From the NCBI GenBank assembly GCA_037308085.1, contig CP147779.1, positions 2,656,001-2,720,000 on the forward strand: a DNA stretch of 64,000 nucleotides, read 5' to 3'. Position numbers and translations under genes: made by a program. The DNA is from Promethearchaeati archaeon SRVP18_Atabeyarchaeia-1. Its GTDB lineage: Archaea > Asgardarchaeota > Atabeyarchaeia > Atabeyarchaeales > Atabeyarchaeaceae. Shown in pieces: positions 1 through 64,000 of the stretch. The notes under the pieces are model-generated. The model was not told the DNA's origin. It made no database searches and saw only the letters and a list, made by a program, of their open reading frames with translations. Within the stretch, counting starts at the first letter, position 1. Every line of letters begins with the position of its first letter.

Positions 1-631
1 CTGTGTCAGCCAGCCAAATGTACTTTACTTTGTGACTGAGTTTGTCGTCCCATTTGGCTATCCACATGCTATCAGATTGCCAGACAGTTTCTTTCCAGCT
101 GCCTTCAGGCCTAGTAGCATCGGGGGACAGATTGAGTGTGACGTCTTCTTGGCTTGGTCCCTCTTTCCATCGACCACGCAGTGGGTGCTCTCCCCTACCC
201 ATGAATATGGAAGACGGCTCCCCAACGTAGTTGCCAAGTTCAACCTTGTTGCCATCGAGAGTGGCGTATCCATAATCTTCCTTGTTCTTTTCTCGCTTGG
301 CCTTCCGATCCGCAGCCAGCTTCTTCTTTTCTTCCTTAGGCATGTTCAGCTTCTTTGCCTTTTCCTCATCTACGGCTTTTTGGATTTCAGAGAAGTCGAT
401 GTCCTCTCTCTTGTAATCGGCACTTGGTCCCAAGGCATTTGAGAAGTCTTTGAAGAAATTCTCGACGAACAGGTTATCTTCAACGTAGACGGTCCCCTGC
501 TTCTTGACCCAAGCAACTGCTATCTCTTCTTGCTTGGGGTTAAGTCTGACCTTCTTTCCTCTTACTATTATGGAAAAACCCTTGGACTCATACGTTGGGA
601 TCAAAATGCCTTTGTGAATTAGTTGCTTCAA
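1..631 (-). CDS. top1: DNA topoisomerase IB (eukaryote-like), N-terminal part; gene continues past the left edge
   Basis: Missed by the ORF track. Manual translation from TTG at 631 gives LKQLIHKGILIP...QEEIAVAWVKKQGTVYVED...YGYATLDGNKVELGNYVGEPSSIFMGRGEHPLRGRWK...WIAKWDDKLSHKVKYIWLAD, matching Topo IB motifs (EPxxxFxGRGxHP, KY(I/V)xL). Start approximate. Confidence 0.9.
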   Translation of the reverse strand, partial: MKQLIHKGILIPTYESKGFSIIVRGKKVRLNPKQEEIAVAWVKKQGTVYVEDNLFVENFFKDFSNALGPSADYKREDIDFSEIQKAVDEEKAKKLNMPKEEKKKLAADRKAKREKNKEDYGYATLDGNKVELGNYVGEPSSIFMGRGEHPLRGRWKEGPSQEDVTLNLSPDATRPEGSWKETVWQSDSMWIAKWDDKLSHKVKYIWLADT

Positions 632-1015
632 GGTGTCAAGGGCACCCCGCAAAATCTAGATGATGATCGAGACTGCTCCTCCAAGGGAGCCCGGAAATTT
701 CGATACTTGGTCATCCGTTTCCTAATGGTTACAAGCCACTTTCCCATCTGATATTGGTTCTTGTCAATACTGTTGCAGTAGCTGAGAATGTGCATTCCTC
801 GCCTAATATCGATGGGCAGACTTTAAAACTCTTGTGTGGATCGCCTGTAGCGTCTTTCTAGACTAATACTACAAAAGCCATTTCTCCTAGGTACTTGCCT
901 GTCAAGGCTAACAGGTCGGGATTGAAACTACCTTTTTAGGGTTTGCTTCATAACAAAGTAATAGCTTAAGATGGTGGTTCTCCTCCTCAGGAGGAGTAAG
1001 GAGGCTCCTACTAGA

Positions 1016-1435
1016 ATGAATGTTGCGACGAAGCTTATCCGCGTTGAGAGTACTGGCGAGGCAGATATCCTAGACTTAACGGCAAGTGTCCAGAAGGCTG
1101 TAGATGAATCGGCGCTTCAAGACGGCATCATCACCTTATTTGTTCAAGGCTCAACCGGCGCACTAACCACGATCGAGTATGAAGAGGGACTGCTCAAGGA
1201 TCTTCCAGACGCCTTGGAACGAATTGCACCCAGAGATGCTCTTTATGAACATGAGATGAAGTGGCATGATGGAAATGGTCACTCACATGTTAGGGCGTCA
1301 ATCATAGGTCCATCTCTGACAATACCATTCATCAAGGGCAAGTTGACTCTCGGAACATGGCAGCAACTAGTCTTCATCGAACTGGATACTAGAAGAAGAT
1401 CTAGGGTGTTAGTGGCACAGATAATCGGCGAATAG
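1016..1435 (+). CDS. yjbQ: YjbQ/UPF0047 family protein
   Basis: HD-GNGHSHVRAS and LGTWQ motifs; GGAGG upstream of ATG 1016. Confidence 0.9.
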   Translation: MNVATKLIRVESTGEADILDLTASVQKAVDESALQDGIITLFVQGSTGALTTIEYEEGLLKDLPDALERIAPRDALYEHEMKWHDGNGHSHVRASIIGPSLTIPFIKGKLTLGTWQQLVFIELDTRRRSRVLVAQIIGE

Positions 1436-1626
1436 CAGAGAGCCAGCTACAATGAGAATGGGCTCTAGGTTCCTTCAGCTATTATCGCTTAAGAAAAGGA
1501 AGGTAAATCTTAATTATTGACCAGTTACGTAGGTGTACCCTTCTCACATCGGCAGACTGCCTTATACTTTGGTGATCGACGGTGTTTGCTGTGCAGCAGT
1601 TGTGAAGGTCCCATAGACCAAGAGCA

Positions 1627-2862
1627 GTGTTCATGGAGACGGGATGCTTGGCGCTAGAGCAACAGCTTGATCCTAAAGGTGTAAGGCTTTTACAGCTCTC
1701 TGCAGGGATTTCTTCAGTCATTCAAGGCATTCAGAATCTGTCTTTCTCAATCTACCTAGGCAAAGACTTCCTGAATTTCGATCCTGCCATCATCGGTTTG
1801 ATGTTTACAGCTAGTCAGGTTATTGGGGCTCTCTTTGCTATTCCTATGGGTGTACTAGCTGACCGGTGGGGAAGGAAGAGATTCGTGGTTGCTGCGAGGT
1901 TTTTGCAGCTAGTGGCCTTCCTGCCGCTCATAGTCTCTACAGACATCACTTTTCTCTTGGCAGGGTTGATTGTTCTTCAAGTCGGCTCGTCAATGTCCTC
2001 TCCTCCATTTAGTGCATTGCTCGCTGACAAGACTCTTCTTGAGAAAAGAAATGCAACCTTTAGCTACAATTATGTTGCAATGTCGGTAGGGTCAGCCTTA
2101 GGATCAGGTATGTGTGAGCTCCCGCCTTATCTAAGGAGCAACCTTGGCTTTGACAATGTCAGCTCATACAGACCCTTGTTCATAAGTATGCTGTTCATCG
2201 CCGCTGCTTCCCTAGGCGTCGTTACCCTTGTCCACGAACGAGGAAAACCCCTAACTACAAGGTCGAATACGGAACAAGGAATAAAGTCTGACAGGTCAAC
2301 TGCGGGCGGCAGGATCGCCAAGTATACGCTAACCTTGGTTACGATTCAAATCGGCGCTGGCATGATCGTTCAGCTGTTTTCATTGTGGCTTCATTTGGCA
2401 TTTGGAGTCACAGAGCTGCAACTTGCACCGCTCTATATCGTGATGAACCTCTCAATGGGCGCGGGCTACCTCCTTGCAAACAAACTTGCGTCGCTAATAG
2501 GTATAGTCAGGAGCGTCGTGCTCACGCAGCTATTTGCGACGGTACTTCTTGTGGCGCTTCCGAACATCCCCGATTTCCAGATAGTGGGGATCGTCTATGT
2601 CTTGAGGACGGCGATAATGAATATGTCCAACCCAATTCTCACTTCATTTATCTGCAGCATAGTTCCAGTAGAGGTCAGAGCTTCTGCCCTGGGCATATCA
2701 AATAACACAGGCGCCATTGCTAGAGCCTTCGGACCAGCCATAGGCGGTGACCTAATGCTGACTTCGTTGGCGCTGCCCTTCTACATATGTGGCGGTCTGT
2801 ACGCGACGTCGACCGTGTTTTTCTTTCTATTCTTCAGGAGAACCAAGGCGCTGGAATGCTAG
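1627..2862 (+). CDS. MFS transporter
   Basis: About 12 hydrophobic segments; motif A GVLADRWGRKR. Confidence 0.9.
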   Translation: MFMETGCLALEQQLDPKGVRLLQLSAGISSVIQGIQNLSFSIYLGKDFLNFDPAIIGLMFTASQVIGALFAIPMGVLADRWGRKRFVVAARFLQLVAFLPLIVSTDITFLLAGLIVLQVGSSMSSPPFSALLADKTLLEKRNATFSYNYVAMSVGSALGSGMCELPPYLRSNLGFDNVSSYRPLFISMLFIAAASLGVVTLVHERGKPLTTRSNTEQGIKSDRSTAGGRIAKYTLTLVTIQIGAGMIVQLFSLWLHLAFGVTELQLAPLYIVMNLSMGAGYLLANKLASLIGIVRSVVLTQLFATVLLVALPNIPDFQIVGIVYVLRTAIMNMSNPILTSFICSIVPVEVRASALGISNNTGAIARAFGPAIGGDLMLTSLALPFYICGGLYATSTVFFFLFFRRTKALEC

Positions 2863-2976
2863 ACTTCTTGGAGCCCCTACCGGCGCTAGTCAAAAATAGA
2901 TGTAGAAGGAGCACTAGCCCTCCCTTTGCTCAAACTTCTAGTGGGTGCCCAGACTAGTCTTTTTCACTGCCAAAGC

Positions 2977-3339
2977 CTACTTCTTGGCAACTTTCTTGGC
3001 AGGCTTCTTCTCCTTCTTCTGCTTGCCTTCCTCTTCCTTCTCAAGTTCCTCGAATGGAACGGGTGGTGGAGTTGTGAACATAGTCCAGCCAATCCACATG
3101 CCGATCACGAGCACCAATGTCAGCGCGAGCCATATGGGTATCGCTAGGAACCAATACCATGAAGGTGGCGGAGATGCCAACGGAACAACTGCCCACTCTT
3201 CGACGTGTGGGAGGAACCATAAGAAGCTTGGCCAAAAGTGCCCGAACGCAGCAACAATGATGACGTTCCACGTGTAGTACAGGACCACCAGTAGACCCAA
3301 GATGAAGATCAGGAAGCCTATAATCTTGTCCTTTGCCAT
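2977..3339 (-). CDS. small conserved archaeal membrane protein
   Basis: MAKDKIIG start, two TM segments, WIGWTMFTTPPPVPFEELEKE motif, Lys-rich tail. Confidence 0.7.
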   Translation of the reverse strand: MAKDKIIGFLIFILGLLVVLYYTWNVIIVAAFGHFWPSFLWFLPHVEEWAVVPLASPPPSWYWFLAIPIWLALTLVLVIGMWIGWTMFTTPPPVPFEELEKEEEGKQKKEKKPAKKVAKK

Positions 3340-3449
3340 TTGCGTAGCCCTTCTCTTACCTTCTGCTTCTATCTTGTTTAAATTGTTTGAGCTTTTCTTA
3401 CGCGTGGACGATATATAAGGCTTTAGTAAACCAATAGGCATATTAGCTC

Positions 3450-3803
3450 ATGACCACAATTGTGGTCTCGGTGAGAGAGAGAATGGTAGATGGGGTAATT
3501 GTGAAGTCTCGTTTCCCCAGCCCACTGCTGAAAGCCGTGGACTCCGCGGCGGAGCAGTTTGGCATCAGTAGGGCCCAGGCAATAAAGTTCCTAACACTAC
3601 TCGGGATAAGAATGTACAACATAGGTTTAACTGAGCGAGCACTGAAGCTCTACGAAGATGGAAAAGTCTCCGTTGATAAGGCAGCCGAGATAGCTGGCCT
3701 GCCTGTTGACTCCTTTGTCTATGTCTCCTCAGGACGAGGGGTGAGGCGGAATATAAGGGAAAGCATTAGGGGCTTGTTTGAAGCGCTGAAAACTGAGCGC
3801 TAG
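3450..3803 (+). CDS. RHH + UPF0175-like small DNA-binding protein
   Basis: RHH-like segment (VDSAAEQFGISRAQAIK) followed by LYEDGKVSVDKAAEIAG. Confidence 0.6.
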   Translation: MTTIVVSVRERMVDGVIVKSRFPSPLLKAVDSAAEQFGISRAQAIKFLTLLGIRMYNIGLTERALKLYEDGKVSVDKAAEIAGLPVDSFVYVSSGRGVRRNIRESIRGLFEALKTER

Positions 3804-3819
3804 TTCTTTTTTGCGGCCG

Positions 3820-4224
3820 TCACTTTGCGGGTTTTTTCTTAGGCGTTTCCCCCAACACCTTGAGCACTGCTTCAGCAGCTCTGTTGGTTTCGTCTATCAG
3901 GATCCCCAGCTTAGCCTCCCGTTTTGCCATCAAAGTGACAACGTTGGTATCGCCCACCCTGCCGATCACTATGTACCCGTCTTGACACTTTATGAAGACC
4001 TGCTCAAGAGTGCCCAGCTGAAGAACTTCTACGCTCATCTTGCCCAAGTTGAGCAGGGTTGCCGTTATGGCAGCAACGATTTCCTGCGGTGAGTCCCTCT
4101 GCAGGGCATTGGCAATCATTATCCCATCATAGCTGACAAGCGCCGCTCCCTCTATCTCAGCCGTCTGAGACGCGACTCCTCTCAGCACATCCTTAAGCTT
4201 ATCCAAATCGAACGAGGAACTCAT
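3820..4224 (-). CDS. roadblock/LC7 (MglB-like) domain protein
   Basis: IEGAALVSYDGIMIA...AAITATLLNLG...LGTLEQVFIKCQDG...AKLGILI pattern. Confidence 0.88.
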   Translation of the reverse strand: MSSSFDLDKLKDVLRGVASQTAEIEGAALVSYDGIMIANALQRDSPQEIVAAITATLLNLGKMSVEVLQLGTLEQVFIKCQDGYIVIGRVGDTNVVTLMAKREAKLGILIDETNRAAEAVLKVLGETPKKKPAK

Positions 4225-5179
4225 CTAGCATTACAACCCCGGTCGTGCCCCGCACCCCCAGAAAAGGATGCAGGACAGAAGCCTGCTTTATGGTGGGCAA
4301 CATGCCACTATCATAAGTAACTCGCATTGCAACTAAATAACTTTTACTTTCCCACTCTGGAATCTTGATCCTCATCTTCTTATGCAACGTCAACTGCTTT
4401 TGAGCATCGGAATGCAACTTGAAACTGACGTACATTCTGATGAACAATCCTCCTCGCTTCATAGATCAGAACCGACATGAGAAAGAAGATGAGCGCGTAC
4501 TTAAATGTTCCATTCACATTTCAAAATAAGCACCGTCTGTCCGTCTAAGCCCTTTCAGCATCGGAAGATCCTTTCACTTCTTCCATGCTCTTTAGTGTCT
4601 CTTATTCCGCACAGTTCACTCCAAATCCTCTATGATCTCAAATCACTTGCCACTGAGTAGACCGATCTTATGTCCCGTTTCAGTTGCTCGTCTCTCTATG
4701 AATTTGATTTCATCTGGGTTAGCTCGAATGCTTTGCGGGCCCCTTCGGATCAGAATATCGCCTTTTGAGAAGATCTTCTGGACTTTGCGTCTGCCTGCAG
4801 TAAACGATGCATCTTTGGTCGCCTTCAGAACAGTGATGGAAGGTGGTACGTAGATAACCGCAAATCTCCTTCTTTCCCTTCGGACAAGCAGACCTAATGT
4901 CAGTTTATCTTTACATCGCAATGCGATAGTTATGCCTATTCTCTAGAAACGCTATCAGACGTCAGAAAGTCCTAAGAATTGCTAACTTTTCAGTAGGCGC
5001 CCTTGTTTCCTACTTCTCTTCCTCTTCGAAAATCAGCATTTTAACGAAGATTTTTTCAACGCAAAAATATTCAAGCGTTCCAGAAGAGAGTGCCGCAACC
5101 TTATCGACTCTGCCTGTAGGTGCTCGTCTTTGAAAACATAGCTCTGGTTCAATTCATATCAAAGTACACTGCTGGATGC

Positions 5180-5330
5180 CTATCTTCTCCGCAAGTCTAA
5201 AGAATATAACACATCTTCCCTATAGAATATTAAATCTCTGTCTCCTTGGAGTATTGATAATGCTTCATCGTATAATCTCAATGCTTCTTCATACCTATCC
5301 AGTTTGTAGAGAACATTACCCTCCCCTATC
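5180..5330 (-). pseudogene. TPR-repeat gene remnant
   Basis: AT-rich fragment encoding GNVLYKLDRYEEALRLYDEALSI, with no intact gene around it. Confidence 0.5.
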
Positions 5331-5539
5331 CATAGATGGACTCCCCGGGCCATCCCAGCTATGTTTGCGGAGTCCGATGGAGTGGGCAACCGTTCCGGCT
5401 CCGCTTTGGCCGGGCGTTCCGACGATGATTATCAACTCTGAGATCCCCTGATCGTATCTTGGCAGAGCCGTGCGGACAGCCGCTGGCGTTCGAGAGAGGT
5501 AGCAGGCGAGGAACACCGAGCGATCGTTGGACCCGTCGA

Positions 5540-5938
5540 CTAGACTCGGTTAGAGGAGATGTTCAGCGCCACCGCTGCGCGAACGAGTGCCTTCAGGGCC
5601 TCCCCGTCGACCTTGTCACCCTCGTGAAAGTCGATGGCGCGCCTTGCGTTACCTTCGAGACTGGAGTTGAAGAGGCCCGAAGGGTCCCTCAGCGAGGCGC
5701 CCTTGGAGAAGGTCATCTTCACGACGTTCTTGTACGTCTCGCCGGTGCAGATCAGCCCGCTGTGAGACCACACCGGAACACTTCCCCACTTCCACTCCTC
5801 TACGACGTCTGGGTCGGCCTGCTTAATCAGAGCCCGGATCCGAGATAGCGTCTCGCCCCGCCAATCGCCCAACTCCTTGATCTTCGCGTCTATCAGCTGA
5901 GATGGAGACTCGCCCTTAGGCTGGCCTATCTTCTTCAT
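5540..5938 (-). CDS. DUF1801 (YdhG-like) protein
   Basis: DWRGETLSRIRALIKQADPDVVEEWKW and GNARRAIDF motifs; GC-rich. Confidence 0.88.
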   Translation of the reverse strand: MKKIGQPKGESPSQLIDAKIKELGDWRGETLSRIRALIKQADPDVVEEWKWGSVPVWSHSGLICTGETYKNVVKMTFSKGASLRDPSGLFNSSLEGNARRAIDFHEGDKVDGEALKALVRAAVALNISSNRV

Positions 5939-6470
5939 GTTGCTTAAGAGGTCCTTCAGTGGCTCTTATGTCTTGCGACGAAGATTACGCCGCTTTCTGA
6001 ATGAATGGAATTTGAGGCCCCGAAAAAGAGGGCGGTGGTTTTCAACCGTTCACATTTTTGCTGTTCATCTCCCAGCATGGTAAAATAACGTTTACTTTTT
6101 CGAGAGCGGTCCTCTTGGATGGAGTTGTCGCCTCCGAACCGACGTCCGTTCGAACGCACGAATGCAGCTTCGCTTTCGTGGATTTCAAGAGAGAACCCAG
6201 GGTCAAATTCCCCAGCCTGCTAATGAGAGGCCTCTCCCTGTCTTTCACACCATGCTCGCTGGATTCCTCGCTGTTTAGGGTCATACCTCGTCAGCCACGG
6301 GGTACAGGTATGCTAACGTCGGTCAGACATAACGGTGTTTTATCAGTAGGCGATGCCCACTAAGATGATGAACGAAAAATATATTAAAAAGCTAAGACCA
6401 ATTAGCTCTTGGTTCGTGAGGGAAGCGGAAATGGTCCACCTAGAAATCCCCCTCCCCCCTCCTCAACTGC

Positions 6471-6496
6471 AAGAAGTTTTGAAAACTTCTTTTTTT
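6471..6496. terminator. palindrome plus T-run, likely terminator or protein-binding site
   Basis: AAGAAGTTTT-G-AAAACTTCTT followed by TTTTT, just beyond the 3' end of the 6576-7370 gene. Confidence 0.45.
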
Positions 6497-6575
6497 GGGT
6501 GGGCCCACCGCTTATTCCTTCACGAGTCCGCCTTTTCTGAGGGACTGAGGAGCACGTTGTCTTCTTGATGCGCGC

Positions 6576-7370
6576 TCATCTTCTGATTTTGCGTGACTTG
6601 AGAACTTCGCCTAACGCTCCAGCAGCCCCGCCGGCAGCTAGGTGATATACAAAGAGTGTGGGAAGGAAGACGCGAATGAGATATCCAAGGGGGAGTGTCG
6701 ATTCGTCGACTGGTATTCCTCGACCTATCAGCCACTGCCCAAAGAAAAGTGCAGATACCAAGAGGATAATCAACGTTAGTACGGCAGCGACAACTCCGCC
6801 GGCAACGAACCCTTCGTCCAAGCGTAGATAGTAGAACTTCTTTCTGCCTACGATTATCGAGTCCCCTTCACTTTTCCGGCGAATGTATCGCGTGACCGCT
6901 CCAGCCGTCAGGCCTCCCAGAACTGGGAACGCGACAGTGAATATGTCTGGGAACGTACAGATAGACATGATAAGGTAGTATAGAAATACGAAGAAGGGTT
7001 GGCTCGACTGGATAGACTGAATGTCAGACGAGCTCAGCAGATTAAGCAGTATCTGATAAGGACCTGAACCTGTCAGCGACACACTACCCCCCCTCAGTGA
7101 CAATTCTAGCGGACCCAGCAGAACAAGGGCTACTAGGAACACGAGCCAGCCGACAACCCCTCCGCCGATCGTGGCCCTTAAGTTGATCTTTCCCTTCCTA
7201 CTCTTTCCAGCCTTCGGAGACAGTTCTTCAACCTCGTAGAAGAGCTGAAGCAGCTGCGGGATATAATCTTCGCCACTTATTTCCCCTGAGTTCAGCTTTT
7301 CTTCCAATGCCTTTATTCTGCTGTCAATCTCCCTTATCTTCTCGTCAGTGTCGGATGATTTTGCTGGCAT
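6576..7370 (-). CDS. hypothetical membrane protein with N-terminal coiled coil
   Basis: 264-aa ORF, charged N-terminus followed by about 5 TM segments. Confidence 0.7.
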   Translation of the reverse strand: MPAKSSDTDEKIREIDSRIKALEEKLNSGEISGEDYIPQLLQLFYEVEELSPKAGKSRKGKINLRATIGGGVVGWLVFLVALVLLGPLELSLRGGSVSLTGSGPYQILLNLLSSSDIQSIQSSQPFFVFLYYLIMSICTFPDIFTVAFPVLGGLTAGAVTRYIRRKSEGDSIIVGRKKFYYLRLDEGFVAGGVVAAVLTLIILLVSALFFGQWLIGRGIPVDESTLPLGYLIRVFLPTLFVYHLAAGGAAGALGEVLKSRKIRR

Positions 7371-7504
7371 TCGGAGAGGCTCTCCTCAATCGTGCACTTG
7401 TTTTGCCTTCATACCTTCGCGAATCCACAATTTACGTATCTCTTGTATACTGACCGGCAGCAAAGCGCTTCAGAGGGGTGAAACGCAAATACGAATACAG
7501 TCAC

Positions 7505-8467
7505 CTAGCGCCTGACAATGTCCAGAATCTTCTTGTGCGTCTCCAGTGGTGGTTTCACGGTATTCACGAGGTATGTTGTCACCGCATTTAAGTATTGCTT
7601 GAAGAACTCCTTTCTGAGGTTGAGTTTCCTTCCGTCTTTGACGAGCTGGTGGGGGTTGCAGAAGTCGTGACCAATAAGGTACTTCAGCGCTTCCTCAGGA
7701 GTCATTTCCACGACCGTTATTGGGTCCTTTGGATCCCTCTCAAGTAGGATCACTTTCTTCATCGTTGTTTCGGTTCTTATTCTACCTTTTCCCACCACCC
7801 ATCTGAGGTTCACAATCGCGCGATCCTTGTTGTCAAAATGCGCCTTCTCAACGAGCTGCTTATACTCGGTCCAGACATCGCCTATATCGATTCGTATGTA
7901 GAAGTTCTTCTCACTCCCAAAGGCCACGACATCTTGCCCCATTAGCCGAACGAAGTACCAGTCATCGCTAATCAGCCTTGTATCAGGCTGCCTCAGCAAG
8001 CCATATGAGTGGGTGCTTTTTCCCGTATTCGGTGGAGCGATTATTGATACACCTATACCATTAACGTCCATCACCGCGCCGTGCACATGGTAAATCTGAT
8101 GCTCGTCCTCCAGCACGTCGCCGGCGACAGCGAGCGCTAGGGACTTCGTCCAGCCATAGTAGTCGCAGTTGAATAGAAAAAGGGTCTTTGTAAACGCGTC
8201 ATAAAGGACTTGCATCGTCTCTAGGTCGGGCTCGTTGAAAACGTAAAGTCTACCGTGCGATCTTGTTGATTGGCTCGCAAAGTAGAAGTTGTCCTGCCAT
8301 CTATTGTGAGTGTCTTCAATGTCCGTCAGAAGCTTTATGCAACACCCATAGATGTCGGCCTTATTCTCGAATAGGACTTTGTCACGATACTTCTCAATTA
8401 GTCTGTCCCTCTCACCAATATCGATAAGCTTCACACTGTAAGACAATTGTAGCCTCACGACCTCCAA
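7505..8467 (-). CDS. HPr kinase/PEPCK-like P-loop protein
   Basis: VHGAV...APPNTGKST Walker A and LISDDW motif. Confidence 0.75.
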   Translation of the reverse strand: MEVVRLQLSYSVKLIDIGERDRLIEKYRDKVLFENKADIYGCCIKLLTDIEDTHNRWQDNFYFASQSTRSHGRLYVFNEPDLETMQVLYDAFTKTLFLFNCDYYGWTKSLALAVAGDVLEDEHQIYHVHGAVMDVNGIGVSIIAPPNTGKSTHSYGLLRQPDTRLISDDWYFVRLMGQDVVAFGSEKNFYIRIDIGDVWTEYKQLVEKAHFDNKDRAIVNLRWVVGKGRIRTETTMKKVILLERDPKDPITVVEMTPEEALKYLIGHDFCNPHQLVKDGRKLNLRKEFFKQYLNAVTTYLVNTVKPPLETHKKILDIVRR

Positions 8468-8662
8468 TCTTCTTCAAGAGACGAATAATAGCGCAAGACG
8501 TTTTGATAAACCTGTTTATCAGTAAGCTTAGCGCGTAGTGCCATGACAGGGCACTGCGACTCTCTGGAAACAGATCGCCATAAATAAACCTTATCAAAGC
8601 GATGGTACATTATGTTAACAGTACTATTCCTGAGCGTGCAGCCTGGGAAGTGATAAAAAGGA

Positions 8663-9979
8663 ATGTCTTCTTGGTCGTCTCCCTTTCAGGACCATTCCTC
8701 GAAGGTAATCAAAGGAACAACAAGTAGCGTTCTCAGCGGGAAGACTATCGCTCTCTGCATTACGGGAAGTGTCGCCGCAGTTGAGTGCCCGATAATCGCC
8801 AGGGAGCTGATGAGGCATGGGGGGGAAGTCTTTGCTGTCATGAGCCCGTCAGCCTGCAACATAATACACCCCAACCTCATGGAGTGGGCTACTGGCAACA
8901 GGGTTATCACGCATTTGACAGGTCAGGTTGAACACGTTTCTCTTGGTGGGGACTCGCCTGGTCACGCCGACGTAATACTAGTTGCCCCCGCCACTGCCAA
9001 CACTATCAGCAAGATAGCGAATGGGATTGACGACACACCTGTTACGACAGTCGTGAGCACTGCATTTGGTGCCAGCCTGCCAATACTTATCGTTCCCGCT
9101 ATGCATGAAACTCTCTACAGGCACTCAATCGTGCTTGAGAACATTGAGAAGCTGAAGTCCCACGGAGTGGTTTTCATCGGGCCCAGAATGGAAGAGGGTA
9201 AAGCGAAGATAGCCCGCACCGACTCGATTGTCAGCAAGGTCATTGACATTCTAACGAAGCCAAAGGACTTAGCTGGGCTTCACGTTCTCGTAACGGCTGG
9301 TCCGACGAGGGAGTACATAGATGCAGTTCGCTTCATCAGCAACCCTAGCTCAGGCAGGATGGGGGTTGCTGTTGCTCAGGAGGCAGCTTCCCGCGGGGCA
9401 AAGGCAACACTTGTCTACGGAGTGGGTATGACCTCTGAGCCACCCATTGAAGTTAAGTGCATCCCTGTGGAGACAGCCGATGACATGATGAAGGCAGTCA
9501 TGAACGAAATGAAGCTTTGTCACCCCGACATTTTTGTTGGCACAGCTGCCGTATCTGACTACACACCAGTTGAGAAAATAGACACCAAGATCCCATCCGG
9601 GCAGAAGGAACTAACGATCCAGTTGAAACCTTTGCCGAAAATAGTTCAAGCCGTGAAGGAGGAAAGCCCCGCAACTTTTGTCATAGGTTTCAAGGCGGAG
9701 TACAGTGTACCACAGGCTGAGCTTGTCGAGAGAGCTTACAAGCGCGTAAAAGAGATGGGGCTGGACCTCATAGTCGCCAATGATGTCTCCAAAGAAGGTG
9801 TCGGTTTCTCGACTGAAACCAACGAGGTCTACATGGTTGACCCAGAGAAACAGGTCACACATGTCAACCTCTCGACGAAGAGAAATGTGGCCACGAGAAT
9901 CTTCGATGTGGCAATTGGGCTCCTCAACAGTAGGAAAAGCGGAGCAAGACCTAAGCCAAGTGTGAAGCAAAAGGCATGA
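8663..9979 (+). CDS. coaBC: bifunctional phosphopantothenoylcysteine decarboxylase / phosphopantothenate-cysteine ligase
   Basis: [55 protein letters not shown] and IVANDV motifs. Confidence 0.97.
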
Positions 9980-10079
9980 AGCCTTCGAACTAGTTTTGCA
10001 AACAGGTATCTTTGCGTAACATTTGGCTCTTTTAGCAGCAATTGGCTTTTCTGGGGCTTAATATGGCGCGACTTGGTAA

Positions 10080-11802
10080 GTACATGTTGACGAGGATTAG
10101 GCGTACCACACGAGTCTGGGAAGCAGGCAAGCGACTTACTTGAGGGCTGAGAAGGTTGCAGTTCACGTTCCAGGCTGAGCTGACGGCGCTATCGAGTGGC
10201 GATAGAAGCGGGCTCGATGACCTCATGGCGAGGTACTGCTCCGCGAAGAGGATAGCCTTTAACAGGTTACTGGAGGGGCGAAGCGTCAACGAGGTGACGC
10301 ACCTGCTTCTTGGGTACGGCTCCCTCCACCTGAACTGGAGGTAAGCCGAGCACTCAACCAGGGACGCCCAGGCAGCGATCGAGAGCCAGAGGAACCTGCT
10401 CCCACTGTACCTGGGCGACGTGCAGGACAGAATATGGCGCGTCGAGAAGCTGATGGAGAAGGCGAAGTCGCCGCGGAAGAGGGAAGCACTCGGCAAGCAT
10501 CTAGCGAAGCTCAATAAGAGGGGAAAGTTCTACCGGAAACATATCCACGATGGAACGGTGCCGAAGACGATCTTCGGCGGCAGGAGGAGCTTCACCGCCC
10601 TGGCGAGGGGGAGGATCAGCAGCGATGAGTGGAGGGAGGCGAGGAACAACCAAGTGTACTCGATAGGCCAGGCGAACCAGAAGGGCAACGCCAACATAAG
10701 AATCGTGAAAGAGGGAAGGGCGGTAGCGGTGCGCTTCCCTGAGAACATGCATGCAGTAAGAACCGGGAAGAGTGGAAGGGTGTACAGGGTGGTGAACGAC
10801 GTCAAGGAGTTCCAGCTCAGCGTCCCCAGCAACTTCCTGGAGTACCTCGCGCCTCTCCAAGGCGGCGGGGCATATTCGGTTCGCCTCACAAGGCGTGGGG
10901 AAAGGTACTTCGCAGGCGTGAGCTTTGAGGTTGAGCGGCCGCCGGAGCCCAGGGAGGCGCCGCTGAGGGTGTGCTCGGTGGACCAGAACCCTGGGGGATT
11001 CGCCGCCGCAATCACTTCCAGAGATGGCAACCTAGTAGCCCACAGGTTCCTTGGGGAAGACAGGCTGATATACGCCTCCCAAGGGAAGAGGGACTCGCTC
11101 GTCGGAGCGCTCGTGAGCAGGATCATGGAGTTCGCCGAGTCCTGGGACACGCAAGCATTCGCGACAGAGGACCTAGACCTTAGGGCTCACAAGATTTACG
11201 GGAGGAGGGCGAACAGGGTCGTGTACGCCTTCGTGAGGAGGAAATTCAAGGAGCACCTTCTGAGCAGGTGCTGGAAGAAGCAATACCCGGTCTCCACAGT
11301 CAACCCGGCATACACGTCGAAGCTCGGCGCCGCGAAGTACTCGGGGAGGCTTGGGCTGTCGGTCCACGAGGCAGCCGCATACGTGATTGGGAGAAGGTTC
11401 TACGGGTACGGTGAGAAGCTGGAGAAGCCACTATCCATTGCCTTAGGGAGGGGCAGGATGCCGAGGGTCAGGGTGCCCGTGCGCTACGTGTGGGCATCCC
11501 TCTACGGCTATGCTCGCCCGAGGGACCCCTACAGGGCGCCACCTGGAAGGAAAGGCAGTAGGGGGCTGAAGCCGGGCGGGCTCGGCCGAGCTGACTTTAC
11601 AGGTCACCCCGCTTGCAGAGAACGGGAACAGGGCACACCTCGGATGCGAGATGATGGGGTGCGAAAGGGCGGGGAGCCCGGTGGGAGTCCGGGGGCTACC
11701 GGCAATGGGGTTAAGCCGGCGCCTGGCAGGCCAGGTGGGAAGGTAGCTGCTACGTCACCGTGTCAAATGACACTAGATGATATGCAGAAAACCAACCCTC
11801 AA
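10080..11802 (+). mobile_element. non-autonomous tnpB-only IS200/IS605-like element (ends approximate)
   Basis: GC-rich insert between coaBC and lipS1, no tnpA. Subterminal hairpin GTGTCA-AA-TGACAC (11760-11773) and TCAA at 11799-11802 as a candidate right end. Confidence 0.5.
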
Positions 11803-11838
11803 CCTGATGGGCGCCCCTGGATCAGGGAGCAGTCATAG
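10156..11838 (+). pseudogene. tnpB: IS200/IS605-family TnpB-related RuvC protein interrupted by one in-frame TAA (10342-10344)
   Basis: ORFs 10156-10344 and 10420-11838 are in the same frame. Motifs: RYCSAKRIAFNRL, RuvC-I SVDQN, RuvC-II ATEDL, VNPAYTS, HEAAAYVIGRR. Visibly GC-richer than the flanks. Confidence 0.8.
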
Positions 11839-12831
11839 AACGCAGCAGGTCTGATGCCTTTCGAATCTGTATTCTTTTCCGAGTCTGCTCAAGGCTCCTG
11901 GTGTGGGAACTACTATTCTATTTACGCCTGCTAGGATCGATAAGTAATCGATCTCTGACCTGATTGCTCCGGATGGCCTCATGCAGCCCAGAGATATCGA
12001 TATCTTGGGCATTGCCAACCTGGCTATTCCGACTACTTTTGCAATCATGAGAGGTGAAGGGGGCTTTGCGTGCTCCATTTCTGTGCCCTTAGTTGGGTTC
12101 AAGGCTATTAGGGTTAGCCGGAGGGGTTCGTTATCCCTGATCATCTGCAGAGCCTTTCCTTCGCCCTTGAGTTCTCCGTAGTCCACGCCCACGCATATGT
12201 GTGGATCCAGATTCTTCAGTCCTATCACTTTCGCTTTTTCCAGCATTTCGGTATAGTCTTTGGTCGTCTTGTCAAGACCGTACACGTTGTGAATGGTCTC
12301 GTCGCTTCCAACCACGTCAACAGACACCGCGTCGATATCGAGTTCGACAAGCTTCTTTGCCACGTCCTCAGTCATGAAGCCTATGTGTATGTTGATCTTT
12401 AGCTTGGTCTTCCTCTTGATCTCCTGCAATGCTGGGAAGAAATTCCTAAACGGCAGGGAGGCGCCAGTTGTGAATCCACCGCTGATTAAGCAACCCAGCG
12501 CGCCCTCTTTCGCCAATTTGACTGAGATTTCAACCAACTTGGCTGGTGTTTCAGCAGGGATCATTGTTTCAAGATAGCGGTGGTTACAGTGCTTGCACCT
12601 CATGGCGCATTCTTTGCCCGTTATTGAGATAGATGGGAACAATCTCCCGGGGTAGAAGCATTGAACATCCCTGCCCCAGTGTTTCTCCGTGACCTGGTTG
12701 GAGACCTTGATGAGATCTCTTATACTCTTCTCATCACTTACGACTAGTAGCTGGTCGATCTCCTCATTCGTCAGGCTTCTATTTGACATTTCATCTAGTG
12801 TAGGAATCATTAACATTCGCCTTGATAACAA
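11833..12831 (-). CDS. lipS1: archaeal-type lipoate synthase subunit LipS1 (radical SAM)
   Basis: CAMRCKHC, GCMR and C-terminal CC motifs; adjacent to a LipS2-type gene. Confidence 0.85.
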   Translation of the reverse strand: MLSRRMLMIPTLDEMSNRSLTNEEIDQLLVVSDEKSIRDLIKVSNQVTEKHWGRDVQCFYPGRLFPSISITGKECAMRCKHCNHRYLETMIPAETPAKLVEISVKLAKEGALGCLISGGFTTGASLPFRNFFPALQEIKRKTKLKINIHIGFMTEDVAKKLVELDIDAVSVDVVGSDETIHNVYGLDKTTKDYTEMLEKAKVIGLKNLDPHICVGVDYGELKGEGKALQMIRDNEPLRLTLIALNPTKGTEMEHAKPPSPLMIAKVVGIARLAMPKISISLGCMRPSGAIRSEIDYLSILAGVNRIVVPTPGALSRLGKEYRFERHQTCCVL

Positions 12832-12833
12832 TT

Positions 12834-13832
12834 CTAAATCGCAATTTCACGCAGTGCTTTTTCCGTCTCCTCATGATTCAGATCTCGTGGGTAATTGTAC
12901 AAGGGACCTCTGGGGCTTTCATTGTAGAATGGCCTGTTGCAGCCGGGGCACCCTGAAGTTCTAAATGGATAGCCCAGCAATATAGTCTTATGCAATACGT
13001 CTGGGCTCGTTCCAAAATCCATAATCCTACCGTCATCTTCAAACGTCATAAGCTGAACCGAGGACGTCCCCTGCATGATTAGGTACCTTGCAACTTGTAC
13101 TCTTCTGTATTGACCTATTTCCGGTCGTTTCGATTTCTCCAACCTTGTGCCCTTAACCGGGGTGAACGCAAAAAGGCCGGGGTTTACTCCCATTTCGGAG
13201 AGGTTCTGGACGACCTCAACAATGTCTCGCTCCGTTTCACCGAGTCCTACTATTAGATGCGTTGATACTTTGTTGCGTCCAAAAACAGCCAGTGCGGCTT
13301 TCAGCGCTTCAAAGTGGGAGTCCCAATGGTAAGGCCCCTTCGCGAGACTTCCTTTCATTCTTTCGAATAATTCCGGGGTCGCGGCGTCTATCGGGATGCC
13401 AATTCTCTCGACACCGATTTCCTTCAAGTGTTCCATTTCTTTCCTTCCAATTGGTGGACATGAAACTGAGATCGGCACCCATGCCTTAGATAATATAGAG
13501 TGGGCGATTTGTGTGACATCATCAACGAACTTAGGGTAGTTAAGTGCCTGAATGCATATCCGTTGAAATTTTCCTCCCAGAAGACATGGCACAGCCTTCT
13601 CTAGGAATGTTCCGAAGGAAAAGTCTGGCCAGACAACTCTTGATAGCATGTTCCTGGTCGACGAGCTTCCACTTGCCTGAGGGCAGAAACCGCAATTAGC
13701 TCTGCAACTGCCTTGCGTATAGGTCATGAGGTAAGCAGTAGTCGGCTCTGCATTCGACTGGAGTCTCAGAAGACCCAGAACCCCCGCCGTGCCCAGCGAC
13801 ACTCTTACGCTCTCAACAGATGACAAGGTCAC
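12834..13832 (-). CDS. lipS2: archaeal-type lipoate synthase subunit LipS2 (radical SAM)
   Basis: CRANCGFC and TSGCPGCNRP motifs. Confidence 0.85.
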   Translation of the reverse strand: MTLSSVESVRVSLGTAGVLGLLRLQSNAEPTTAYLMTYTQGSCRANCGFCPQASGSSSTRNMLSRVVWPDFSFGTFLEKAVPCLLGGKFQRICIQALNYPKFVDDVTQIAHSILSKAWVPISVSCPPIGRKEMEHLKEIGVERIGIPIDAATPELFERMKGSLAKGPYHWDSHFEALKAALAVFGRNKVSTHLIVGLGETERDIVEVVQNLSEMGVNPGLFAFTPVKGTRLEKSKRPEIGQYRRVQVARYLIMQGTSSVQLMTFEDDGRIMDFGTSPDVLHKTILLGYPFRTSGCPGCNRPFYNESPRGPLYNYPRDLNHEETEKALREIAI

Positions 13833-13894
13833 TCCGCCACACTTGACTGATCTCGATTTTTGAATTCATGACACGAATACGATAAGAAACTCAT

Positions 13895-15250
13895 CTAATA
13901 AGCTTCTGTGTCTGTTTTATTCTCGTTGGTCTGTGGGAGAGGAGGCTTGTCGAAATCTCCGTCCTTATCGTCGTCCCGAGGTTGCGAAATATCGGGATAG
14001 GTCTTTCTGTCAGGGTTTTCGATATTGCTTGCCGTGGCGCGAATAGCAGAGCTGGGAGGACCTCCGGGCACTGGGAAAGCTTGCGCCGGTATTTCCTTGA
14101 CAGACTTGCTCAAGTTGGCTTTCAGCGCTTTCTTTGCTGGCAAGCTCTTCAGTTTGGTCAGTACCTTGTCTATGAGCTTGTCCACACCCATATTCTCCTT
14201 CGCTGAGATAGATGTCCATTCATACTGCTCGAGCAGTGGCTTCAGCGCTGTGATTGCCTTCTCTGGGGATTCGCCATCAAACAGGTCGAGTTTGTTAAGA
14301 ACTATTAGTATCCTGCCATTCTCCACGCCGATGTCTTGAAGGAGACGCAGTCCGAACTTCAGCTTGTGAAACAGGAAGTCTGGTTCATCATCCACTCCAA
14401 TCATGAAGAGTAGAAGATCCGCCTCCTTCATGTCCATCAGGGTTAGCTCAAAAGCCTTTATGAGCGCCGGGTCAAGTCCAATAACGAAGCCGATGGTATC
14501 TATAAAGAGCGGAGTATCATGATGATTTAGCTGAAGTCTCTGATACTTGCTTGAAAGAGTCTTGAAAGGTCGATCCCCTACGAGCTTGTTCTCCCCAGTC
14601 AGCAGGTTGAAGAGAGTCGTCTTCCCTGCGTTGTAGTATCCGGCAATGCAGACCAGCGGGATACCGAGTTTGCGGCGCTCCTCTATCTGACGGATTTTGT
14701 CGTTTGCGAGAACCGAGATCTCGCGTCTCACCTTGCCTATCCTCTTCTGAATACCCTTGACCTTACTGTGAAAAGCAAACTCGCCAGTCCCAGCCCAAGA
14801 AGGAGGTCTGTCTTTTCCCGAATACTTCACTTCTGCCTGAAGTTGGTAGAAGGGAAAGAGTTTGCGCTCCCTGGCAAGCTCAATCTGAAGCTTGGAGATT
14901 CTATCCGAGGCCATCTCCTCAAATATCCGGAGCGCGAGTTCGTATCGGTCTATTACCTCGCAGTTAAGTGCCAGTGAAAGATTCAGCTTCTGCTTCGATG
15001 TCAAGACGTTGTAAAGAACCACTAGCTCGACATCATCATCTCTGACGAGCTGATTCAGTTCATCGACCTTGCCTGAGCCTATCAAGTAGCCTCCCTTTGC
15101 TCTGATATTAGTCTGCGTGAACTTCTCCACGATCTCGTACCCTAATGCTTTCGTAAGGGCTTCAAGCTCGTTTAGCTGAAGCTTGAATAGAATATGGTCA
15201 TGCGGGTTGATTCTGAGCATGCCGACGATAGCGCGTTTACTCAAATCCAA
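13895..15250 (-). CDS. hflX: GTPase HflX with low-complexity C-terminal extension
   Basis: IGSGKV, LQIELA, GYYNAGKT, DTIGF and NKLD motifs. Confidence 0.88.
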   Translation of the reverse strand: MDLSKRAIVGMLRINPHDHILFKLQLNELEALTKALGYEIVEKFTQTNIRAKGGYLIGSGKVDELNQLVRDDDVELVVLYNVLTSKQKLNLSLALNCEVIDRYELALRIFEEMASDRISKLQIELARERKLFPFYQLQAEVKYSGKDRPPSWAGTGEFAFHSKVKGIQKRIGKVRREISVLANDKIRQIEERRKLGIPLVCIAGYYNAGKTTLFNLLTGENKLVGDRPFKTLSSKYQRLQLNHHDTPLFIDTIGFVIGLDPALIKAFELTLMDMKEADLLLFMIGVDDEPDFLFHKLKFGLRLLQDIGVENGRILIVLNKLDLFDGESPEKAITALKPLLEQYEWTSISAKENMGVDKLIDKVLTKLKSLPAKKALKANLSKSVKEIPAQAFPVPGGPPSSAIRATASNIENPDRKTYPDISQPRDDDKDGDFDKPPLPQTNENKTDTEAY

Positions 15251-15512
15251 CCATCCATCCTCTCGGCCAAGCAGGCAGCATCAAGCAGACAATCTTGACA
15301 AGCCCAGAAGTAGAATTCACCACTTGCAACATGGAGGCCTAATGAAAAGCCCCGCTACACAGCGTCTTCACAACTTCAGTTAGCTGTGTACGCTTAAATA
15401 GATTAGCATAACAATTCTACACCACCTATGTTCACTGAAATAGATGCCACTCATATGGACCTCCGAACTGAGTGTGACTTACTTCGTCGGCGACCAAGGT
15501 GATCGATGAATC

Positions 15513-16358
15513 TTGCCCGTAATCGTCACGTCAGACCTGGACGTTGCCAGTGTCAATATTCGCAAGCAGCTAATCAGACTGTTCGGCTTCAGAGAAAAGG
15601 AAGAAGAACCAAGCTTCGACGGTAACCCAGTCTACCGATCTGGCGAAATCCTCCTCATATCTTCGAAGCGTGAACTCGTGGATACAGAACATGTGGAGCA
15701 GTGCCTCAAAACCGATCTTATGATATTCGCGAGTAGGCATCGATCCACAGCCGGAAAACCAGCGCTTCTTGTGCACTGCACAGGCAACTGGACAAAGGAG
15801 GCTGAACTTGGAGGAATGCCATATGAACTGGCCGTCGCCCCGGCATCTGCGATGAGTGAAGCGCTCTTGGAGCTCGCACGGCAAAAGGACAAGTTTGAAC
15901 TTCTGGGCTATGAAGTCACGCTGGAATGCACGCATCATGGGCCAACATCCATGTCAACCCCGCTTCTATTCGTTGAGCTAGGCAGCAACGAGGAGCATTG
16001 GCGGGATGAAGTCGCCGGTGAAGCAGTAGCAAGAACCGTGTTCAGAGTAGCACAAGGCGTCAGAGAAAGGAGAAGAGCAGCCCTCGGAGTGGGCGGACCA
16101 CATTATGCCCCTAACTTCACAAGAGTAGTCCAGTCTTCATCTGAGATAGCTATCGGTCATATCATTCCAAACTACGTCCTCGAAGCCTTCAGAAGTGAGA
16201 TGGTGCGCAAAGCGATCGAGAGAACATTCGAGAAAGTGGGGCTCGTACTACTGGATTGGAAGGGTCTCAGAAGTGATCAGAGAGAACTAATCAAACCTAT
16301 TATAAATGAGCTAAACCTAGAAACTCTTAAGACTCATGAAATCACAAAAAGCAGCTAA
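15513..16358 (+). CDS. dtdA: D-aminoacyl-tRNA deacylase (archaeal DTD2)
   Basis: FASRHRS, VHCTGNW, ECTHHGP, FVELGS and GGPHYAP motifs. Confidence 0.93.
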   Translation: MPVIVTSDLDVASVNIRKQLIRLFGFREKEEEPSFDGNPVYRSGEILLISSKRELVDTEHVEQCLKTDLMIFASRHRSTAGKPALLVHCTGNWTKEAELGGMPYELAVAPASAMSEALLELARQKDKFELLGYEVTLECTHHGPTSMSTPLLFVELGSNEEHWRDEVAGEAVARTVFRVAQGVRERRRAALGVGGPHYAPNFTRVVQSSSEIAIGHIIPNYVLEAFRSEMVRKAIERTFEKVGLVLLDWKGLRSDQRELIKPIINELNLETLKTHEITKSS

Positions 16359-16398
16359 GGAGCGAGAAGCCTTAACGCCGCCCTGAGTCTGGCAACTC

Positions 16399-17283
16399 AT
16401 GCGCTCTGGGCATCATCAAGTCCCGTACCAGCTTGCAGATCGAGGGAACAACTTGGTCAAAGTCAAGGTAGCTATAGCCACTTTCAAAAACCCTGAACAG
16501 GCCGTTATTAGAGCCGTGAAGCTGATCGGAGGTATCGCTGATCTGGATCAGCGGGGAAAGCAAGTCATCATTAAGCTAGGGATCTTTGATCCTAGCCGCT
16601 TACCTTACACCGATGTCAGGGTTGCGAGAGCCGCGGCATCATTGTTTCATTCAACGAGGGATGTCTCATTCGCTGAAAGTGACAACCCTTTGAGAACAGG
16701 TATGCAGGCTTTGAGGCAGCTTGGTTATGAGCAAGCAATCAGATTTGGCCTAGTGGATCTTAGTGGCAACTTGACCAAAACCAAGAGACCTCGCTTAAGA
16801 CTGTTAAAAGAGCAGATGTTCTCAAAGATTCTGCTTGAGGCGAACGTGCTAGTAAATCTACCTGTGATGAAGGGCGAGCCTAAGACTGGGCAAATGAGTA
16901 TCGGCGTGAAGAACCTTTTTGGTCTAATACCCGAAAGAACGAAGCCCCGTTTTCACGGCTGCCTTGATGAAGTGCTAGTTGAGTTACTGAAGATCTTCAA
17001 ACCTGCTTTGACAATAGTGGACGCGACGACACCGTGCGTAGGTTCATACCCAGACTACAAGCAAGTCAATTTAGGACTAGTAGTTGCTGGAAGAGACGTA
17101 GTTGCCGTTGACACTGTATGTGCAAAGATCATGGGCATCAACCCACAGAGTATAAGGCATCTATCCCTAGCGTCCGAGGCTGGAATTGGAACTGTGGACC
17201 TAGATGAGATTGAGGTCGTCGGGATGCACCTAGGTGAAGCTGAAGAGGCTTTCCGCTCGGCTTTGAATGCCCGGTCAAAGTAG
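16399..17283 (+). CDS. DUF362 family protein (true start probably slightly downstream)
   Basis: VNLPVMK, GVKNLFG, LTIVDA and DVVAVDTVC motifs. Confidence 0.8.
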   Translation: MRSGHHQVPYQLADRGNNLVKVKVAIATFKNPEQAVIRAVKLIGGIADLDQRGKQVIIKLGIFDPSRLPYTDVRVARAAASLFHSTRDVSFAESDNPLRTGMQALRQLGYEQAIRFGLVDLSGNLTKTKRPRLRLLKEQMFSKILLEANVLVNLPVMKGEPKTGQMSIGVKNLFGLIPERTKPRFHGCLDEVLVELLKIFKPALTIVDATTPCVGSYPDYKQVNLGLVVAGRDVVAVDTVCAKIMGINPQSIRHLSLASEAGIGTVDLDEIEVVGMHLGEAEEAFRSALNARSK

Positions 17284-17296
17284 ACTAGAGACTCTT

Positions 17297-17452
17297 CTAC
17301 TCTTCCGTGGCCTTTTCGAAATACACAAGATTGCACTTCGGGCAGTTGTAGCTGACCAGTCTTAATCCCCTCGTCCGTCCAACCTGGAATACAGTGGATC
17401 CGACTTCAACGCCCGTTGATTTGCACCTTGGGCAGGTAGCTTTGTAATCCAT
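17297..17452 (-). CDS. 51-aa zinc-ribbon microprotein
   Basis: Not in ORF track. MDYKATCPRCKSTGVEVGSTVFQVGRTRGLRLVSYNCPKCNLVYFEKATEE, two CPxC motifs, GGAGGTGA RBS at about 17462-17469. Confidence 0.75.
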   Translation of the reverse strand: MDYKATCPRCKSTGVEVGSTVFQVGRTRGLRLVSYNCPKCNLVYFEKATEE

Positions 17453-17704
17453 TTTTCCATTTCACCTCCACAGATAAGATGAGCGCAACTTTCGGAGAGG
17501 CACTCGATGGGCACTAGTATCTACTTAACGAACTATTTATCGATGATGCCAGACATAGCCATAAAACTCTACAAACTCTGTTATGTTGGATTTACTCCAC
17601 CACGAAAAAGGAAAGTACTAATCGGGCTAGCCTTGAAAGCCAAATCCTCTCACGTAAACAGAATACAGTAGGGAAAAGGGATCTTGAGTTCCGTCTACGC
17701 GCGT

Positions 17705-18820
17705 CTAGGTGTTCCTTGCTTTTGCCGAAAGTTTCGATATGACTGCCCCTATGCCATCGAGTGTCAACTTGACCTCTTTCTGAGTGCACACTCCCATTGT
17801 TCCGACTCTGAAGATCTTGCCCTTTGTCTCTCCCATCCCACCAGCGATTACTATGCCGGTATCCTCGAGTAGCGCCTTTATCATGTCCGCGATGGGTACC
17901 CCTTGTGGTCCCCAAGACGCAGTAACAGTATTTGAGGCATACTTCTCATCCTTTGGGAACATCTTAAGGCCCAGCGACTTCAATCCATCCCTCATTGCCT
18001 TCGAGCAGTCGATGTGTCGCTTTATCCGTTTCTCGATTCCTTCCTCTCTGAGCATTTTCAGTGCCTCTTGGAGGGCGAAAATGAGGGAAACCGCGGGTGT
18101 GAAGGGAGTCGAATTCTTCTTGTGGAATTCTCTAATCTTCACTAGATCGAAGTACAGAGTGTGCTTCTCTCCTTTCCGTTGCTCCACCTTTTTCCAGGCA
18201 TCCTCGCCCAGTGATATGAATGATAGGCCTGGTGGGCAAGCAAGACACTTCTGTGAACCCGTTATGACGGCGTCAACGCCCCATCTGTCCATATAAAGGT
18301 AGTCACCGCCGAGGTTTGAGATTGCGTCGCAAATTACCATTGCGCCATGGTCCTTGGCTATTTCCGTCAATTCTCGCGCGGGATTCCTGACGCCGCAGGC
18401 GGTCTCATTATAAACGAATGCAACCATTTTCGCGTCCTTGTGCTTGTCTAGTGTTTCCTCGACAGTATTGGGGCTGATTGCTACTCCGAGTTCGGATTTG
18501 AGGTTTACCACCTCTGCCCCCGCAGTTCTGATTGATTCCATAAGCCTCTCGCTGAACTCGCCATTCGTCGGTACGATAACCTTGTCCCCTTTCTCAATCA
18601 GATTAGTGGCGACACACTCAACTCCCCCCGTTCCTGAGGCAGTCAGAGGGTAAACGTCATTCTTCTCGGTCTGAAATAGATACTTGAGCCCGTCAGCTAT
18701 CTCAGCGTATAGTTTCTCGAAGGATGCGCCCCTGTGGTTGATCATTGGCTTTGACATGACCTTCAGTATTCTCTCTGGAACCTGAGTTGGTCCAGGCAAC
18801 ATAATCAGTTTCTCATCCAT
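17705..18820 (-). CDS. class V PLP aminotransferase (alanine-glyoxylate/serine-pyruvate family)
   Basis: MLPGPT, NHRG, SGTGG, NETACG, DAISNLGG and GSQKCLACPPG motifs. Confidence 0.93.
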   Translation of the reverse strand: MDEKLIMLPGPTQVPERILKVMSKPMINHRGASFEKLYAEIADGLKYLFQTEKNDVYPLTASGTGGVECVATNLIEKGDKVIVPTNGEFSERLMESIRTAGAEVVNLKSELGVAISPNTVEETLDKHKDAKMVAFVYNETACGVRNPARELTEIAKDHGAMVICDAISNLGGDYLYMDRWGVDAVITGSQKCLACPPGLSFISLGEDAWKKVEQRKGEKHTLYFDLVKIREFHKKNSTPFTPAVSLIFALQEALKMLREEGIEKRIKRHIDCSKAMRDGLKSLGLKMFPKDEKYASNTVTASWGPQGVPIADMIKALLEDTGIVIAGGMGETKGKIFRVGTMGVCTQKEVKLTLDGIGAVISKLSAKARNT

Positions 18821-18928
18821 AGTGATCTATCACAACTCCTTTCGAGCCTCATCACTTACTCCGTTTCGCTCAACACAGTGGATAAGCGAAAAAGCTGTTT
18901 ATAATGATATCCTTGTGTATTGCGGCTC

Positions 18929-20305
18929 TTACTTGCCCGCGACTTGGACGTTATCGAACCTGATGTAGGGCGTCACACACGAAAATGCAGTGGACCCCGA
19001 TTCTATCTGTGGCAAGTCTGAGACTCCAGATATGTTTTTTATGAGGTCGAATACCTTGCCAGCCACCATTCCGCCTTTTATCGGCTGCTTGATTTCTCCG
19101 TCTCTTATGAGATAGGCATTTCTGATCTCCGAGCTAAATCCTGATGAATATGCATCTGGGTTTAGCCAGCTGAACTGTTCTACGAGGAGTCCCTCTCTGG
19201 TTTCTTTCACGAGGTTGTCGATGTTCTTCGTGCCTGCCGTAATCGAGATGTTTGTCGGTTGCGGAATCAAGTTGAGCATGTGTTTGCTTAGAGGGTTCCT
19301 AAGGCCGCCGACTGGTTTAAGTCCGTTCCCTGTGGATTTCTCACCCAGCATCAGAGAGTACTTCTGGTCGTAGATGAAGTTCTCGAAAATGCCCTTTCGG
19401 ATTATGGTTGTTCTCTGTTGGGGGTTTCCCTCATCGTCGAACGGGGCCGTCATAAGCCCATAATCCAAGAGGCCATCATCGAGTATCGAGAGTTCTTCCG
19501 ACGCAACAGTGTCGCCCTTCTTGAAGATCGACTGGTTCTTGAATTTCTGGTCACCGGCGGCATGAGATCCGACGGTTGGAACTATCGCGTCGCAGAGTGA
19601 TTCTGGATTCAGTATGACCGTCATCTTCCCCGTGGGAGGCATTTTGGCTTCCAGTGTTTCCCTGGCAAGCTTGACCCAGTGTGGCAATACTTCGGCTACT
19701 TTCAGTCCATCGATCCTGCGTCGGAATTTCCTTGGCCAGAATTCCGCAAACCTTGTTCCGTCTGAGACCTTAAGTGCCAACTCTACGTAGAAGTAGGTTT
19801 CAATCTTCTTTTTCGCGAGACCTGTGCTATTCTCCAAGTTGGTTTCGAACAGGTACGTTCTTATCTTCCCGAAAGTGGGTTTTACGGGTTTGTCTCCCTT
19901 GTTCTCATCTTTCAGGTGTCTAAGTAGAGAATTCGTATATCTCTTGATGACCTCAGCAGGGGTGTTCTTGATGGCTGGGTCGACATTGGCGACTCTCGGG
20001 GTTGGTTTTGATTCCGGGAACTCGTATTTCATCTTCTGTTTGTTCAACCCTGAGAAGAATTTTGCATCGTGAATGCATTTCTCGAGCCCCGACTCGGCCG
20101 AGCACGAAGATATTCCTATGCCGATTAGCTCGCCTTCTCTTGAGAGTGCTCTCGTGGTGATGCCCAATGCGTTCACTGGTTCGCGGATTGCCTCGATATC
20201 GAATCCACGTAGTTGTATCTCATTAACGGTTGCCTTTAGTTTGTATACATCATACTCTTCGATTCCCGCCTTCTTGAACAACCTTCCATAGTCTTCCATT
20301 GACAT
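18929..20305 (-). CDS. pmbA: TldE/PmbA family protein
   Basis: PFDDEG and STGNG motifs, no HExxxH; follows tldD. Confidence 0.85.
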   Translation of the reverse strand: MSMEDYGRLFKKAGIEEYDVYKLKATVNEIQLRGFDIEAIREPVNALGITTRALSREGELIGIGISSCSAESGLEKCIHDAKFFSGLNKQKMKYEFPESKPTPRVANVDPAIKNTPAEVIKRYTNSLLRHLKDENKGDKPVKPTFGKIRTYLFETNLENSTGLAKKKIETYFYVELALKVSDGTRFAEFWPRKFRRRIDGLKVAEVLPHWVKLARETLEAKMPPTGKMTVILNPESLCDAIVPTVGSHAAGDQKFKNQSIFKKGDTVASEELSILDDGLLDYGLMTAPFDDEGNPQQRTTIIRKGIFENFIYDQKYSLMLGEKSTGNGLKPVGGLRNPLSKHMLNLIPQPTNISITAGTKNIDNLVKETREGLLVEQFSWLNPDAYSSGFSSEIRNAYLIRDGEIKQPIKGGMVAGKVFDLIKNISGVSDLPQIESGSTAFSCVTPYIRFDNVQVAGK

Positions 20306-21706
20306 TCACCCTCCCGAAACCATGGCTTTCTTGATCCGTATCGCACCTCCTCCGCTGCCAACTGGAACATAGTCTTCGCTGCCCTTTCCGCATGTGCCAC
20401 GGGCTATCCCAAAATCTTTGCCCGCAATCTCTATGCCTTTCAGCAAGTCTAATACGCTTCCGGAAAGGCTGACTTCCGTCAGTGGAGTCGTGAGTCGACC
20501 ATGCTCAATCAAATAGCCCTTGTTGGAGGAACACTGTATTCCTCCGCCAAGAGGGTCTTCCATTCCAAAACTGCCATGAACCAGCATGACACCACGACCG
20601 ATGGGTTCTAGGAGCTCGTCAAGTGTTGCGTCCCCTGGGGAGAAGTAAGTATTCGACATTCTTATGAAGTGTTTAGTGAGAAAGCTTTCAGTTCTGCTGC
20701 TACTCGTCAGTTCGCCTTTTAGGGCTGATGCCGTAAGCCGGTCGTGGAGGAACCCCTTCATTATACCTTTGTCGACAAGCACGTTCTCCTTTGCTGGCAC
20801 TCCTTCATCGTCGAAGACGTATGAGCCCCAGCCCCCTGGAAGGGCCGAGGAGTCAATTATAGTTGTCTGCTCCGATGCTACTTCCTTTCCCACTGATTCT
20901 GATAGGTAGGAACGGTCTCTGATTACTTGGTCAGCTTCAAGGCCGTGCCCGAACGATTCATGAGCGATCAATCCAGCCATCTGATTATCAACGACGACGG
21001 GGAACTCGCCACTTGGAGGCGTCTTGGCGTTCAGCAACTCTATTGTGGATTTGACTGTCTTTTCGGCCACGTCCTCAAAGTCGATTCCTTCTATCAACTC
21101 ATATCCGCCCGTGCCGCCAATCGAAGTGTAGTCCGCCTTTATCTTGTCACCTTCTCTGGCAATCGGAAGAAGAAACATGCCTGATCGCGTTACGACCTGC
21201 CTCATAACAGAGCCTTCAGAATTGGCGAACACCCGCTCAATGCGGCTGTCGCTGTACCTCACTTGAGTGTTTATGAGTCTCTTGTCTTTTGCAGAGGCGA
21301 CCTTGTACAGGTTTCTAACTACCTCAAGTTTTTCTTCAAGAGGTACGTTGGCTGGAATCCTCTTAGCTTCGAGTTCTTTGTCGACCTTCTGCGCCGGAAT
21401 TGTCATGAGCTTTATGGGATTCTTAGGCTTCTGAATGGGTTTAATTAGCTTCTTGGCGGTCTGTAGAACTGTCTTCTTGTCAACTTTGTAGCTGCTTGAT
21501 GTGAACCACACGCCGTGCTTGAATGCGCGTAGAAGCATACCTCTAAGGTCCGGTGTGGATATCTGCTCGTCGACTTTGTCCTTTAATATAATGCATTGTG
21601 ACTGGGAATCGTATAGAGCATCCCAATACTCTGCCTTTCCGTCAAGGACGTTTCCAAGATTCTCAAGGACATCATAGACCGATTCGGTTGCTGAATCTCG
21701 ACTCAT
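20306..21706 (-). CDS. tldD: TldD metalloprotease
   Basis: HESFGHGLEAD, FDDEG, IRMSNTY and CGKG motifs. Confidence 0.92.
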   Translation of the reverse strand: MSRDSATESVYDVLENLGNVLDGKAEYWDALYDSQSQCIILKDKVDEQISTPDLRGMLLRAFKHGVWFTSSSYKVDKKTVLQTAKKLIKPIQKPKNPIKLMTIPAQKVDKELEAKRIPANVPLEEKLEVVRNLYKVASAKDKRLINTQVRYSDSRIERVFANSEGSVMRQVVTRSGMFLLPIAREGDKIKADYTSIGGTGGYELIEGIDFEDVAEKTVKSTIELLNAKTPPSGEFPVVVDNQMAGLIAHESFGHGLEADQVIRDRSYLSESVGKEVASEQTTIIDSSALPGGWGSYVFDDEGVPAKENVLVDKGIMKGFLHDRLTASALKGELTSSSRTESFLTKHFIRMSNTYFSPGDATLDELLEPIGRGVMLVHGSFGMEDPLGGGIQCSSNKGYLIEHGRLTTPLTEVSLSGSVLDLLKGIEIAGKDFGIARGTCGKGSEDYVPVGSGGGAIRIKKAMVSGG

Positions 21707-21866
21707 TAGCTGCACCCTCTCTCCAAGAGAGAAACATGTTATGTCTTCAATCATTATCTGCTTAAATACTCGATGGGTTTTCTAACACTATCGTGTGATG
21801 TGACAAGTCATATAGGAATCTGCTTTCCTGCCACAGTCAAGACTTCTGTTTAGGAAGGATGGGAAA

Positions 21867-22895
21867 ATGCCTCCGGCGACTCTTAAGAGGAAACTCTCTG
21901 TAGGCAAAGTCTCGAACGACGTTCTCAAGAAGATAGTTTTCGGGTTGACTGGCGTGCGCAACCCTCGAGTAATAAGTGGTCCTGCGGTCGGAGAAGATGC
22001 TGCTGTCATAGACTATCAGGGTAGGCTCTTGGTAGTCAAGTCAGATCCGATCACGGGGGCAGAGAGTAACGTGGGATGGCTTGCTGTCCACGTTAACGCG
22101 AATGACATCGCAGTTCGAGGAGCCAATCCTCTATTCTACCTCTCGACAATAATACTGCCGGAGAACCTCGATTCAGGGATCTTAGAAGAGATATGCAAAG
22201 GGGTGGACTTGGCCGCGAAGGAGCTGGGCGTGACAGTGGTCGGGGGACACACTGAAGTCACTTCCGCCGTGTCAAGACCCGTGCTGTGTGGAGCAATGAT
22301 AGGTGAGGCCCAGCCAGGAAGAATAATACTATCCAGTGGAGCCAAGGTTGGGGACAGCATCATTGTGACGAAGAGTGTGGCATTGGAAGGAACAGCGATA
22401 ATAGCTACAGACCGGTACAAGGAACTCAAAGGAGTCGTTGGGAGCAGGCTACTTAAATCAGCGCAGGGGTTCTTCAAGTATATCAGCGTTGTCAAAGAAG
22501 CCTTGGTCGCGGCTGAGACTGGTCTAGTTCACTCCATGAAGGATCCGACCGAGGGAGGACTTCTGCAGGCCCTAAACGAAGTAGCTGAAGCCTCAAAGGT
22601 GGGTTATTCCGTTGACGCTGGATTAGTCCCCATTGAGAACGAATCGAGGATCATCTGCGAAGCGCTTCACGTGGATCCTCTGAAACTGATATCAAGTGGC
22701 ATGCTTATTGCAACAATGGATCCGAAAAACGAAGAAATCGTGATAAGGAAGATCCGAGAAGCAGGCGTGAACGCAACCAGAATCGGTGTGATTACGCGCA
22801 GTGGCAGAACGGTGAAGGACTTCTCCGGCCAAACTGAGACCCCGGCCGAATTCGTGAACGAGGAGCTGTGGAGAGCTCTGAAGGCAAAGCCATGA
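21867..22895 (+). CDS. AIR synthase-like (HypE/PurM family) protein
   Basis: GEDAAV, SDPITG, NANDIA, GGHTE and DPTEGG motifs. Confidence 0.88.
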   Translation: MPPATLKRKLSVGKVSNDVLKKIVFGLTGVRNPRVISGPAVGEDAAVIDYQGRLLVVKSDPITGAESNVGWLAVHVNANDIAVRGANPLFYLSTIILPENLDSGILEEICKGVDLAAKELGVTVVGGHTEVTSAVSRPVLCGAMIGEAQPGRIILSSGAKVGDSIIVTKSVALEGTAIIATDRYKELKGVVGSRLLKSAQGFFKYISVVKEALVAAETGLVHSMKDPTEGGLLQALNEVAEASKVGYSVDAGLVPIENESRIICEALHVDPLKLISSGMLIATMDPKNEEIVIRKIREAGVNATRIGVITRSGRTVKDFSGQTETPAEFVNEELWRALKAKP

Positions 22896-23007
22896 GAACG
22901 GCGTGAGCATGATATCATTTTGGTTCCAAAGGGGACCGAAGGTGCTCGCTTGACAAAGGCTTTTATCCCCCAAACTCCGACTTAATTACATAAAGAACTC
23001 TCTCCAG

Positions 23008-24423
23008 GTGAGCGTAATGCCATTTGACAGAAGAAAGAAACCAAATGTCGTACCCAAGGCTCTGTCAGAAAGCGAGATTATTTCACTTCTGAGCGACGTT
23101 ACTCCTGACGAGATCAACGAAGCTCGGCGGACATCGATAGTTCCTCTGTATGACACGATCTTCTTTGAAGGGGATCCGGGAGGGGCAGTGCTTAGGGACA
23201 TAAATGGAGTCGAATACTTGGACTGCACGTCACAGGCATGGACGCTTAACGTGGGTCCCGCTAACCCAGATGTGGTTTATGGCGCATACGTGCAAGCAGC
23301 AAGGTTGAATCACGTCCGGTACGGCTACCCCACAATCCCAAGAATAAAGCTTCTTAACAAGCTTGCCAAGATCGCTCCAGGCGATTTGAAGAAGGTCTGT
23401 TTGAACGCCCAGGGCGGTTCATATGCTATTGAAGCAGCCATGAAACTGGCTATGATAAACAGACCCGAACCCGCTCTATTCGTCACCTTTCTTAGAAGCT
23501 ACCAAGGAAGCACGCTGGCAACGATAGCTGCGAGCTCCTTCATCCGAGAAGGCATTAGATTTCCCGGATTTGGGCTTGACAAGTTCGTCAAGGCGCCTTA
23601 CCCCTATTGTTACAGGTGCCCATATGGTGAGGAGAGCGCTGAACAATGCAACAATGAGTGCCTGTCCACGCTTGAACAACTACTTGATCGAGGAGTCAAT
23701 GTTCCAGTTACTGCTCTAATTGTCGAGCCTATGCAAGGACCAGGAGGGCAAGTTCCGTCTCCTAAGAAGTTTCTTGAAGGTCTTAGAAGAGTCTGCGATG
23801 AAAGAAAGATAGTGCTAATCTTCGATGAGGCTCAGACAGGTTTTGGAAGAATAGGTAGATGGTTTGCGGCTGAGTATTACGGCGTGATGCCCGACATAAT
23901 CTGCTTCACCAAGGCGCTTGGTGGGGGATTCCCGATAGGTGGAATACTTGCAAGCAAGAAGCTCAAGCAAACCTTCCTGACACCAGGCGAGGAACACTCG
24001 ACCTTTGGTTCAAACCCTGTCTCCTTTGCGGCAGCGTGCGTAACTCTGGAAGTCATCGAGAAGCTGAACTTGATGAGGAACGCTGAGGAACAAGGCAAGT
24101 ACTTCACGAAGAGGATCAAAGAGGAATTCATGGAGAAGTACCCAATAATCGGCGACATCAGAGGACCAGGTTTGTTCATCGGAATGGAGATGGTAAAAGA
24201 CCGCAAGACCAAGCAACCCGCTACTATGGAAGCAAACTCGATAGTAGGAGAAGCATTCAAGAGGCACGTAATGTTCGACCTAAGCATGACTGACACGACG
24301 GCCAAGGGAGAAATGATCAGAAACGTAGTGAAGTTCAAACCACCACTGGTCATAACGAGGCAACAGGTAGACCACGCCTTAGAGGTGTTGGAAGAATCAA
24401 TCAAAGTAGTAACGAAGAAGTAG
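23008..24423 (+). CDS. class III PLP aminotransferase
   Basis: IVEPMQG, FDEAQTGFGRIG, PDIICFTKALGGG and HSTFG motifs. Confidence 0.93.
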   Translation: MSVMPFDRRKKPNVVPKALSESEIISLLSDVTPDEINEARRTSIVPLYDTIFFEGDPGGAVLRDINGVEYLDCTSQAWTLNVGPANPDVVYGAYVQAARLNHVRYGYPTIPRIKLLNKLAKIAPGDLKKVCLNAQGGSYAIEAAMKLAMINRPEPALFVTFLRSYQGSTLATIAASSFIREGIRFPGFGLDKFVKAPYPYCYRCPYGEESAEQCNNECLSTLEQLLDRGVNVPVTALIVEPMQGPGGQVPSPKKFLEGLRRVCDERKIVLIFDEAQTGFGRIGRWFAAEYYGVMPDIICFTKALGGGFPIGGILASKKLKQTFLTPGEEHSTFGSNPVSFAAACVTLEVIEKLNLMRNAEEQGKYFTKRIKEEFMEKYPIIGDIRGPGLFIGMEMVKDRKTKQPATMEANSIVGEAFKRHVMFDLSMTDTTAKGEMIRNVVKFKPPLVITRQQVDHALEVLEESIKVVTKK

Positions 24424-24658
24424 ACGGTGGCGTATTCAGAAAGCAGTCTACTTCTTCTGTGTTCTCCAGCTGAGCACGGTCTGGGCCTTGAAGTAGAAAG
24501 GCAGTGAGATCACTCGAATTGATGTTACTTTGTTCCTCTTCATGACGACTACATCTCTATCTGCCGTAAAGCCATGTGGAAAACTGGGAGCGATCTATCT
24601 TACACGTCGCTCTTTCCCAAATACGTACAGCACAATTGAAGAGTCAGGAGGGAAACAA

Positions 24659-25900
24659 ATGACAGAACTACTAGACAGATTCATCAGATATGTTAAGATC
24701 AACACAACAAGCAGGGAGAATGCCAAGGAAATCCCCAGCACAAAAAGGCAGTTTGACCTGGCAAACATTCTGACCGAGGAACTGAAGCAGCTGGGAATCA
24801 AAGACGCGAAAGTTGATGAACACTGTATCGTCACAGCAACACTGCCGTCCAACTTACCGGCCAATGCGAAAACACGGACTCTGATGTTTAACGCCCACCT
24901 AGATACTTCACCAGAAGAGCCAGGAGAAAACGTCAAACCCACCCTTGTTAGGAACTACCGTGGAGGCGAGATCAGGCTTCCAGGAGATGAAGATCTCACA
25001 ATCTCACCGGATGACAGACCGATCTTGAAGGAATACGTCGGACACGACATTGTCACGAGTGACGGAACAACACTCTTGGGTGCCGATGACAAGGCAGGGA
25101 TCGCCGTAATAATGACGGCTGTCTCTACTCTCACTAGAGATCCCTCGCGAAAGCATGGTGCCGTGAAAATCGTTTTTACGCCGGATGAAGAAGTGGGGAC
25201 GGGAATTGAGGCGCTTGATATTGAGGCGCTCAAGTCTGACTATGGCTTCACTGTCGACAATGATGGGCTATATCTTGGCGTCGAGACTTTTAACGCTGCA
25301 CGTGGAACAATCAGAATAGAGGGATTCAATATCCACCCGGGTGAGGCATATGGGAAAATGATCAACTCCATTCGTGTATTGCCAGATGCAATCGAATTGT
25401 TCCCACCAACTATAGCTCCAGAAACCACGAAGGAGCACCAAGGTTACTATCATCCCTATCACGTTGAGGCCTCAGTCAACGAAGCCAAGTTAGTCTTTAT
25501 CCTGAGAGATTTCGACTATAATGAACTGAAGAAGAAAATGGCTACCATCGAAGAAGGCGTCAAGAGTATTCAGCAGAAGTATCCCAAAGCCCGGGTCTCC
25601 CTGAAGCTGGAAGACCAATATCGTAATATGAAAGAGATCCTCGACAAGGTTCCTGAACTAATCGAAACCGCCGAGGAGGCAATCAGAAAGGCCGGGCTGA
25701 AGGTGAGGATCAAACCAATTCGTGGTGGCACCGATGGCGCACGCATGTCCTTCAAAGGGCTACCGACGCCCAACCTATTCTGCGGTTACGTAAATGAACA
25801 TAGCAAAAAGGAGTTCGTTTCAGTGCAGGTCATGGAGAAGGCGGTCGCAACGGTATTGAATATCGTTGACATTTTTGTACAGAAAAGGCAGGGACAATAG
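24659..25900 (+). CDS. pepT: peptidase T (M20B tripeptidase)
   Basis: AHLDTS, SDGTTLLGADDKAG, FTPDEE, HPG and IRGGTDG motifs. Confidence 0.95.
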   Translation: MTELLDRFIRYVKINTTSRENAKEIPSTKRQFDLANILTEELKQLGIKDAKVDEHCIVTATLPSNLPANAKTRTLMFNAHLDTSPEEPGENVKPTLVRNYRGGEIRLPGDEDLTISPDDRPILKEYVGHDIVTSDGTTLLGADDKAGIAVIMTAVSTLTRDPSRKHGAVKIVFTPDEEVGTGIEALDIEALKSDYGFTVDNDGLYLGVETFNAARGTIRIEGFNIHPGEAYGKMINSIRVLPDAIELFPPTIAPETTKEHQGYYHPYHVEASVNEAKLVFILRDFDYNELKKKMATIEEGVKSIQQKYPKARVSLKLEDQYRNMKEILDKVPELIETAEEAIRKAGLKVRIKPIRGGTDGARMSFKGLPTPNLFCGYVNEHSKKEFVSVQVMEKAVATVLNIVDIFVQKRQGQ

Positions 25901-26097
25901 AAACGCGAATGAACTTCCGCTCGTCCCTTGATAACTGGCCTTCCTCCCGGCGCCTTCCATTGTTCTCTGTCAATAGGATGGCGGGATCAAGAACTTGGGC
26001 TGGTCTCGCCCTCTGTCCTGTTGGGATTTAACGCTTCCACTCGAAGGGGAAATGGCAACCTGCCGACTATCTCACTGGTTTGGTCCGGGATGCATTT

Positions 26098-28854
26098 TCA
26101 CTTCTTGAATACTCGAGCGATGAACTTGCGCACTTCCTCAGCTACAATAACGCCGGCGGTGACCAAGAGAAGGTACCCCCAATCTAGAGGGGCAAGAGCA
26201 GTTGTGCTAAAGATGGGCTGTAGCCACGGCAAATATACGATAGCGACTAGGATCCCAACTTGCGTGGCGATTCCTGCTGGGATCCACTTATTGCGCGAAA
26301 ATCCAACACGAAAAGCTGAAACCCTATTGGTGCGACATGAAAGGACATTCGCTACCTGCCCTAGCACTATGCCCGCAAGCGTCATCGTTGTTCCTTTTAT
26401 GTAGGCAAGATTCGATGGGTCTAGCATGGTTCCCCACTGCCACCCACCAGCGCGCCAGGTAGTCAGACACCCATACATCGCCCCCGCAGAAATGACTAGT
26501 CCTACATAGAGAGACCGGAACATGACTTTAGTGTCAAATAGGTGCTGTTTAACGCTCCGCGGTGGGTTATTCATGATTCCAGGTTCGGGGGGTTCCCGAC
26601 TGATTGCGAGGGACGGGAGAACATCGATGAATAGGTCAATCGCCAATACCTGCATTACAAGCAACGGCAACGGAATACCAAGGAATGTGTATAGAAAGTA
26701 GGGGATAAGTTCCGCCCAGTTATGGGAGAAGACGTATATTATGAAGCGCCGGATGTTGTCGTAAATCGCTCGTCCAGACTCAACAGCTTTCACAATGGAC
26801 GCGAAGCTGTCGTCCATGAGCACCAGATCCGCGCTCTCATGGGCGATATCCGTTGCAGACGCGCCCATTGCGACTCCAATATTCGCTTCCTTAAGCGAAG
26901 GTGCGTCGTTCGCACCATCGCCAGTAACTGCTACAATTTCCCCTGCATCTTTGAGTGACTTGACTATCCGGAATTTCTGATTCGGAGTGACTCGAGCAAA
27001 AATGGAATTGCCGTTGCGAACTTGCTCCACTATCTCTCGATCACCGAGCTTGTCCAAGTCTTCACCGCGGAGCATGCGATTGTCTCCTGGCTCTATGATA
27101 CCCACTTCGGTTGCGACGGCTTCTGTCGTGAAGCCAGAGTCTCCCGTTATGACAATAACCTTGATGCCTGCCTGCTTCGCTGTTCGAACCGCAGCTTTTA
27201 CTTCGTAGCGTGGTGGATCATACATTCCAATTAGTCCTAAGAAGACCAAGTCATGTTCCAAGTCTTCCTCTTCGGAGACGGTGGGAGGTTGCAGCTCTCT
27301 CTGGGCGCAAGCGATAATTCGCAGCCCGCTTCGTGCCAGATCCTTGTAGATGTTCTCTATGTAAGAGAGATACTCTGGAGTGATATTTTCCACGCTCCCA
27401 TTCCCGTTAACTACCTTCGTGCACGCGGGAATGACGTTGAAAGGCGCACCTTTAACGCACACAAGTAGCCTGTCCTTGAATCTATGGACAGTTGTTTCAC
27501 GCTTCCGCTCAGCATCAAATGGAACGATGTGGACAATGGGTTTTGGGTCACGTGTGGCCTTGACATCAAGCCCGAATTTCACCGCAGCAATTAGAAGCGC
27601 ACCATCCAGAGCGTCTCCAACAATGGTCCAGCTTCTCTCAGGTTTTGATTTTGGAGGGGGTTCCACCTTCGCCAAGTTGCAGAGTGCAGCCGTTTCAACA
27701 AGCTTATCTAACGCCGGATATTCGCCAGGTTTGATGGTATTGCCCTCATGGGAGAATTCACCATCAGAATGATAACCCAAGCCAGACACATCAAAGACGG
27801 TATTCCCCGCAAACAGCTTCCTGACTGTCATCTCTCCCTTTGTTATGGTTCCCGTCTTATCCATGCAGATAGCTGTGACGCTGCCCAGAGTCTGGACCGC
27901 AGACAGCCTCTTGACCAGCACGTTGCGCCGGGTCATTTCCACCATGTTGATTGCCAGGGCGGAAGATACGGTTAGCTGCAGTCCTTCGGGGACAAGTGAG
28001 ACCATTACCCCGATCATGAAGAGGATACCTGTATAGAGTTGGAGCTGCAACCATACCAGCCCAATGACAAGAAAGGCTATCCCAACAAATATGCCAAGGA
28101 AGAAATCCCATTTGGCAGTCGCAGCGATCTCCTTTTCCAATGGACTTGGGGGATCCTTGATTTTCAGGGTCATCCCTGCGATTTCACCGAACTTGGTGCT
28201 TGCCCCGGTTGCAAAGACGACTGCCTTTCCGTGACCACGCACGATACCTGTGCTCATGAAGACCAGATTCGGCGCATCAAGGTATGAGATGTTCTGGTCG
28301 TCCGCTGCGCTGGCGGTACGAGGTTGCGGCTCGGCTTCCCCCGTAAGAGGGATATTGTTTACCCATATGTCGTGGGATTCCAAGAGGCGGGCGTCGGCAG
28401 GAACCCGGTCTCCCTGATCAAGCGATATCACGTCGCCGGGCACCAAATCCCGCGCCGATATTTTCTGGAGGCGTCCATCGCGGAGTGCTTTCGCTGATTC
28501 GGGTACCCAGTTCTTCAGTGCATCCATCGCCTTTTCCGCCCGTACCTCCTGCAAGACGCTAACATAGGAGTTCACTATGACGATTGCTAGTATCACTGCA
28601 CCGACTACCGGTGCCCCACTAATGAATGACAGAGCACTTGCAGCTAGTAGTAGAACGCTGAACCCGTCTCTCAGATAAGAGAAGAATCGCGCAAAGGAAA
28701 TGTGAGTTACCTGCTGTGGGATCTCATTCGGTCCATGTTCAGCCAAGCGCCTGCAAGCTTCCCCTGATGCAAGACCTTCTATCGAGGTACCTAACGAGGC
28801 TAATACCTCTTCTGAGGGAGGGGTGATGTATGGCTTCACAGGTCTCACACTCAC
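26098..28854 (-). CDS. P-type (P2) cation-transporting ATPase
   Basis: TGEA, PEGL, DKTGT, KGAP, TGD and GDGANDAP motifs. Confidence 0.95.
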   Translation of the reverse strand: MSVRPVKPYITPPSEEVLASLGTSIEGLASGEACRRLAEHGPNEIPQQVTHISFARFFSYLRDGFSVLLLAASALSFISGAPVVGAVILAIVIVNSYVSVLQEVRAEKAMDALKNWVPESAKALRDGRLQKISARDLVPGDVISLDQGDRVPADARLLESHDIWVNNIPLTGEAEPQPRTASAADDQNISYLDAPNLVFMSTGIVRGHGKAVVFATGASTKFGEIAGMTLKIKDPPSPLEKEIAATAKWDFFLGIFVGIAFLVIGLVWLQLQLYTGILFMIGVMVSLVPEGLQLTVSSALAINMVEMTRRNVLVKRLSAVQTLGSVTAICMDKTGTITKGEMTVRKLFAGNTVFDVSGLGYHSDGEFSHEGNTIKPGEYPALDKLVETAALCNLAKVEPPPKSKPERSWTIVGDALDGALLIAAVKFGLDVKATRDPKPIVHIVPFDAERKRETTVHRFKDRLLVCVKGAPFNVIPACTKVVNGNGSVENITPEYLSYIENIYKDLARSGLRIIACAQRELQPPTVSEEEDLEHDLVFLGLIGMYDPPRYEVKAAVRTAKQAGIKVIVITGDSGFTTEAVATEVGIIEPGDNRMLRGEDLDKLGDREIVEQVRNGNSIFARVTPNQKFRIVKSLKDAGEIVAVTGDGANDAPSLKEANIGVAMGASATDIAHESADLVLMDDSFASIVKAVESGRAIYDNIRRFIIYVFSHNWAELIPYFLYTFLGIPLPLLVMQVLAIDLFIDVLPSLAISREPPEPGIMNNPPRSVKQHLFDTKVMFRSLYVGLVISAGAMYGCLTTWRAGGWQWGTMLDPSNLAYIKGTTMTLAGIVLGQVANVLSCRTNRVSAFRVGFSRNKWIPAGIATQVGILVAIVYLPWLQPIFSTTALAPLDWGYLLLVTAGVIVAEEVRKFIARVFKK

Positions 28855-29453
28855 AAATCGTAGTGCAGTCGGCCATGGCGGGAAGCCTTTGGATCCGACT
28901 CAATTCCAGGTCACTCTAGTGGACAGTCATCTGGGCGGAGAACTAGCGGATTCAGTCCTGAATAACAGGATATTATTCCCATCTAGAAGACCTCGGAGCT
29001 TCAGTGATTCAAGACGATATATATCTTTCCCCAGCAGGGGTTCCAAGGCAGCTGGGCTTCGGATCTATTTGTTACTGGAAGCCGCGATTGCCAACAGACT
29101 GCCGAGTTGGATAAGGATAGAAAGGAAGTTGAGGAACTTGCTAGCCTATAAACACGAGGCCGCGTACGACGGTTTCTTCGCGCGCTCGTTGTGGGTCCTT
29201 ATCCTCTCGTAGTTCGCGACGTTCCCTAGAACGGCCGACTGCTTTGAGTGCCTGCATACCCAATCTAAGCTTCCTTTCACATAGAAACGCACCATATGAA
29301 AGCACGTCAACCGTAGAGGTAACAGAACGTTTTCAGTCAAGTATTTAAGGAATCGTCGGAACCCATCTCTATGGGGCGCGGGCTAGCACTCTGCGTTTCG
29401 TCAAGCTCATCAGAGAACAATGAGTTCAGCGACGCGAGGAAGGGAGCAAAGAT

Positions 29454-30584
29454 ATGGTCGTCTACAAGAAGCGCCACACGATTTTGAGGCTCAGATTGGC
29501 TGTAGCTGCGAGCAGATACCACTTGCTCGTGGTCGTTATCTTCTTCTTCCTCGGATTCCTGTACTTCTATCTTTCCCACCCAGACTGGTCGCCTTCTCTC
29601 TGGACTGATGCAACGCTACTCACTTTCAATGATACGATCATGATGGATCGTCTTGCTTCTGTGTACTATATTATTGGCACTGCGGTAATCTTCCAAGGGG
29701 TTCTAGCAGTTGTCCTGAATCGGATGCAGCAAGCCTCCAATCCTGAGAGATTGGCTGAGATCCTTGCTCATAGGGCAGTCGATCACGCCATCATCATCGG
29801 ATACGGACACCTTGGAGAGCGGATCTTTGAGTGGTTTGCTAAGGAGGGGCGCAGTGTCGTCGTTGTCGAGAAGGATTCCACAAAAGTGCTGGAACTAATC
29901 CATCAAGCCGTCCCAGTCGTGGTTGCTGATGCTTCTGCTGAAGGTGTTCTTGAGGAGACCAACGTAAAACATGCCCACGATGTTGTGCAGACTTTCAACG
30001 ATGTTCGGACCGCCCTAATCCTGGCTCACCGAGTCCACACCTTGAACCCCAACTGCGAGCTCCATGCTCGCTGCCACGACGACAAGGTTCAGAAGGTTCT
30101 CGAGAATCTTGGTGCAAAACCCTTTTCCACTGATTCCTGGATCGTGGACAAGCTTAGGGCGGAACTGCCGCGTTCAGACGCCAAGGTTGCCCTGGTAGGC
30201 TACAACGATATCGCCAAAAGGTTCATTTCGTGGTTCCAAGAGGTGCACCGCCCTTTCATCTTAGTTGAAAGGGATCCCGCTGTCGCGGATCTGGTGCGGG
30301 AGAGAGAGTTGCCAATTGCGAAGGGGTATGCTACTGATATTGATTTCCTTCGCGACCAAGGCATTGGGGAATGCGAAGTCGCATTAATCTGCATTGAATA
30401 CAAAGTCGAGGACATAATTACCATCGTGAGTAATCTGCTCAGCCTGAATCAAAAAAAGCCCATTCTGGTGTATGCCCGGGTTTTCGATGATGAGATTGCA
30501 CAGGTAATCGAGAGCATGGGAGGTCACACGTTTTCCTCCTCGCGATTTGCCTTCTCGAAGTTGATGCATGAAATCAGCGAATAG
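29454..30584 (+). CDS. membrane protein with two RCK/TrkA-N domains (K+ channel-like)
   Basis: 2 TM segments then IIGYGHLG and LVGYNDIA Rossmann-like domains; no clear GYG selectivity filter. Confidence 0.75.
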   Translation: MVVYKKRHTILRLRLAVAASRYHLLVVVIFFFLGFLYFYLSHPDWSPSLWTDATLLTFNDTIMMDRLASVYYIIGTAVIFQGVLAVVLNRMQQASNPERLAEILAHRAVDHAIIIGYGHLGERIFEWFAKEGRSVVVVEKDSTKVLELIHQAVPVVVADASAEGVLEETNVKHAHDVVQTFNDVRTALILAHRVHTLNPNCELHARCHDDKVQKVLENLGAKPFSTDSWIVDKLRAELPRSDAKVALVGYNDIAKRFISWFQEVHRPFILVERDPAVADLVRERELPIAKGYATDIDFLRDQGIGECEVALICIEYKVEDIITIVSNLLSLNQKKPILVYARVFDDEIAQVIESMGGHTFSSSRFAFSKLMHEISE

Positions 30585-30925
30585 GCATAGCCCCCTTGCA
30601 GGCTCTACCATCCTGGTTTCGGGGGTTGTTGAACAAGCTATTCGATGCCCCAAGGGAAAGCCGTTGTATTACAGTCCAAAAGAAGAAAGGAGTTTGGCGA
30701 TTCGGAGTTGTCCACCAGTCTTATGAGTTCTCCGCGGTCACGGAATTATGCCGTAGCCACCTGAGACTGGATCTCGAAATAGCTCGATCTGCGACGAGGG
30801 GAAGGTCAAGATCTACTCCTTGAGCATCTAACCTGTAACAAAGTGTTAAATCGGTCGCAATCTGATCTTGATGGCTGACTGACCAGAACGCGGCTTTGGA
30901 TCTGGACACGTTAGGCGACCTTAAA

Positions 30926-31966
30926 ATGCCACGACCGATTCTCTCCTTTGTTGCGCTCGTGTGCTTATTCTCCTTACCTTTCGCCCTGGTGATGGTCATC
31001 GGCTATGTCCCTTCACCAATCACGCCGAATGCAGATTTCTTCACAGTAGCCATTGATGGCACTCCAGTAGTTAACGTTTCCAGATGGACGCTTACAGTGG
31101 AGGGGCATGTTGATCATCCACTCACCTTCTCATACGCGAATTTTACGGCTCAACCAAACGCCACGGAGGTCGCGAGGTTGCAGTGTGTGGATGGACCTGC
31201 AGGTACGGCATCGTGGACTGGAATTCCCCTTAATGTTGTACTCGCGATGGCGGGCATCCAGCCAGGGGCAATGGACGTGGTCTTCGTTGGCGCCGATGGG
31301 TACACTTCCTCGCTGGCTTGGCCCACTCAAAATAGGTCCGATGTCCTCCTTGCCTTTGTGATGAACGGAGAACCACTACCTCCCGCCCAAGGATCACCTG
31401 TGCGCGTCGTGGCCCCAAATGAGTTGGGATATAAATGGGTCAAGTGGGTCTATCGGATTGTAGTGGTGAACTACGACTACAAGGGCTACTGGGAGAGTCG
31501 CGGGTGGAGTGACAATGCGTGGCTATCATCCCCTGATGACTGGCGCGTGCACGCAACTCTATTATCTCTCTCATTCCTATTTGGCGGCCTTGCAGCGATC
31601 TCTGGGGTGAAGCTGTCTCCTACCATGAATGCCTTCAGGGGTTTCCCTAGATTCATTTCGCGCAAGTTTCACGTCGCTGTATCCACTTTGTTCCTTGCCT
31701 CCGCGGTTACCTCCTTCACTTTCTGGGTTGGCGAGACCTTTCTTGCGAGGGGAGCGGTATTCTACACACTACACGGGATCATCGGCCTACTGAGCATCGG
31801 GTTGCTTGTAGTTGGAGCTCTAAAGGCGCTGCGAAACTTGCGGCGACCCCTTGCCACATCGTCGGGACATGGGAGAATTAGCCTTTATGGCTTCGCCTTC
31901 TATGCGTTAGCTATTCTTCTCGGATTCGCACTAACGATCGGCATTTCATTCCTGGGGCTTTCCTGA
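30926..31966 (+). CDS. sulfite-oxidase-family molybdopterin oxidoreductase fused to a C-terminal membrane domain
   Basis: LQCVDG, WTGIPL, MNGEPLP, GYKWVKW and GYWESRG motifs, then 4 TM segments with His residues. Confidence 0.85.
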   Translation: MPRPILSFVALVCLFSLPFALVMVIGYVPSPITPNADFFTVAIDGTPVVNVSRWTLTVEGHVDHPLTFSYANFTAQPNATEVARLQCVDGPAGTASWTGIPLNVVLAMAGIQPGAMDVVFVGADGYTSSLAWPTQNRSDVLLAFVMNGEPLPPAQGSPVRVVAPNELGYKWVKWVYRIVVVNYDYKGYWESRGWSDNAWLSSPDDWRVHATLLSLSFLFGGLAAISGVKLSPTMNAFRGFPRFISRKFHVAVSTLFLASAVTSFTFWVGETFLARGAVFYTLHGIIGLLSIGLLVVGALKALRNLRRPLATSSGHGRISLYGFAFYALAILLGFALTIGISFLGLS

Positions 31967-32133
31967 ACTTCGCAGTCATGAAATCATGAAATACCCTAGC
32001 AGCAGAGCATGGCCTTGCTTACTCACGTCTCACCAAGAAAAGCTAGAAGGGCGGTCGCCAAATTGCCCTGTTTTCGTGGACGCATACGGTTAAATAAATG
32101 GTGGTCCTTGATAAAATAGGGAGGAGATGAATT

Positions 32134-33111
32134 TTGGCTGAAAAACAGCAAAAGGGACTTGACCCCCAAGCGGCTGCCTTGCTGAAACAGATGGCGCAGC
32201 TGAAGATGCCAGAGCTCCACACCTTAACACCGAAAGCGGCAAGAGACATGATGGATGCTGGAATCAAGATGATTGCAGGCAAGCCGGAAAAAGTATCCAA
32301 AGTTGAAGACCTGAAAATCCCAGGTCCGGCAGGCCAAATACCTGTAAGAGTATACACTCCGGAAGGGAAGGGACCATTTCCCGTCTTCGTGTACTACCAC
32401 GGAGGAGGCTTCGTCATCGGAAATGTTCCCCAGAGTGACAACTTCTGCAGAGGAGTCGCGAATAGAGCAGCGTGCGTCGTCGTGTCTGTCGAATACCGCC
32501 TCGCTCCAGAACACAAGTATCCTGCAGCAGTAGATGATTCGTACACAACGACAAAATGGGTCTCAAAGAATGCGGATCGTATCAACGGTGATCCACACCG
32601 CATCGCAGTCGGAGGAGACAGCGCCGGGGGAAACCTAGCTGCAGTTGTCTCCCTGAAAGCAAGGGATGAAGGCGAAAAGTTCCCGATCTACCAAGTACTC
32701 ATCTATCCAGCCACGGATCTAACCGGTACAAGTACGGTCTCCAGAAATGAGTTTGCGGAGGGCTACTTCCTCACAAAGGCTGACATGCTGTGGTTCGGGG
32801 AGCAGTACTTCAAGAAAGGTCAGGACCCCCGAGTTCCTTACGCATCCCCCTTATTGGCTCCAGATGTAGACAAGCTGCCACCAGCCCTCATAATAACAGC
32901 TGGATTCGACCCGCTGAGGGACGAGGGAGAAGCCTATGGCGAACGACTGAAAAAGGCGGGTGTTCCTGCCAAGGTCTCACGATACGCTGGCATGATTCAC
33001 GGCTTCACATCAATGGATGGAGCAATCGACAAGGCAAAGGAAGCCATGAATGAGGTCGCAGCTAGTCTTAGCGAAGCGTTCAAGAGAGGCAAGATCCAGA
33101 AAAAGAAGTGA
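32134..33111 (+). CDS. HSL-family esterase/lipase
   Basis: HGGG, GDSAGG, DPLRDE and HGF motifs. Confidence 0.95.
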   Translation: MAEKQQKGLDPQAAALLKQMAQLKMPELHTLTPKAARDMMDAGIKMIAGKPEKVSKVEDLKIPGPAGQIPVRVYTPEGKGPFPVFVYYHGGGFVIGNVPQSDNFCRGVANRAACVVVSVEYRLAPEHKYPAAVDDSYTTTKWVSKNADRINGDPHRIAVGGDSAGGNLAAVVSLKARDEGEKFPIYQVLIYPATDLTGTSTVSRNEFAEGYFLTKADMLWFGEQYFKKGQDPRVPYASPLLAPDVDKLPPALIITAGFDPLRDEGEAYGERLKKAGVPAKVSRYAGMIHGFTSMDGAIDKAKEAMNEVAASLSEAFKRGKIQKKK

Positions 33112-33151
33112 TGGCCTGAACTGTGGGATCTCCAAGAAGGATGGGAGCGTG

Positions 33152-33775
33152 ATGAAAATGGCTTCCCAAGCAACGAAACAGATAAACCCTCACTTTTCGG
33201 TCTTGGCTCTAGTCGCATTCACAGTTGCCTTCCTAGTCGCCAGGACATTCACGACTTTGAGTCCGAGTACTGTCATCGTCCTTGAGGGCGCTATCCATAT
33301 ACATCATTTCTGGTTCGGCTTGATCCTGCTAGCTGTAGGTGGCTGGATGGGTATTGTCAACCAGAACATGAATATCGATCAGTTGGCCGCAGTTCTCTAC
33401 GGAGCTGGAGGAGGTCTCATAGCAGATGAGGTCGGGCTCCTCCTCACGCTCGGGGACTACTGGACTGAGCTAACATACACGCTTGTAATAGTTTTCTTCG
33501 CGTTAGCGTGTATGTCGATATTGTTGGCCAAGTATTGGCGAATCATTCGTACGCAGCTCTGGGGCATATCGAGGAGCGGCGCTATTCTTTATCTTGGCAT
33601 CTTCCTAGCAGCGATCTCAGTAGGATTTCTGTTGACGACAAGCAGCCTCATCGTTTTCGATGTTTCGATCGTTCTGCTACTCGCAGCCTGCGTAGTCGTC
33701 CTGATCTATCTCATTCAGCGGCTCAGGCTGACAGGCAGGGAAAACAAGAGAAAGCAAGTTCCAGTCAAGAGGTAG
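33152..33775 (+). CDS. hypothetical membrane protein
   Basis: HIHHFWFG and GLIADE motifs, about 6 TM segments. Confidence 0.7.
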   Translation: MKMASQATKQINPHFSVLALVAFTVAFLVARTFTTLSPSTVIVLEGAIHIHHFWFGLILLAVGGWMGIVNQNMNIDQLAAVLYGAGGGLIADEVGLLLTLGDYWTELTYTLVIVFFALACMSILLAKYWRIIRTQLWGISRSGAILYLGIFLAAISVGFLLTTSSLIVFDVSIVLLLAACVVVLIYLIQRLRLTGRENKRKQVPVKR

Positions 33776-34051
33776 ACTAGAGCCCATCTGCAATCCGGCG
33801 GACGCGCCATGATACTGTGGCAAGACAGACCTTGCAGCCAAGGTTGTCGATTTCATTTACCACAATACTGGAAGGGATCTCAGGCCTCATGATCTTAAAC
33901 GCAACTCTCGTATGGCGAAAGGAGAAACATGGCCTTGAAGTAGCTGGTTGCAGAGCCTCCTTGCTCACGGGAACCAGCCAGTCTCACGCACGTGATACAA
34001 AAACCATATAACCTTAACGCCGCAAACCATCAGAGAGGAGAGTAGCGTAGA

Positions 34052-35491
34052 TTGTCTCTAGATCAAATCGCTTCGCGTTATGAGAAGCTGAGCAATCAGC
34101 TTGACGAGCAGTACTACAATCAGGATGCTGGCTTAACCTACGACCGCGAACTAATGAAGAAGCTTTCTGGCGAGTTGACTGAGGTCAGCCGCGAGTTCCT
34201 AGCCAAGTTCACCAAGCCCCGAAGCATGTACCTCGATTCAATAGCAACCATAGCCCAAGCTGAAAGGCTTGAGGTTGAGCTAGACTTCAAAGATCAACGC
34301 ATGGAGAAAGTCTCCACCGACAAATACGTGATGAACGGTAAACGGGTTAACTGGGGGAACTGGCGGCAATTTAACTCTCAGACTGATGACCCAAAGAAGC
34401 GTAAGGAAGTCTTCGACGAATTCATCTCGAAGGCACCATCCATCGCCCACCTTGTGGAGAAGCGCATGGGAATATCCCGCGAAGTCTATAGGCGCTACAA
34501 GCTAACTCCCTTGGACGCATACCTAGAATACGAGGAGATGACCTATGCAGACCTCATCAACTTCCTCGAGAAGCTCGGAGACGGCGCACGAAGCCACTTT
34601 CTCAAAGCTACAGACCGTTTCGCGCCTGAGATTCTGCACGAGCCTAGGGTAGAATACTATGACGACTTCTACACGTGGCGCGGGCGCATCTACAAGCCAT
34701 TGGACAAGATACTGGAAGAAAAAAACCCGCTTGCCGCGGTCAAGAAAGTGTTGACGTCCTTGGGCTTCGACCCTTCAAAGATCAAAGTCGACGCCGAAGA
34801 CCGGCCGAACAAGAGCCCGTCCGCCTCATGTTGGGGAATCAATATCCCGAACGACGTAAGAATCCTGTACAGGAAGACTTCACCCTTCGAGGATATTGGC
34901 AGTGTGTTCCACGAATTTGGGCACGGGATTCATGGTACTAGTGCAGACCCGAGCGACACCGTTTGGAAGCGATACATAGTTCCGAGGAGTGTAGCCGAGA
35001 CCTTCAGCATTCTCTTCGAGGAGATCACACACGACCCGGTATTCCTGACGCAAGAGTTGAAGCTTGAAAAGACGGCTGTGCTGGGCATACTCGACCGCCT
35101 CAAGTTCATGAACCTCGCGTTCCTGGTCTTCTACGCTGCAAACAGCATCATGAAGACTGAGTTCTGGAAGAAGAACTACACAGTAGAGCAGGCAGCAGAC
35201 CGCTGGCAGCAACTAACGAAGCGCTTCTTCATAGAAACACCAGGCTACTACTGGCTACTACACCACGTAATGCCCGACTATGATTTGTATTCACCCAGCT
35301 ACGTCATCGCTTCAGTAAGAGTCACAACCATTTGGCAGAAGCTTGGCGACGAATTTGGCGAGCCGTGGTGGAGGAACCCTCGAGCAGGACAGTACATACG
35401 CGAACTAGCTCAGACAAGAGGAGAGTTCAACATAAAACAATGGAAACTAGATCCAAGCGCATACTTGGAGGAACAAATCGCTACATCCTAA
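34052..35491 (+). CDS. M3/M32-like zinc metallopeptidase
   Basis: HEFGH followed by a downstream E (VAETFS). Confidence 0.75.
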   Translation: MSLDQIASRYEKLSNQLDEQYYNQDAGLTYDRELMKKLSGELTEVSREFLAKFTKPRSMYLDSIATIAQAERLEVELDFKDQRMEKVSTDKYVMNGKRVNWGNWRQFNSQTDDPKKRKEVFDEFISKAPSIAHLVEKRMGISREVYRRYKLTPLDAYLEYEEMTYADLINFLEKLGDGARSHFLKATDRFAPEILHEPRVEYYDDFYTWRGRIYKPLDKILEEKNPLAAVKKVLTSLGFDPSKIKVDAEDRPNKSPSASCWGINIPNDVRILYRKTSPFEDIGSVFHEFGHGIHGTSADPSDTVWKRYIVPRSVAETFSILFEEITHDPVFLTQELKLEKTAVLGILDRLKFMNLAFLVFYAANSIMKTEFWKKNYTVEQAADRWQQLTKRFFIETPGYYWLLHHVMPDYDLYSPSYVIASVRVTTIWQKLGDEFGEPWWRNPRAGQYIRELAQTRGEFNIKQWKLDPSAYLEEQIATS

Positions 35492-35662
35492 CAACTTGGA
35501 TTTCCACCACCCTGCATCCCGAGATATGCCTAGGGTTGAAAAGGTATATTTGAAGTGAGGTCACCTCATCTACCCAAGCCGCGCTTACAATTGGAATCTT
35601 GGGTAACTCATTCAGAAGAAGACCAGCTATCAAGCCCACAGAATCTCTGAGGGGGGTGCAAA

Positions 35663-36511
35663 ATGAGTCTTGAACTTCCAGAGATAAAGATACTCGGAGA
35701 ACAAATGAATAAGCGGCTTCAAGGCAAACGCACTAAGTCTTATCAGCTGCGGGATTACGAGAGACTGCAGAAAATTGGCTTCATGAATAAGGACCTAAAA
35801 GCCTTTGACCAACTCGTCGATAGGAGAGTCGAGTCGGTTGTATCCAGAGGAAACACGATACTCGTGAAACTCAGCAACGCTGCAAACCTGATCCTCGGTC
35901 CTGAGTACGGTGGGGAGATACGATACCACGACAAAGGGGAGACGCCGCTAACCAAGTTCCACTTGAGAGTAGATTTCGCAGACGACTCGGCGCTGACAGT
36001 GAGGCTCACTAGCATGGGTGGGATATACGCCATGAAGGACGATGAGCTGCCTCATTCATACTTCTACAAGCGAGACTTCAACCCAAATGTAACTTCGCCT
36101 ACCGATGAGGGCTTCACCTTCGGCGGGTTTGCTGAATCTCTTTCCAAGAACGATAAGGCGCTCAAGTCAGTGCTCGTTGGTAAAGACGCCACCTTGGTGG
36201 GCATAAGGAATAGCTCGTTCCAAGACATTCTATACAGGGCAAAGCTCCACCCAAAGAGAAAAGCCTCTGAGCTGAATGCCGAAGAAAGGAGGAGGCTCTA
36301 CGACTCCATCAAGCACATCATATCCGAGCGAATCCGGTTAAATGGTAAAGAGGAATTCACCGACTTCTATGGAAGGCAAGGCAGCTACACACCAGCCATG
36401 GGTCCAAAGATGAAAGGATTAAGATGCACAGTATGCAAGACCCCCATCCAAAAACTCGGCATCGGAGGAGGGAACGTGTTTCTGTGCCCCAAATGCCAAG
36501 CCGAATCCTAG
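35663..36511 (+). CDS. Fpg/Nei-family DNA glycosylase-like protein
   Basis: xELPE N-terminus, H2TH region (GIRN...DILYRAKLHP), C4 zinc finger CTVC...CPKCQ. Confidence 0.85.
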   Translation: MSLELPEIKILGEQMNKRLQGKRTKSYQLRDYERLQKIGFMNKDLKAFDQLVDRRVESVVSRGNTILVKLSNAANLILGPEYGGEIRYHDKGETPLTKFHLRVDFADDSALTVRLTSMGGIYAMKDDELPHSYFYKRDFNPNVTSPTDEGFTFGGFAESLSKNDKALKSVLVGKDATLVGIRNSSFQDILYRAKLHPKRKASELNAEERRRLYDSIKHIISERIRLNGKEEFTDFYGRQGSYTPAMGPKMKGLRCTVCKTPIQKLGIGGGNVFLCPKCQAES

Positions 36512-36662
36512 TTTGGCTCCACACGTGACATCGACCTCAACTGAATATCCAAGGATTCGCAAGGCAACTTTTCAGAGCCAATGGCGCCGGCAAGCTTCAG
36601 CTAAATCATCCAACGATTACTGCGCGCTATCAAGTCAACCTGGGCATCATCAAAGCCATTGT

Positions 36663-37730
36663 TCAGAGCCCTTCCTTCTCCATCTTCTGGCGCTTTCTGG
36701 ACGCAATTGCCAACTTCTTCCCCAACCTCGAGCGCTCACTCTTTTTGACACTCACAACCCAGAGTTCCCTCTGCAACCTCTCATAGTTCTCGAAGTGCTC
36801 CCTTGAGAGGCTGCCATCTTCTATTGCCGCCTTAACCGCGCAGCCAGGTTCCGTCTTGTGCTTGCAGTTGCTGAACCTGCACTGTCTAGCTAATGCTTCT
36901 ATATCCTCAAAGGTACTTCCGATTACGTCTTGATCCCCTGTTACACCAAGACCTCTCATTCCAGGGTTGTCAATGAGCATCCCGCCGCTCGGCAACATGA
37001 CGAGTTCCCTATGCGACGTGGTGTGCCGACCCTTCTTGTCGTAATCCCTGACATCACGCGTCTCGAAGCGCTCCTCACCCAGCAGAGCGTTGATTATCGT
37101 TGACTTTCCCGCGCCCGAAGGACCCACGAGCGAGCCAGTCTTTCCATTGCCAAGGAACCTCCTCAATTGATCCAAGCCAGCACCAGTCTTCGCGCTGACA
37201 AAGATGAGAGGAGCCTCCCTCGCCACCGCTTTAGCTTGATTCAATACGCCACGTATGTCCTTGCAGAGGTCTGCCTTGTTCAGGACGACTACCGGCTTGG
37301 AGCCAGAAGCTGACGCCTGCGCTAGGTACCGCTCCAGACGATTCGCATTGAATTCCTCGTCCAAGGAAACTACTATGAATAAAATTTCCACGTTCGTGCA
37401 GACAACCTGATCGCCAGTATACTTCGAGATGTTGTAGGTTGCCCGCATAAACTTCGTTCTTCTCGGCAGAATGCCATTTATCGTCATCGTACCCATCTCA
37501 AGGTTCCCATCTACAGCAACCCAGTCGCCCACTGCAGGGTAGTCGCCGCTCTCCCTGCACTCGTAGCGCATCCTGCCAGAGACCTTGCCCCTAAATTCCC
37601 CAGTCTCCCCGATCGCCGTGTAGAGGTTTCCCTCATGTGACACGATCCTCGCCGGTTGAAAGCCAGATTCCCGATATTCGCGGAACGCTTCCTCCAATGA
37701 AGAGTCCCATCCAAGTGTTTCCAAGTTCAT
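36663..37730 (-). CDS. rsgA: circularly permuted ribosome small subunit-dependent GTPase
   Basis: AVGDWV, NKAD, GPSGAGKS, GRHTT, DNPG and CRFSNCKHKTEPGC motifs. Confidence 0.93.
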   Translation of the reverse strand: MNLETLGWDSSLEEAFREYRESGFQPARIVSHEGNLYTAIGETGEFRGKVSGRMRYECRESGDYPAVGDWVAVDGNLEMGTMTINGILPRRTKFMRATYNISKYTGDQVVCTNVEILFIVVSLDEEFNANRLERYLAQASASGSKPVVVLNKADLCKDIRGVLNQAKAVAREAPLIFVSAKTGAGLDQLRRFLGNGKTGSLVGPSGAGKSTIINALLGEERFETRDVRDYDKKGRHTTSHRELVMLPSGGMLIDNPGMRGLGVTGDQDVIGSTFEDIEALARQCRFSNCKHKTEPGCAVKAAIEDGSLSREHFENYERLQRELWVVSVKKSERSRLGKKLAIASRKRQKMEKEGL

Positions 37731-38163
37731 GGATGCAGGAGGGAGCAGAGAATAGATATTAGCTTTGCCGTGCTTGTACGAAATGTTCGGATGTTGGCGC
37801 CGCGGAGATGGCATATGCTCTACCGCACAACGCTATTCATTTTGAGCGCGCACCAATCCGAAACATGTGACAGAATCAAACTGAGCGGGTTTGCTGCACT
37901 TAGGAAAAAAAGACGGGGTGTCAAGGGGAAGTCGATTTCAGTGGACTTCCAGAGCTGACTATTCCTACTACTTCTTCCTTCTACCATGCAGCACCATCAA
38001 AACAATCAAGACAAAAGCGAAAGATGAAATGGGGGTCTACCTATTCCACCCCCGTTTGCGATATGAGGTCCCTTTCCTACTAGCCTCGTGCGTCCTCGAA
38101 CCTGATTTTGCGCGATCTTCCCGCTCTTTCTCGCTCTACTTCATTGGCGGACGAGTTCTGCTC

Positions 38164-38910
38164 TTACTTTGTTTCACGTCTGAGGCGGCTTGGCAATACG
38201 AACCCCAAATACAGTAGAACCCCCGAGACACCCGCGGAAACCCAGCCCAGCAGGACCCATACGGTGTACCCCTCAGGCTCGAGCACTATCTCCCAAACCC
38301 TATCCAGAACAAAGAAGCAGTACGCGATGATAATAGCGAAGGCAGCCAGACGAATCAAAGAGAATCCTCTACGGGATGTTCCATCCGTCGTCTTATGCAT
38401 CGATGCGGTTGTCACTCTTGCCAAAGTGACGTATAGTGCGAGTGAAAAGAGCAGGTGAATCATGAGCACGGAAAGCAAGAGCGTCTCGAATATGGGCATG
38501 AACCAACTGAGCGGACCGAATACTGGCATGAGCACTGCCACAGATACCTCGACGAGAGCAAAGATCTTTAGCTTCGCTCCGCCGGCGCCTATTCCCTTGG
38601 AGAAGATCTCCAGCATGAAGACGTACAGGAAGATGTTGGCGATAGCGGACATACCGAAGGCGAGGCCCCATCCGAAGCTCTGGATGCCGAGGACCGGCTC
38701 AAAGAGGTTTGCGCCAATCAACTGCATGCAAGAAGTCAAGGTCAGGAACAGCGAGACCAGCGTGATGTACTTCGCCGCAGGCATCCTGCGATTCCTGTAA
38801 CGGACGTACAGGTTGATTGTCAGTAGAGCAAGTATTGTCGCTGCTACGACTTGGCTTAATCCAACAATCAAGACGCGGTCAGTGAAAGAAAGGCCAGTAA
38901 TATCTGCCAA
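38164..38910 (-). CDS. hypothetical ~7-TM membrane protein
   Basis: Seven hydrophobic segments ending LYLGFVLP. Confidence 0.7.
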   Translation of the reverse strand: MADITGLSFTDRVLIVGLSQVVAATILALLTINLYVRYRNRRMPAAKYITLVSLFLTLTSCMQLIGANLFEPVLGIQSFGWGLAFGMSAIANIFLYVFMLEIFSKGIGAGGAKLKIFALVEVSVAVLMPVFGPLSWFMPIFETLLLSVLMIHLLFSLALYVTLARVTTASMHKTTDGTSRRGFSLIRLAAFAIIIAYCFFVLDRVWEIVLEPEGYTVWVLLGWVSAGVSGVLLYLGFVLPSRLRRETK

Positions 38911-39248
38911 AGCGAATACCTACCTCCCTGATCTGGATTAATGCTGCAGCTATTTTCTCGGCAAGTGCGATAATATAGCTTGCGGTCTGAATGCGAACAT
39001 CGCATGCAGCTTTCTTCACCTCAACAGACCAGGATCTACCTGCATCGCCCAAGCCCGGCTGAAAGAAGACAGAACACTCACAAGATTCGATTGCCCTCCG
39101 TATTACGCCCAGATTGGGGAAAATGCATGTTGCCACTTAATGCATAATCTTTGTATTCTGGTTTCTGCACTAGTGGATTATCGACTACTGTCTATTCATT
39201 AGCACAGATACGTTACGTCGTATGGGAGACGGATGCGCGGTGGTGTAA

Positions 39249-40820
39249 TTGGCTGAATTGAGGGAGTTGGACGCTGCGATATTTGACTTTTACTGTCATC
39301 TTAACGGTGTCTATGACCACGAAGAGGAGTTGTTCATTCCATCCGAAGGTAACACCAGAAAGACTCTAAGCGAGATAGATGAGTTGCGAGCTAAGCTTCA
39401 GAGTATGAGGGGATCCATAGAGAATGGCATTTGGAGTCAACACCTTGAGGACGTGCTGGATGGAATGGAGATGATGCTTCTTGAAGATCTGCGTCACCCA
39501 AGCAGGCATCTGCGCAGTCTCGGCTATTCAATAATCAGGATCCTGGAGGAAGAAGGAAAAAGACCCAAAGACAAGGCTGAGGTATTAATCTCAAAACTCT
39601 CGAATGCCGACTTGTTCTTCGAGAATCTCAAGGGGCTTTGTATAACTGCCACGGACGCAAGGATTGATCGCGCAATAACCTGCGCAAGAAACATGCAGAC
39701 CGACTTCGGCTATTTCATGAAAGTCGTTGAGTCATGGGCTAAAGACGAAAAGGAAGACTCAGAAGGAAGACTCTACCGGAGACTGATTGAGGAACTCAAG
39801 AAGCTGAAGGACCAGGCGCAACGGTTTGCGGCAAGTGCGGGTGACGTCAAGGGTCAAAAGAGGGAGATTCTGGAGGACGTACCGTACGGCGATTTTCTGG
39901 CTGGTCGATACGGAGTGCAGCTTGGATGGATTCTCACATGGTACGAAGATGAGCTGGAAGGCATAAAGAAGAAGATTGAAGAGTTGGCGGCAAAGCTAGA
40001 CTGCACCAAGAGCTCAACGGAGATTTTGAAGGAACGCATCCATACTCCGTACAACTCAGTCGAGGAAGTGTTCGTAGCGATGGGAGGTTTCTTGAAAACT
40101 GCTAGAGAGAAAGCGAGGTCCTACCTAGACTTCCCGGAGGACGAATCGTGCAAGGTCATTGGGCTGAAAGAAATGGAGAAAGATGTTTACCCCATGGGGC
40201 ACTCGGGCGGGCCTGATCCAATAAGGGGTGGGTTGACACACACTGTTGCCTTGAATCAGTATAACTTCAGAGCTTTTACCAAAGGCTGGCTGATGATGAT
40301 GGCCATACATGAGGCCTATTATGGGCACAACATTCACTGGATAAGAATCGCCATGGCGGATTTGCCCAAGACCTTCAAGATAGAAGGTGGCAAGGAGGTT
40401 CCGCTGGTTGAAGGATTGGCTCATAGAGGCGAAGAGCTTCTGCAGCATATCTATGGCGACGAAGCCTTTCCCCTGTTTGTTGCCTGGCGAAGGCTTCACA
40501 CGGCGCTTCGGGTCTACATTGACATAGCCCTGTTTCATCTCAAGACGTTGGAGCCTGAAGACGCTGTGAGGCTTTACATTGACGTAATGAATTTCGACGA
40601 CCAGACATCAAGAGGTCTTGTCGAGGCTCACTTGGAAAGCAGGGGCTATTTTGTTTGCTACTTCGCTGGCTATAAGATGATAGAGGAAATGAGGAAGAAG
40701 GCTAGCATGGGCGAGAAGGAGTTTAGCAATAGGCTTTTCTCAGCTGGATTCGTTTCGATAAAATGCATTAAAATGTTATTGGCAATAAAGGAGAGAATGT
40801 CCTGGGAAAACTATGGCTAG
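39249..40820 (+). CDS. DUF885-like zinc metallopeptidase
   Basis: HEAYYGH, EGLAH and YFAGY motifs. Confidence 0.7.
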   Translation: MAELRELDAAIFDFYCHLNGVYDHEEELFIPSEGNTRKTLSEIDELRAKLQSMRGSIENGIWSQHLEDVLDGMEMMLLEDLRHPSRHLRSLGYSIIRILEEEGKRPKDKAEVLISKLSNADLFFENLKGLCITATDARIDRAITCARNMQTDFGYFMKVVESWAKDEKEDSEGRLYRRLIEELKKLKDQAQRFAASAGDVKGQKREILEDVPYGDFLAGRYGVQLGWILTWYEDELEGIKKKIEELAAKLDCTKSSTEILKERIHTPYNSVEEVFVAMGGFLKTAREKARSYLDFPEDESCKVIGLKEMEKDVYPMGHSGGPDPIRGGLTHTVALNQYNFRAFTKGWLMMMAIHEAYYGHNIHWIRIAMADLPKTFKIEGGKEVPLVEGLAHRGEELLQHIYGDEAFPLFVAWRRLHTALRVYIDIALFHLKTLEPEDAVRLYIDVMNFDDQTSRGLVEAHLESRGYFVCYFAGYKMIEEMRKKASMGEKEFSNRLFSAGFVSIKCIKMLLAIKERMSWENYG

Positions 40821-40880
40821 AAGATTCCTGACTTGCTCGTTGCTCCCCCGGTCTCGGATAGCAGGACGAATTCTGGCCGC

Positions 40881-41522
40881 CTACTTCCTGCGAAGCCGCG
40901 GAAGCAGCCGCCTAGTGCGCTGCATGTACTCCTCATACCTGTTCCCAAAATGATCGAGCATCATTTGTTCCTCACCATCGATCCTCTTATAGATTATCAA
41001 CAAAGTCAACGCAGAGACAACTAGAATAAGCCAGTCAACCGCCACAAATCCTGTCGCAAACATGAAAATCAAAGATGCAGTGTACATCGGATGCCGGATT
41101 CGACTGTATGGTCCCCAAGTGACCAGTCTGTGCTTTGGCCTCACTTCTAGTTTGAATGTCCAAAACACTCCCAGAGCCCTGTGAGCCCAAACGAGTAGCG
41201 CAAGTGACAACACACCCAAGCTTACACCAAGCAACTCAACCCAAATTGGAGTCGGAAATGGGATTGCACTCCATGCCCGCCACGGAGGATAGACGATGTA
41301 GAGAAGCATCATGACAGCCCAAACGATCGCCACAAGATCCTGGAGCACAATGTCGCGCCTGCGCTCATACCTGCTACGGCGCAATCGAAACCTCTTACTC
41401 CTCAACTCAGGATCTATTGCCCTGACTTTGCGCTCATAGTATCCTCTGATGCCTCCAAACACGACCAGGAGAACTAGGAGAGTCAACCTGAAGAACAACT
41501 CTTCATCAATTGGGAAAAACAT
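40881..41522 (-). CDS. isoprenylcysteine carboxyl methyltransferase family protein
   Basis: LVTWGPYSRIRHPMY and EEQMM...FG..YEEY motifs. Confidence 0.88.
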   Translation of the reverse strand: MFFPIDEELFFRLTLLVLLVVFGGIRGYYERKVRAIDPELRSKRFRLRRSRYERRRDIVLQDLVAIVWAVMMLLYIVYPPWRAWSAIPFPTPIWVELLGVSLGVLSLALLVWAHRALGVFWTFKLEVRPKHRLVTWGPYSRIRHPMYTASLIFMFATGFVAVDWLILVVSALTLLIIYKRIDGEEQMMLDHFGNRYEEYMQRTRRLLPRLRRK

Positions 41523-41733
41523 TCCTCACAGTAACCTCCTAAAGAAGAACAACCTGAGAAAGCCGCGCGCACACCTTGATTCTAGGCGAGTCATTGTTTG
41601 AGCTAGGCATCTGCGCTCCTATAGGTATTCTTCTTCTCCACTTCATTGAAGACATCGTCAAGGTATCTTTAATTAGGAGGTGTCGGGAAAGCTATGATGC
41701 AATCTATCCTGCAACCACATTGCAGAGGAGGAC

Positions 41734-42057
41734 ATGAATATGATTAGTCGGATTTGGCACGGCTGGACTACACCAGCGAATGCTAGTACCTACGAGGCGC
41801 TCCTAAAGAGCGAAATCTTCGTCAACATAAAGAACCGTAAGATTCCCGGTTACCGAGGAATACACCTGCTTCGAAGGAATCTGGTCCGTGAAGTAGAGTT
41901 CGTAACGATCATGTGGTTTGACTCAATAGAAGCTGTTCGCACTTTTGCGGGTGAAGATTATGAAGTAGCAGTCGTCCCCTCAAAGGCAAGAGCCTTGCTC
42001 TCGCGGTTTGATGAACGCTCACAGCATTATGAAGTCAAGGCTGAAATGAAGACTTGA
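41734..42057 (+). CDS. antibiotic biosynthesis monooxygenase-like protein
   Basis: ISRIWHGWT and FAGEDYEVAVVP motifs. Confidence 0.8.
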   Translation: MNMISRIWHGWTTPANASTYEALLKSEIFVNIKNRKIPGYRGIHLLRRNLVREVEFVTIMWFDSIEAVRTFAGEDYEVAVVPSKARALLSRFDERSQHYEVKAEMKT

Positions 42058-42120
42058 TCGCATAGAATCAAGCACGTTTAATAGCAGACATGAGTTCATA
42101 ATTGAAAGAGGGCTTCTAGG

Positions 42121-42687
42121 TTGCAGGGTTTCACCCACATCCTTGCAGCGGGGTTAATAACAGCGCTACTGATGACACACGCGTCATCCTTCTCACCGCT
42201 GTTCCTACTCGCCGCCGCATTTTCGCTTGGGATACTGAGCCACGGCGTCATTGACCCCTTCGGAAGGGCTACTTTCCATCCACCCGATATCCCGAGAGGG
42301 AAGGAGACCGGTGCAAGATTCTGGCTACCTTTCCACATCTTCATGTACCTCGCTATGGCAGCTTCAATCATCTGGCTGGTCCTCGCCTTCCAACACTACT
42401 GGTGGCTCATAGTCTCAGCCATGATCGGTTCAATGTTCCCCGACATTGTGGACCTAGGCTACCGCGGCTACGTGAATCTGCGAGGAAGGAGAACAAAACG
42501 AAGAACTTGGAGCACCTCGACTGAAATGAGCTTCCACAAATACCTTTGCTGGCCCATGGAGCAGGTTGCAGACCGCATTCTGCCCGACCTCGCCCAGAAT
42601 CCGAAAGCTGCCTCAGTTGAACTGGTATTCGACGGCGTTCTCGTCATTCTTCTAGTCTGGTGGCTCCGAGTTCCACTACTGCTCTAA
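42121..42687 (+). CDS. membrane protein, metal-dependent hydrolase-like
   Basis: THxxxG, SHxxxD, PD and FH motifs in TM context. Confidence 0.55.
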   Translation: MQGFTHILAAGLITALLMTHASSFSPLFLLAAAFSLGILSHGVIDPFGRATFHPPDIPRGKETGARFWLPFHIFMYLAMAASIIWLVLAFQHYWWLIVSAMIGSMFPDIVDLGYRGYVNLRGRRTKRRTWSTSTEMSFHKYLCWPMEQVADRILPDLAQNPKAASVELVFDGVLVILLVWWLRVPLLL

Positions 42688-42954
42688 ACTCAACAACTCT
42701 AGACAGAGATCGACGTTACGAGATATCTTCTCAGCTCGTTCTTCTGAGAAAGTGACTGGATTACCGATGCAAAGCCATTCTAAAGTCTCCAGACTACATG
42801 CCTGGAAACCAAAGCGATTAACTCCGTGTTCGACATCACACCGTTCAGATGTGTCACCGCCTTCATAAGGGAAAGAGCGATAGTCAGAGAGCCATACAGC
42901 ACAATCACCGAGAAGATATTTGAAGAACTAGCTGCTTCCAGCGCGCGGGGTTAG

Positions 42955-43773
42955 TTACTCAAAATCGGCGCACATCAACCCAAAATACGTTGGCGCCTGA
43001 TATGAGACGAACCTTGCTTTCATGGGAACACGCTCCAAAACGCCTTCCAGAATGGCCATTTGCCAGAGACTATCAGGCTTCGCGTTTTCCACAAACTGCA
43101 GATCCAGCGCAAGTATTTGCTTCAGGTTGTTTTCCCTTATTGCCTTTACCACCAGCTCGTCGTATTCTCTGGATGCCGGGTGAAAGCCGTACGGCCCAGA
43201 TTTGTCGTGGGCGTGCCCCTGATCTGCACTGGAGACAAAGGCTATCTTCCTCTGTGATTTCTCTGCAGTTCCAGCTATGACTCTGCCAAATTCCACAAGT
43301 TGGGTGAGCGGGATTTCTCTGGAAGGCGTCACGATGACTATTCGAGGTTTCTTCTTTTCTTTTGCGCCAAAAAACCATAAAGGTATTAGCACGCCCCAGT
43401 CCATCGGCATACAAGAGGCCGGCCCCTCACTAGTGCCATAATTCGCGCCTACAACGGGCAATCCTGCTTTCTTGGCGGCTTCGTAGATCTTTCGCGCGAG
43501 TTGATGGTTGCACTTGAAACGGGCGCTTACCGCCTTGCCATTATCTTCCAGGTTACCTGCAGAATATCGAGAGGTCACCACGCCGATTGTCCGGTCGAGC
43601 CTCAAGCCGTGAGGCGTCGCTATGATTATCGTGTCTGGTCTATGACTCCTCATATGCCTGGCTAACTCTTCCATGCCTCTTCTTGTTTCGCCGAAAGCCT
43701 CCAACTTGTCACCAGCAAGTTCAGGAATAGCCTCAGACCCGTGCGGCGCTACACAAGCATAAACAATACCCAT
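42955..43773 (-). CDS. LigB/MEMO-like extradiol dioxygenase family protein
   Basis: APHG, TPHG, MDWGVLIPL and SADQGHAH motifs. Confidence 0.85.
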   Translation of the reverse strand: MGIVYACVAPHGSEAIPELAGDKLEAFGETRRGMEELARHMRSHRPDTIIIATPHGLRLDRTIGVVTSRYSAGNLEDNGKAVSARFKCNHQLARKIYEAAKKAGLPVVGANYGTSEGPASCMPMDWGVLIPLWFFGAKEKKKPRIVIVTPSREIPLTQLVEFGRVIAGTAEKSQRKIAFVSSADQGHAHDKSGPYGFHPASREYDELVVKAIRENNLKQILALDLQFVENAKPDSLWQMAILEGVLERVPMKARFVSYQAPTYFGLMCADFE

Positions 43774-44513
43774 GGCATCTAGCTCTCACACCTACAAATT
43801 TAAGCTTATGTTTTGACTCCTTGAAGAAGATTCATACCTTTGAGCGCGGCGACAACCCCACGACCGCTTGGAACGACGGCATCGAATCAAGAATAAGAAG
43901 AGGGAGATTTCGGTCATTCCTGCCCGTCCTGCTGCTACCGATGCTCTTCTTGGACTTTGCCCTGAGAGTATCTTGAGGTTACAGTCTGCCAGAACTACGA
44001 GATCTTTATAAGGAAGAGAAGCGGACATATGTAGAACTCATCAGGTCTCTGTATACTATTTGGGGAGGCTGTATATCTCATCCAACTTGTATACCCACGT
44101 GAAACAACGACTAGGGAATGGTGATTGAAGCTGATATCGAATAATAGAAAACAAAGGAGGTTTGCAGGAATGTGTAAAGATCTTGACGACGAGATCGTCT
44201 ACCTAGACGACTACGACGAAGATGTCAAAGAAGTCAAATCAGAAGCAGAACAGAAAGAACCGTCGATTGTTTTTTCGAAATGAAATCCGAAACGAATTTG
44301 CATTTCCCTGCTTTTACGCTGGAATGAAATCCGAACTGGATTTCGTGTTTTTCTGCATTTTGCCTGAACCTTCCCCTTCCTTGGCAACGGAACCACACCC
44401 TGTCGACCAAGTCATCATCGACCCGCAGTACTATGCCAAGCAACGAACTCGATAGAACTCGCGCTATCAGCGCGAAAAAAGAAGAGGGAATTGGGCAATC
44501 CCACGCTGGCCGT

Positions 44514-44672
44514 CTACATCTGGAAGCCTGTCTTGCCAGCACCCACATCGTCAGGGCAGTCTCAAGCTCCTCATGCTCCTCAGCATAATCGCTGACCTTG
44601 ATACCCCCCATCACAGCATCAATCGCCTACCTAAAAGCACGAGGACCAGCAGTAGAACGCTCGGGAGTAGGC
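44514..44672 (-). repeat. RLP last-exon copy 1 (degenerate)
   Basis: Encodes ...AFR*AIDAVMGGIKVSDYAEEHEELETALT...GFQM*; terminator-like T-tract at about 44474-44490. Confidence 0.9.
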
Positions 44673-44902
44673 CACACCTTGCACTGCATGATTATGGTTC
44701 GACGGCTCACCTTACGCAGTGTGGTTTACTTCTATTGAGACTCGTGTAACCACTTTTAGTTGCAGTGATGCAAGGAGAATGATTCGAAATATGAACCAGT
44801 GTGCCCCTCGTTGAGCTATCTCTGGATTTGCTTAACAAAAAAGAGGGATGGAAGCTCTGCAGGAAGGCCGATGCCACAACCGGGATGACGTCATGGTCTG
44901 TG

Positions 44903-45550
44903 CTATTTGCGCCTCATGTACATTAGGGCTGCTACGATCACAAGAAGGGCTGCTGCTCCCCCAGCAACCAATACAAGCGTCAGCGGTATGCCGCCCGACT
45001 CGATATAATATGAGTTCAGCGTGTAGTTTTCCGTTAATCCTGCTCCATTGTTGTATCTCCAAACGAGGAGGACGCCGGTGAGTTTGTCTATGTAAGCTAC
45101 GACGTTGATGTCCATGATTGTTCCATTGATGTAGTTGGCTGTCCAGTAGCGCCCAGCGATATGATAGTTGGAGACCGTTGAGTTGAATTTCCAGCCTCCT
45201 GAACTAGGATACGGTGCCTCTCCTGCCGTGATGTTCGCTGCTACGAATCGCCAAATGCCATATTGGTACACATTCACATCGAAGGTGCCCGAGTGAGTAT
45301 TGTTCACGGAACCTCCCGGGTTGTACTCGGTCTTCTCTAGTGTGAGTACTGAGCCGCTGACTGCGGTGACGCGAACCCTAATTGCGTTGATAGCAAAGCC
45401 CGCCGCACTATAGGCGTAATCGTAGTAGGCATTTGTTCCCACAACTGCTCCCGGCTTAGTGTAGTCTGCTGCGCGTGTTGGGGCAAAGCTTGAGGAAACG
45501 ACCAATAGAATCGACAATGCCACCAGCGCGCAGGCTATTCCCTTTCTCAA
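44903..45550 (-). CDS. secreted or surface protein with C-terminal membrane anchor (cassette cargo)
   Basis: Signal peptide, Tyr/Asn/Thr-rich body, TM segment plus RRK tail. Confidence 0.8.
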   Translation of the reverse strand: MRKGIACALVALSILLVVSSSFAPTRAADYTKPGAVVGTNAYYDYAYSAAGFAINAIRVRVTAVSGSVLTLEKTEYNPGGSVNNTHSGTFDVNVYQYGIWRFVAANITAGEAPYPSSGGWKFNSTVSNYHIAGRYWTANYINGTIMDINVVAYIDKLTGVLLVWRYNNGAGLTENYTLNSYYIESGGIPLTLVLVAGGAAALLVIVAALMYMRRK

Positions 45551-45771
45551 GTGTTGTTACTCTCCATCTTCTTTCCCTATTCGCCCCTTATTGATTGATT
45601 GAGTATGTATCGTTTCAGTATTTTAAGTTTGCATCGCGTCAGCTACGGCCCTCGAGGCTTCTGGATCGCAGCTTAGGGTCGCTTGACGTTTTTCCCAGTC
45701 TCTTAAGCGCGCACGCTTACTAAGGCAAAAAGAAAAGTTGAGGAGAATCGAATTATTCTCCTTCAGCGCTC

Positions 45772-45805
45772 TTACATCTGGAAGCCTATTTTACCAGTAC
45801 CATCT
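45772..45805 (-). repeat. RLP last-exon copy 2 (short)
   Basis: GTGKIGFQM-TAA, followed by hairpin AGGAGAAT/ATTCTCCT and a T-tract. Confidence 0.75.
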
Positions 45806-45887
45806 TCACTCTGAAAAACGGAGCCGACGAGAACTCCACACCTTGAAGCAGCCAAAAACCAAATTAAAACTACTAAGATCTATTCTG

Positions 45888-46256
45888 CTATTTCTTCCTA
45901 TCCAAGTTTTCCTTAACTCTATAGCTCACTATTCTCTTTACTAGGTCAAATGGAATTGGCTTATTCATAGGAAATCTGACGGTACCTTTGCTTACTTCAT
46001 AATCAGACAACTCTTCTTTGAATGCCTCAATACCTGATGAAGTGGGATAAAACCCAATATGATTCTTAAAGGCTGCAAAATGAACCAAGTTACCATTTAA
46101 TTTGAAAGTAGGAATTTGATAACTGATTGCCTCTTCTGCTTTAGGCGCTGAGTCCCTAATTGCCTGCCTCAGCTCCTCCAAAATCCTCTGCACATTCTTA
46201 GGAAAAGTAGCAATATACTCATCTATCGTTTTGAACACTTTCCTAGGTGTTGCCAT
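45888..46256 (-). CDS. DUF1801 (YdhG-like) protein (cassette cargo)
   Basis: TIDEYI, ISYQIPTF and HIGFYP motifs; AT-rich. Confidence 0.88.
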   Translation of the reverse strand: MATPRKVFKTIDEYIATFPKNVQRILEELRQAIRDSAPKAEEAISYQIPTFKLNGNLVHFAAFKNHIGFYPTSSGIEAFKEELSDYEVSKGTVRFPMNKPIPFDLVKRIVSYRVKENLDRKK

Positions 46257-46386
46257 AGCGCTTCCCTGCAATCAATATTTCTTAGACGAAAAATCACCCA
46301 GAACCTAATGAGCACTCCGATTTAAAGACACAGATCCAATTCCAGCACGCGCATGCGCCATTTCACTCTGTTCGCTATATGCGGCC

Positions 46387-46671
46387 TCAGGCAACCTCAT
46401 GATAGAAGTTAACTTCGATGCCAGCCATAATCGGTCCGATATTCTTGAAAAACTCCTTATAGTATGGCGTCGAACCATGGTACTTCAAGGCTTCATCGCT
46501 CTCATATTTCTCAAAGATAAGGAATTGGTTCGGGTTTTTGACGTCTTGGTGGAGAACGTAGGCTATTGCACCAGGGTCTTTACGGACTTTGGGAGCAAGC
46601 TTACGGAACTCCCGCTCAAATTCCTCTCTCTTACCCTCAACTACCTTGATTACAGCCACTACAACAATCAT
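46387..46671 (-). CDS. putative quinol monooxygenase (ABM) protein (cassette cargo)
   Basis: DPGAIAY...FLIFEKYES...H pattern. Confidence 0.85.
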   Translation of the reverse strand: MIVVVAVIKVVEGKREEFEREFRKLAPKVRKDPGAIAYVLHQDVKNPNQFLIFEKYESDEALKYHGSTPYYKEFFKNIGPIMAGIEVNFYHEVA

Positions 46672-47039
46672 GGCCTAAATACCTCCTCTCGGTGATGGCG
46701 ACAACAAAAGATGTACACCATTCAACATATCAAAATATCGAGAGGGGCCGTAAAATACTGGTTTGGACTTTGAAGCGTGGGCTATAATGGTTAGTGTTCA
46801 TAGGATGAAGCATTGGGCAGAAACCACCAAAAAAGAAGGTTGTAGGTCTATAGAATAGAAAATTGTGCCTATGGTCTCATCTACACAATTCGACCTTGAG
46901 TCATAATTCCATCCCATCCCCTTAGGTCAAGAAATGCGACTATCTCAAATAAGATAAACAGGGATGAGTCTCTTGACAATGCCAGTGCGCCAGAAAAAAG
47001 AAAAAGAGAGAAGGATTTACCTACTACAGCTCGGTTCCC

Positions 47040-47193
47040 TCACATCTGGAAGCCTGTTCTACCACCGCCCCACTTCGTGAGGGCAGTCTTAAGCTCCGAA
47101 TGCTCCTCAGCATAGTCACTGACCTTAATACCCTGCATCACAGCATCAATAGCCTGCCGGAAAGCATGAGTATCAACCGCTGAACCATCTTGG
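47040..47193 (-). repeat. RLP last-exon copy 3
   Basis: In frame QDGSAVDTHAFRQAIDAVMQGIKVSDYAEEHSELKTALTKWGGGRTGFQM-TGA. Confidence 0.95.
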
Positions 47194-47376
47194 GGAGAGA
47201 GAGTTATTAGGGAATGACTCGCCTACCTACTGTGAACAGAAACTCAATCCATCCAAATGACATCTTGCAACGGACAAAGCCAGCTTCTAGTCTTGAATCG
47301 ATCGGAACGCGCAGAGTGAGCTTTAGCTGTGGGGAATCGCAGCCGGATACGACTAACCTGCGAGCGGGGTATTAGA

Positions 47377-47658
47377 ATGCAAGTGGAGGAGATACAGAAG
47401 AAGATTGCTCCCGCGCTAAGGCGTTACGGTGTGGCGAGAGCCGCGATCTTTGGCTCATACGCTAGGGGAGAAGAGAGAAAAGGAAGTGACATAGATATCC
47501 TCATCGAATTCGAAGGAGACAGGAGTCTACTCGATCTCGCCGGACTCAAGATCGAACTTGAGGAGGTCTTGGGAAGAAAGGTGGATGTCCTAACTTATGA
47601 CTCAATTCACCCTTTGCTTAGAGAGCGAATTCTGAATGAACAGAAGGTGATCCTATGA
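47377..47658 (+). CDS. MNT nucleotidyltransferase antitoxin
   Basis: [15 protein letters not shown] (GS-X10-DXD). Confidence 0.92.
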
Positions 47659-48023
47659 AGAAGGATCCACTAGTATTCGTTGATCACATTCTCGAAAGCA
47701 TAGAAACGATAGAGGAATACGTTCGAGGAACAACAAAAGAAGAGTTCATGAGTTCGAAGAAAACTCAAGACGCTGTGATTAGAAGAATCGAGATCATTGG
47801 AGAAGCTGCAAAGAACATTCCGGAAGACATGAAGAAAACCCATCCCAACATACCCTGGAAAAGAATAGCCGGAATGAGAGACATACTGATCCATGGATAC
47901 TTCGGCGTCGACTTGGGATTAACGTGGAAAGTTGCCAGCGAAGAGATCGAGGAATTGAAGAACAAGATTGCGAAGGTAAAGAAAGATCTCCAGAAAGCAC
48001 GAGAAAAGGTAGCCAAGCAATAG
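47655..48023 (+). CDS. HEPN (DUF86/HepT-like) RNase toxin
   Basis: EIIGEA and RDILIHGY (R-X4-H); overlaps the MNT gene by 4 nt. Confidence 0.92.
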
Positions 48024-48074
48024 CCCCAAAAAAGAAGAGAGAGAGAGGGATCTTCCTATTCCTTCTCGGTTCCC

Positions 48075-48193
48075 TCACATTTGGAAGCCCGTCTTACCCG
48101 TGCCCCACTTCGTCAGGGCAGTCTTAAGCTCCTCATGCTCCTCAGCATACTCACTAACCTTGACACCCTGCATCACAGCATCAATCACTTGCC
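48075..48193 (-). repeat. RLP last-exon copy 4
   Basis: QVIDAVMQGVKVSEYAEEHEELKTALTKWGTGKTGFQM-TGA. Confidence 0.95.
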
Positions 48194-48559
48194 CATGAGC
48201 CATTGTTCAACCCAGCAAGTTTTCAACCTTGCAGCGCCTCAAGAAAGGGAATTGAAGAAGTTGACTACAAGTTGGCTTCCTCTGAAGCATATTCCCAAAT
48301 GCAATGGAATACTTCTATCTTTGTGTCGGAGCCTGTAAGCCAATTATAGACAACATATCTCTAGCCGTGAAGACAGATTCGACCTTGCATTGGAACCATG
48401 CGATGTGCCCATTGTTTGCCACATACTTTGTTCGTTCTTTCAGCACTTCGAACAGCATCCCTTCTTCAACCTCGAATACGCTGTATGACATAGATCCATG
48501 ATCGTCCACAACAAAGAAAGACTCTCTTTCGTATGTCGGGTGCGGTTTTTGGGTTGGTC

Positions 48560-49567
48560 TTAGCTTCTAGCAGGCCCTTTTCCGATAACCCTCAGTTTCG
48601 TCGTAAGAGGTGTGAGCGGAAGTCGTCGTGCCTTGATGGGGCCTTCGGGAGGCTTGCGTGAGATTTTCGGCTTAACGTTGGTTGGGTACACCCGATATAT
48701 TCCGTCCTCAATGTCATTAGGTACTTTCCAGAACCACGTATAGCTGTCTTGTGCATCGATAGAGAAGTCTTCGTCTATTCTGAAGGTGAGAGCTTTGCTG
48801 AAGTCGTCCTCTGTGCTGATTCGTTTGTCCTGTCTCGCTACTGCCCACATGATGGTTCCCCTGCGGTACCATGCCGGAGCACTGCCTGAGTCAGCCAAGC
48901 TGGTCAGGGTTATGCCAACTTCGCCCCCAGCCTTGCATGTCAGCCGATCCATTGTCCAGTCTACGATCCCGTAATCGTATCCCGGATTTGATTGAAACGT
49001 GACCCCGAGAGCGCCGTACGCAAGAATTCCGAGAACGACGATCAAGACGTAGTCGGGATACAGAATCGCCCAACCCAAGATAAACACTCCAGCAATGAAA
49101 GCCCCATAAACGCAACTCACATACAGTTGCAGATGACCATGTTCATACTTTGATTTCATGAACCCGGTGAGCTTGAGGTTTAGGGCGCTCTCAATGAGAC
49201 TTGCTCGCGTTGCTGCTGCATCCGCACTAACTTGGTAGATATGATCAATCAAGTGAAGCGCGATAATGAGTATCACAGTGACGGCCAGGACAGCTGCCTT
49301 AACGATATCTGGCAATACCGTGCCGATTGTCCCCGTCGGGATGAGTACGGACTCTGTTGCCAAGAGTGCTGTGATGAAGCTGAAGCCATATTTCCTCAAA
49401 CCATTCAGGCGTTCCTCGAAGCCATCAATCACTTCTCGTGCTGCCTTCCATTCCATTATGAGGTTGTTATTACTGTCTTCTCCTTTGTCAGTACCCGCGC
49501 TTCCCCCCTCCTTCACCGTTCTGATAAACTTCAGTGGAAGCACTGAGTACAGGCTACTATTTAGCAT
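48560..49567 (-). CDS. hypothetical membrane protein (cassette cargo)
   Basis: 335-aa ORF, 4 TM segments then a beta-rich C-terminal domain. Confidence 0.65.
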   Translation of the reverse strand: MLNSSLYSVLPLKFIRTVKEGGSAGTDKGEDSNNNLIMEWKAAREVIDGFEERLNGLRKYGFSFITALLATESVLIPTGTIGTVLPDIVKAAVLAVTVILIIALHLIDHIYQVSADAAATRASLIESALNLKLTGFMKSKYEHGHLQLYVSCVYGAFIAGVFILGWAILYPDYVLIVVLGILAYGALGVTFQSNPGYDYGIVDWTMDRLTCKAGGEVGITLTSLADSGSAPAWYRRGTIMWAVARQDKRISTEDDFSKALTFRIDEDFSIDAQDSYTWFWKVPNDIEDGIYRVYPTNVKPKISRKPPEGPIKARRLPLTPLTTKLRVIGKGPARS

Positions 49568-49925
49568 TATTGGGCTCTACGCAGTGAGATGGGTAGCGAT
49601 GAGAGTCATGCGGATCAGCCTTTTAAGTCGATCTGCCCAAACGCGGAAACGGAGAATTTCGCAGACCTTTGCCTGATGTCATTGGCACACTACTATCAGA
49701 TTAGCGCACATGCCTCTTCCCTTCTCCTCCTTCTTTGTTCCGCATAACTGCGGTGGAACTACTGGATAGGAGGCGCAATTTAGCGTTATTGGGCGGTGAA
49801 GGTGGGAGGTCATCGCAGCTACCCCCGCACTTTTCTCCCACCCTGTTTTTTGGCGCGCGCCAACTCCGTCCGTCTAGTAAGACTGCCAAATCAAGAAAGG
49901 GGAACGGAAATTCATTTATTCCCGA

Positions 49926-50062
49926 CTACATCTGGAAACCAGTTCTGCCACCGCCCCACTTAGTCAGAGCAGTCTTCCCAAGCTCCTCATGCTCCCCAGC
50001 ACATCCATTGACCTTGATGCACTGCATCACAACATCAATAGCCTGACGAAATGCACGAGCAC
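49926..50062 (-). repeat. RLP last-exon copy 5
   Basis: ARAFRQAIDVVMQCIKVNGCAGEHEELGKTALTKWGGGRTGFQM-TAG. Confidence 0.93.
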
Positions 50063-50207
50063 TGAGGGCAAATGGCTGCCCATAATCCGCCTGTCATTGG
50101 ACGCGCGCACACTCTAGGGCGAAAAATGCCAACGGGAGAAGCGGTATAAAGGCGTTTGACGTAAGCCTCCTATGACGTATTCATCCTGAGGTGGGAGCGC
50201 AGAGAAG

Positions 50208-50600
50208 ATGGATCGTAGCAAAGACTGGATGGATGAAGCTGAAAGCGATCTTGATCACGCAAGAAGCGATCTCAAGCAAGGATTTAACAATTGGGCATGT
50301 TTCTCTACCCAGCAGTCTGCCGAGAAAGCCGTCAAAGCAGTATTCCAGAAAATGCACGCCGAGGCATGGGGCCACTCGGTAGCGGATCTTCTCACAGAAT
50401 TGTCAAAGAAACACAAAATCCCAAATGAACTTCAGGACAAGGCACTCGAACTCGACAAAGCGTACATACCAACTAGGTATCCTAATGCCCATCCATCGGG
50501 ATCCCCAAGAAGCAGATATACAAAAGACGAAGCAAGAAGGCTGATTAGCAATGCAGAGGAAGTACTCCGGTTCTGCAAAGATCTTCTATCCAAAGTATAG
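50208..50600 (+). CDS. HEPN domain protein
   Basis: WACFSTQQSAEKAVKA, GHS and AYIPTRYP motifs. Confidence 0.92.
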   Translation: MDRSKDWMDEAESDLDHARSDLKQGFNNWACFSTQQSAEKAVKAVFQKMHAEAWGHSVADLLTELSKKHKIPNELQDKALELDKAYIPTRYPNAHPSGSPRSRYTKDEARRLISNAEEVLRFCKDLLSKV

Positions 50601-50913
50601 CCGTGATGACTTACTGGAACTACTGAAGCTAAAAGTGGAAGCCCTTAAGAGAGTTCTCCAAGTATCCCTCGTCGCCTTATTTGGCTCATACGCAACAAAC
50701 TCCTACACCGCTGCGAGTGACATTGATTTACTCGTCGTCTACAAAGGACATGCCAAGGACGCTTATACAACAGTGAGGAAAGCATTTGGACTCCCTCTAT
50801 TGGAGCCTCATGTGTATTCCGAAGAAGAGTACACCACAATGAAAGAGACTCTTCACAAAATGACTGCTAATAGTATCACCATCTATTCAGATGGTAGCCT
50901 TCCACAGGGCTAG
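50551..50913 (+). CDS. MNT nucleotidyltransferase
   Basis: LFGSYATNSYTAASDIDL. Confidence 0.9.
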   Translation: MQRKYSGSAKIFYPKYSRDDLLELLKLKVEALKRVLQVSLVALFGSYATNSYTAASDIDLLVVYKGHAKDAYTTVRKAFGLPLLEPHVYSEEEYTTMKETLHKMTANSITIYSDGSLPQG

Positions 50914-51043
50914 CAGACGAGAAAAGTGAATGAGTCGGAAAGAAAATCTCCCAGTCCGACCTGCCGCTATTCTATCCAACCAAGCGCACGCCACGACTCT
51001 TCAAATACAAAAGGGCAAGTTCTTTGACTCCCTTCTCTACCAT

Positions 51044-51176
51044 TCACATCCGGATACCTGTCTTACTAGCATCCTAATTCGCCAAAGCAGTCTTCAACTC
51101 CTTATGCTCCCCAGCATAATCACTGACCTTGATGCCCTGCATCACAACATCAATAGCTCGCCTGAGAGCGCCAGCA
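51044..51176 (-). repeat. RLP last-exon copy 6 (degenerate)
   Basis: RRAIDVVMQGIKVSDYAGEHKELKTAL... ending ATG TGA. Confidence 0.88.
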
Positions 51177-51334
51177 ACGTATATGCAATACCAGACCTTC
51201 CCAGAATTCCACAAGTCAACTCGCTAGCTGATTAGAGGACAAGCCTCCAGCCTCGCAACGCTTATCTTTCAGCTTGCTAATAGAAGGAACAATAGAACCT
51301 TAGTCAAAGCTAATCGCCTCTTGCCGGTTATGAC

Positions 51335-51769
51335 TTGGTGGGGAACTGCACCTTGGTCGAGAATCGCGCTGTCAGCACAACAAGCGATGTCGAGCATGCG
51401 ATCATTGAAGCCGTTAAACCGTTCAATAATCTCGTCCTAGTCTACCTTTTTGGCTCCTTTGCTAGCGGAAGACCTCATGCCTTCAGCGACGTTGACGTCG
51501 CCATATATTTCCGAGAGTTCTCTATGGCTGAATTCATGAAGGTTCACGGAGCTCTGAGCAGAGCGTTGGGAGCACAAGTGGACACCATTCCCCTCAATAT
51601 AGCCCCACCTCTCTTGAGATACGAGATATTGAAAAAAGGGAAACGGCTGATCTCCAAGGATGAGACAATCAGGATCGCCTATGAATCCAGAGCCATCTTG
51701 GAAGGATTAGACGAGAGACCACTAATCGAGGCAATAAGAGAGGCAAATCTGAGGAGAGTCTTGATATGA
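51335..51769 (+). CDS. MntA-like nucleotidyltransferase antitoxin
   Basis: YLFGSFASGRPHAFSDVDVA and LNIAPPLLRYEI motifs. Confidence 0.9.
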   Translation: MVGNCTLVENRAVSTTSDVEHAIIEAVKPFNNLVLVYLFGSFASGRPHAFSDVDVAIYFREFSMAEFMKVHGALSRALGAQVDTIPLNIAPPLLRYEILKKGKRLISKDETIRIAYESRAILEGLDERPLIEAIREANLRRVLI

Positions 51770-52182
51770 CCGCTGAGTCTGTCAGAGATGCCATCAACAA
51801 GCTAAAGGAATTATCCTCGAAGACATCAAGAACGATTTTCATGTCTGACTGGAAGCTTCAGGGAACAATCTTATGGCTATTATACACCGCTTTGCAGGGA
51901 TGCATAGATCTCGCCGCAAAACTAATCTCAGCCATGGGGAAGAAAACCCCCGACTCGTACTCCGATGCCTTCAGAATCCTTGGCGAAGCAAACGTTTTCA
52001 CCCCAGAAGAAGCCGAACGCTTCTCCAATATGGCAAAGTTCAGAAACGTACTAGCCCATTCCTACACCAGCGTCAACCTGGAACTTGTATTCGAGCAGCT
52101 CCAACATGGCATAGCTGACATCGAAAGCTGCCTAAGGAAACTCGTGAAGGAATCAAGCAAGCACAATCTCCTGCTCCCATGA
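51766..52182 (+). CDS. HepT-like (DUF86) HEPN toxin
   Basis: PDSYSDAF and FRNVLAHSY (R-X4-H); 4-nt overlap with the MNT gene. Confidence 0.9.
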   Translation: MTAESVRDAINKLKELSSKTSRTIFMSDWKLQGTILWLLYTALQGCIDLAAKLISAMGKKTPDSYSDAFRILGEANVFTPEEAERFSNMAKFRNVLAHSYTSVNLELVFEQLQHGIADIESCLRKLVKESSKHNLLLP

Positions 52183-52237
52183 GACCGCAAACCACCAAGG
52201 AAAAGCAGAGGGAGTTTGGCGAGTGCCCCAATGCCGC

Positions 52238-52330
52238 CTACAAATGGAAGCCTATCCTACCGGCACCCGCTTGGTCAAAGCAGTCTCAAGCTCCACATGC
52301 TCCTCAGCATACTCGACCAGCTTGATGCAC
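52238..52330 (-). repeat. RLP last-exon copy 7 (degenerate)
   Basis: IKLVEYAEEHVELETALTK...GFHL-TAG. Confidence 0.85.
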
Positions 52331-52369
52331 AGTGACAAGCGACCTTCAATTCCTTCCAAGGTCTACATG

Positions 52370-52816
52370 CTATTCATCCTCGTACTCCTCTTCTTCAACC
52401 TCCAAGTCAAGACCAAGCGTCCCAAGCTCCTCTATAGCCTCCCTTTTCGGCACATCCTTCGTGAAGTCTATATCATAGAGACCTCCATAAGCACTCCAAC
52501 CCCTCCCGATAAGGATCCTCAAGGTCTTAGCACAATCCTTGAGCCTGGAATGCAGTTCCTCTCCAAGCTTCTCCAACTCAACGGCGAAATCCTCGCCAAG
52601 CTCCTCACCCTCCAAACCGTCAAGCTCCCAAGCAGGCTTGCCAAACAAGGAAAGCATAACCCTACTAAACTTCCCAGCACCATCGCTATTGCCCACACAG
52701 ATCACCATCCAACTAGTGCTCCCAGCCTCGGCTTTAAAGACCACACCAGAAGGAAGAACCACTGTCGCCTCCCCACAAGGAGAGACAAATACAGATCTTT
52801 CTGGATGATGGATCAC
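52370..52816 (-). CDS. hypothetical acidic protein (cassette cargo)
   Basis: 148-aa ORF filling the space between repeat copies 7 and 8. Confidence 0.55.
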   Translation of the reverse strand: MIHHPERSVFVSPCGEATVVLPSGVVFKAEAGSTSWMVICVGNSDGAGKFSRVMLSLFGKPAWELDGLEGEELGEDFAVELEKLGEELHSRLKDCAKTLRILIGRGWSAYGGLYDIDFTKDVPKREAIEELGTLGLDLEVEEEEYEDE

Positions 52817-52873
52817 CGCACCAATGACGCAAAAAAAAGTGGAGTGGAGAACTCATGATTCTCCCCCAATTCT

Positions 52874-52936
52874 CTACATCTGAAAGCCTGCCCTGCCCGT
52901 ACCCCATTTCGTCAAAGCAGTCTTAAGCTGCTCGTG
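52874..52936 (-). repeat. RLP last-exon copy 8
   Basis: HEQLKTALTKWGTGRAGFQM-TAG, followed by a hairpin and T8 tract. Confidence 0.92.
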
Positions 52937-52951
52937 ACTAGGCAGGCACTT

Positions 52952-53848
52952 TCATTTTTTTATCTGCTCGAGTGATGCTTGGCGTTTTCCGAGGAAGAAA
53001 CCTGCGGAGCAGATTAACGCAATCCCAACTACCAGAAAATAAGGGGAATATGGAGAGGGGGAGGCAAATTGATAGATTAGAAAGTAGATTATAATGGGCG
53101 CAATCTGTTGGGGGATTTGTTGCACGGGCACTACAATGCTCGCATTTCCAGCGTTAAGCGCGTATTGGTAATGGCCTAGTCCGATGACATTTGCCAAGAT
53201 CGCGATTGTCGCAGAAATCAAGAAGATTATCCATTCGAAAATGCCCGCGCTCCCCCCGAGAACAATGGTCAGGGAAACTATCATTGGCTGCAACCAAATG
53301 TTTCCCACTACGAATGGAAAACCTGTTCCCAGCGCAAGCAAGATAGCCCTGTGTTTTTCTGCTTTCCTACCGGAATAAAATAGTCCTAGCCACAGGGCGA
53401 TGAACAAAATAGAGAACAATGCAAGCCTTACATTAAAAGCAGCATCAAAGAAGTAGGTCAGGCTGCCAGCTATTGCGAGTTGGCTAAACCCAATTAGCGT
53501 AATCGCTACCGCCAAGAGAATAATGGCAAGAATCTCGAAGATTCTCAGGGACTCCTTCAAAATGAACACAGAACCAATTGCGAGAATAATGAAACCGGAC
53601 GCCCCTAACCCGGGCATAAGTGCCGCCCCGACAATGGCCTGGGCTACAAAGAGAAAAACAGAACTAAAGGCGACCATACAAATAATTCCTAACAGCCAAG
53701 TTTTATTTCGCACTAAGGATTTAACGAGACCCTTGTCCCGTCTCTCCGGCGCAGTATCATTAATCGCCTTTTTCTGAAGCACCTGTCCGAGGAAGTTCAA
53801 TAAGCCCGCCAAAATACCAAAAAGAACGCCAAGGACATAATCCGCCAT
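52952..53848 (-). CDS. DMT/NIPA-like membrane transporter (cassette cargo)
   Basis: GQVLQKKA, LVRNKTWLLG and ILKESL; 9-10 TM segments; AT-rich. Confidence 0.75.
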   Translation of the reverse strand: MADYVLGVLFGILAGLLNFLGQVLQKKAINDTAPERRDKGLVKSLVRNKTWLLGIICMVAFSSVFLFVAQAIVGAALMPGLGASGFIILAIGSVFILKESLRIFEILAIILLAVAITLIGFSQLAIAGSLTYFFDAAFNVRLALFSILFIALWLGLFYSGRKAEKHRAILLALGTGFPFVVGNIWLQPMIVSLTIVLGGSAGIFEWIIFLISATIAILANVIGLGHYQYALNAGNASIVVPVQQIPQQIAPIIIYFLIYQFASPSPYSPYFLVVGIALICSAGFFLGKRQASLEQIKK

Positions 53849-54010
53849 AAGTTCTTCACATTTCTTGATTTTTGGAGTTATGAGCATAAAGGAGTTGGAA
53901 GCACGATATTAGATTTGCTAATGACACAACCGAGGAAATCTTGGGGTTCCTATATGTATTAGGCTCACCTCAAACTGCAGAATTTTCACCGGTCAAAAGT
54001 CAACTGTGAT

Positions 54011-55324
54011 TCAGGTTTCGCCAAATTGATTTTCTAGTAGTAAATCTGCGATAAGGGTGGACCACCCAAAGTTTTTCGCCCCATATCCCTGTCCCGTAAG
54101 GGGGTTGTATTGTTCCCGGAATCCTGATCTGAGAACCATCTCCGCCAACCTTGCAGTAATTTTCGCAGCGATGTCCTCAAACCCGAGATGCTGGAGGCCT
54201 TTTACCACGTACCACGACATGCAAATCCAATTAGGTCCGCGCCAAAGAGTCATTAGGGACCCCCTTGGGTTAAATTTCGGGGAGGATTTGGCTACGCACG
54301 GCAGAGGGTAAGGCAACCAAAACTCCCCTTCGTTGAGTACGTGATCTCGGACGAGTCGTTCTGCTTTCTTCCCGTCTATGTCTAATATAAGTGGGAAGAG
54401 CCCTGAGATTGTTATTTCGGGGTATGCTTCACCCGTAACTGCGTCAATGGAATAAAAGAAGCCGGCATTTTCGTCCCAGCATCTTTGTTCCAGCGATTTT
54501 TGGGCGGTTGCAGCGCGCGTGCGGTAAATTGCGGCGTGATTTTCGTCCCCTGCAAAATCGCAGAGTTCTGCAAGCACCTGCAGGTTCCGGATGTAAATGC
54601 AATTAAATGACACGTCGTTCACGCAAAAATGGTTTGGGCCCTGGAGATTTTTAATGCGTTTGATGTCCCAACCCACTCCATTGTATTCGCGAATAATCGC
54701 ACCTAACCACCTCCCCGTGCGTATTCCAAGCAAGTGCTGAATGTGGTGGATATGGTCCCAGATAGGCAACAAATCCATGCCAGACTCCCACGGGTGGATG
54801 ATGGCGACTAGGCCATCCCCAGACACTTGTTCGCTCCGTTCCGCGTTTAACCAATCATAATACCGCTGCATTGGAGCGAGGATCTGGGACAAAAACTCCA
54901 GATCTCTTGTTTTTTCAAATACAGCTGTCACTGCCTGCGCGAGGAGTGGGGGTTGAGTGATATGGCTCCGGTCCTTTTCGGGCCATTTACCCCTGAACAA
55001 GAAGTCCCCCATACGAGGCTTAAACCCGGTCGCCGGTCGCCAATAAAGCATGTGGGGTATCATACCACTTTCGAATTGTTTGCGCGTGAGGGTGAGCAAT
55101 TCCTGCATCGCAATGACCGGGTCAAAATGCGCCCACATGATAGCATGAAAGCAACTATCCCAGAGCCACTGATGCTGGTACGTATCTTGGCTTGGACAAG
55201 TATAAGTGAAATCTACTCCCTTTACCAAGTTTCCCTCCAAGACCGCCCGCGCTCTCTTCACCAATGTATACGCATCGATGTTGGTCTTTTCGTTAGGGCT
55301 GTTCACAAGTGCATCATCTCCCAA
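54011..55324 (-). CDS. GH63-like (alpha/alpha)6 glycoside hydrolase
   Basis: QWLWDSCF, TQPP, HPWESGMD, WRGPNW, FREQYNP and FGWS motifs. Confidence 0.88.
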   Translation of the reverse strand: MGDDALVNSPNEKTNIDAYTLVKRARAVLEGNLVKGVDFTYTCPSQDTYQHQWLWDSCFHAIMWAHFDPVIAMQELLTLTRKQFESGMIPHMLYWRPATGFKPRMGDFLFRGKWPEKDRSHITQPPLLAQAVTAVFEKTRDLEFLSQILAPMQRYYDWLNAERSEQVSGDGLVAIIHPWESGMDLLPIWDHIHHIQHLLGIRTGRWLGAIIREYNGVGWDIKRIKNLQGPNHFCVNDVSFNCIYIRNLQVLAELCDFAGDENHAAIYRTRAATAQKSLEQRCWDENAGFFYSIDAVTGEAYPEITISGLFPLILDIDGKKAERLVRDHVLNEGEFWLPYPLPCVAKSSPKFNPRGSLMTLWRGPNWICMSWYVVKGLQHLGFEDIAAKITARLAEMVLRSGFREQYNPLTGQGYGAKNFGWSTLIADLLLENQFGET

Positions 55325-56060
55325 TGAAGTCTAGAAGTATCTTATTGAACTTGTCTGGCTGCTCGATCATAGGCATGTGCCCTGCTTCAAAAATCATCTC
55401 TAGTGTCGATCCCTCTATACTCTCATGGAGAATCGCCGAAGAAGAAGCGAGCATATCATCAGCACCACACACGATCAATGTCGGGACCTTGATCTCCTTG
55501 ACCCTTCCGCTCAGGTCTATTCCGTTCAGAGCATCAAAGTCGTTAGCCAGGATGCTCGGATCGAAATCCGCCTCCACCCTAAAGTACTTCATTAACGAAG
55601 ACAGGTTCCCTTCAGTAAGCATCTTTGGAGACAAGAGCCTATTCAACAACTGGAGGCCAGCTTCCGCAGGATTATGGCGAATGCGGGCTGGGAGGTCGCC
55701 CAGGTTCTGAAACTTGGCACCGCTATCGATTATGATGAGTCTCTCAACAAGCTCTGAATGCTCCAGCGCTAGCAGTTGAACTATCACACCACCCATCGAG
55801 TGACCCGCAATGAGCCCCCTCGCTACCTTAGCCTGCTTCATGAAACCGACGACATGTCTGACGTACCCCTCTATTGTCGGCTTCTCCTTCATGCGCTCAG
55901 ACTTACCATGACCAGGAAGATCGATTGCAATAACCCTCAACCGCTTCGATAGTTCAGAAAGCTGGTTGACCCAGTAGCTGCTCATTCCACCTGCTCCATG
56001 AATTAGAATCAGTGCCCTTCCTTTTCCCCTGGATTCATAGAAAGTCCTCAGACCATCCAC
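55314..56060 (-). CDS. alpha/beta hydrolase
   Basis: IHGAGG, DLPGHG, GHSMGG and AGH motifs. Confidence 0.92.
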   Translation of the reverse strand: MDGLRTFYESRGKGRALILIHGAGGMSSYWVNQLSELSKRLRVIAIDLPGHGKSERMKEKPTIEGYVRHVVGFMKQAKVARGLIAGHSMGGVIVQLLALEHSELVERLIIIDSGAKFQNLGDLPARIRHNPAEAGLQLLNRLLSPKMLTEGNLSSLMKYFRVEADFDPSILANDFDALNGIDLSGRVKEIKVPTLIVCGADDMLASSSAILHESIEGSTLEMIFEAGHMPMIEQPDKFNKILLDFIGR

Positions 56061-56173
56061 AGTAACGAAGGGCGTATGGCATTCAACTCCATGACGTTGA
56101 GTGGCAGTACTATTTCGCCGATCTGTCTTTTATTCCCTACGCACGCGGGGAAACCAGTCCACACTTGATCTTA

Positions 56174-56215
56174 CTACATCTGAAACCCTGCCCTAGCACC
56201 GCTCCACTTGGTGAG
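56174..56215 (-). repeat. RLP last-exon copy 9
   Basis: LTKWSGARAGFQM-TAG, about 80 bp after the real gene's stop. Confidence 0.85.
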
Positions 56216-56294
56216 TCTCGGGCTTCGGGGTAACCACACCAGTCATTTTAATCCAAAAAAGAAGGAGGGATTCCGCAGATCTCCCAAATGCCCT

Positions 56295-57664
56295 TCACAT
56301 TTGGAAACCTGTTCTGCCGCCGCCCCACTTAGTGAGAGCAGTCTTCAGCTCCTCATGTTCCTCAGCGTAGTCACTGACCTTGATACCCTGCATCACCGCA
56401 TCAATCGCTTGCCTAAAGGCTCTTGCACCAGCAGCTGGACCGTCCGGGTGAGCGTGGACTACGGGTCCATCAATTAAAGATGGACTTTCCGCCTCCGGAC
56501 CCGATCATGATGTTGTTGCCGAGCATTTTCATGGTTTTCTCCACGTGGCCGGCAGTAATACCACCGCTTGGCATAGGCATCGTCGGCTTGATATGCTGCA
56601 AAGGAAACTGTAATCGCTTCGCCATCATCAAAAATTTGTCCTCAAGCAACGGAGCTTTGCCGTAGGGCGCCGGAACCAGGGCTATATCGGTCCCACATAT
56701 GCGCGGTAGCTTGGACATTATGAGAGACGGGGATACTCCCGTTATTGGACTATAGCTGATTTCGCCAGCCTCTTCAGCCGTGTGCGCCGGCTATGTCCAT
56801 ATGCCCCATTATTGGCAATGTGTTTGGTTCTTCTGCTACCATGCGTAGGGCGTCGTATCCGACTGCGAGGTAGTTGATGAGTAGGGCGTTTCCGCCTGCC
56901 TGTTTGACTTTGTCGGCGTTTTCGAGTAGTTTGTCTACTGGGCCGGTTATGTTGCAGCAGTAGAGTGTCTTTTCATCTTTTTCTTTGTTTGCTTTTTCTG
57001 CTTTTTCCATGTAGAGTGGGACGCGGTCTTCTATTTTGTTGTATGCTGGGTTGGCGATGATTTCGTCGTCTTTTATACAGTCAGTTCCGCCTACTGCGGC
57101 GCCGTAGAAGAGTTCTGCGCCTACTTCGGGCGTGTAACCCGTCTTGGGTTTTATCATATTATTCAGGAGTGGCCGTTTGGGTATGTCCATGAGGTCTCTT
57201 ATTCCTTGGAGTCCGTGTTTGGGTCCTTTGAATCCTTTGAGCCATTGTTTGGGGAACCATAGGTCCATGAGTTTGATTCTTCCGCCCATGCTGAGGTTGC
57301 CGATGACTGTGCTGAGTAGCATGGGGATTTCTGTGCCGAAGTTTTCCCATGGGAAGCCTACTGCGATGATGAAGTTGCGGTGGTCTACTTCCTTTGGGAC
57401 GGAGTAGACGTATTCGGGTGTTTCCCAGATGCCGAGTACTTTTGCTTGTCGCTTGATTTTGAGTTCTACTGTTTCGCCTGGGACTGGGGTCCAGGTGCCT
57501 GTGCTTTGTTCTAGGGCTGCCATTTCTGCTACGTCAGTTATTGGTAGTGCGGGGTTGAGTCCTGCGAAGTAGAATCCGATGACGTATTTGTCTGTGTCGA
57601 GGCCGTCGAAGAATCCTTGGGGTTGGGCTTCTATGGGTATTTCGTTTGGTTTTTCTTCAGACAA
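56295..57664 (-). CDS. RuBisCO-like protein (form IV), 439 aa after splicing; exons 57664-56782, 56759-56487, 56458-56295
   Basis: EQSTGTW, IKPKTG, IKDDE, PMPSGG. It has HMD and PAPYGK where true RuBisCO has HRA and the H327 region, indicating an RLP. 1370 nt minus 22 minus 28 = 1320 nt, an open frame. Confidence 0.88.
56459..56486 (-). other. 28-nt bulge-helix-bulge pre-mRNA intron (intron 2)
   Basis: GCGG-AA^A-GUCCAUC-UUUAAUU-GAUGGAC-CCGU-AG^U; removal gives GGA GGC GGA AUC CAC GCU CAC CCG GAC (GGGIHAHPD). Confidence 0.85.
56760..56781 (-). other. 22-nt relaxed bulge-helix-bulge pre-mRNA intron (intron 1)
   Basis: AUAGCCG-GCGC-AC^A-CGGCU-GAAGA-GGCUG-GCGA-AA^U-CAGCUAU; removal gives GCC GGC GCA CUC AGC UAU (AGALSY) in frame. 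Confidence 0.78.
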
Positions 57665-57675
57665 TTTTCGGGTTG

Positions 57676-57744
57676 ACCTCCTTTCGTTTCTTGGTTTTTG
57701 TTAGAATTGGTTGTTGGTTTTAGAGTCTTCCGCATCGATATAAA
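57676..57744 (-). promoter_or_regulatory. TATA box and RBS of the RLP gene
   Basis: Minus-strand TTTATA at 57744-57739 and GGAGGT at 57681-57676 before TTG 57664. Confidence 0.55.
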
Positions 57745-57821
57745 CGTGATGGGGAGACTTCAATGACAGTCGATTCCCTTGTTTTCCGCAGGGGCATATG
57801 CTCTTTGGGGGCGTTGCTACA

Positions 57822-58280
57822 TCAATGGATCATTTGCTCCTTGATGGTGGTTGCGAGGATGGCGTCAAGGTTGTCTGGAGTCTTGCCTGCGTAGCCGATG
57901 GATGCAATGGGCTTGATCCTTGTTAGTGCCATGAGTGCTTCTATCCTTTTGATGATAAACTTGTATTTATCTGGGTCTGCTGAGTTTGCGAATGTGATGA
58001 GCTTCTTGCCGTTCAGGTCCATTTTGAAGAGCTTCTTTGTGTTCCTTCTGAGTAGCTTGGGTGCTCGGCATTCCTCGGCGCCGTGGCACTTCGTGCATGT
58101 GAGGCATGGTGCTCCGAGGGCGATTATGCTGTAGTCGCGTATGGATTGAGATTCCTTGAACTGCTTGTCTTGGAAGAGGGAGACATTCGTTCCGAGGTCT
58201 TCTAGACGGTTCCTGATCTTTTCTGCAAGGAGCTTCGTGTCACTGTTGTCCGTGTGATAAATGACTAGTGCTCTTGGCAT
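57822..58280 (-). CDS. flavodoxin-like protein
   Basis: ALVIYHT...TKLLAEKI and IIALGAP, with an extra CxxCxxCxxxxxC insert. Confidence 0.6.
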   Translation of the reverse strand: MPRALVIYHTDNSDTKLLAEKIRNRLEDLGTNVSLFQDKQFKESQSIRDYSIIALGAPCLTCTKCHGAEECRAPKLLRRNTKKLFKMDLNGKKLITFANSADPDKYKFIIKRIEALMALTRIKPIASIGYAGKTPDNLDAILATTIKEQMIH

Positions 58281-58582
58281 TTCTTTGGGCCCCTATGAGG
58301 TAAGTCTAGGTGGGGTTGGCTGTTCAACTATGGTGGTGAGCGCTTTAACTAGGTTTGTCAGTGCACTTTGAATAGCAGAAGCTCTGGTTTGTCATATGTC
58401 TTCCGACCCTCCTCTAGGCTTTCGATCTTGCGGTAGACGCCTACGGCAGCGGGTTTTTCGGTTATGCTGCATTTGTTAGAAAACTATTTTAGATAGATAG
58501 CAGAGGTATTTTAGATAAAAAGCAGAACTGATTTAGATAAAGGCAGAAACGTTTCAATTCATCGTAGGAGGATTGAGAAGTC

Positions 58583-58930
58583 TTGGTATTTGATTGGTAT
58601 CGTCGAAGGAAGCGAGCTTTCGGTAACAAGCGAAGCTCCCACTGGGGCGACGTGAGGAAGAAGTACCTGAAGACACACGGTACGTGCGCGGTGTGTGGCA
58701 CAAAGGATCATCTTGAGGTTCACCACATAGTTCCGTTTCACGTCGACCCGAGCAAGGAGCTGCAGCCGACCAACTTTGTAACGCTGTGCCAGTCGAAGAG
58801 TCACAATGACCACCTGATTTTCGGCCATCTGCTGGATTTTCACGCGATGAATACGAAAGTGGTCACCGACGCGAACACCTACCGAGGCGAACTTGCGAAG
58901 CGCAAGATTGTGAAGGGAGATTCAGGATAG
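58583..58930 (+). CDS. small stand-alone HNH endonuclease
   Basis: CAVCG...LEVHHIVP...NFVTLC...H pattern. Confidence 0.82.
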   Translation: MVFDWYRRRKRAFGNKRSSHWGDVRKKYLKTHGTCAVCGTKDHLEVHHIVPFHVDPSKELQPTNFVTLCQSKSHNDHLIFGHLLDFHAMNTKVVTDANTYRGELAKRKIVKGDSG

Positions 58931-59170
58931 ACCCAAGAACAGGATAACGAGAAGCGACGACATGCTTGACAGGGAAAATCCGACCTCGCATTAGCGCCTG
59001 GAAGGCATGCTAGAATTTCTGAGAGAGATGGGGGATAGTCTCTCATGCTTTTTTCTTAATTCCGCTGCGAGCGTGGTAGTCATGATCACCTGCGCCAATT
59101 CATTCCGTTGAGCTTGAGACCGGCGACGGCGGTTCCTCAGAAGCATCTGGCAGAGTTACGTCTGCAGCGC

Positions 59171-59848
59171 TTACTGCACCTTGAACATCCGGAAAGAACA
59201 TTGTGGGGGGTTGAACGCCAGGAGTTCGTAGTCGTGTGTGGCACGGGTTATTACTTCGAGGATTGACGAGTCAGTTTTTCCTATGACGCATTCGATCTTT
59301 CCTGTCACGGTAAGGATGTTCTCCTGCATCATGGCTCTGCAGGCGTCGCTGAAATGGCATTCCTCGACTTTGGCTAGGGCCGAGTTCTCGTCTCCTGTGA
59401 CGGTCAGCACTTCTACTTTAGTGTGGGTCATTGCAGCGAAGTCGAGGTGCTTCTTCCATGCCTCAATCGTGCTGGTTACTTTGCCGTAGAGGCTTGCAGT
59501 GCCTATTTTCTCGGCTAGCCTTTTCATGGCATCCTTGGCCGCGTTCCTCGCTCCTGGGCCAATGCCTCCTTGCAGCATCTTCTCGGTCCTGGCTATCCCA
59601 TATGGGATTGCAGAGATGCCGTCTGCATACTTCTGGTTCTTGTCCAGAATGTAGCTTACGCATTGGTCGATGTTTTCGACTGATGGGGGGGTATTGTCGC
59701 CAACCTTCCTTGCTTCATATTCGACTGCATATTTGGCGACCATCTTGGAGAAAACTGGTCCATAGAAACTCTCCTGCTCCTTAACCGCGCTTTTCAGGAA
59801 CTGCAATATAGATTTCGAGTCAACGATGAGTTTGGTGGACATATTCAC
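59171..59848 (-). CDS. V4R-like small-ligand-binding protein, paralog A
   Basis: ECHFSDAC...EC...PPQCSF Cys pattern; similar to the neighbouring gene. Confidence 0.6.
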   Translation of the reverse strand: MNMSTKLIVDSKSILQFLKSAVKEQESFYGPVFSKMVAKYAVEYEARKVGDNTPPSVENIDQCVSYILDKNQKYADGISAIPYGIARTEKMLQGGIGPGARNAAKDAMKRLAEKIGTASLYGKVTSTIEAWKKHLDFAAMTHTKVEVLTVTGDENSALAKVEECHFSDACRAMMQENILTVTGKIECVIGKTDSSILEVITRATHDYELLAFNPPQCSFRMFKVQ

Positions 59849-60095
59849 TTCTCCTTTGCTGCTGCGAAATCGAGTCAGCGGTGGGAGTACTCACAGCGCT
59901 GAAGCTCCTATTTGATTTGTGGTCGCAGTGATCACTTAAAGGGTTGCCCTTCTGGAGAGAGGTGTGGCACTCGGATTGCGTCCTTCACAGAAAAGAGGGT
60001 GCCTCATTTCCATTTGGACAGGCACTGCCGCAGTGTGACGCTGTGCAGTACTCGATGTGCAGAAAACGAGAGGTGATCCAGCAAAGAGACGCCTT

Positions 60096-60779
60096 TCATA
60101 CCTTGAATATTCTGAAGACACAGTGAGGCGGGTCGAATGTGACAACGTCAAAGTCATGAGCAAGGCCGGTTGCCAGCTCGATTGAAGATGTCCCCGCCCG
60201 GGCGTTGGTACATTCGAGGCCTCCGCCTACTCTTCGAATACCCTCCTGCAAGATGGCTTTGCATGCGTCGGCAAAGCGACATCGTTCGTACGCGACAGTG
60301 ACGGAGTTCTCGTCACCGCTGAGTTGAGTTTCTCCGACCATGATGCCCATTTTCTTTGCGAGGTCAAGCTGCATCCGACAGACCTCTGTGGTGTTAGCCG
60401 TCTTGCTGTAGGCGGAAGCTGCGCCTGTTTGCACGTTGATCTCCTTCATGCCCTGCTTTGTTGAGGTTCTTCCGCCGGAGCCTATCCCGCCCTGAAGCGC
60501 GTTTTCAGCTTTGCATGATCCGTACACGATTGACGATATTCCATCAGGGTACTTGTCGGTGTTCTGCATGATGTACTTGGCGCAGTCCTGTAGTGTTTCG
60601 ATTGCTGGAGGTGCTTGGTCACCTATCTTCTTGGCTTCGAATTCGACCGCAAACCTCACGGTCATTTTGGAGAAGACTGGTCCGTATATCTTCTCCAGCT
60701 GCTTAACTGAGTCCAGCATCGCTGGCATCAGGATTCTCAGGTCCGGCTTGAGGGGGGCTGCCATACCTTTTTCACCCAA
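60096..60779 (-). CDS. V4R-like small-ligand-binding protein, paralog B
   Basis: RCRFADAC...EC...PPHCVF; shares YGPVFSKM, KYxDGIS and LQGGIG with paralog A. Confidence 0.6.
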   Translation of the reverse strand: MGEKGMAAPLKPDLRILMPAMLDSVKQLEKIYGPVFSKMTVRFAVEFEAKKIGDQAPPAIETLQDCAKYIMQNTDKYPDGISSIVYGSCKAENALQGGIGSGGRTSTKQGMKEINVQTGAASAYSKTANTTEVCRMQLDLAKKMGIMVGETQLSGDENSVTVAYERCRFADACKAILQEGIRRVGGGLECTNARAGTSSIELATGLAHDFDVVTFDPPHCVFRIFKV

Positions 60780-60950
60780 GTGTGACTCTCGGCGGGATCA
60801 TTCTTCTCTGTGTCCCGCTGTTGTTGACCTTTGCTGGGGTGCCTTCTGGAGTTGGACACCTCAGCGCTTCGAGCTTATGTGTTCCTTCTATAACTCGGTA
60901 ATCGAAAGCATCAATCTCCACTGAACGTACGGGGAGATCGGTGTTAAGCA

Positions 60951-61712
60951 TTACGTCGGTTTCGATTGGCTGGGATCTCGCTGCTGCGATTCTTCCAGTA
61001 GTCGTAGCAGGGGAATCTCCCGGATCTGCTTCGCAGAGAGGAGACCCCACGATATTCCCCTTGGCCTCCGCATTTCTGTCCTCGTCTCGATTAGGCGGGT
61101 TGGAGTGGCTATGTAGTCCAGTGGCATATCGTGGCTGGGATCCATTGGGACCCAGACGACAACCTGGAGATCGTGAACCGTTGTGGCTATCGGAGTTGCT
61201 TCAGCTATGCATTTGAATTCCCTAAGTAGGGCGTACTCGAGATCCGAGTACCCGCCGCCCTTCCCTACGCGCCCCCCGCCGACCGTGACCGCCACGGAAC
61301 CAGTGACCTTGAAGTCAATCTTGAGACTGGATGGACCCACGCGTTCTCCGTATTTGAAGGCACCTGAGATTGTTGAAGCCTCAGCGTATTGCCTGGAATT
61401 TATCTCGTCAGGGTTCAGCAGAACAAAGTCTTCTCGCAATCGTGGTGAAGCCATCACGAGCGTCTTGCCTTCCTTCAGTATGATCGAGCGGACCGATCGC
61501 TGAGGAGAGTCGGGGCAACAGAAAACAGTCTTAGCGCCTTTGAAGGCTTCGATTTCCCTGATTTTCTGAGCCGCAAGATCGGCTCCCTCGAAATTGGGTA
61601 TCCTACCATACACGGGTTTTGGGAACCGCGCAACATTAGCCCTCTCCATTTCCGACCAGATCCCTCTCCGTATCTCCTGTTTCTGTCTGCTGATGACGTC
61701 TCCATTTCCCAT
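60951..61712 (-). CDS. 5-formyltetrahydrofolate cyclo-ligase family (MTHFSD-like)
   Basis: GRIPNFEG, PDSPQ, GSVAV, GKGGGYSDLE and HDMPLDYIATP motifs. Confidence 0.9.
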   Translation of the reverse strand: MGNGDVISRQKQEIRRGIWSEMERANVARFPKPVYGRIPNFEGADLAAQKIREIEAFKGAKTVFCCPDSPQRSVRSIILKEGKTLVMASPRLREDFVLLNPDEINSRQYAEASTISGAFKYGERVGPSSLKIDFKVTGSVAVTVGGGRVGKGGGYSDLEYALLREFKCIAEATPIATTVHDLQVVVWVPMDPSHDMPLDYIATPTRLIETRTEMRRPRGISWGLLSAKQIREIPLLRLLEESQQRDPSQSKPT

Positions 61713-61746
61713 AGGTGCAGCCTCCTGCGTGATTATGGGGGACCTT

Positions 61747-62787
61747 TCACGTTTCAGTAGTTACCTTTGTGAGGTTTCGGGGGTTGTCGGGGTTTATCCC
61801 TTTCTTGGCGGCGATATGGGCCGCTAGGAGTTGGAGGGGCACTATGCTTGGTATTGGGGCTAGATGGCGGGCTACCGGCGGGATAAGAATGGTTGAACCA
61901 GCCTTGTCTCCAATAGAAATGGTCGTGGCGCCGGTGGGTCTGATATCTTCAAGAAGCCTTTGCGTAGTGTCATCAGACCTATCCGAATTGGTGAATGCTA
62001 TCAGCGAAGTTCCGGGTTCCAGCATCGACTTTGGGCCGTGTCGAAACTCTGGCGATGGAAACGCCTCCGCGTGCACCAAGGCTGCCTCCTTGAGTTTCAA
62101 GCTTGCCTCGAGGGCGGTTGCGTAGCTAGGTCCGCGCCCGACAATGAAGGCTGATCTATTCTCTTTGAGCTGTTCTGCCAGTTCTTTGATCTTGGGTTCA
62201 GAGGTTCTGATTGTCTCCTCCACCACTGCGGGTATCCTATGCAGTGTTGAAGCACCTGCTTTGTTTTGGCGGAGCGCCTCGGCAAGGCTGAATATCCCTG
62301 CCAATAGCGCCGTGTACGTCTTTGTCATCGGAACTGCTATCTCTTTTCCAGCCTTCGTCACTATAGCATTTTCGCTGAGACCGACAAGCGTGCTCTTCTT
62401 CTCATTGGTGACTGCAAGAACTGAACAGCCATCCTCGAGCGCTTGTCCTACTGCCGTCAGTACATCGCCAGTTTCCCCGGATTGTGAGATGGCGATAATG
62501 ATGTCTCCCGTCTTTCTTGTTTCGAAGTCTCTGAACTCCGACGCAGGGTACGCGACACTTGGAATGCCTGCGCAGACTCTGAGAGCGTGCTTACCCGCTA
62601 TTGCAGCATGGTACGATGTCCCGCAACCAATCAAGAAGATGCTTGACCTATTCTTCTTCCGTTTCGCGTCAAACACTTGGCTGACAGTCTCAGCTTGCAC
62701 AGCTACAGAATCGATTGTTTCGCGAAGAGTTTGCGGCTGTTCCTTGATTTCGCGCAGCATTGCCGACCTACCAACATCCACTGGCAA
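61747..62787 (-). CDS. double-SIS sugar-phosphate isomerase/deglycase (GlmS isomerase-domain-like)
   Basis: EIKEQP, GCGTSYHA, SQSGET, LKLKE, EFRHGP and PRNLTK motifs; no glutaminase domain. Confidence 0.88.
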   Translation of the reverse strand: MPVDVGRSAMLREIKEQPQTLRETIDSVAVQAETVSQVFDAKRKKNRSSIFLIGCGTSYHAAIAGKHALRVCAGIPSVAYPASEFRDFETRKTGDIIIAISQSGETGDVLTAVGQALEDGCSVLAVTNEKKSTLVGLSENAIVTKAGKEIAVPMTKTYTALLAGIFSLAEALRQNKAGASTLHRIPAVVEETIRTSEPKIKELAEQLKENRSAFIVGRGPSYATALEASLKLKEAALVHAEAFPSPEFRHGPKSMLEPGTSLIAFTNSDRSDDTTQRLLEDIRPTGATTISIGDKAGSTILIPPVARHLAPIPSIVPLQLLAAHIAAKKGINPDNPRNLTKVTTET

Positions 62788-62802
62788 TTCTCTTGGTTCA
62801 CC

Positions 62803-64000
62803 TCACCTGCACCAAGCTATTATGACTCCGCATAGGAGCTTTGTTGCGTCTATCAGCTCCTGGACTTCAACACACTCTTCTATCTGGTGAGCAGACGCAT
62901 CCATGTCCCCAGGACCAAACATAACCGCGGGAGTGCCGTGGCCATTGAGATGGTACATGTCGCTCCAAGCTTGGAACCCAATGACCTCCGGCGCGCGACC
63001 TCCGAAGAGAGTTGCGTGGACACTGCTAATAGTCGATACCAAGGGATGGTCGGCGGGCGTACTCGAAGGCGGCAGGTCATAGAGAAACTCAACTTTGGGG
63101 GGATGTTCTTTCAGCCATGGATCATTCTGCGAGTAGTCAAGAACCCATTCTCTGAGTTGCCCCTTAACTCTGGAACCTGCACCCACTTCATCGGCCTCGC
63201 TCGGCAGATATTTCACGTCTATGTCTATAGTACACTTTGGTGGAACTATGTTGACTTGATCCCCTGCCTGGAACTTTCCCGCCAAGATTGTTGGTTTCTC
63301 TAGCAAAGGATGTGGCTCGACATGCTCCCTGCGGTATTGTTCGAGAAGCGATAGCTGGCGCAGAACATCGACGCCTTTCTCAAGCGCGCTGACTCCCTCG
63401 TCCTTTCGTGAGGCGTGAGCGGCTTTGCCTATGATCTCTATTCGACCTATCAAGACGCCCCTGTGTGTGGTGCATATTCTCAGTTTGGTAGGCTCAGCGA
63501 CTATGGCTGCATCGGCAGAGTATCCCTTGGCTGCGCATGCAAGACTTCCATTTCCGCCACCCTCCTCATCGACAACACTCTCAAAAAGGACTTTCCCCTC
63601 AATCACGGTCACCGCCTGCGCGCACTTGGCAGCCATGAGGAGCGCTGCCAAGCCACTCTTCATGTCTGCCGCACCCCTTCCGTAGATCTTGCCTCCGTCA
63701 AGCTCTCCCCCAAACGGGTCATGTTCCCAAAGCTCACGTGGACCTGTGGAGACAGTGTCGATATGACCATTAAGTATGATTGACTTTCCAGCGCCGTGCC
63801 CGAGCATTCCGACAACGTTCTGCCTCCCAGCATACCTGTTCACCCAATCCTGTGTCGGCACGTATCCTCCCAGATCTGCCAGCTTCTCCTCATCGGGCTC
63901 AAATAAGTCGATGTTTCCAAAACCCACTTCTTCCATTTTCTTGGCGATGTATTCCTGTCCCCTTTTCTCGCTTCCGATTCTAAGTGACGGGTTATTTGTC
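62803..64000 (-). CDS. ArgE/DapE-family M20 deacylase, 5' end beyond the window
   Basis: LNGHIDTV, GRGAADMK, VDEE and AHQIEE motifs; frame stays open from 63936 to the edge. Confidence 0.9.
   Translation of the reverse strand, partial: TNNPSLRIGSEKRGQEYIAKKMEEVGFGNIDLFEPDEEKLADLGGYVPTQDWVNRYAGRQNVVGMLGHGAGKSIILNGHIDTVSTGPRELWEHDPFGGELDGGKIYGRGAADMKSGLAALLMAAKCAQAVTVIEGKVLFESVVDEEGGGNGSLACAAKGYSADAAIVAEPTKLRICTTHRGVLIGRIEIIGKAAHASRKDEGVSALEKGVDVLRQLSLLEQYRREHVEPHPLLEKPTILAGKFQAGDQVNIVPPKCTIDIDVKYLPSEADEVGAGSRVKGQLREWVLDYSQNDPWLKEHPPKVEFLYDLPPSSTPADHPLVSTISSVHATLFGGRAPEVIGFQAWSDMYHLNGHGTPAVMFGPGDMDASAHQIEECVEVQELIDATKLLCGVIIAWCR

Follow-up and report, generated by a model that had tools for sequence, protein, structure and literature searches.

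In Atabeyarchaeia (Asgard), the 3' end of the gene for a RuBisCO large-subunit homologue (RLP) is followed by an array of partial copies of that gene end, which separate packets of unrelated genes. The gene end appears to capture and reshuffle foreign genes repeatedly without an integrase carried by the cassettes, presumably by insertion. In the reading that we favor, and to which we give about an even chance, the locus is a hypervariable island of gene accretion, where tail-bearing DNA recombines with its anchor, the RLP 3' end. The array was analyzed in a 64-kb window (the whole stretch of DNA under study, to which coordinates refer unless given as genome positions) of the closed 2.81 Mb chromosome of the source genome, G000. 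It was compared with the arrays of both other genomes of the order (G001, contig C94, and G002) and of a metagenome contig (L088), giving four arrays; JGI contigs from another project were also available.

The profile matches of the anchor gene (PF00016 at 1.6e-21 and PF02788 at 1.5e-7) indicate that both RuBisCO_large superfamily domains, N-terminal and catalytic, are present. Its orthologues in other Asgard families are open frames of 441-456 aa. Aligned with the uninterrupted orthologues from G002, G036 and G027, the G000 gene is broken by insertions of 22 nt (56760-56781) and 28 nt (56459-56486), both of which are also present in a contig (X5, 55770-57101) of a run from another sample. Such micro-insertions are mobile and sit at differing places within the RLP gene. 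The resident tail is complete and conserved in the manner of coding sequence, and the target gene stays whole. The tail is 79-82% identical to those of the other three RLP genes, compared with 85-87% for the first 880 nt, and its nearest relative is copy c47040 of its own array (87%). In all four lineages, the composition of the last ~400 nt of the gene is unlike that of the first ~900 nt.

Nine tail copies lie on the minus strand, in direct orientation with the gene, and delimit eight cargo packets (Table 1). They had been listed in a first-pass annotation of the sequence, and blastn, tblastn and a repeat finder confirmed every one of them. Seven copies were detected by blastn against the whole 2.81 Mb genome with E values of 7e-6 to 1e-37, and the two shortest (56174 and 45772) by tblastn or the repeat finder. 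Their 5' truncation is variable, as had been claimed, but the length up to the stop is 28-190 nt instead of about 35-160 bp. Counted from where the last coding segment begins, the 5' ends fall at +6 to +140 nt, and no copy extends beyond that point. This limit, beside the 28-nt insertion, may point to a fixed boundary, which would not be expected from plain homology. All copies have the last ~25 nt and the stop in common, and they differ even in this segment. Over their full length of at most 190 nt, copies are 73-88% identical. The T-tract terminators proposed earlier held up as far as the T-run is concerned, which was found at 8/10 ends including that of the gene (at least 4 T within ~50 nt past the stop), whereas a hairpin ahead of it had no statistical support: RNAalifold returned zero consensus pairs for the delimiters, and single-sequence fold z-scores were mostly +0.5 to -2.8.

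Differences between copies amounted to 0.12/0.08/0.35 per codon position 1/2/3 (0.056/0.056/0.306 in the best copies). Third positions thus carry 2-5x more differences, resembling the true orthologue pair G000-G002 (0.05/0.08/0.44), which indicates that the copies are former functional gene ends. Most of these relics bear the allele type of the RLP genes of other lineages. Three further orphan copies lie distant from the gene (genome positions 1709987, 1711216 and 1800956); these sites at 1.71 and 1.80 Mb have no RLP gene nearby, and relatives do not share their flanks. Among 2789 open-frame ends scanned across the genome, no other gene had more than two downstream tail copies.

Table 1. Features of the RLP-anchored array in window coordinates; each copy (c) is named after the position of its stop codon.
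Feature	Coordinates	Strand	Basis or remark
RLP, anchor gene	56295..57664	-	Pfam RuBisCO_large + RuBisCO_large_N
Resident last coding segment + T-tract terminator	56250..56458	-	repeat unit of the array
Copy c56174, ~40 nt	56174..56215	-	tblastn E 4.7e-4; repeat family D4
Cargo 1, three genes	52937..56173	-	Pfam
Cargo 1: alpha/beta hydrolase	55314-56060	-	Pfam
Cargo 1: MGH1-like glycoside hydrolase	54011-55324	-	Pfam
Cargo 1: NIPA-like transporter	52952-53887	-	Pfam
Copy c52874, ~63 nt	52874..52936	-	followed by T-run
Cargo 2: acidic protein, 148 aa	52370..52816	-	no known family
Copy c52238, ~88 nt	52238..52326	-	frameshifted
Cargo 3: nucleotidyltransferase / HepT toxin-antitoxin pair	51335..52182	+	Pfam Polbeta/NTP_transf_2, HepT-like
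Copy c51044, ~134 nt	51043..51176	-	in-frame stop
Cargo 4 (TA50): HEPN / nucleotidyltransferase pair	50208..50913	+	86% nt identity with G001
Copy c49926, ~135 nt	49926..50062	-	3-nt insertion
Cargo 5: membrane protein, 335 aa	48560..49567	-	no known family
Copy c48075, ~119 nt	48075..48193	-	reading frame intact
Cargo 6 (TA47): MNT / HepT pair	47329..48023	+	Pfam
Copy c47040, ~158 nt	47040..47197	-	frame intact
Cargo 7, two genes	45888..46671	-	lowest-GC packet (41.9%)
Cargo 7: ABM monooxygenase-like	46387-46671	-	Pfam
Cargo 7: DUF1801	45888-46271	-	Pfam
Copy c45772, ~28 nt	45772..45800	-	shortest; T-run
Cargo 8: secreted or membrane protein, 215 aa	44903..45550	-	
Copy c44514, ~150-190 nt	44514..44665	-	frameshift + stop
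Probable eroded distal part of the island	40881..44513	.	context of homologues in relatives
Distal part: LigB-like	42955-43773		
Distal part: membrane protein, 188 aa	42121-42687		
Distal part: ICMT-like	40881-41522		

Cargo genes of different packets are unrelated, as had been noted before, and include three MNT/HEPN toxin-antitoxin pairs, all on the strand opposite to the RLP gene, besides hydrolases, a transporter and proteins of no known family. The difference in base composition that had been noted is modest and weak evidence, with packet GC contents of 41.9-50.1% against 49.9% for the window and the ABM/DUF1801 packet as sole outlier. Because c56174 lies just ~80 nt from the stop of the gene, it can be regarded as an empty micro-cassette. 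Cargo 8, which recurs as a cassette in L088, has a paralogue at genome position 2542406. No recognisable tail copy was found in the distal part of the G000 locus (40881..44513). Homologues of its genes are bracketed by RLP-tail copies in G002 and on contigs L094 and L095, and the L088 array ends with them; since copies bracket the ICMT and LigB homologues in other lineages, the island probably reaches to ~40881. On the other side of the RLP gene, an HNH gene is present at 58583-58930, which is considered mobile because it is located elsewhere in G002.

Tail arrays occurred in every Atabeyarchaeia source examined, behind the RLP gene or on a contig with an RLP tail, with 9-10 copies over 22.7 kb in G002, 4 copies on the G001 contig and 8 copies over 16 kb in L088. 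Beside the RLP homologues of other lineages, no extra tail copies were found at any of 31 loci (8 + 23). The TA47 cassette was present in 4/4 arrays (75-85% nt identity), every time antisense to the copies and with its own conserved upstream block; TA50 and the 215-aa cassette were each found in two arrays, and one G002 cassette recurred in L088. The relative order of common cassettes is permuted across the four arrays. Gene order is therefore not common and content turns over, in line with the cassette turnover predicted by the first-pass annotation. The cargo-to-copy junction of the same cassette is kept between lineages (TA47 and the cassette shared by G002 and L088), and so is the orientation of a given cassette relative to the copies. 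Both would be expected if cross-overs fall inside copies, and the conserved junctions indicate that the 5' boundary travels with the cassette; it then erodes unequally, for example by a 24-nt deletion in G001. The newest G002 cassette spans 10 kb and contains a type IIG RM gene, a HerA-like ATPase and HTH proteins, among them a 461-aa multi-HTH protein with a nuclease-like C-terminus.

A natural deletion variant was found in an independent metagenome from another sample (run X4), on a single 355-nt contig of depth 4. In this contig c44514 is fused to the first 24 nt of c47040 and positions 44644-47172 are absent, making the variant shorter by 2553 nt, with the joint inside two copies. At ~130 nt upstream of the stop, the joint is not within the segment that all copies share. 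An assembly chimera at k=31 is unlikely because c44514 and c47040 have no exact shared stretch above 15 nt. The variant may represent either a loss or the state before an insertion. It was the sole structural variant detected, and neither an insertion event nor a circular cassette was seen.

The window contains no gene for a tyrosine or serine recombinase and every match in the genome is located elsewhere, as had been stated for the window at the outset. There were zero Phage_integrase or Resolvase matches in the G000 and G002 arrays, zero tblastn matches of the genome's tyrosine recombinases to the four arrays at E below 0.1, and no integrase domain in the larger ORFs of G002 and L088. Neither an integrase nor a remnant was found among the about 35 cassettes of the four arrays, which supports the earlier description of a gene-capture array with packets bounded by displaced RLP 3' ends. 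Pfam could overlook divergent recombinases, for which the several cargo proteins of no family and the 461-aa multi-HTH protein of G002 would come into question. The genome holds three non-Xer tyrosine recombinase genes as well as active integrative elements, and the integrative element Yucahu-i (genome positions 2590417-2601284) lies about 110 kb from the array. The tyrosine recombinases reach at most 87.6 bits against TIGR02249, the integron-integrase cut-off of which is 265. Tail copies were found neither near the integrase genes of G000 nor on viral contigs. Searches of the window for tRNA genes and other Rfam families gave no match, although the tRNA genes of this lineage are rich in introns and ARAGORN may overlook them.

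In the mechanism that we favor, incoming DNA from related cells, linear or circularised, would carry a partial RLP tail with stop and T-tract beside its cargo. The tail would recombine either with the end of the resident gene or with any one of the array's existing tail copies, and the cargo would be inserted by the single cross-over of a circle (Campbell type) or the double cross-over of a linear piece. Thereby the gene would retain a complete tail and an extra tail copy would come to lie behind the new cargo, so that the tail would serve as a portable address tag. Homologous recombination between copies could later delete, move or exchange cassettes, and because copies recombine with each other in this way, cassette order would not be chronological. 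Such events would involve insertion rather than loss alone, and would most likely be catalyzed by the general homologous or short-homology recombination machinery of the host, rather than by a cassette-encoded integrase. Against this reading, classical homologous recombination proceeds poorly on such short stretches of 73-88% identity. By itself, homologous recombination also does not account for why only the RLP tail became a tag, how the orphan copies arrived at 1.71 and 1.80 Mb or how new cargo was first joined to a tail. Tentatively, and with distinctly less than even confidence, the locus may be described as a recombinase-free analogue of an integron, in which the tail of a housekeeping gene acts as portable homology tag and short-homology recombination of the host lets Atabeyarchaeia gain, lose and exchange the cassettes. 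If so, the terminal ~400 nt of the RLP gene would form a module that is exchanged and evolves on its own, which would explain why this gene is a compositional chimera in all lineages, and there may be a link to its mobile micro-insertions.

It is rather unlikely, though far from negligible, that accretion is site-specific, with the tails as attachment sites for a family of integrative elements directed at the RLP 3' end and with decayed or satellite (CIME-like) cassettes. These would be moved in trans by a tyrosine recombinase whose gene lies at another place in the genome or on a helper element. The classic trace of such integration is cargo enclosed by direct repeats of a target 3' end, members without integrase are common in known arrays (PMC7563491), and the genome provides non-Xer tyrosine recombinases and active elements, one of them about 110 kb away. 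The presence of the last ~25 nt and the stop in all copies, the resemblance of the newest G002 cassette to a plasmid-type element and the confinement to one gene would fit a specific site as well. On the other hand, the cassettes of all four arrays lack an integrase or remnant, the G000 integrase genes have no tail copy nearby, viral contigs lack the tail, the one observed joint falls outside the all-copy segment and this segment itself varies between copies. The first-pass annotation had instead proposed homology-facilitated illegitimate recombination at the gene, with a homologous anchor in RLP and a fresh illegitimate joint within the old tail at each event, so that cassettes would be arrayed chronologically, the newest one adjoining the gene. 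The variable 5' ends of the copies, the stronger divergence of the resident tail compared to the remaining gene and the composition of the last ~400 nt, which looks as if exchanged as a module, agree with this model. We nevertheless consider it improbable: conserved cargo-copy junctions contradict a fresh truncation at each event, permuted order and the internal 2.55 kb block, which is polymorphic in the population and lost in X4, contradict a strict chronology, and the orphan copies are left unexplained. Overall, that interpretation is partly supported.

Capture driven by breaks, in which cleavage in or close to the RLP tail by a homing-type nuclease is followed by repair from a foreign template that brings in cargo, appears quite improbable. 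Nuclease genes do lie beside several arrays, including the mobile HNH gene, LAGLIDADG-like proteins occur near a copy in contig L092, the C-terminus of the multi-HTH protein of G002 looks PD-(D/E)xK-like by eye, without a family match, and all copies end at a boundary beside the 28-nt insertion. However, the lineages have no conserved nuclease at this locus, homing leads to replacement of sequence and not to duplication of the target's end, no recognition site is defined, and nucleases of this type often occur as selfish cargo in variable islands. An artefact, in which strain variants were assembled into a chimera or repeats were collapsed, would be conceivable for a metagenome-derived sequence in which short-read contigs break at the copies. 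It is extremely improbable, considering that contigs of four runs from two studies tile the region and bridge several copies, that the published genomes were validated with Nanopore and PacBio long reads (PMC11291895), and that similar arrays exist in G001, G002 and the JGI contigs.

Among known systems, the array most resembles integrase-less CIME arrays at 3' gene ends, such as the streptococcal CIMEs and microCIMEs beside ICEs/IMEs at fda, rpsI and rpmG (PMC7563491). In both cases cargo lies between direct repeats that derive from a housekeeping gene's 3' end (packets of 1-13 kb in streptococci), the target gene remains whole, strains differ in the order and nature of their units, and empty units occur, of 130-220 bp in streptococci compared with the ~120-nt unit from the gene stop to c56174 (PMC7563491). 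Streptococcal arrays comprise two or three units and rely on a known ICE/IME tyrosine integrase at the same site (PMC7563491), whereas about ten units are found here in every lineage and 4/4 arrays have no integrase at the site. The units described here are flanked by direct repeats of the target 3' end with the target intact, and a cognate integrase was found neither in the four arrays nor beside tails in G000. Further differences are the divergence of the copies by 12-27%, the one recombinant joint seen, which lies outside the shared core on a single low-depth contig, and the Asgard archaeal host.

Integrons, which are reported also in archaea, resemble the array in being one-directional, with small, mostly promoter-poor cassettes that are rich in toxin-antitoxin genes and each end in a repeated recombination element. 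The delimiters of the RLP array are pieces of coding sequence with a T-tract instead of attC hairpins, no IntI adjoins it or exceeds the TIGR02249 cut-off genome-wide, and the three toxin-antitoxin pairs opposite to the RLP strand do not conform to a single orientation with a common promoter; assignment to integrons was thus rejected. In Prochlorococcus genomic islands, tycheposons and their cargo-only satellites likewise leave tandem remnants with partial target-gene copies between them, and many units lack an integrase, but they target tRNA genes and are defined by tyrosine recombinases. They were rejected on the basis of the recombinase-free array and of a window in which no tRNA gene was found, within the limits of ARAGORN for intron-containing genes. 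In tandem islands at tRNA or tmRNA genes and in archaeal integrated elements, the 3' part of the target is displaced: the incoming element brings a new 3' end and pushes the old one outward, resulting in arrays of partial ends. Here, in contrast, very small units follow a protein-coding target, and neither an integrase gene nor a split one is present. In the orphan C-terminal modules of rhs and cdiA, the repeated piece is a short conserved junction, behind which the toxin tips vary and are accompanied by immunity genes. These modules similarly place partial 3' gene pieces, able to recombine with the gene, downstream of the full-length gene. In the RLP array, however, the repeated piece consists wholly of the conserved tail and the variable part is unrelated cargo.

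In the closed 2.81 Mb genome that contains the window (G000:C1:2656001-2720000), the gene for a RuBisCO large-subunit homologue (RLP) is followed by nine partial copies of its own 3' end, all in the same orientation. A repeat finder, blastn and tblastn searches against the whole genome recovered the nine copies and the stop codons that the first-pass annotation had assigned to them. The copies are 28-190 nt long, every one reaches the stop codon, and a T-run lies about 30-45 nt past the stop at eight of the ten ends if the gene itself is counted. None of the nine passes upstream of the start of the last coding segment of the gene, and their 5' limit falls sharply beside a 28-nt insertion in RLP. 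Between them, the copies separate eight cargo packets (Table). The GC content of the cargo ranges from 41.9 to 50.1% compared with 49.9% for the window, so that the differing base composition pointed out earlier does exist but is a weak argument. We found no tyrosine or serine recombinase within the window, in agreement with the earlier claim that such a gene is missing there.

Table. Positions of the RLP gene, its cargo packets and related features (window coordinates unless another reference is named)
Feature	Position	Strand	Remarks
RuBisCO large-subunit homologue (RLP)	57664-56295	minus	Pfam
RLP insertions in G000	56459-56486; 56760-56781		28 nt; 22 nt
RLP, first ~900 nt, with the small gene upstream	56782-58400 region	minus	A/C-ending codons
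Small gene upstream of RLP	57822-58280
HNH endonuclease gene	58583-58930	plus	115 aa
Cargo: alpha/beta hydrolase, MGH1-like glycoside hydrolase, NIPA-like transporter			one packet
Cargo: 148-aa protein			no known family
Cargo: three nucleotidyltransferase/HEPN toxin-antitoxin pairs		opposite to RLP gene
Cargo: 335-aa membrane protein
Cargo: ABM-like protein, DUF1801 protein			one packet
Cargo: 215-aa protein
Cassette stretch with paralogue	49692-49841		genome 513943-514092 (77%)
Cassette stretch with paralogue	44901-45571		genome 2542406-2543085 (76%)
Orphan tail copies, locus L001	genome 1709987-1710067; 1711216-1711283		L001 9987-11283
Orphan tail copy, locus L002	genome 1800956-1801054
Open frames with two own-3'-end copies	genome 605055-606734; 2211987-2214698	minus; plus
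Tyrosine recombinase genes	genome 1554258-1555583; 1661978-1663321		441/447 aa
Element bounded by AATTAACTTAT	genome 2590417-2601284		outside the window
461-aa multi-HTH protein of G002	L003 11487-12872	plus	L003, RLP locus of G002
ORFs near the L092 tail copy	L092 6545-7804, 11801-12721; 3700-4767

The alignment of TA47, a cassette with an MNT/HepT pair, from three genomes delimits the unit that is exchanged. Homology starts in the last ~75 nt and the T-tract of the upstream copy, continues over both genes together with a conserved block upstream and ends at one identical junction, which is the start of the downstream copy; past this junction, the 5' part of that copy shows a different pattern of decay in each of the genomes. 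Cassette-specific junctions are likewise retained across lineages in other cases. The conserved junctions indicate that the exchanged unit consists of the rear of one copy, the cargo and the front of the next, that cross-overs fall inside the copies and that the truncation seen in a copy is a property of its cassette. The earlier proposal that truncation arises anew at each event is therefore not supported.

The order contains three genomes in total, with core-gene nucleotide identities of 67-86%. In the two other genomes, 9-10 tail copies span 22.7 kb behind the RLP gene (G002) and four copies lie on one 8.8 kb contig (G001), and JGI metagenome contigs from a separate project contain an eight-copy array (L088) and several fragments. 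Few cassettes are common to the arrays of G000, the genome under study, G001, G002 and L088: TA47 is present in all four with 75-85% identity, a HEPN/nucleotidyltransferase pair (TA50) in G000 and G001 (86%), the 215-aa cassette in G000 and L088, and one cassette of G002 also in L088 (86%). TA50 is followed by the 335-aa cassette and TA47 in G000, compared with TA47, a unique 2.9 kb segment and TA50 in G001. In G000, a LigB gene lies on the distal side of TA47, whereas in G002 it is proximal and inverted, and the cassette common to G002 and L088 is proximal to TA47 in the former and distal in the latter. The comparison between relatives suggested by the first-pass annotation therefore revealed variable content and not identical arrays, and the permuted order of shared cassettes speaks against its view of a strictly chronological array. 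Because ICMT and LigB homologues are flanked on both sides by tail copies in G002, L094 and L095, the island of G000 probably extends to position 40881, the copies at its far end being eroded. The newest unit of G002 comprises 10 kb with genes for a type IIG restriction-modification enzyme, a HerA-like ATPase and a 461-aa multi-HTH protein, and no integrase was found in it. The 461-aa protein, encoded in this unit adjoining the RLP gene, has about five repeated helix-turn-helix modules, and its C-terminus, judged by eye, resembles a PD-(D/E)xK nuclease. Neither PHROGs nor NCBIfam helped to characterise the unknown proteins of this cassette.

The tail array is specific to the RLP gene and to the Atabeyarchaeia lineage. 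Within up to 10-17 kb of flanking sequence, a second copy of the gene's own tail was absent from 8 RLP loci of other Asgard families and from 23 further loci with Asgard and bacterial RLP homologues, and no gene of G000 other than RLP is followed by more than two copies of its tail. Viral contigs scanned with the tail peptide contained no relative. RLP relatives in public genomes carry names such as Thor-, Hel-, Hod- and Odinarchaeota, which places the genome in the Asgard phylum. Apart from RLP, only two open frames of G000 are followed, over the next 40 kb, by two partial copies of their 3' end (Table); they may represent small arrays or tandem paralogues.

Among 13 tail copies, the per-site difference was 0.12, 0.08 and 0.35 at the first, second and third codon position, and 0.056, 0.056 and 0.306 in the best-kept copies. 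This bias towards the third position resembles that of the true RLP orthologue pair of G000 and G002 (0.05, 0.08 and 0.44), indicating that the copies diverged mainly as functional coding sequence or are refreshed from such sequence. Most relic copies carry the allele type of the RLP genes of other lineages. The resident tail of G000 is an outlier with 79-82% identity to other RLP genes, compared with 85-87% over the first 880 nt, and its closest relative is the copy with its stop at position 47040 (c47040). For so short a segment, this pattern is only suggestive of serial replacement and exchange between the gene end and the array, with which it would fit. An attC-like hairpin after the stop codon was considered and dropped, as an RNAalifold consensus was absent and single-sequence folds were weak. 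Rfam at gathering thresholds gave zero matches in the window and the two orphan-copy loci L001 and L002, and ARAGORN detected no tRNA in the window.

Contigs from four public sequencing runs of two studies tile the array and span the copies, which argues against a chimeric assembly; two of these runs may be the source of the assembly itself. The published study states that the genome assemblies were validated with long reads (PMC11291895), and we regard an artefact as extremely improbable. Array parts that are uncovered in the runs X4 and X5 (e.g. 54974-57241 in X4) reflect low-depth contig sets and were not counted as absence. A 355-nt contig of X4 (depth 4) fuses the copy c44514 with the initial 24 nt of c47040 and lacks 2553 nt with the 215-aa cassette, the copy c45772 and the DUF1801 and ABM genes. 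The longest exact run shared by c44514 and c47040 is at most 15 nt, which makes a de Bruijn chimera unlikely. Located ~130 nt ahead of the stop, the joint falls outside the ~25-40 nt that every copy shares, as predicted by homologous or short-homology recombination and not by a fixed core near the stop, although one event is thin data. A joint in run X2 that goes back 1117 nt (48158 to 47042, side 40 nt) was rejected as a circle because it is not in homologous register; it may derive from a copy-copy arrangement of another organism. Short-read contigs branch at the two cassette stretches that have paralogues elsewhere in the genome (Table).

Very probably, tail-tagged cassettes accrete at the end of the RLP gene, and the tail copies later recombine with one another. 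As the enzyme behind these events, we favour the general recombination of the host, with about an even chance. It is favoured by the lack of any integrase or integrase remnant in ~35 cassettes of four arrays, by the permuted cassette order and by the position of the X4 joint off the shared core. The low identity of the copies, the restriction to the RLP gene, the presence of orphan copies near 1.71 and 1.80 Mb with flanks that are unconserved in relatives and the sharp 5' limit beside the 28-nt insertion argue against it. A site-specific recombinase acting in trans is conceivable but rather unlikely. With the cassette order permuted, the strictly chronological, homology-facilitated illegitimate recombination proposed at first is improbable, and capture driven by a nuclease appears slightly less probable still.

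The array works similarly to an integron, but the features that define membership are missing: there is no IntI and no attC, and the cassette orientation is mixed. It also works like the accretion of CIMEs and tycheposons, whereas the integrase that defines accretion arrays is absent here. As far as the main texts of two papers on these genomes were searched, they mention neither RuBisCO nor the array (PMC11529989, PMC11291895). The locus is a lineage-wide hot spot and, because the population is polymorphic, still active; genes for toxin-antitoxin systems, restriction and metabolism collect there at a single address, and the cassettes carry no integrase. Should insertion rely on general recombination, the locus would exemplify a simple, integron-like way of capturing genes, and similar cases could have escaped notice elsewhere. 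The discovery of a trans-acting recombinase would instead define a new archaeal integration system targeting a protein gene. Under either mechanism, the locus is a ready natural marker for gene flow between Atabeyarchaeia strains.

Compared with uninterrupted orthologues, the RLP gene of G000 is interrupted by insertions of 22 and 28 nt, both of which were found together on a DNA contig of run X5 from a different sample. The insertion site varies between lineages and the flanking codons remain conserved. The RLP of G002 has only the 28-nt insertion, with conserved position and largely conserved sequence; L090 has the 28-nt insertion and another of ~36-39 nt preceding the MDIAG codons, and L089 lacks the 28-nt insertion and has a frame break following SYSPIT. 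The insertions would fit mobile micro-introns in a lineage rich in tRNA introns, which were reported for 92-95% of tRNA genes in two papers on these genomes (PMC11529989, PMC11291895). In the first ~900 nt of RLP, codons end almost exclusively in A or C, and the third-position G/T fraction of 0.12 is the most extreme among the 1942 open frames of the genome (mean 0.48, sd 0.05). The small upstream gene has a similar bias, and the composition of RLP turns G/T-rich near alignment column 900-960 in all four lineages. The local skew switches at ~56.75 kb without a genome-scale extremum there; as the extremes of cumulative GC and keto skew fall elsewhere, the locus was rejected as an origin or terminus of replication.

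Three orphan RLP-tail copies lie remote from any RLP gene in G000. The two copies at L001 bracket a lone ORF for a 165-aa membrane protein, which follows a gene for an ABC-2 permease. Neither G001 nor G002 conserves the flanking region, and orphan copies were not observed in G002. A ~189-nt sequence of L001 (7402-7590) has several copies in G001 and G002 (82-93% identity) and is unmatched in Rfam; possible identities are an intron-rich tRNA gene, another small RNA or a mobile element. The metagenome contig L092 contains a single RLP-tail copy near genes for a TIR-domain protein and two LAGLIDADG-like proteins, one of which has an HTH_17 domain.

For these genomes, 18 integrated elements were reported (PMC11529989). 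Two occurrences of AATTAACTTAT lie 10,867 bp apart in G000, and motif and length match the published att motif AATTAACTTAT and size of Yucahu-i, an element of Atabeyarchaeum deiterrae group 1 (PMC11529989), which identifies G000 as the group 1 genome and G002 as its sister from group 2. The 10-kb cassette of G002 was rejected as Yucahu-i, since this motif is missing from the G002 array. Two near-identical tyrosine recombinase genes, 108 kb apart in G000, suggest a multi-copy element. The HNH endonuclease gene ~900 nt upstream of RLP has homologues at a far different location in G002 (1273746, 85% nucleotide identity) and on another contig in G001, indicating that it is mobile.

Follow-up and report, generated by a model that had tools for sequence, protein, structure and literature searches.

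Diverged ends of a RuBisCO-like protein gene delimit the cassettes of an array in an Asgard archaeon

In the complete genome of Atabeyarchaeia-1 (G000), the end of a gene coding for a RuBisCO-like protein (RLP) is present ten times on the minus strand, as the resident exon 3 and as nine displaced copies within 44514-56215 of the window, the 64,000-nt stretch of that genome analysed here. The copy lineages diverged while each of them still coded for the translated C-terminus of a functional enzyme, and for this reason the differences between the copies are mainly synonymous, while the changes private to single copies carry a neutral signature. We consider it probable that the repeats are relics of once-functional RLP last exons with their own terminators, which were displaced by cassette capture and have been decaying since. 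A preliminary description of the sequence had proposed that each copy evolved under protein-level selection in a different allele or relative before its displacement, an interpretation that is largely supported by the present data.

The resident gene and its displaced ends

The coordinates of the resident gene, the displaced copies and the genes lying between them are given in Table 1. An assembly artefact was rejected, since the genome is curated, complete and validated by long reads (PMC11529989), and the array recurs in the genomes G002, G001, G033 and G150. The C-terminal peptide of RLP is conserved in orthologs across the phylum. The C-termini of the resident alleles A, B, D and E all read ..KTALTKWG.G.TGFQM, and codon alignment showed that the frame and the protein are preserved by the replacement end.

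Table 1. Resident RLP gene, displaced gene ends and cargo genes (positions in the window; copies numbered as in the preliminary description; cargo identities from Pfam scans of region 44667..56173; pS and pN are relative to the resident end)
Feature	Position	Strand	Stop codon	Observations
Resident RLP gene	56295..57664	-		Pfam matches; three frames read
RLP exon 1	57664..56782	-		Pfam RuBisCO_large and RuBisCO_large_N matches
RLP 22-nt micro-intron	56760-56781	-		Absent exactly from the sister genome
RLP exon 2	56759..56487	-		Frame reading
RLP 28-nt micro-intron	56459-56486	-		Kept in the sister genome; absent from metagenome allele L036
RLP exon 3 (resident last exon, 164 nt)	56458..56295	-	TGA (56295-56297)	
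Copy 9 (c56a)	56174..56215	-	TAG (56174-56176)	13 codons, LTKWSGARAGFQM, in frame; 121 nt downstream of the resident stop; pS 0.84, pN 0.10
Copy 8 (c52b)	52874..52937	-	TAG (52874-52876)	20 codons, HEQLKTALTKWGTGRAGFQM, in frame; pS 0.83, pN 0.11
Copy 7 (c52a)	52238..52330	-	TAG (52238-52240)	~30 codons; decayed, 1-nt deletion, several replacements
Copy 6 (c51)	51044..51163	-	TGA (51044-51046)	~39 codons; Trp to TAG
Copy 5 (c49)	49926..50062	-	TAG (49926-49928)	~44 codons, in frame; 3-nt insertion, ~6 replacements
Copy 4 (c48)	48075..48193	-	TGA (48075-48077)	39 codons, intact
Copy 3 (c47)	47040..~47203	-	TGA (47040-47042)	~53 codons, whole last exon; 3' two-thirds intact
Copy 2 (c45)	45772..45813	-	TAA (45772-45774)	7-14 codons, ..GTGKIGFQM
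Copy 1 (c44)	44514..44666	-	TAG (44514-44516)	~50 codons; in-frame TAG, 1-nt deletions; distal end of the array
215-aa membrane protein	44903-45550			
DUF1801	45888-46271			
ABM monooxygenase	46387-46671			
MNT/HepT toxin-antitoxin pair	47329-48023			
335-aa unknown	48560-49567			
HEPN/nucleotidyltransferase pair	50208-50913			
Second MNT/HepT pair	51335-52182			
148-aa unknown	52370-52816			
NIPA-like transporter	52952-53887			
MGH1-like glycoside hydrolase	54011-55324			
Alpha/beta hydrolase	55314-56060			

Chance does not explain the similarity of the repeats, the long copies being matched by nhmmer with E values of 1e-14 to 1e-33. Identity between copies is 70-89%, without an identical core common to all of them, and the 5' ends are scattered from exon base 1 to base 141. 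The longest displaced copies reach the length of the whole last exon; in an anchored ungapped comparison of 5' ends, the homology of c47 starts at bases 1-5 of exon 3. As had been described from the sequence, copies 3, 4, 8 and 9 are in frame with a near-identical peptide, all of them encoding ..KTALTKWG(G/T/S)G(R/K/A)(T/A)GFQM, and the third-position alternatives reported for them (ACT/ACG/ACC, GGT/GGC/GGG, TTC/TTT and CAA/CAG) were recovered exactly. The decay noted for copies 1, 6 and 7 was likewise found, in the forms listed in Table 1. The use of all three stop codons holds across the array, where TAA terminates c45 only, but not for copies 3, 4, 8 and 9, to which it had been ascribed and which have just TGA and TAG.

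The sequences following the stops had been described as mostly different, and their mean pairwise identity is indeed 0.53, where random 48-mers give 0.46. A 3' layout of a short G-rich/C-rich hairpin followed by a pyrimidine or T run from 21-34 nt past the stop is common to eight of the ten gene ends, and in c45 the stop is followed by a hairpin of 7 bp without mismatch and then by a T run. We read these hairpins as terminator-like; their folding z-scores are unremarkable, and structured att sites were rejected as an interpretation. Three extra copies lie outside the array, at 1.71 and 1.80 Mb of the genome, and the 3' flank of c49 is homologous to flanks at 1.71 Mb and in G001.

The cargo genes are found in both orientations. 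The MNT/HepT and HEPN/nucleotidyltransferase cassettes are common to G000, G002 and G001, with a different order and different 5' copy boundaries, and c51 adjoins the HEPN/nucleotidyltransferase cassette common to G000 and G001. Relatives of the glycoside hydrolase detected in a scan of genome contigs had at most 64% identity, and none of them was located beside an RLP end. A PF00589 search of G000 detected no tyrosine recombinase within 100 kb of the array; the matches are at 1.55, 1.66, 2.02 and 2.59 Mb only, the nearest being ~110 kb away. None of the ORFs scanned, whether in the arrays or close to the three extra copies, matched a recombinase family, and an array driven by an integrase was therefore rejected.

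Selection on the copies

In this array, third codon positions were about twice as variable as first and second positions (diversity 0.165, 0.174 and 0.342 for positions 1, 2 and 3), and among the intact copies the corresponding values were 0.13, 0.10 and 0.40. Pooled pN/pS was 0.28 in frame versus 1.42 and 1.19 in the two shifted frames, and dN/dS was 0.03-0.47 for most pairs of copies, which are not independent of each other. The GY codon model gave an omega of 0.198 for the seven long copies of the array (omega = 1 rejected with p = 5e-11), of 0.116 for the intact copies (p = 3e-10) and of 0.23 for 19 copies from three genomes (p = 6e-21), all from copies that are short (13-53 codons) with synonymous sites near saturation, and with stop and frameshift codons masked, which slightly lowers omega. 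For comparison, the maximum likelihood omega of the four resident alleles was 0.061. The predominance of synonymous differences and the protein-level selection before displacement that had been proposed were thus confirmed, dN/dS among copies being well below 1 in the true frame only.

Substitutions specific to one copy show a different picture, with 18 synonymous and 82 non-synonymous changes, close to a neutral expectation of 0.22-0.255 synonymous, whereas variants common to at least two copies comprised 41 synonymous and 34 non-synonymous changes (p = 7e-8). Copy c48 has no copy-specific substitution at all, yet its pS to the resident end is 0.54.

Recurrence in other genomes

Displaced gene ends of this kind are also present in Atabeyarchaeia-2 and in a third relative, and another Asgard family shows the pattern more cleanly. 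About 10 copies are present in G002, at least 5 in G001 and three more in G150. The genome of the other family, G033, carries two intact copies of 88 and 111 codons, which are open over their whole length from an ATG or TTG start, belong to a repeat of up to 340 nt and show a pS of 0.69-0.79 with a pN/pS of 0.10-0.12. Copy A of G033 retains just the last 5 nt of its intron. The array of G002 contains a copy of the G000-type allele class (77% bootstrap).

Origin of the copies and alternative explanations

All displaced copies have a pS of 0.5-0.84 to their own resident, whereas the whole gene differs between the two species by a pS of 0.42; at silent sites, each copy is as distant from its own resident end as is the gene of the sister species. 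The resident end of G000 is less similar to most of its displaced copies than are the residents of G002, L036 or L037. A clade of the copies with their own resident was rejected by the AU test (delta lnL 19.9, p = 0.017), the constraint test being the only informative one in a star-like, weakly supported copy tree built on ~117 sites. Clustering of the copies only with the resident allele, the result that would have spoken against foreign ends, was thus not found. The diverged ends likely stem from other Atabeyarchaeia lineages, i.e. from different donors. Of the origin that had been proposed, the exclusion of local duplication with drift stood, while the donors are deduced and the expectation that each copy has its best match beside the same cargo in another genome was not borne out: same-cargo copies are not mutual best matches. 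Neither was a near-identical donor allele found among four resident alleles, the best of which matched any long G000 copy at no more than 0.87-0.89. The two resident alleles contributed by a metagenome scan had no displaced copy in the 1.6 kb and 0.3 kb of downstream DNA available for them.

Copies adjoining the same cargo in different genomes are 0.72-0.84 identical in their coding parts, as expected for coding DNA, and ~0.5 in the adjacent non-coding DNA, and their pooled pN/pS is 0.37 and not ~1, with some pairs at 0.10-0.14. Being better conserved than their flanks, the displaced copies have not simply been neutral since the common ancestor, and part of the signal could therefore derive from shuffling of cassettes or from gene conversion in an old shared array, an alternative to import that has to be taken seriously. 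In its full form, this alternative does without foreign donors: within a single genome lineage, repositioning of cassettes or gene conversion of copies would make each copy lineage of one old array the functional gene end, and expose it to selection, from time to time. The different order of the shared cassettes in G000, G001 and G002 agrees with it, as does an array older than the species split, an age indicated by the sharing of both flanking copies of a cassette; refreshing of copies within the array could mimic part of the donor signal. We nevertheless regard the full form as unlikely, because it requires several very old copy lineages (pS 0.5-0.8) to be maintained side by side, because the long intact copies of G033 (pS ~0.75, no decay) fit a recent arrival of diverged alleles better, and because of the G000-type copy inside the G002 array. 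As it also needs protein-level selection, it conflicts with the donor part of the proposed origin only.

Other explanations fare worse. If each insertion had duplicated the then-resident end, so that the copies were a series of fossils differing by the gene's own synonymous drift plus neutral decay, one would understand why several copies are decayed and why the ancestral G(A/T)GK motif, which distant orthologs also have, occurs in the distal copies c44 and c45. Such a series predicts a pairwise omega of at least 0.5, a bound derived in the present analysis, and omega = 0.5 was rejected for the array (p = 1e-4), the intact copies (p = 2e-5) and all copies (p = 5e-7). Moreover, the copy nearest to the gene is the most divergent one, the succession of the allele types GGGR and GTGK in the array is an alternation and not a monotonic change, and c48 has diverged at silent sites without any private change, which makes this origin very improbable. 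Local duplication with neutral drift, or att-like sites recombining at the DNA level without protein constraint, would account for direct repeats of a single orientation that bound cassettes as att sites do, and for the broken copies; with omega = 1 rejected throughout, third-position variability in excess in the true reading frame only, and variable 5' ends in place of an identical core, we give it hardly any credence. Nor do we think that the intact displaced copies are still in use as alternative last exons or small proteins under current selection, although c47, c48, c52b and c56a are intact and the G033 copies have long open frames. Several copies contain stops or frameshifts, no recognisable intron or exon-2 sequence precedes any copy in the window, the remnant before copy A of G033 is limited to those 5 nt, private changes look neutral, and the peptide variation is so trivial that no diversity would be gained; current use is thus extremely unlikely.

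Comparison with known systems

In E. coli, prophage 21 and the e14 element integrate in icd via a site-specific integrase with a defined core, one element per site, and the relation of e14 to icd has reportedly been discussed in the literature. As is proposed for our array, the element brings a substitute 3' end of a housekeeping gene, leaving the protein nearly unchanged with many synonymous differences, and the old gene end remains downstream as a displaced fragment. However, the RLP array consists of nine or more fragments with variable 5' ends and small cassettes, and it lacks both an identical att core and a local integrase, which sets it apart from SCC elements as well. Tandem accretion is known for SCC elements at the 3' end of rlmH/orfX in staphylococci and for elements at tRNA genes (tycheposons), which also form serial arrays with units bounded by a direct repeat holding the target gene end and commonly devoid of their own recombinase. 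Their repeats are att cores of 15-60 nt used by dedicated Ccr or tyrosine recombinases, while those described here extend up to the whole exon (164 nt; 340 nt in G033), diverge mainly at synonymous sites and have no linked recombinase.

Orphan C-terminal modules occur downstream of rhs and cdiA genes, where displaced 3' fragments and small accessory genes likewise follow the main gene and fragments accumulate by homologous recombination in a conserved gene segment. Diversifying selection acts on those tips, which are hypervariable toxins accompanied by cognate immunity genes. The RLP tips, by contrast, all specify one peptide that is under purifying selection, and the genes carried between them have no relation to RLP. 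Integrons, which have been reported in Archaea (PMC9668308), resemble the array in being one-directional and rich in toxin-antitoxin genes, with small cassettes of mostly 1-3 genes, each delimited by a repeat beside a fixed platform, and with an order that varies between relatives. In contrast to them, the RLP array has no IntI, attI or attC-type imperfect palindromes, its repeat is a protein-coding gene end, and its cargo genes, found in either orientation, have signals of their own. No IntI-type tyrosine recombinase was found beside the array or in the Pfam scans of the cargo, and no attC sites bounding the cassettes, the bounding repeat being the RLP coding end plus a short terminator-like hairpin without significant folding z-scores.

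Proposed course of events and significance

In the capture of cassettes that we favour, a new cassette would consist of a copy of the gene end, its terminator and 1-3 cargo genes, and would enter by homologous recombination inside the last exon. The incoming end would take over the gene, and the previous end would shift downstream and become a relic, decaying neutrally through stops, frameshifts and random replacements. Recombination between copies may sometimes refresh a displaced copy or make a chimera. As the locus does not code for a dedicated recombinase, the process is likely driven by the homologous recombination of the host. Deletion between the direct repeats is probably counteracted by the toxin-antitoxin cargo, which would thereby stabilise the array.

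The formal tests point to an Asgard chromosomal cassette array in which the separators are once-functional ends of a metabolic gene and not dedicated recombination sites. The displaced ends would be a readable record of two phases, selection and then decay, suggesting a gene capture that dispenses with integrases and operates by ordinary homologous recombination between diverged alleles, and the locus offers a concrete place for tracing gene flow between uncultured Asgard lineages, allele by allele. The main text of a survey of mobile genetic elements in the Atabeyarchaeia-1 genome (Genome Research, companion of PMC11529989) is silent on RuBisCO and on direct repeats.

A rather doubtful extension of this scheme would make the last exon the mobile unit and would link the formation of cassettes to the bulge-helix-bulge micro-intron of archaea. 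The palindrome of the intron would be the site of a DNA break that releases the last exon together with its terminator and downstream genes, and the fragment would circularise and re-enter the gene of another cell by homologous recombination. If true, this would be an exon-bounded gene-capture system without integrase in the closest archaeal relatives of eukaryotes. Should the boundaries of the copies indeed be linked to micro-introns, the introns of archaeal protein genes would be connected with recombination modules the size of an exon. In the two Asgard families, which have RLP micro-introns at different positions, the longest displaced copies start at the first bases of the last exon. The intron of G033 contains an 8-bp palindrome, and the start of the copy lies just beyond the 3' arm of this palindrome, 5 nt inside the intron.

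Displaced copies of the RLP gene end

The window covers bases 2656001-2720000 of a genome (G000) that consists of a single contig of 2,808,651 bp. This Atabeyarchaeia-1 genome is complete, curated by hand and long-read-validated, so an assembly artefact is unlikely, and its amino-acid identity to Atabeyarchaeia-2 is ~70% (PMC11529989). The genome of this sister (G002) is 2,756,679 bp long. Two inserts, one of 22 nt and the other of 28 nt, break the gene for the RuBisCO-like protein (RLP) into three frames. The 22-nt insert is exactly absent from the G002 gene, which retains the 28-nt insert, while the latter is absent from the metagenome allele L036. Judged from these alignments, presence and absence across alleles would fit introns, not errors.

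Downstream of the RLP gene, its last exon recurs in nine displaced copies (copies 1-9: c44, c45, c47, c48, c49, c51, c52a, c52b and c56a), which follow one another in one orientation throughout, and a profile search found no further copies in the window. Every copy comprises between 7 and ~53 C-terminal codons with their stop codon, followed by a diverged 3' UTR of ~45 nt. The preliminary description, according to which the 3' UTRs mostly differ, was right about the sequence (mean identity 0.53 vs 0.46 for random 48-mers) but overlooked a common terminator-like layout, since a short hairpin and a pyrimidine/T run are usually retained. Between successive copies there are 1-3 genes, and the cargo includes three MNT/HEPN-type toxin-antitoxin pairs, DUF1801, an ABM monooxygenase, a NIPA-like transporter, a glycoside hydrolase, an alpha/beta hydrolase and unknowns. 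On either side of one MNT/HepT cassette, c47 and c48 have 3' UTRs with 78% identity to each other, well above the array mean, which suggests possible gene conversion between neighbouring copies.

Genes for a PEMT/ICMT-like methyltransferase and a LigB-like dioxygenase are located just past the last copy of the array. Their homologs in G002 lie inside the array, between RLP-end copies, with LigB inverted, and the PEMT homolog of a third relative (G001) is likewise found between such copies. Therefore, either the array boundary has shifted or flanking copies have been lost in the window. Three extra RLP-end copies are present elsewhere in G000, at 1.710, 1.711 and 1.801 Mb. A DUF4760 gene downstream of an ABC-transporter operon lies between two of them, and one of the three has a 3' flank in common with c49 and a G001 copy; they may represent cassettes that were transposed, or leftovers of rearrangement.

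Coordinates of the features discussed (window positions unless a genome or locus is named; L033 and L038, far loci of G000; L032, RLP locus of G002; L039 and L040, loci of G033)
Feature	Position	Strand	Remark
RLP gene	57664-56295	minus	Pfam
Resident end (exon 3)	56295-56458	minus	
HNH endonuclease gene	58583-58930	plus	
PEMT/ICMT-like methyltransferase gene	40881-41522		
LigB-like dioxygenase gene	42955-43773		
3' UTR of c47	47040-47090		
3' UTR of c48	48075-48125		
Start of homology in c47	47190-47203		
Extra RLP-end copy	G000:C1:1709985-1710091		L033:4985-5091
Extra RLP-end copy	G000:C1:1711214-1711282		L033:6214-6282
Extra RLP-end copy	G000:C1:1800955-1801054		L038:7955-8054
G002 cassette nearest the RLP gene	L032:10318-13023		
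Insert in G033 resident RLP gene	L040:1463-1494		32 nt
Longest G033 displaced copy	L039:2484-2830		

Marks of selection in the displaced gene ends

Copies 3, 4, 8 and 9 keep the frame and show the third-position alternatives described previously, and copies 1, 6 and 7 are decayed, with premature stops or losses of one base. TGA, TAG and TAA, earlier all attributed to the in-frame copies, are each used as stop codon in the array, although TAA occurs in copy 2 only. That the differences are mainly synonymous holds for the intact copies as well as for the whole set: diversity at codon positions 1, 2 and 3 was 0.165, 0.174 and 0.342 in the whole array and 0.13, 0.10 and 0.40 in the intact copies. 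The pooled pN/pS (non-synonymous over synonymous differences per site) was 0.28 in the true frame versus 1.42 and 1.19 in the two wrong frames, a control in which composition and substitution pattern are kept. Pairwise dN/dS (Nei-Gojobori) ranged from 0.03 to 0.47, with a value of 0.74 for one pair in which both copies are decayed; behind these copy statistics stand short sequences, saturated synonymous sites and non-independent pairs.

A dN/dS well below 1 was confirmed with the Goldman-Yang codon model (IQ-TREE), in which masking of stop and gap codons biases omega slightly downwards. Omega was 0.198 for the 7 long copies of the array (omega = 1 rejected at p = 5e-11), 0.116 for 4 intact-ish copies (p = 3e-10), 0.23 for 19 long copies from three genomes (p = 6e-21) and 0.061 for 4 resident alleles (p = 5e-14). 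Substitutions private to one copy were 18 synonymous to 82 non-synonymous, in line with the absence of selection (expected synonymous fraction 0.22-0.255), while variants found in at least 2 copies were 41 to 34, a synonymous excess with p = 7e-8. These spectra indicate that old, allele-level variation was filtered by protein function and that recent, copy-specific variation was not.

Origin of the copies

Were each copy a relic of an earlier gene end of its own lineage, pairwise omega should be at least ~0.5. We derived this floor from the consideration that, for any pair, at least one of the connecting lineages would have been neutral throughout. The data reject omega = 0.5 at p = 1e-4 in the array, at p = 2e-5 in the intact copies and at p = 5e-7 with all copies, which makes this explanation unlikely. 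It is also contradicted by the pS of 0.5-0.84 between the resident end and every displaced copy, which equals or exceeds the divergence of the whole gene between two species (0.42 for G000 vs G002; 0.57 for exon 3 alone). Moreover, the copy closest to the gene belongs to the most divergent ones, copies of allele types GGGR and G[A/T]GK are interspersed in the array, and c48 lacks any private change, yet has a pS of 0.54.

Most copies resemble the resident end of G002, or that of one of two metagenome alleles (L036 and L037), more closely than their own. The copy tree is star-like, yet a constraint that places array copies and resident in a single clade lowers lnL by 19.9 units and is rejected (p-AU 0.017), so that, as anticipated, the copies do not cluster only with the resident allele. 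Import from other lineages is the most likely, though not the sole possible, source. The previous proposal of different donors stands as regards an ancestry in diverged functional ends; no donor of any displaced copy was identified, with only four resident alleles for comparison.

The MNT/HepT cassette is common to G000, G002 and G001, and the HEPN/NT cassette to G000 and G001. The order of shared cassettes differs between G000 and G001, as do the 5' boundaries of the proximal copies. Contrary to the expectation that the best match of a copy would lie beside the same cargo in another genome, copies flanking the same cargo were not mutual best matches, and their pooled pN/pS was 0.37, not 1. 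In the three-way alignment, identity was 0.72-0.84 for displaced coding parts, 0.77-0.82 for cargo genes and ~0.5 for neighbouring non-coding DNA. Because of this coding-like conservation, the displaced copies are not purely neutral relics, and recombination re-forms or corrects them; a copy lineage may sometimes become a functional gene end again. Together, these data weaken the claim of a separate donor per copy to that of a lineage which was mostly a functional end through its history.

Gene-end arrays in other Asgard genomes

G002 carries a ~10-copy array over 23 kb beside its RLP gene, and G001 at least 5 copies on two contigs, with cargo in which genes for toxin-antitoxin systems and defence again abound (PIN, HEPN, MNT/HepT and a type IIG restriction-modification gene). 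The G002 cassette nearest the RLP gene is large and contains a type IIG (Eco57I/MmeI-like) restriction-modification gene, a HerA-like ATPase and a double-HTH protein; the RLP-end hotspot therefore captures defence systems too. Among 400 Asgard genomes, extra RLP gene ends were found only in the family of the window and in one genus of another family (G033 and G150). G033 is the cleanest case, with two displaced ends that are intact over 88 and 111 codons (the longer one also given as 114); their distances to one another and to the resident are pS 0.69-0.79 and pN 0.07-0.095 (pN/pS 0.10-0.12). Being undecayed yet saturated at silent sites, they have not been idle for long and derive from already highly diverged alleles.

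Possible mechanism

No tyrosine recombinase was found within ~110 kb of the array, and no recombinase in its cargo or near the extra copies at 1.71/1.80 Mb. An identical core common to the copies is absent, and their 5' ends are scattered. The simplest model would be homologous recombination without a dedicated recombinase, in which gene end, terminator and cargo arrive together on a circle or fragment that recombines inside the last exon, so that the incoming end would take over as the working end and the old one would be displaced. Direct repeats could excise cassettes again, and toxin-antitoxin cargo would select against their loss. Synonymous divergence along the RLP gene between G000 and G002 (56295-57664 vs L002/L032) is uneven: pS is 0.2-0.3 over the first third but 0.5-0.7 over the last, a pattern that recombination with foreign alleles would be predicted to leave if it extended upstream of the last exon.

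The nearest systems in logic are prophage 21 and e14 at icd, where the element supplies a substitute gene end differing synonymously, and serial accretion at rlmH or tRNA genes. Integrons, including archaeal ones (PMC9668308), are alike in cassette content and array form. However, the RLP array has neither the linked recombinase nor the short core or attC by which these families are defined. The main text of the companion survey of mobile elements in this genome (Genome Research) is silent on the RLP locus.

The longest copies comprise the whole last exon, in two families. Homology of c47 begins at exon-3 bases 1-5 (7/12 and 8/12 identity vs 2/12 just upstream). The resident RLP gene of G033 has a bulge-helix-bulge-type insert at a codon position (PAPYGK|APLL) unlike those of the window's introns; cut as the window's intron, it yields PYGKAPLL, the same as the intronless gene of another genome (G149). 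The longest G033 displaced copy starts 5 nt within this insert, immediately past an 8-bp palindrome arm. As a hypothesis drawn from two lineages only, these boundaries would favour a DNA-level break at the intron palindrome over an RNA intermediate.

A small HNH endonuclease gene is located ~1 kb upstream of the RLP gene. It looks mobile, since its close DNA match in G002 (85% identity) sits at an unrelated position (1.27 Mb), and one might speculate that the endonuclease is tied to breaks at the RLP locus.

What the first reader, a model, noticed from the sequence alone, without database searches (positions are those of the whole stretch)
56295..57664. RuBisCO-like gene split by two tRNA-type (bulge-helix-bulge) micro-introns
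Seen: the gene is broken into three frames, and each break is a short insert containing an in-frame UGA and a hairpin. Both inserts fold as BHB-type motifs (3-nt bulge, 4-nt central helix, 3-nt bulge). Cutting after the 2nd nucleotide of each bulge removes 22 nt (56760-56781) and 28 nt (56459-56486). This restores one 439-aa ORF with family-like junctions HMDIAGALSYSP and GSGGGIHAHPDG. Established: the archaeal splicing endonuclease cuts BHB motifs at that position, and archaeal protein-coding introns are rare, best known from crenarchaeal cbf5. Inference: this is a functional two-intron metabolic gene that pipelines would call a pseudogene. Both motifs are relaxed (intron 1 has a G-A in the central helix; intron 2 has an interrupted outer helix), implying a broad-specificity EndA.
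Basis: partly seen in the sequence, partly recalled or inferred. Interest (0 to 1): 0.95.

Follow-up and report, generated by a model that had tools for sequence, protein, structure and literature searches.

The report
tRNA-type micro-introns split an Asgard RuBisCO-like gene
A RuBisCO-like gene of the Asgard archaeon Atabeyarchaeia-1 is broken by two tiny inserts shaped like tRNA introns; close relatives carry or lack such inserts at four positions while the protein stays under strong selection, so the inserts are almost certainly cut out of the mRNA, although spliced RNA has not been seen.

Summary
The minus-strand gene at 57664..56295 lies in three frames. Removing 56760-56781 (22 nt) and 56459-56486 (28 nt) gives a 439-aa form IV RuBisCO-like protein.

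The intron reading is strongly supported by comparison, not by RNA.
- Three close relatives carry inserts at four positions in this gene. Each fits bulge-helix-bulge (BHB) geometry, and its predicted cuts restore the frame.
- Atabeyarchaeia-2 lacks exactly the 22 nt. Metagenome relative L030 lacks exactly the 28 nt and reads GSGGGIHAHPDG uninterrupted.
- After in-silico splicing, all four genes give gap-free 439-aa proteins. dN/dS is 0.02-0.09 downstream of the inserts, including between lineages that share intron 2.
- The intron 2 stem shows two compensatory pair changes.
- Runs from another study carry both inserts.
- The genome has two EndA paralogues and RtcB. I confirmed BHB-shaped inserts in cbf5, pcm and ahcY.

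The caveats:
- The only RNA-library contig, from a relative, retains intron 2.
- Both motifs are relaxed.

The gene's 3' end is also an integration hotspot with stacked 3'-end remnants. First-stage notes had already flagged this gene's 22-nt insert and similar inserts elsewhere in this genome. I found no paper on BHB introns in Asgard mRNAs.

The parts
57677..57681 (-). Shine-Dalgarno-like GGAGG, 12 nt upstream of the TTG start
   Evidence: Read directly from the sequence. It is conserved in G002, L030 and L031.
56782..57664 (-). Exon 1: TTG start at 57664-57662, residues 1-294 plus the first base of codon 295. It holds the RuBisCO N-terminal domain and the first half of the catalytic barrel, with the KPK and KDDE motifs.
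56760..56781 (-). Intron 1: 22 nt, phase 1, in-frame TGA. 5' bulge ACA at 56783-56781. Central helix 56787-56784 with 56765-56762. Inner helix 56780-56777 with 56769-56766. 3' bulge AAU at 56761-56759. Outer helix 56794-56788 with 56758-56752.
   Evidence: These 22 nt are absent from G002, L030 and L031. They are present in DNA contigs of runs X2 and X4.
56487..56759 (-). Exon 2: 273 nt, completing codon 295 and running to codon 386 (...IMIGSGGG).
   Evidence: dN/dS is 0.07-0.09.
56459..56486 (-). Intron 2: 28 nt, phase 1, in-frame TGA. Central helix 56492-56489 with 56464-56461. 5' bulge AAA at 56488-56486. 7-bp inner helix 56485-56479 with 56471-56465. 3' cut after AG at 56460-56459.
   Evidence: It is conserved in G002 and L031 with two compensatory pair changes. 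It is absent from L030, which reads GSGGGIHAHPDG.
56295..56458 (-). Exon 3: the last 54 codons plus the TGA stop at 56297-56295.
   Evidence: dN/dS is 0.02-0.09 at dS 0.4-3.
56172..56215 (-). Remnant of an older copy of the gene's 3' end (reads ...LTKWSGARAGFQM*), just downstream of the current stop codon.
   Evidence: Read and aligned.
44475..51163 (-). Five more same-orientation copies of the gene's last 120-180 nt plus terminator, at 44475-44652, 47037-47158, 48072-48193, 49928-50062 and 51040-51163. They separate small gene cassettes that include three nucleotidyltransferase/HEPN (MNT-HepT) toxin-antitoxin pairs. This is context, not part of the introns.

Best explanation
The locus is one functional gene for a 439-aa form IV RuBisCO-like protein in the Asgard archaeon Atabeyarchaeia-1. 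Two tRNA-type micro-introns interrupt it.

Inferred mechanism:
- The primary transcript folds locally into relaxed bulge-helix-bulge motifs, built partly from exon and partly from intron sequence.
- The two-paralogue (alpha-beta)2-type splicing endonuclease EndA cuts after the second base of each bulge.
- RtcB joins the exons. This removes 22 and 28 nt and restores the frame at DIAGA^LSYSP and GSGGG^IHAHP.

History of the introns:
- Intron 2 is old. Three of the four sampled lineages share it, and the fourth has lost it precisely.
- Intron 1 is a lineage-specific gain.
- Relatives carry their own introns of 31 and 33 nt at two other positions nearby.

Shown here: the anatomy, the presence/absence pattern, purifying selection on all exons, stem covariation, and the presence of the enzyme genes. 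Inferred: that cleavage and ligation actually happen, and that EndA is the enzyme.
For: 1. Exact indels. G002 (Atabeyarchaeia-2, CP147780.1) lacks exactly the 22 nt and reads MDIAGAWSYSPITG. L030 lacks exactly the 28 nt and reads GSGGGIHAHPDG.

2. More inserts in the same gene. L030 has a 31-nt insert 21 nt downstream of the G000 intron 1 site (BHB score 10; junction SYSPI^TGVSPSLIMSK). L031 has a 33-nt insert with an in-frame TAA about 20 nt upstream (central helix 4 of 4; junction PIMA^HMDIAGAW). The background rate of such motifs is 7.7e-4 to 9e-4 per cut-site pair. Allowing about 10 placements per insert, that is roughly 1e-2 per insert and below 1e-6 jointly.

3. Selection. All four spliced genes give 439 aa with no gaps. 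dN/dS is 0.07-0.09 between the intron sites and 0.02-0.09 after intron 2. This holds among G000, G002 and L031, which all carry intron 2 (19-22 synonymous against 7-8 non-synonymous changes).

4. Intron 2 structure. Of the cells in the central and inner helices, 97% pair, against 27-39% when the partner strand is slid by 1-3 columns. Two inner-helix pairs change on both sides, and one G-U becomes G-C.

5. Profile fit. The three pieces abut in the RuBisCO-like protein profile, at positions 265/269 and 356/357.

6. Real DNA. Both inserts are present in runs of another study.

7. Machinery and setting. The genome has two EndA paralogues and RtcB. ARAGORN finds only 22 tRNA genes, most of them interrupted. 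Published work reports introns in 92-95% of tRNA genes, many at non-canonical positions (PMC11291895).

8. Same kind of insert in other genes.
- cbf5: 41 nt, score 11, junction GHGGTL^DPRVTG, shared with G002.
- ahcY: 34 nt, score 11, G000 only; the G002 ORF is continuous and 95% identical across the junction.
- pcm: 28 nt, shared with G002.
- A radical-SAM gene in G002 only: 53 nt, score 12, junction CNLTCP^WCQN.

Against: - No spliced RNA was seen. The one RNA-library contig covering intron 2 comes from a G002/L031-like relative in a 1.67-Mb metatranscriptome. It retains the 28 nt with no gap (X19 record 5). This could be pre-mRNA or carried-over DNA.
- Both motifs are non-canonical. Intron 1 needs a G.A mismatch in the central helix, and its minimum-free-energy fold prefers a 3-bp helix whose cut would not restore the frame.
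- The outer helix of intron 2 is weak and is not conserved between G000 and G002.
- With only three sequences, the covariation shuffle test is not significant (107 of 500).
- My de novo genome-wide scan for BHB motifs that join ORFs could not be separated from background (345 hits against about 302 for decoys). I have no full census.
- An intact form III RuBisCO paralogue exists, so loss of this gene would not remove the only family member.
Confidence: 0.8

Rival explanations
1. Translational recoding: the mRNA is not spliced, and ribosomes shift +1 or hop across each insert. Both G000 inserts are open in the downstream exon's frame, so a +1 shift would give a full-length protein with 7-9 extra residues at each site.
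For: Both inserts are 3n+1 long and end the upstream frame at a TGA. The downstream frame is open through them. The RNA-library contig is unspliced. Purifying selection on the downstream exons fits this reading too.
Against: - No slippery or RF2-type shift site is visible.
- The extra residues would fall inside the GGG-IHAHP phosphate-binding loop. Relatives without the inserts show no such residues.
- The 33-nt insert in L031 is a multiple of 3 long and has an in-frame TAA, so one shift cannot rescue it.
- All junctions split a codon (phase 1 or 2), which codon-to-codon hopping cannot explain.
- Four different sequences at four sites share only the BHB geometry.
- The stem of intron 2 covaries.
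Confidence: 0.07
2. Decaying pseudogene: the inserts are insertion scars, for example from recombination with mobile elements that target the gene's 3' end. The three pieces are no longer translated as one protein.
For: - The gene's 3' end is a recombination hotspot, with 6-7 stacked 3'-end remnants.
- Codon style changes in the last third of the gene, and in G000 it changes right at intron 1.
- An intact form III paralogue exists.
- Intron 1 is private to G000, so dN/dS cannot speak to it alone.
Against: - dN/dS is 0.05-0.06 in exon 3 among the three lineages that all carry intron 2, at dS of about 1. Selection therefore acted while the frame-breaking insert was in place.
- There are no other stops or frameshifts in any of the four genes, and all are exactly 439 codons after BHB removal.
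- The inserts have precise BHB geometry.
- Essential genes (cbf5, ahcY) carry the same kind of insert.
Confidence: 0.05
3. Split gene product: the pieces are translated separately and assemble. Alternatively, only the 296-aa N-terminal piece is functional.
For: The first ORF is long (296 aa) and has a good ribosome-binding site.
Against: - Exons 2 and 3 have no start codon or ribosome-binding site at their beginnings.
- The break positions differ between close relatives.
- Exon 3 (54 aa) and exon 2 (91 aa) carry active-site loops of a single TIM barrel and are under strong selection.
Confidence: 0.04
4. Assembly or sequencing artefact, or DNA-level heterogeneity in which the inserts are absent from the real genome.
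For: None found.
Against: The genome is a closed contig. Logan contigs of other runs (X2, X4) carry both inserts with 0-3 differences. Homologous inserts occur in G002 and L031.
Confidence: 0.01

Closest known systems
BHB intron of the crenarchaeal cbf5 pre-mRNA (Aeropyrum, Sulfolobus; PMC2738675)
   Same: A short intron in a protein-coding gene, bounded by a bulge-helix-bulge motif built from exon plus intron sequence. Removal by the tRNA splicing endonuclease and ligase is expected. Its presence is patchy among relatives. The cbf5 gene of this genome also has a 41-nt BHB insert at the catalytic GGTL^DP motif.
   Different: The host here is a metabolic gene for a RuBisCO-like protein, not an RNA-modification gene. 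There are two introns in one gene, and four positions among four close relatives. The sizes are very small (22-33 nt). The organism is an Asgard archaeon rather than a crenarchaeon. Splicing has not been shown experimentally here.
Non-canonical and multiple tRNA introns of Atabeyarchaeia and Freyarchaeia (PMC11291895; bioRxiv 10.64898/2026.10.13.758758)
   Same: Same genomes and same size range: a 21-nt intron that differs between Atabeyarchaeia-1 and -2 is described there. Same BHB geometry, same rapid lineage-specific gain and loss, and the same presumed (alpha-beta)2 EndA.
   Different: Those introns lie in tRNA genes, where the exon half of the motif comes from tRNA structure. Here the exon half is coding sequence, and excision must be exact to the base to keep the reading frame. 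I found no mention of mRNA introns in these two papers (term searches).
Form IV RuBisCO-like proteins (MtnW/DK-MTP-1-P enolase type, NF007095/TIGR03332)
   Same: Best family-level match. The KPK and KDDE motifs, the K334-equivalent GK, the SGG motif and the GGGxHxHP motif are all kept.
   Different: Each piece scores below the curated cut-offs. R295, H298 and H327 are replaced by M, A and L/A, so it is not a carboxylase. Its substrate is unknown.
Programmed +1 frameshifting (prfB) and translational bypassing (T4 gene 60)
   Same: A stop codon directly after the break, with a hairpin in the gap.
   Different: There is no slippery site and no matched take-off and landing codons. The junctions fall within codons. 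One relative's insert is a multiple of 3 long and carries a stop codon.

Membership tests
Archaeal BHB (hBHBh') intron, substrate of EndA | A 4-bp central helix flanked by two 3-nt bulges on opposite strands | tested here: met
   Intron 2: central helix GCGG/CCGU 4 of 4, and a 5' bulge AAA that also appears in the minimum-free-energy fold. The central helix is all Watson-Crick in G002 and L031. The 3' site lies in a 1x2 internal loop in G000 and a 6-nt bulge in G002, so the form is relaxed (bulge-helix-loop-like).
Archaeal BHB (hBHBh') intron, substrate of EndA | The same geometry for intron 1 | tested here: inconclusive
   Bulges ACA and AAU fit, with central helix GCGC/GCGA 3 of 4 (G.A mismatch) and a strong outer helix (6 of 7, extendable). 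However, the minimum-free-energy fold pairs G-U to give a 3-bp helix, and that register would not restore the frame. The score of 10 out of 12 occurs at 7.7e-4 of random pairs.
Archaeal BHB (hBHBh') intron, substrate of EndA | Cutting after the second base of each bulge yields a functional mature RNA | tested here: met
   Both cuts restore one 439-aa ORF. The junctions match the sequences of relatives that lack the inserts.
Archaeal BHB (hBHBh') intron, substrate of EndA | The structure is conserved by compensatory change | tested here: met
   Intron 2: 2 of 7 inner-helix pairs change on both sides and 97% of cells pair. The test is weak because only three sequences are available.
Archaeal BHB (hBHBh') intron, substrate of EndA | A splicing endonuclease able to cut relaxed motifs, and an RtcB ligase, are encoded | tested here: met
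   There are two PF01974 genes (C1:202619-202873 and C1:624258-624518) and an RtcB gene (C1:1025457-1026764). The subunit type is inferred from the gene count and from bioRxiv 10.64898/2026.10.13.758758. No enzyme assay was done.
Archaeal BHB (hBHBh') intron, substrate of EndA | Spliced RNA or excised intron observed | tested here: inconclusive
   Only one small RNA library held the locus. Its contig, from a relative, retains intron 2. No raw RNA reads were available.
RuBisCO large-subunit superfamily, form IV (RuBisCO-like protein) | RuBisCO_large and RuBisCO_large_N domains, with substituted carboxylase residues | tested here: met
   Pfam hits on all three pieces. The best NCBIfam hit is the MtnW-type RuBisCO-like protein model. 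K175, K177, K201, D203 and E204 are kept. R295, H298 and H327 are replaced when compared with the genome's own form III paralogue.
Pseudogene | Relaxed selection (dN/dS near 1) and further disabling mutations downstream of the first break | tested here: not met
   dN/dS is 0.02-0.09 downstream, and there are no further stops or indels in any of the four genes.
Programmed ribosomal frameshift or bypass | A conserved shift or take-off site, with a product colinear with homologues | tested here: not met
   No shared shift motif was found. The L031 insert is a multiple of 3 long and has a TAA. The junctions split codons.

The most novel reading that the evidence does not exclude
Atabeyarchaeia are a lineage in which tRNA-type BHB introns are actively colonising protein-coding genes and being precisely lost from them.
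- One 1.3-kb gene shows four intron positions among four relatives whose synonymous divergence (dS) in exon 1 is about 0.4-0.7.
- One of those relatives has lost an old intron exactly, which suggests a spliced-RNA template.
- At least four other genes carry such inserts (cbf5, pcm, ahcY and a radical-SAM gene).
This would give a living prokaryotic model of mRNA intron gain and loss in the closest archaeal relatives of eukaryotes.
Probability: 0.6. Interest if true: 0.9.

Novelty: new member of a known kind. Interest (0 to 1): 0.8.

Why it matters
- BHB introns in archaeal protein-coding genes are best known from crenarchaeal cbf5. This would be a metabolic gene with two of them, in an Asgard archaeon, with intron positions turning over between close relatives.
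- It shows that the tRNA splicing machinery can maintain reading frames in mRNAs.
- It bears on how intervening sequences spread into coding genes before or apart from the spliceosome.
- It has a practical consequence: gene callers and metabolic reconstructions of intron-rich Asgard genomes miss or mislabel such genes. The published reconstruction counts one RbcL per Atabeyarchaeia genome.
- The predicted junctions are directly testable with the metatranscriptomes that already exist for this site.

Tried and rejected
- De novo genome-wide scan for BHB motifs whose removal joins long ORFs. I ran it without and with a codon-usage coding filter and a no-start-codon filter. True cut positions gave 345 hits and shifted-cut decoys about 302. 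Adjacent same-strand genes swamp the signal, so I dropped it as a census.
- tblastn of intact ORFs of one genome against the other, looking for two abutting alignments. It gave 19 candidates. My placement windows were too wide for per-site significance, and only the radical-SAM insert in G002 (score 12, decoy p = 0) stood out.
- Matching junction peptides between the two genomes to find shared introns. It returned 412 pairs, mostly conserved gene boundaries with conserved chance motifs. Not usable.
- blastn indel mapping of G000 against G002. My first gap settings gave no parsable output, and genome-wide identity is only about 70-75%.
- The genome-contig scan found only G002. ARAGORN found no tRNA in the window.
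- RIO2 kinase lead from the first-stage notes. At its proposed junction the central helix pairs only 2 of 4 by my reading of the sequence, so I did not count it.
- A 22-nt diverged tandem duplication or recombination junction as the origin of intron 1. I considered this because codon style changes exactly there. G002, L030 and L031 show the same 3'-third codon shift without that insert, so the shift does not explain the insert.
- T4 gene 60-type hopping across intron 2, using the AGTCCA direct repeat. The period is 26 nt and gives the wrong frame (read).
- The RNA contig X19 covered only 7 of 30 bins. Nothing can be said about the uncovered parts.
Full report
**What is there.** On the minus strand, a TTG at 57664 preceded by GGAGG opens a 296-aa frame. 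It ends ...IMGHMDIAGAHG* at a TGA. Homology continues in a second frame (...ISYSPITGVSPSLIMSKLPR...IMIGSGGGKSIFN*) and then in a third (...HAHPDGPAAGARAFRQ...GFQM*).

All three pieces match Pfam RuBisCO_large. In NCBIfam they match the MtnW-type RuBisCO-like protein model collinearly, at profile positions 17-265, 269-356 and 357-403. Nothing is therefore missing or extra at the joints once the inserts are ignored.

Aligned to the genome's own intact form III RuBisCO (C1:187.7-189.0 kb), the protein keeps the KPK and KDDE motifs, the GK, the SGG and the GGGxHxHP motifs. It replaces R295, H298 and H327. It is therefore a form IV RuBisCO-like protein, not a carboxylase.

**Organism.** The window lies in a closed 2.81-Mb genome. 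Its nearest relative in the reference set is CP147780.1, Candidatus Atabeyarchaeum deiterrae Atabeyarchaeia-2. tRNA coordinates in the supplement of PMC11291895 for "Atabeyarchaeota_1" coincide with ARAGORN hits in this genome, for example tRNA-Ala at 448068-448144. So this is the Atabeyarchaeia-1 Asgard genome.

That paper reports introns in 92-95% of tRNA genes, many at non-canonical positions and often several per gene. It lists one RbcL per Atabeyarchaeia genome, so the gene studied here went unnoticed. A 2026 preprint describes repeated recent tRNA-intron gains that differ between Atabeyarchaeia-1 and -2, and two EndA paralogues in most Asgard genomes. I found no mention of mRNA introns in these papers, and two literature searches found no paper on BHB introns in Asgard mRNAs.

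**Structure.**
- an outer helix AUAGCCG/CAGCUAU (6 of 7 paired, extendable)
- a central helix GCGC/GCGA (3 of 4, with a G.A mismatch)
- bulges ACA and AAU
- an inner helix CGGC/GCUG.

RNAfold finds the same helices but pairs G-U, so the central helix is 3 bp. That register would remove 21 nt, so the frame-restoring cut needs the 4-position register.

Intron 2 has a clean central helix (GCGG/CCGU), a 5' bulge AAA and a 7-bp inner helix in the minimum-free-energy fold. Its 3' cut site sits in a 1x2 internal loop, and the outer helix is weak.

I scored BHB geometry out of 12: pairs in the central helix, the first four inner-helix pairs, and the first four outer-helix pairs. Both introns score 10. 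Such scores occur at 7.7e-4 of random cut-site pairs of the same lengths in this genome.

**Comparative evidence.** This is the core of the case.
- G002 is 89% identical in protein. It lacks exactly the 22 nt (MDIAGAWSYSPITG) but carries a homologous 28-nt insert at site 2.
- Metagenome relative L030 lacks the 28 nt exactly and reads GSGGGIHAHPDG, which is the predicted spliced junction. It has its own 31-nt insert 21 nt downstream of the G000 intron 1 site.
- Metagenome relative L031 carries intron 2. It also has its own 33-nt insert, with an in-frame TAA, about 20 nt upstream of the G000 intron 1 site.
- Both private inserts fit the BHB template, and their predicted cuts restore the consensus protein (SYSPI^TGVSPSLIMSK and PIMA^HMDIAGAW).

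This makes four insert positions in one gene among four close relatives. The inserts share only the geometry. Allowing about ten placements per insert, the joint chance of such motifs at the frame-restoring positions is below 1e-6.

After in-silico BHB splicing, all four genes encode 439 residues and align without a gap. dN/dS values:

| Segment | dN/dS |
|---|---|
| Exon 1 | 0.07-0.16 |
| Between the intron sites | 0.07-0.09 |
| After intron 2 | 0.02-0.09 |

Synonymous divergence (dS) is 0.4-3.

G000, G002 and L031 all carry homologous copies of intron 2. L030 groups with L031 by synonymous distance. Intron 2 is therefore most simply ancestral, and L030 has lost it exactly. The 19-22 synonymous against 7-8 non-synonymous differences in exon 3 among the three carriers arose while the frame-breaking insert was present. 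That rules out a dead gene. It requires a mechanism that restores the frame.

The central and inner helices of intron 2 pair in 97% of cells, against 27-39% when the partner strand is slid by 1-3 columns. Two inner-helix pairs change on both sides (U-A to C-G, and C-G to U-A, with G002 as a C.A intermediate). With three sequences the shuffle control is not significant, so this counts as supporting evidence only.

**Reality of the DNA.** Contigs from runs of another study cover both inserts with 0-3 differences and no gaps (X2 records 7 and 9; X4 record 15). A more abundant relative in X4 lacks 22 nt at site 1 and keeps site 2, as G002 does.

**Machinery and precedent in the same genome.** Two EndA-family genes and RtcB are present. 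First-stage notes of this scan pointed to other interrupted protein genes, and I checked them myself:
- cbf5 has a 41-nt insert (score 11) that restores GHGGTL^DPRVTG. It is split at the same residue in G002.
- pcm has a 28-nt insert with a CGCC/GGCG central helix, also shared with G002.
- ahcY has a 34-nt insert (score 11) that restores GHPS^EVMDMSF. G002 has an uninterrupted ORF there, 95% identical across the junction.
- G002 has a 53-nt insert with a perfect score of 12 in a radical-SAM gene (CNLTCP^WCQN), where G000 is uninterrupted.

cbf5 and ahcY are housekeeping genes, so this lineage must remove such inserts.

**Evidence against, and limits.** The only RNA library holding the locus is a very small metatranscriptome. 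Its contigs come from a G002/L031-like relative, and one of them spans intron 2 unspliced. It may be pre-mRNA or DNA carry-over. Contigs also drop minority forms. Still, it is the only RNA datum, and it does not show splicing.

Both motifs are relaxed. The register of intron 1 depends on tolerating a G.A mismatch. My attempts at an unbiased genome-wide census failed against background, so I cannot say how many mRNA introns the genome has.

**Rivals.**
- A +1 frameshift would also give a full-length product, because both inserts are open in the downstream frame. It would place 7-9 residues inside conserved loops that insert-free relatives do not have. It cannot rescue L031's 33-nt insert, which is a multiple of 3 long and contains a stop. 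It also does not explain the shared BHB geometry or the stem covariation.
- A pseudogene is excluded by selection.
- Separately translated pieces lack start signals, and the break points move between relatives.
- An artefact is excluded by the reads from other runs.

**Context noticed.** The last 120-180 nt of the gene plus its terminator recur five more times in the same orientation between 44.4 and 51.2 kb. There is also a short remnant right after the stop codon, and one copy elsewhere in the genome. Between the copies lie small cassettes, including three nucleotidyltransferase/HEPN toxin-antitoxin pairs. This looks like serial integration of elements at the gene's 3' end, each bringing its own copy of that end.

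It may also explain why the last third of the gene uses ordinary codons, while exon 1 and the upstream flavodoxin-like gene use almost only A- or C-ending codons. This feature is separate from the introns.

**Verdict.** The intron interpretation is the best-supported explanation (about 0.8). It is a new case of the rare class of BHB pre-mRNA introns. It is unusual in having two introns in a metabolic gene, very small sizes, an Asgard host and visible gain and loss among close relatives. Direct RNA evidence is the missing piece.

Noticed in passing
window 44475-44652, 47037-47158, 48072-48193, 49928-50062, 51040-51163, 56172-56215 (all minus strand); genome C1:1709986-1710067: The last 120-180 nt of the RuBisCO-like gene plus its T-rich terminator are repeated 6-7 times in the same orientation at 76-87% identity, and several copies are degenerate. 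They separate small cassettes: three MNT/HepT or HEPN/NT toxin-antitoxin pairs, ABM and DUF1801 proteins, and proteins with no Pfam match. I saw no integrase among the ten ORFs scanned between 43 and 52 kb. It looks like stacked att-type remnants from serial integration at the gene's 3' end, or an integron-like cassette array.
   Followed up: partly
window 56780-58400 compared with 56295-56750: Exon 1 and the upstream flavodoxin-like gene (57822-58280, minus strand) use almost only A- or C-ending codons (coding strand A 36%, T 14.5%; AT skew -0.4 to -0.5 on the plus strand). The last third of the gene uses ordinary codons. G002, L030 and L031 show the same shift, but starting about 70-110 nt further downstream than in G000. 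In G000 it starts exactly at intron 1.
   Followed up: partly
genome C1:383798-383838 (cbf5), C1:305604-305631 (pcm), C1:488226-488259 (ahcY): Other protein-coding genes of the same genome carry BHB-shaped, frame-breaking inserts whose removal restores conserved motifs (GGTL^DPRVTG, SAPH^MVI, GHPS^EVMDMSF). The cbf5 and pcm inserts are shared with Atabeyarchaeia-2. The ahcY insert is absent there.
   Followed up: yes
G002 (CP147780.1) 919007-919059, minus strand: Atabeyarchaeia-2 has a 53-nt insert with a perfect BHB score (12 of 12) inside the CxxxCxxC motif of a radical-SAM gene (CNLTCP^WCQN). The Atabeyarchaeia-1 orthologue is uninterrupted.
   Followed up: partly
L030 3403-3433; L031 1904-1936: Metagenome relatives (Ga0315309_1000590 and Ga0315308_1027607) carry private 31-nt and 33-nt BHB-shaped inserts. 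These lie within about 45 nt of the G000 intron 1 site, which makes the region a local hotspot for insertion in this gene.
   Followed up: yes
whole genome G000: ARAGORN detects only 22 tRNA genes in a 2.8-Mb genome estimated 97% complete. Most of them have introns, and some calls are spurious with very long introns. This fits the published finding that most tRNA genes here are multiply interrupted and escape standard finders.
   Followed up: no
window 52223-52858: This stretch has very strong C over G skew on the plus strand (GC skew down to -0.43), with overlapping ORFs on both strands and no assigned function.
   Followed up: no

What the first reader, a model, noticed from the sequence alone, without database searches (positions are those of the whole stretch)
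56295..56486. No repeat copy extends past the intron 2 splice junction
Seen: the longest copies (1 and 3) fade out at about the AHPDG codons, within a few codons of the start of exon 3. None recognisably contains intron 2 or exon 2 sequence. Intron 2 at DNA level is a 7-bp inverted repeat with a 7-bp spacer (GTCCATC-N7-GATGGAC) with AGTCCA on both sides. Inference (speculative): the intron position may bound or mark the recombination site, for example a recombination scar made harmless by splicing, or a break in homology between intron-plus and intron-minus alleles. This would link the introns and the array into one system.
Basis: inference. Interest (0 to 1): 0.7.

Follow-up and report, generated by a model that had tools for sequence, protein, structure and literature searches.

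The report
Retired gene ends stop at intron
Behind a RuBisCO-like gene of an Asgard archaeon lies a row of old, pushed-aside copies of the gene's last exon separated by cargo genes, and none of these copies reaches past the tiny tRNA-type intron in front of that exon; a second Asgard lineage with its intron elsewhere in the gene shows the same limit, so these introns seem to mark how much of the gene end can be exchanged.

Summary
**Observation: confirmed and sharpened.**
- The RuBisCO-like (RLP) gene lies on the minus strand at 57664-56295. It reads through only if 22 nt (56760-56781) and 28 nt (56459-56486) are removed.
- I counted 23 independent displaced copies of its last exon: G000, sister genome G002 and two metagenome contigs.
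- Their 5' limits fall at exon-3 columns 6-140 of 164, evenly spread. None has exon 2 or intron 2 sequence upstream.
- From the longest copy (158 nt), the estimated upper bound is 165 nt. Exon 3 is 164 nt.

**Intron 2 behaves as a real BHB micro-intron.**
- It is present in five alleles, with compensatory and G·U changes in its stem.
- It is exactly absent from a close relative (L041), which reads GGGIHAHPDG.

**"One system" is not supported as written.**
- A lineage without intron 2 (family f12, genus g20) also has an array, and its copies cross the intron-2 site.
- Introns also occur without arrays.
- The AGTCCA repeat is found only in G000.

**The rule holds in that second lineage.** In G033 a 32-nt intron sits at codon 328/329. 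The longest displaced copy there starts 5 nt inside that intron's 3' end.

**Best reading (about 45%):** sequential displacement of the gene end by recombination, limited upstream by the intron acting as a break in homology.

Other notes of this scan cover this same window. None covers other DNA.

The parts
56295..56458 (-). Exon 3 of the RLP gene (last 53 codons plus 2 nt of the split Ile codon, and the TGA stop at 56297-56295). This is the segment that is copied downstream.
   Evidence: frame; Pfam RuBisCO_large positions 256-299. All displaced copies align inside it.
56459..56486 (-). Intron 2: a 28-nt bulge-helix-bulge micro-intron inside the GGG-I-H motif. It has an inner 7-bp stem (56465-56471 with 56479-56485), a 7-nt loop, a 4-bp central helix (exon GCGG with intron CCGU) and bulges AAA and AGU.
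   Evidence: Its removal restores the frame and the motif. It is present in G002, L042, L043/L044 and L046 at the same site and length. It is exactly absent in L041. Pair counts: 95.6% of cells paired, two compensatory pairs, G·U variants.
56487..56759 (-). Exon 2 (91 codons). It is never found in displaced copies of the intron-2-bearing lineage.
56760..56781 (-). Intron 1 (22 nt). It was found only in G000 among the alleles compared.
   Evidence: G002 reads straight through (DIAGAWSYSPITG).
56782..57664 (-). Exon 1 (294 codons; RuBisCO_large_N plus the start of the catalytic domain).
56253..56294 (-). Post-stop hairpin (56267-56285) followed by a pyrimidine tract and T6. This terminator-like tail belongs to the copied unit.
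   Evidence: most native ends and displaced copies keep stop, about 10 nt, a 5-8 bp hairpin and a T-run, with different stem sequences.
56174..56215 (-). Displaced copy c56b (last about 42 nt of the coding sequence). It lies only about 35 nt behind the native terminator, so it is an almost empty cassette.
52876..52936 (-). Displaced copy c52b (5' limit at exon-3 column 101).
52201..52326 (-). Displaced copy c52a with its tail (column 74).
51040..51176 (-). Displaced copy c51 (column 31; one internal stop).
49928..50062 (-). Displaced copy c49 (column 30).
48072..48193 (-). Displaced copy c48 (column 45). Its 3' part and the MNT-HepT cargo below it are shared with G002 and G001.
47037..47197 (-). 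Displaced copy c47, the longest (column 6; 51 intact codons).
45768..45806 (-). Displaced copy c45 (last about 24-34 nt only).
44475..44665 (-). Displaced copy c44 with hairpin and T-run (column 11). It is the most distal copy of the array.
44666..56173 (.). Cargo blocks between the copies, in both orientations: three MNT/HEPN (HepT) pairs, DUF1801, ABM, an alpha/beta hydrolase, an MGH1-like glycosidase, a NIPA-like transporter and unnamed proteins. No recombinase.
   Evidence: The PF00589 search of the whole genome finds none inside the window.

Best explanation
**What is there.** The 3' end of the RLP gene is the anchor of an additive gene island built by sequential displacement. Time and again, DNA from a relative carrying a version of the gene end plus foreign cargo recombined with the gene. 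A working last exon and terminator stayed on the gene. The previous last exon was pushed downstream, truncated at its 5' side at a random point.

**What sets the limit.** The retired pieces can start anywhere inside the last exon but never upstream of the 3' splice junction of the nearest BHB micro-intron. My preferred reason is that the intron is a break in homology. It is present in some alleles and absent in others. Its exon flanks are held by the RNA fold in carriers and recoded in non-carriers. Pairing between incoming and resident DNA therefore stops at the intron. The illegitimate joint that reconnects the cargo to the chromosome falls within the paired stretch, meaning the last exon. 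The intron itself is an ordinary spliced BHB intron, not a product of these events.

**Shown.**
- The gene structure.
- The copies and their limits.
- Their former coding life.
- The conservation of the intron and its exact absence in one allele.
- The same limit at a second intron in a second lineage.

**Inferred.**
- The recombination route (homology-facilitated illegitimate recombination, HFIR).
- The barrier role of the intron.
- Splicing itself.
For: 1. **Limits.** 23 independent copies have 5' limits uniform over columns 6-140 of the 164-nt exon 3. The bound estimate is 164.9 nt (158-180), and nothing lies beyond.
2. **Former coding life.** Mismatches between copies and the native exon fall 18/18/64% on codon positions 1/2/3. 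Native against native gives 16/8/76%, and neutral change would give 33/33/33%. Many copies are still open frames. Each keeps its stop, hairpin and T-run.
3. **Recombination inside exon 3.**
   - The exon 3 of G002 is a mosaic. Its first 59 nt are 88% like G000 and 75% like L041. Its last 102 nt are 80% and 90%.
   - Copies at equivalent array positions in G000, G002 and G001, and in G033 and L047, differ in 5' limit and are less alike than the cargo beside them.
4. **Second lineage.** In G033 the native gene has a 32-nt hairpin intron at codon 328/329. It is exactly absent in L048 of the same genus, and the BHB cuts give the conserved YGKAP. The longest displaced copy covers codons 329-439 and starts at CAGAG, the last 5 nt of that intron, behind an unrelated TPR-like gene.
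5. **Intron polymorphism in both lineages.** L041 lacks intron 2, and 10 of the 11 codons flanking the site differ synonymously from L042, against about 10% divergence elsewhere. L048 and G135 lack the G033 intron.
6. **No dedicated machinery.** There is no integrase in the window, no RVT_1 reverse transcriptase in the complete genome and no viral contig with the gene end. This fits host recombination.
7. **Published parallels.** The same architecture and the HFIR model are published for T6SS effector/immunity arrays (PMC5361080) and for Rhs C-terminal displacement (PMC2935791).
Against: - If most incoming fragments reached past the intron, many copies should pile up exactly at the bound. In the Atabeya-type genomes the two longest stop 6 and 11 nt short, and the rest are evenly spread.
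- Donors that carry the same intron (79% identical between G000 and G002, no worse than the exons) should not meet a barrier. Even so, no copy crosses.
- The major allele groups are the same for exon 2 and exon 3, so no swap at the intron is visible among natives.
- Orphan copies far from the gene (1.71 and 1.80 Mb) and copies interleaved with backbone genes in G002 show that not every copy was retired in place.
- The second-lineage case rests on one copy in a fragmented MAG, and the copy and the native gene lie on different contigs.
- No junction can be compared with its donor, so microhomology is untested.
- Splicing is not shown by RNA.
Confidence: 0.45

Rival explanations
1. Coincidence. 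Copy length is capped near 160-180 nt for a reason unrelated to the intron. For example, longer direct repeats are quickly lost by recombination with the native gene. The intron merely happens to lie at that distance from the stop.
For: The cap is inferred from 23 copies of one clade. A soft cap at 160-180 nt cannot be told from a hard one. The two longest copies stop 6-11 nt short of the junction. A deletion joint between c48 and c51 in one metagenome contig hints that copies do recombine. The finding is post hoc.
Against: The chance that an intron junction falls within the 23-nt interval of a 1320-nt gene is about 2-4%. In G033 the longest copy (349 nt) ends within 5 nt of a different intron, a chance of about 1%. 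A 267-nt copy persists in the lineage without intron 2, so no general 160-nt cap exists.
Confidence: 0.2
2. The intron hairpin is itself a DNA-level break or recombination site, either an att-like core of inverted repeats around a spacer or a hairpin cut in single-stranded DNA. The DNA downstream of the cut is what gets displaced, nibbled to varying extents.
For: Intron 2 is a perfect 7-7-7 inverted repeat, and the G033 intron is 8-9-8. The G033 copy begins 1 nt after the 3' base of the hairpin. The confidence interval for the bound (56452-56474) includes the base of the intron 2 hairpin. Units end in a second hairpin.
Against: No copy is preceded by a half-site or any palindrome like the intron. 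The stem tolerates U·G and G·U pairs (L046, G000), which suit RNA and not duplex DNA. There is no recombinase nearby. An array exists with no intron at either site (L048). End-nibbling should cluster near the break, not spread evenly.
Confidence: 0.15
3. RNA-delimited fragility or copying. After EndA cuts the pre-mRNA, the 3' exon RNA (splice site to terminator) either forms an R-loop that makes just this stretch of DNA break-prone, or is copied back into DNA. This would make 'last exon plus terminator' the unit.
For: The largest unit equals exactly the predicted 3' exon RNA, from the 3' splice site to the T-run. Sharp 3' ends with ragged, evenly spread 5' ends resemble 5'-truncated copies. 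Two EndA-domain genes are present.
Against: No RVT_1 reverse transcriptase is found in the complete genome. The G033 copy keeps 5 nt of intron upstream of the predicted cut. The copies come from diverged alleles of two allele groups, not from the resident gene alone. In the lineage without intron 2, two copies (L047 copy 1 and G033 copy 2) start near codon 354, where no intron is seen.
Confidence: 0.1
4. Scar model. The intron is the left-hand junction scar of a displacement event, tolerated because it happens to fold as a BHB and is spliced out.
For: The intron sits exactly where the retired exon begins in two lineages. Micro-introns are strikingly frequent and variable in position in this one gene.
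Against: Intron 2 is a single homologous sequence in five alleles with covariation, although those genomes have had many separate events. G033 (intron) and L048 (no intron) share the same cargo directly after the native end. Introns occur in genomes without arrays (G037). These archaea gain BHB introns massively in tRNA genes without any array (PMC11291895; bioRxiv 10.64898/2026.10.13.758758).
Confidence: 0.1

Closest known systems
Sequential displacement of T6SS effector/immunity modules in Vibrio cholerae, proposed to act by homology-facilitated illegitimate recombination (Kirchberger et al. 2017, PMC5361080)
   Same: A conserved gene serves as anchor. Incoming modules replace the gene end. 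Old 3' ends and their neighbours are shifted downstream into a same-orientation array. No dedicated recombinase is involved.
   Different: Here the replaced end is conserved, not variable. The cargo is unrelated to the anchor gene (TA-like pairs, enzymes). The host is an Asgard archaeon. The retained fragments are capped by an intron.
Rhs C-terminal displacement and orphan tips (Jackson et al. 2009, PMC2935791)
   Same: Rows of orphaned 3' pieces, each with a stub of the conserved gene, accumulate behind the full gene through repeated recombination in the conserved part.
   Different: Rhs stubs precede variable toxin tips with immunity genes. Here the stubs are the conserved end itself, followed by a terminator and arbitrary cargo.
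Additive genomic islands and serial integration at tRNA or protein gene 3' ends by integrases (established knowledge, not tested against a paper here)
   Same: Direct repeats of a gene's 3' end separate successive insertions behind the intact gene.
   Different: Integrase-made repeats share one fixed 5' limit (the crossover site), and elements carry integrases. Here the limits are ragged (22 different values) and no integrase is present.
Integron cassette arrays, including archaeal ones (Ghaly et al. 2022, PMC9668308, cited in PMC11529989)
   Same: Short cassettes, TA modules and a repeated element with a hairpin after each cassette.
   Different: There is no IntI next to the array. The repeats are gene ends, not attC sites. 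The cargo lies in both orientations.
BHB intron in the cbf5 pre-mRNA of Crenarchaeota (Watanabe 2002 and Yokobori 2009; from my own knowledge and the earlier scan note)
   Same: A protein-coding archaeal gene is interrupted by a short intron with the tRNA-type bulge-helix-bulge fold, cut by EndA.
   Different: The gene and phylum differ. Several positions are occupied in one gene, with presence/absence among close relatives and a link to recombination limits.
Exon shuffling by recombination in introns (eukaryotes; established concept)
   Same: The intron marks the edge of an exchangeable coding module.
   Different: There are no spliceosomal introns here. The exchange is between alleles of one gene, and the mechanism is unproven.

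Membership tests
Archaeal BHB (EndA-spliced) intron | [quoted passage not shown] | tested here: met
   GCGG / AAA / 7-bp stem ... stem / CCGU / AGU. The central helix is paired in 100% of cells across 5 alleles, and slid controls give 54% or less. The outer helix is weak (1 bp adjacent, plus a 6-bp helix further out), so this is a relaxed form.
Archaeal BHB (EndA-spliced) intron | Cuts after the second bulge nucleotide remove a piece whose loss restores the frame and the conserved residues | tested here: met
   Removing 56459-56486 gives GGGIHAHPDG. The intron-less relative L041 lacks exactly these 28 nt. In G033 the same rule gives YGKAP, as in the intron-less L048.
Archaeal BHB (EndA-spliced) intron | Splicing endonuclease encoded by the genome | tested here: met
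   Two PF01974 matches over the cut-off, at 202619-202873 and 624258-624518.
Archaeal BHB (EndA-spliced) intron | Spliced RNA observed | not testable with these tools
   No RNA run holding the locus was listed.
Sequential displacement array (HFIR type) | Intact anchor gene followed by same-orientation orphan 3' fragments separated by unrelated DNA | tested here: met
Sequential displacement array (HFIR type) | Orphan fragments were once working gene ends | tested here: met
   Third-position excess (64%), intact frames, retained stop and terminator.
Sequential displacement array (HFIR type) | One homologous and one illegitimate (microhomology) joint per event | not testable with these tools
   No donor/recipient pair is available. 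The ragged limits are consistent with it but are not proof.
Integron | IntI-type tyrosine recombinase beside the array | tested here: not met
   The whole-genome PF00589 search gives four matches over the cut-off (plus one below it). The nearest is about 65 kb from the window, and none is inside it.
Integron | attC recombination sites bounding promoter-less cassettes of one orientation | tested here: not met
   The repeats are coding gene ends of 24-158 nt, and the cargo lies on both strands.
Integrase-mediated serial integration at a gene 3' end | Duplicated segment with one constant 5' limit (the crossover site) and integrase genes in the inserts | tested here: not met
   There are 22 different limits among 23 copies. 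No integrase is present. No viral or plasmid contig carries the gene end.
Intron or homing-endonuclease homing locus | Endonuclease gene conserved with the interrupted site | tested here: not met
   The HNH gene at 58583-58930 has no counterpart near the RLP gene in G002, L041 or L042. It is found only in G000 and G001.

The most novel reading that the evidence does not exclude
In Asgard archaea, tRNA-type micro-introns inside protein genes act as module boundaries for DNA exchange. The last exon with its terminator is swapped and retired as a unit, and the intron (or the splicing-delimited 3' exon RNA forming an R-loop) sets the upstream edge. This would be a prokaryotic counterpart of exon shuffling in the closest archaeal relatives of eukaryotes. 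Cargo-gene islands would grow as a by-product.
Probability: 0.25. Interest if true: 0.9.

Novelty: new variant of a known kind. Interest (0 to 1): 0.7.

Why it matters
- Protein-gene BHB introns are known from essentially one archaeal gene. Here one gene carries them at five or more positions among close relatives.
- In two lineages, the intron coincides with the limit of recombination-made gene-end copies. If that link is causal, introns in the sister group of eukaryotes already shape which pieces of a gene can be exchanged. That would make the old idea of introns as recombination boundaries testable in a prokaryote.
- The locus is also a clear archaeal example of a growing cargo and defence island anchored on a protein gene without any integrase.

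Tried and rejected
- **RNA evidence.** No RNA holder was listed for the locus, so splicing could not be checked.
- **Contigs of four DNA runs laid on 43500-58500.**
  - No intron-2-less allele was seen.
  - One relative lacked intron 1.
  - One low-depth joint links c48 to c51.
  - One odd joint (52924 to 48057) comes from a more abundant relative.
  - The contigs are too short to resolve cassette gain or loss.
- **Array behind the intron-less allele L041.** I tried to see it, without result.
  - The contig ends 1.6 kb after the gene.
  - Its downstream ORF and the nr protein P0003 are not on record.
- **P0109 and P0119.** These looked like orphan fragments but are full genes with scaffold gaps.
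- **Viral contigs.** No relative of the exon-3 peptide was found.
- **Replication terminus or dif site.**
  - The genome-wide skew extremes lie near 0.2 and 1.36 Mb, not at 2.71 Mb.
  - The idea was dropped.
- **HNH gene as the driver.** It is not conserved.
- **AGTCCA direct repeat as a target-site duplication.** It is not conserved in the other alleles.
- **Founder duplication followed by decay.** Rejected by the codon-position bias.
- **Earlier-findings search by words.** It returned nothing.
Full report
**What is at the coordinates.** The window is G000:C1:2656001-2720000 of a single-contig 2.81-Mb genome. Earlier scan notes call it an Atabeyarchaeia-like Asgard archaeon. The sequencing runs that hold it are wetland and freshwater-sediment metagenomes, which fits the two complete Atabeyarchaeia genomes described in PMC11291895. 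A RuBisCO-like (RLP) gene runs on the minus strand from 57664 to 56295 in three frames. Taking out 56760-56781 (22 nt) and 56459-56486 (28 nt) gives a 1320-nt frame of 439 residues. The second joint then reads GGGIHAHPDG, the canonical RuBisCO motif. The finding concerns this second insert (intron 2) and the last exon, 56458-56295.

**The copies and their limits.**
- Direct repeats of the last exon lie downstream at 44.5-52.9 kb and at 56174-56215, all in gene orientation.
- I aligned them to a native query that included intron 2 and the end of exon 2. The 5' limits in native coordinates are 56452, 56448, 56428, 56427, 56413, 56384, 56357 and 56318; the short copy c56b retains only the last ~42 nt.
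- Ungapped continuation against both the unspliced and the spliced native sequence drops to random identity upstream of each limit.
- Three orphan copies lie elsewhere in the genome, at 1.710, 1.711 and 1.801 Mb.
- The sister genus G002 (complete genome, RLP 89% identical) has nine copies behind its gene. G001 of the same genus as G000 has four, on a separate contig. The metagenome contigs L043 and L046 have one and three.
- After removing copies that are evidently the same event in two genomes, 23 limits remain, at exon-3 columns 6 to 140 of 164.
- The lengths fit a uniform distribution (KS p=0.85). The longest is 158 nt, so the estimated upper bound is 164.9 nt (95% upper limit 180). Exon 3 is 164 nt. 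An exponential length law is rejected, P=0.007.
- The 100 nt upstream of 25 copies score like shuffles against exon 2 plus intron 2 of six alleles.
- No displaced piece of exon 1 or exon 2 exists anywhere in G000, G001 or G002.

**What the copies are.**
- Mismatches to the native exon fall 18/18/64% on codon positions 1/2/3. Native alleles among themselves give 16/8/76%. Copy against copy gives 27/22/51%. Many copies are still open frames.
- They are therefore former working gene ends with some later decay, not decayed duplicates of one founder.
- Nearly all keep the stop codon and, after about 10 nt, a 5-8 bp hairpin with varying stem sequence and a T-run. The copied unit is 'last exon plus terminator'.
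- The cargo between copies lies on both strands. It comprises three MNT/HEPN pairs, DUF1801, ABM, a hydrolase, a glycosidase, a transporter and unnamed proteins.
- There is no tyrosine recombinase in the window, no RVT_1 in the genome and no viral contig with the gene end.
- The arrays of G000 and G002 share one MNT-HepT cassette but otherwise differ. A LigB-like gene that lies outside the array in G000 lies inside it, inverted, in G002.
- The exon 3 of G002 is a mosaic of two allele types.
- This is the architecture published as sequential displacement for T6SS effector arrays, with homology-facilitated illegitimate recombination as the proposed route (PMC5361080), and for Rhs genes (PMC2935791).

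**Intron 2 itself.**
- G002, L042, L043/L044 and L046 carry a 28-nt insert at the same site.
- Written as a bulge-helix-bulge, it has a 4-bp helix between exon GCGG and intron CCGY, bulges AAA and A(G/A)U, and a 7-bp inner stem. On this structure 95.6% of cells pair, against at most 54% when the partners are slid.
- Two stem pairs change on both sides (U-A to C-G, C-G to U-A), and U·G and G·U variants occur. Wobble pairs suit an RNA fold, not a DNA palindrome.
- The metagenome relative L041 (92% identical in exon 1, syntenic upstream) lacks exactly these 28 nt and reads GGGIHAHPDG.
- In L041, 10 of the 11 codons around the site differ synonymously from L042, although the two alleles are about 90% identical elsewhere. 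The exon flanks are therefore held by the fold in carriers and are different in the non-carrier.
- Two EndA-domain genes are present.
- These archaea have introns in 92-95% of their tRNA genes, often at odd positions (PMC11291895), with repeated gains of unknown route (bioRxiv 10.64898/2026.10.13.758758).

**Testing the link across genomes.**
- Ten other Asgard orthologues (46-61% identical, all without intron 2) with 5-17 kb of downstream sequence have no copies.
- In a census of 400 Asgard genomes with the exon-3 peptide, only G000, G001 and G002 (11, 5 and 10 matches) stand out. In a follow-up of family f12, extra copies appear only in the g20 genomes G033 and G136.
L048 and L047 (the latter identical to G136 contig 74) show an RLP gene without intron 2. 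Behind it come two cargo genes and then copies of 267, 105 and 90 nt. The first copy runs through the intron-2 site.
- So arrays do not need intron 2, and fragments can span that site.
- In G033, of the same genus, the native gene has a 32-nt insert with an 8-bp stem at codon 328/329. BHB-type cuts give YGKAP, exactly as in the intron-less L048.
- The longest displaced copy in G033 covers codons 329-439. Its homology starts at CAGAG, the last 5 nt of that intron, directly behind an unrelated TPR-like gene.
- The rule 'no copy passes the nearest upstream intron' thus recurs at a different intron, 57 codons away, in a different family.
- Rough post hoc odds of coincidence are about 2-4% for the first case and about 1% for the second.

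**Mechanism.**
- Ragged, evenly spread limits with a hard stop argue against an integrase, which would give one fixed limit, and against simple erosion, because the 3' ends are intact.
- They fit illegitimate joints that fall anywhere within a stretch bounded upstream by the intron.
- The ordinary reading is that pairing between incoming and resident DNA ends at the intron, because alleles differ there by presence or absence, recoded flanks and fast intron divergence. Both lineages contain intron-plus and intron-minus alleles.
- Problems with this reading:
  - There is no pile-up of full-length copies.
  - Intron-bearing donors should pass the barrier.
  - The exon 2 and exon 3 trees of native alleles agree at the level of major groups.
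- The scar model is weakened. Intron 2 is a single conserved sequence. G033 and L048 share the cargo directly after the native end despite differing in the intron. Introns occur without arrays (G037).
- A DNA cut at the hairpin fits the G033 limit, which lies 1 nt past the stem, but no half-site is ever seen and the stem tolerates wobble pairs.
- An RNA-delimited zone (3' exon RNA or R-loop) would explain why the unit runs from splice site to terminator, but it has no direct support and no reverse transcriptase is present.

**Verdict.** It is wrong in treating introns and array as one system or the intron as a scar. What is known are displacement arrays and BHB introns. What is new is their conjunction in an Asgard protein gene, with the limit tracking the intron in two lineages.

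Noticed in passing
L041:11150-11230 (metagenome Ga0315309_1000590) versus L042, L043, L046 and window 56440-56510: The intron-2-less allele differs from its closest intron-bearing relative at 10 of the 11 codons flanking the intron site, all synonymously. The rest of the gene is about 90% identical. This is either a short conversion patch from a distant intron-less allele or release from, or escape of, a sequence constraint at the site.
   Followed up: partly
L042:1895-1945; L043:640-690 and 705-745; L046:140-180; L041:10915-10935; L039 (G033) and L038 (G037) at codon 328/329: The same RLP gene carries further short hairpin inserts at other positions in relatives. They lie near codon 286 (L042, L043, L046), near codons 301-304 (L043, L041), and at codon 328/329 (32 nt in G033, 59 nt in G037). 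That makes at least five insert positions in one gene, each present or absent among close relatives.
   Followed up: partly
G000:C1:1709987-1710067, 1711216-1711278 and 1800963-1801118 (loci L001, L002): Three orphan copies of the RLP last exon lie about 0.9-1.0 Mb from the gene. Two of them flank a single small membrane-protein gene. No RLP gene is nearby, so copies with cargo can end up away from the anchor.
   Followed up: partly
L057 (G001:C94), L058 (G001:C128): G001, of the same genus as G000, has array cassettes and four copies. No RLP exon 1 or exon 2 is found anywhere in its assembly (94% complete). The contig with the flavodoxin-like neighbour shows no RLP gene beside it. The gene may be lost or unassembled there.
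   Followed up: partly
window 44400-56300; L024, L025, L046: In three arrays the copies nearest the gene are the shortest. Lengths run 42, 63, 90, 133... in G000, 60, 119, 126, 142 in G002, and about 45, 106, 118 in L046. In the g20 lineage the order is reversed (349 or 267, then shorter). This is unexplained.
   Followed up: no
window 56253-56294 and the tail of each copy: Each gene end and most copies are followed by a hairpin whose stem sequence differs from copy to copy but stays paired, then a T-run. This could be a terminator or a further recombination signal.
   Followed up: partly
window 42955-43773 versus L024:1112-2011 (positions 21112-22011 of the joined L025+L024 sequence): A LigB-type dioxygenase gene lies just outside the distal end of the array in G000. 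In G002 it lies inside the array, between two copies and inverted.
   Followed up: no
window 58583-58930: A free-standing HNH endonuclease gene lies 0.9 kb upstream of the RLP gene. It is present only in G000 and (78% identical) G001, and not near the RLP gene in G002, L041 or L042.
   Followed up: yes
window 48156/51128 and 44372/57970: One low-depth metagenome contig joins c48 to c51 at equivalent repeat positions, so two cassettes are missing. Another contig from a relative seems to join 44372 to 57970, skipping the whole array and the RLP gene. Both rest on short contig sides.
   Followed up: no
window 56830-57700 versus 56295-56760: Codon third positions switch from A/C-ending in exon 1 to G/T-ending in exons 2-3. 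The switch is shared by all four aligned alleles. The genome-wide GC-skew extremes lie elsewhere (0.2 and 1.36 Mb).
   Followed up: partly
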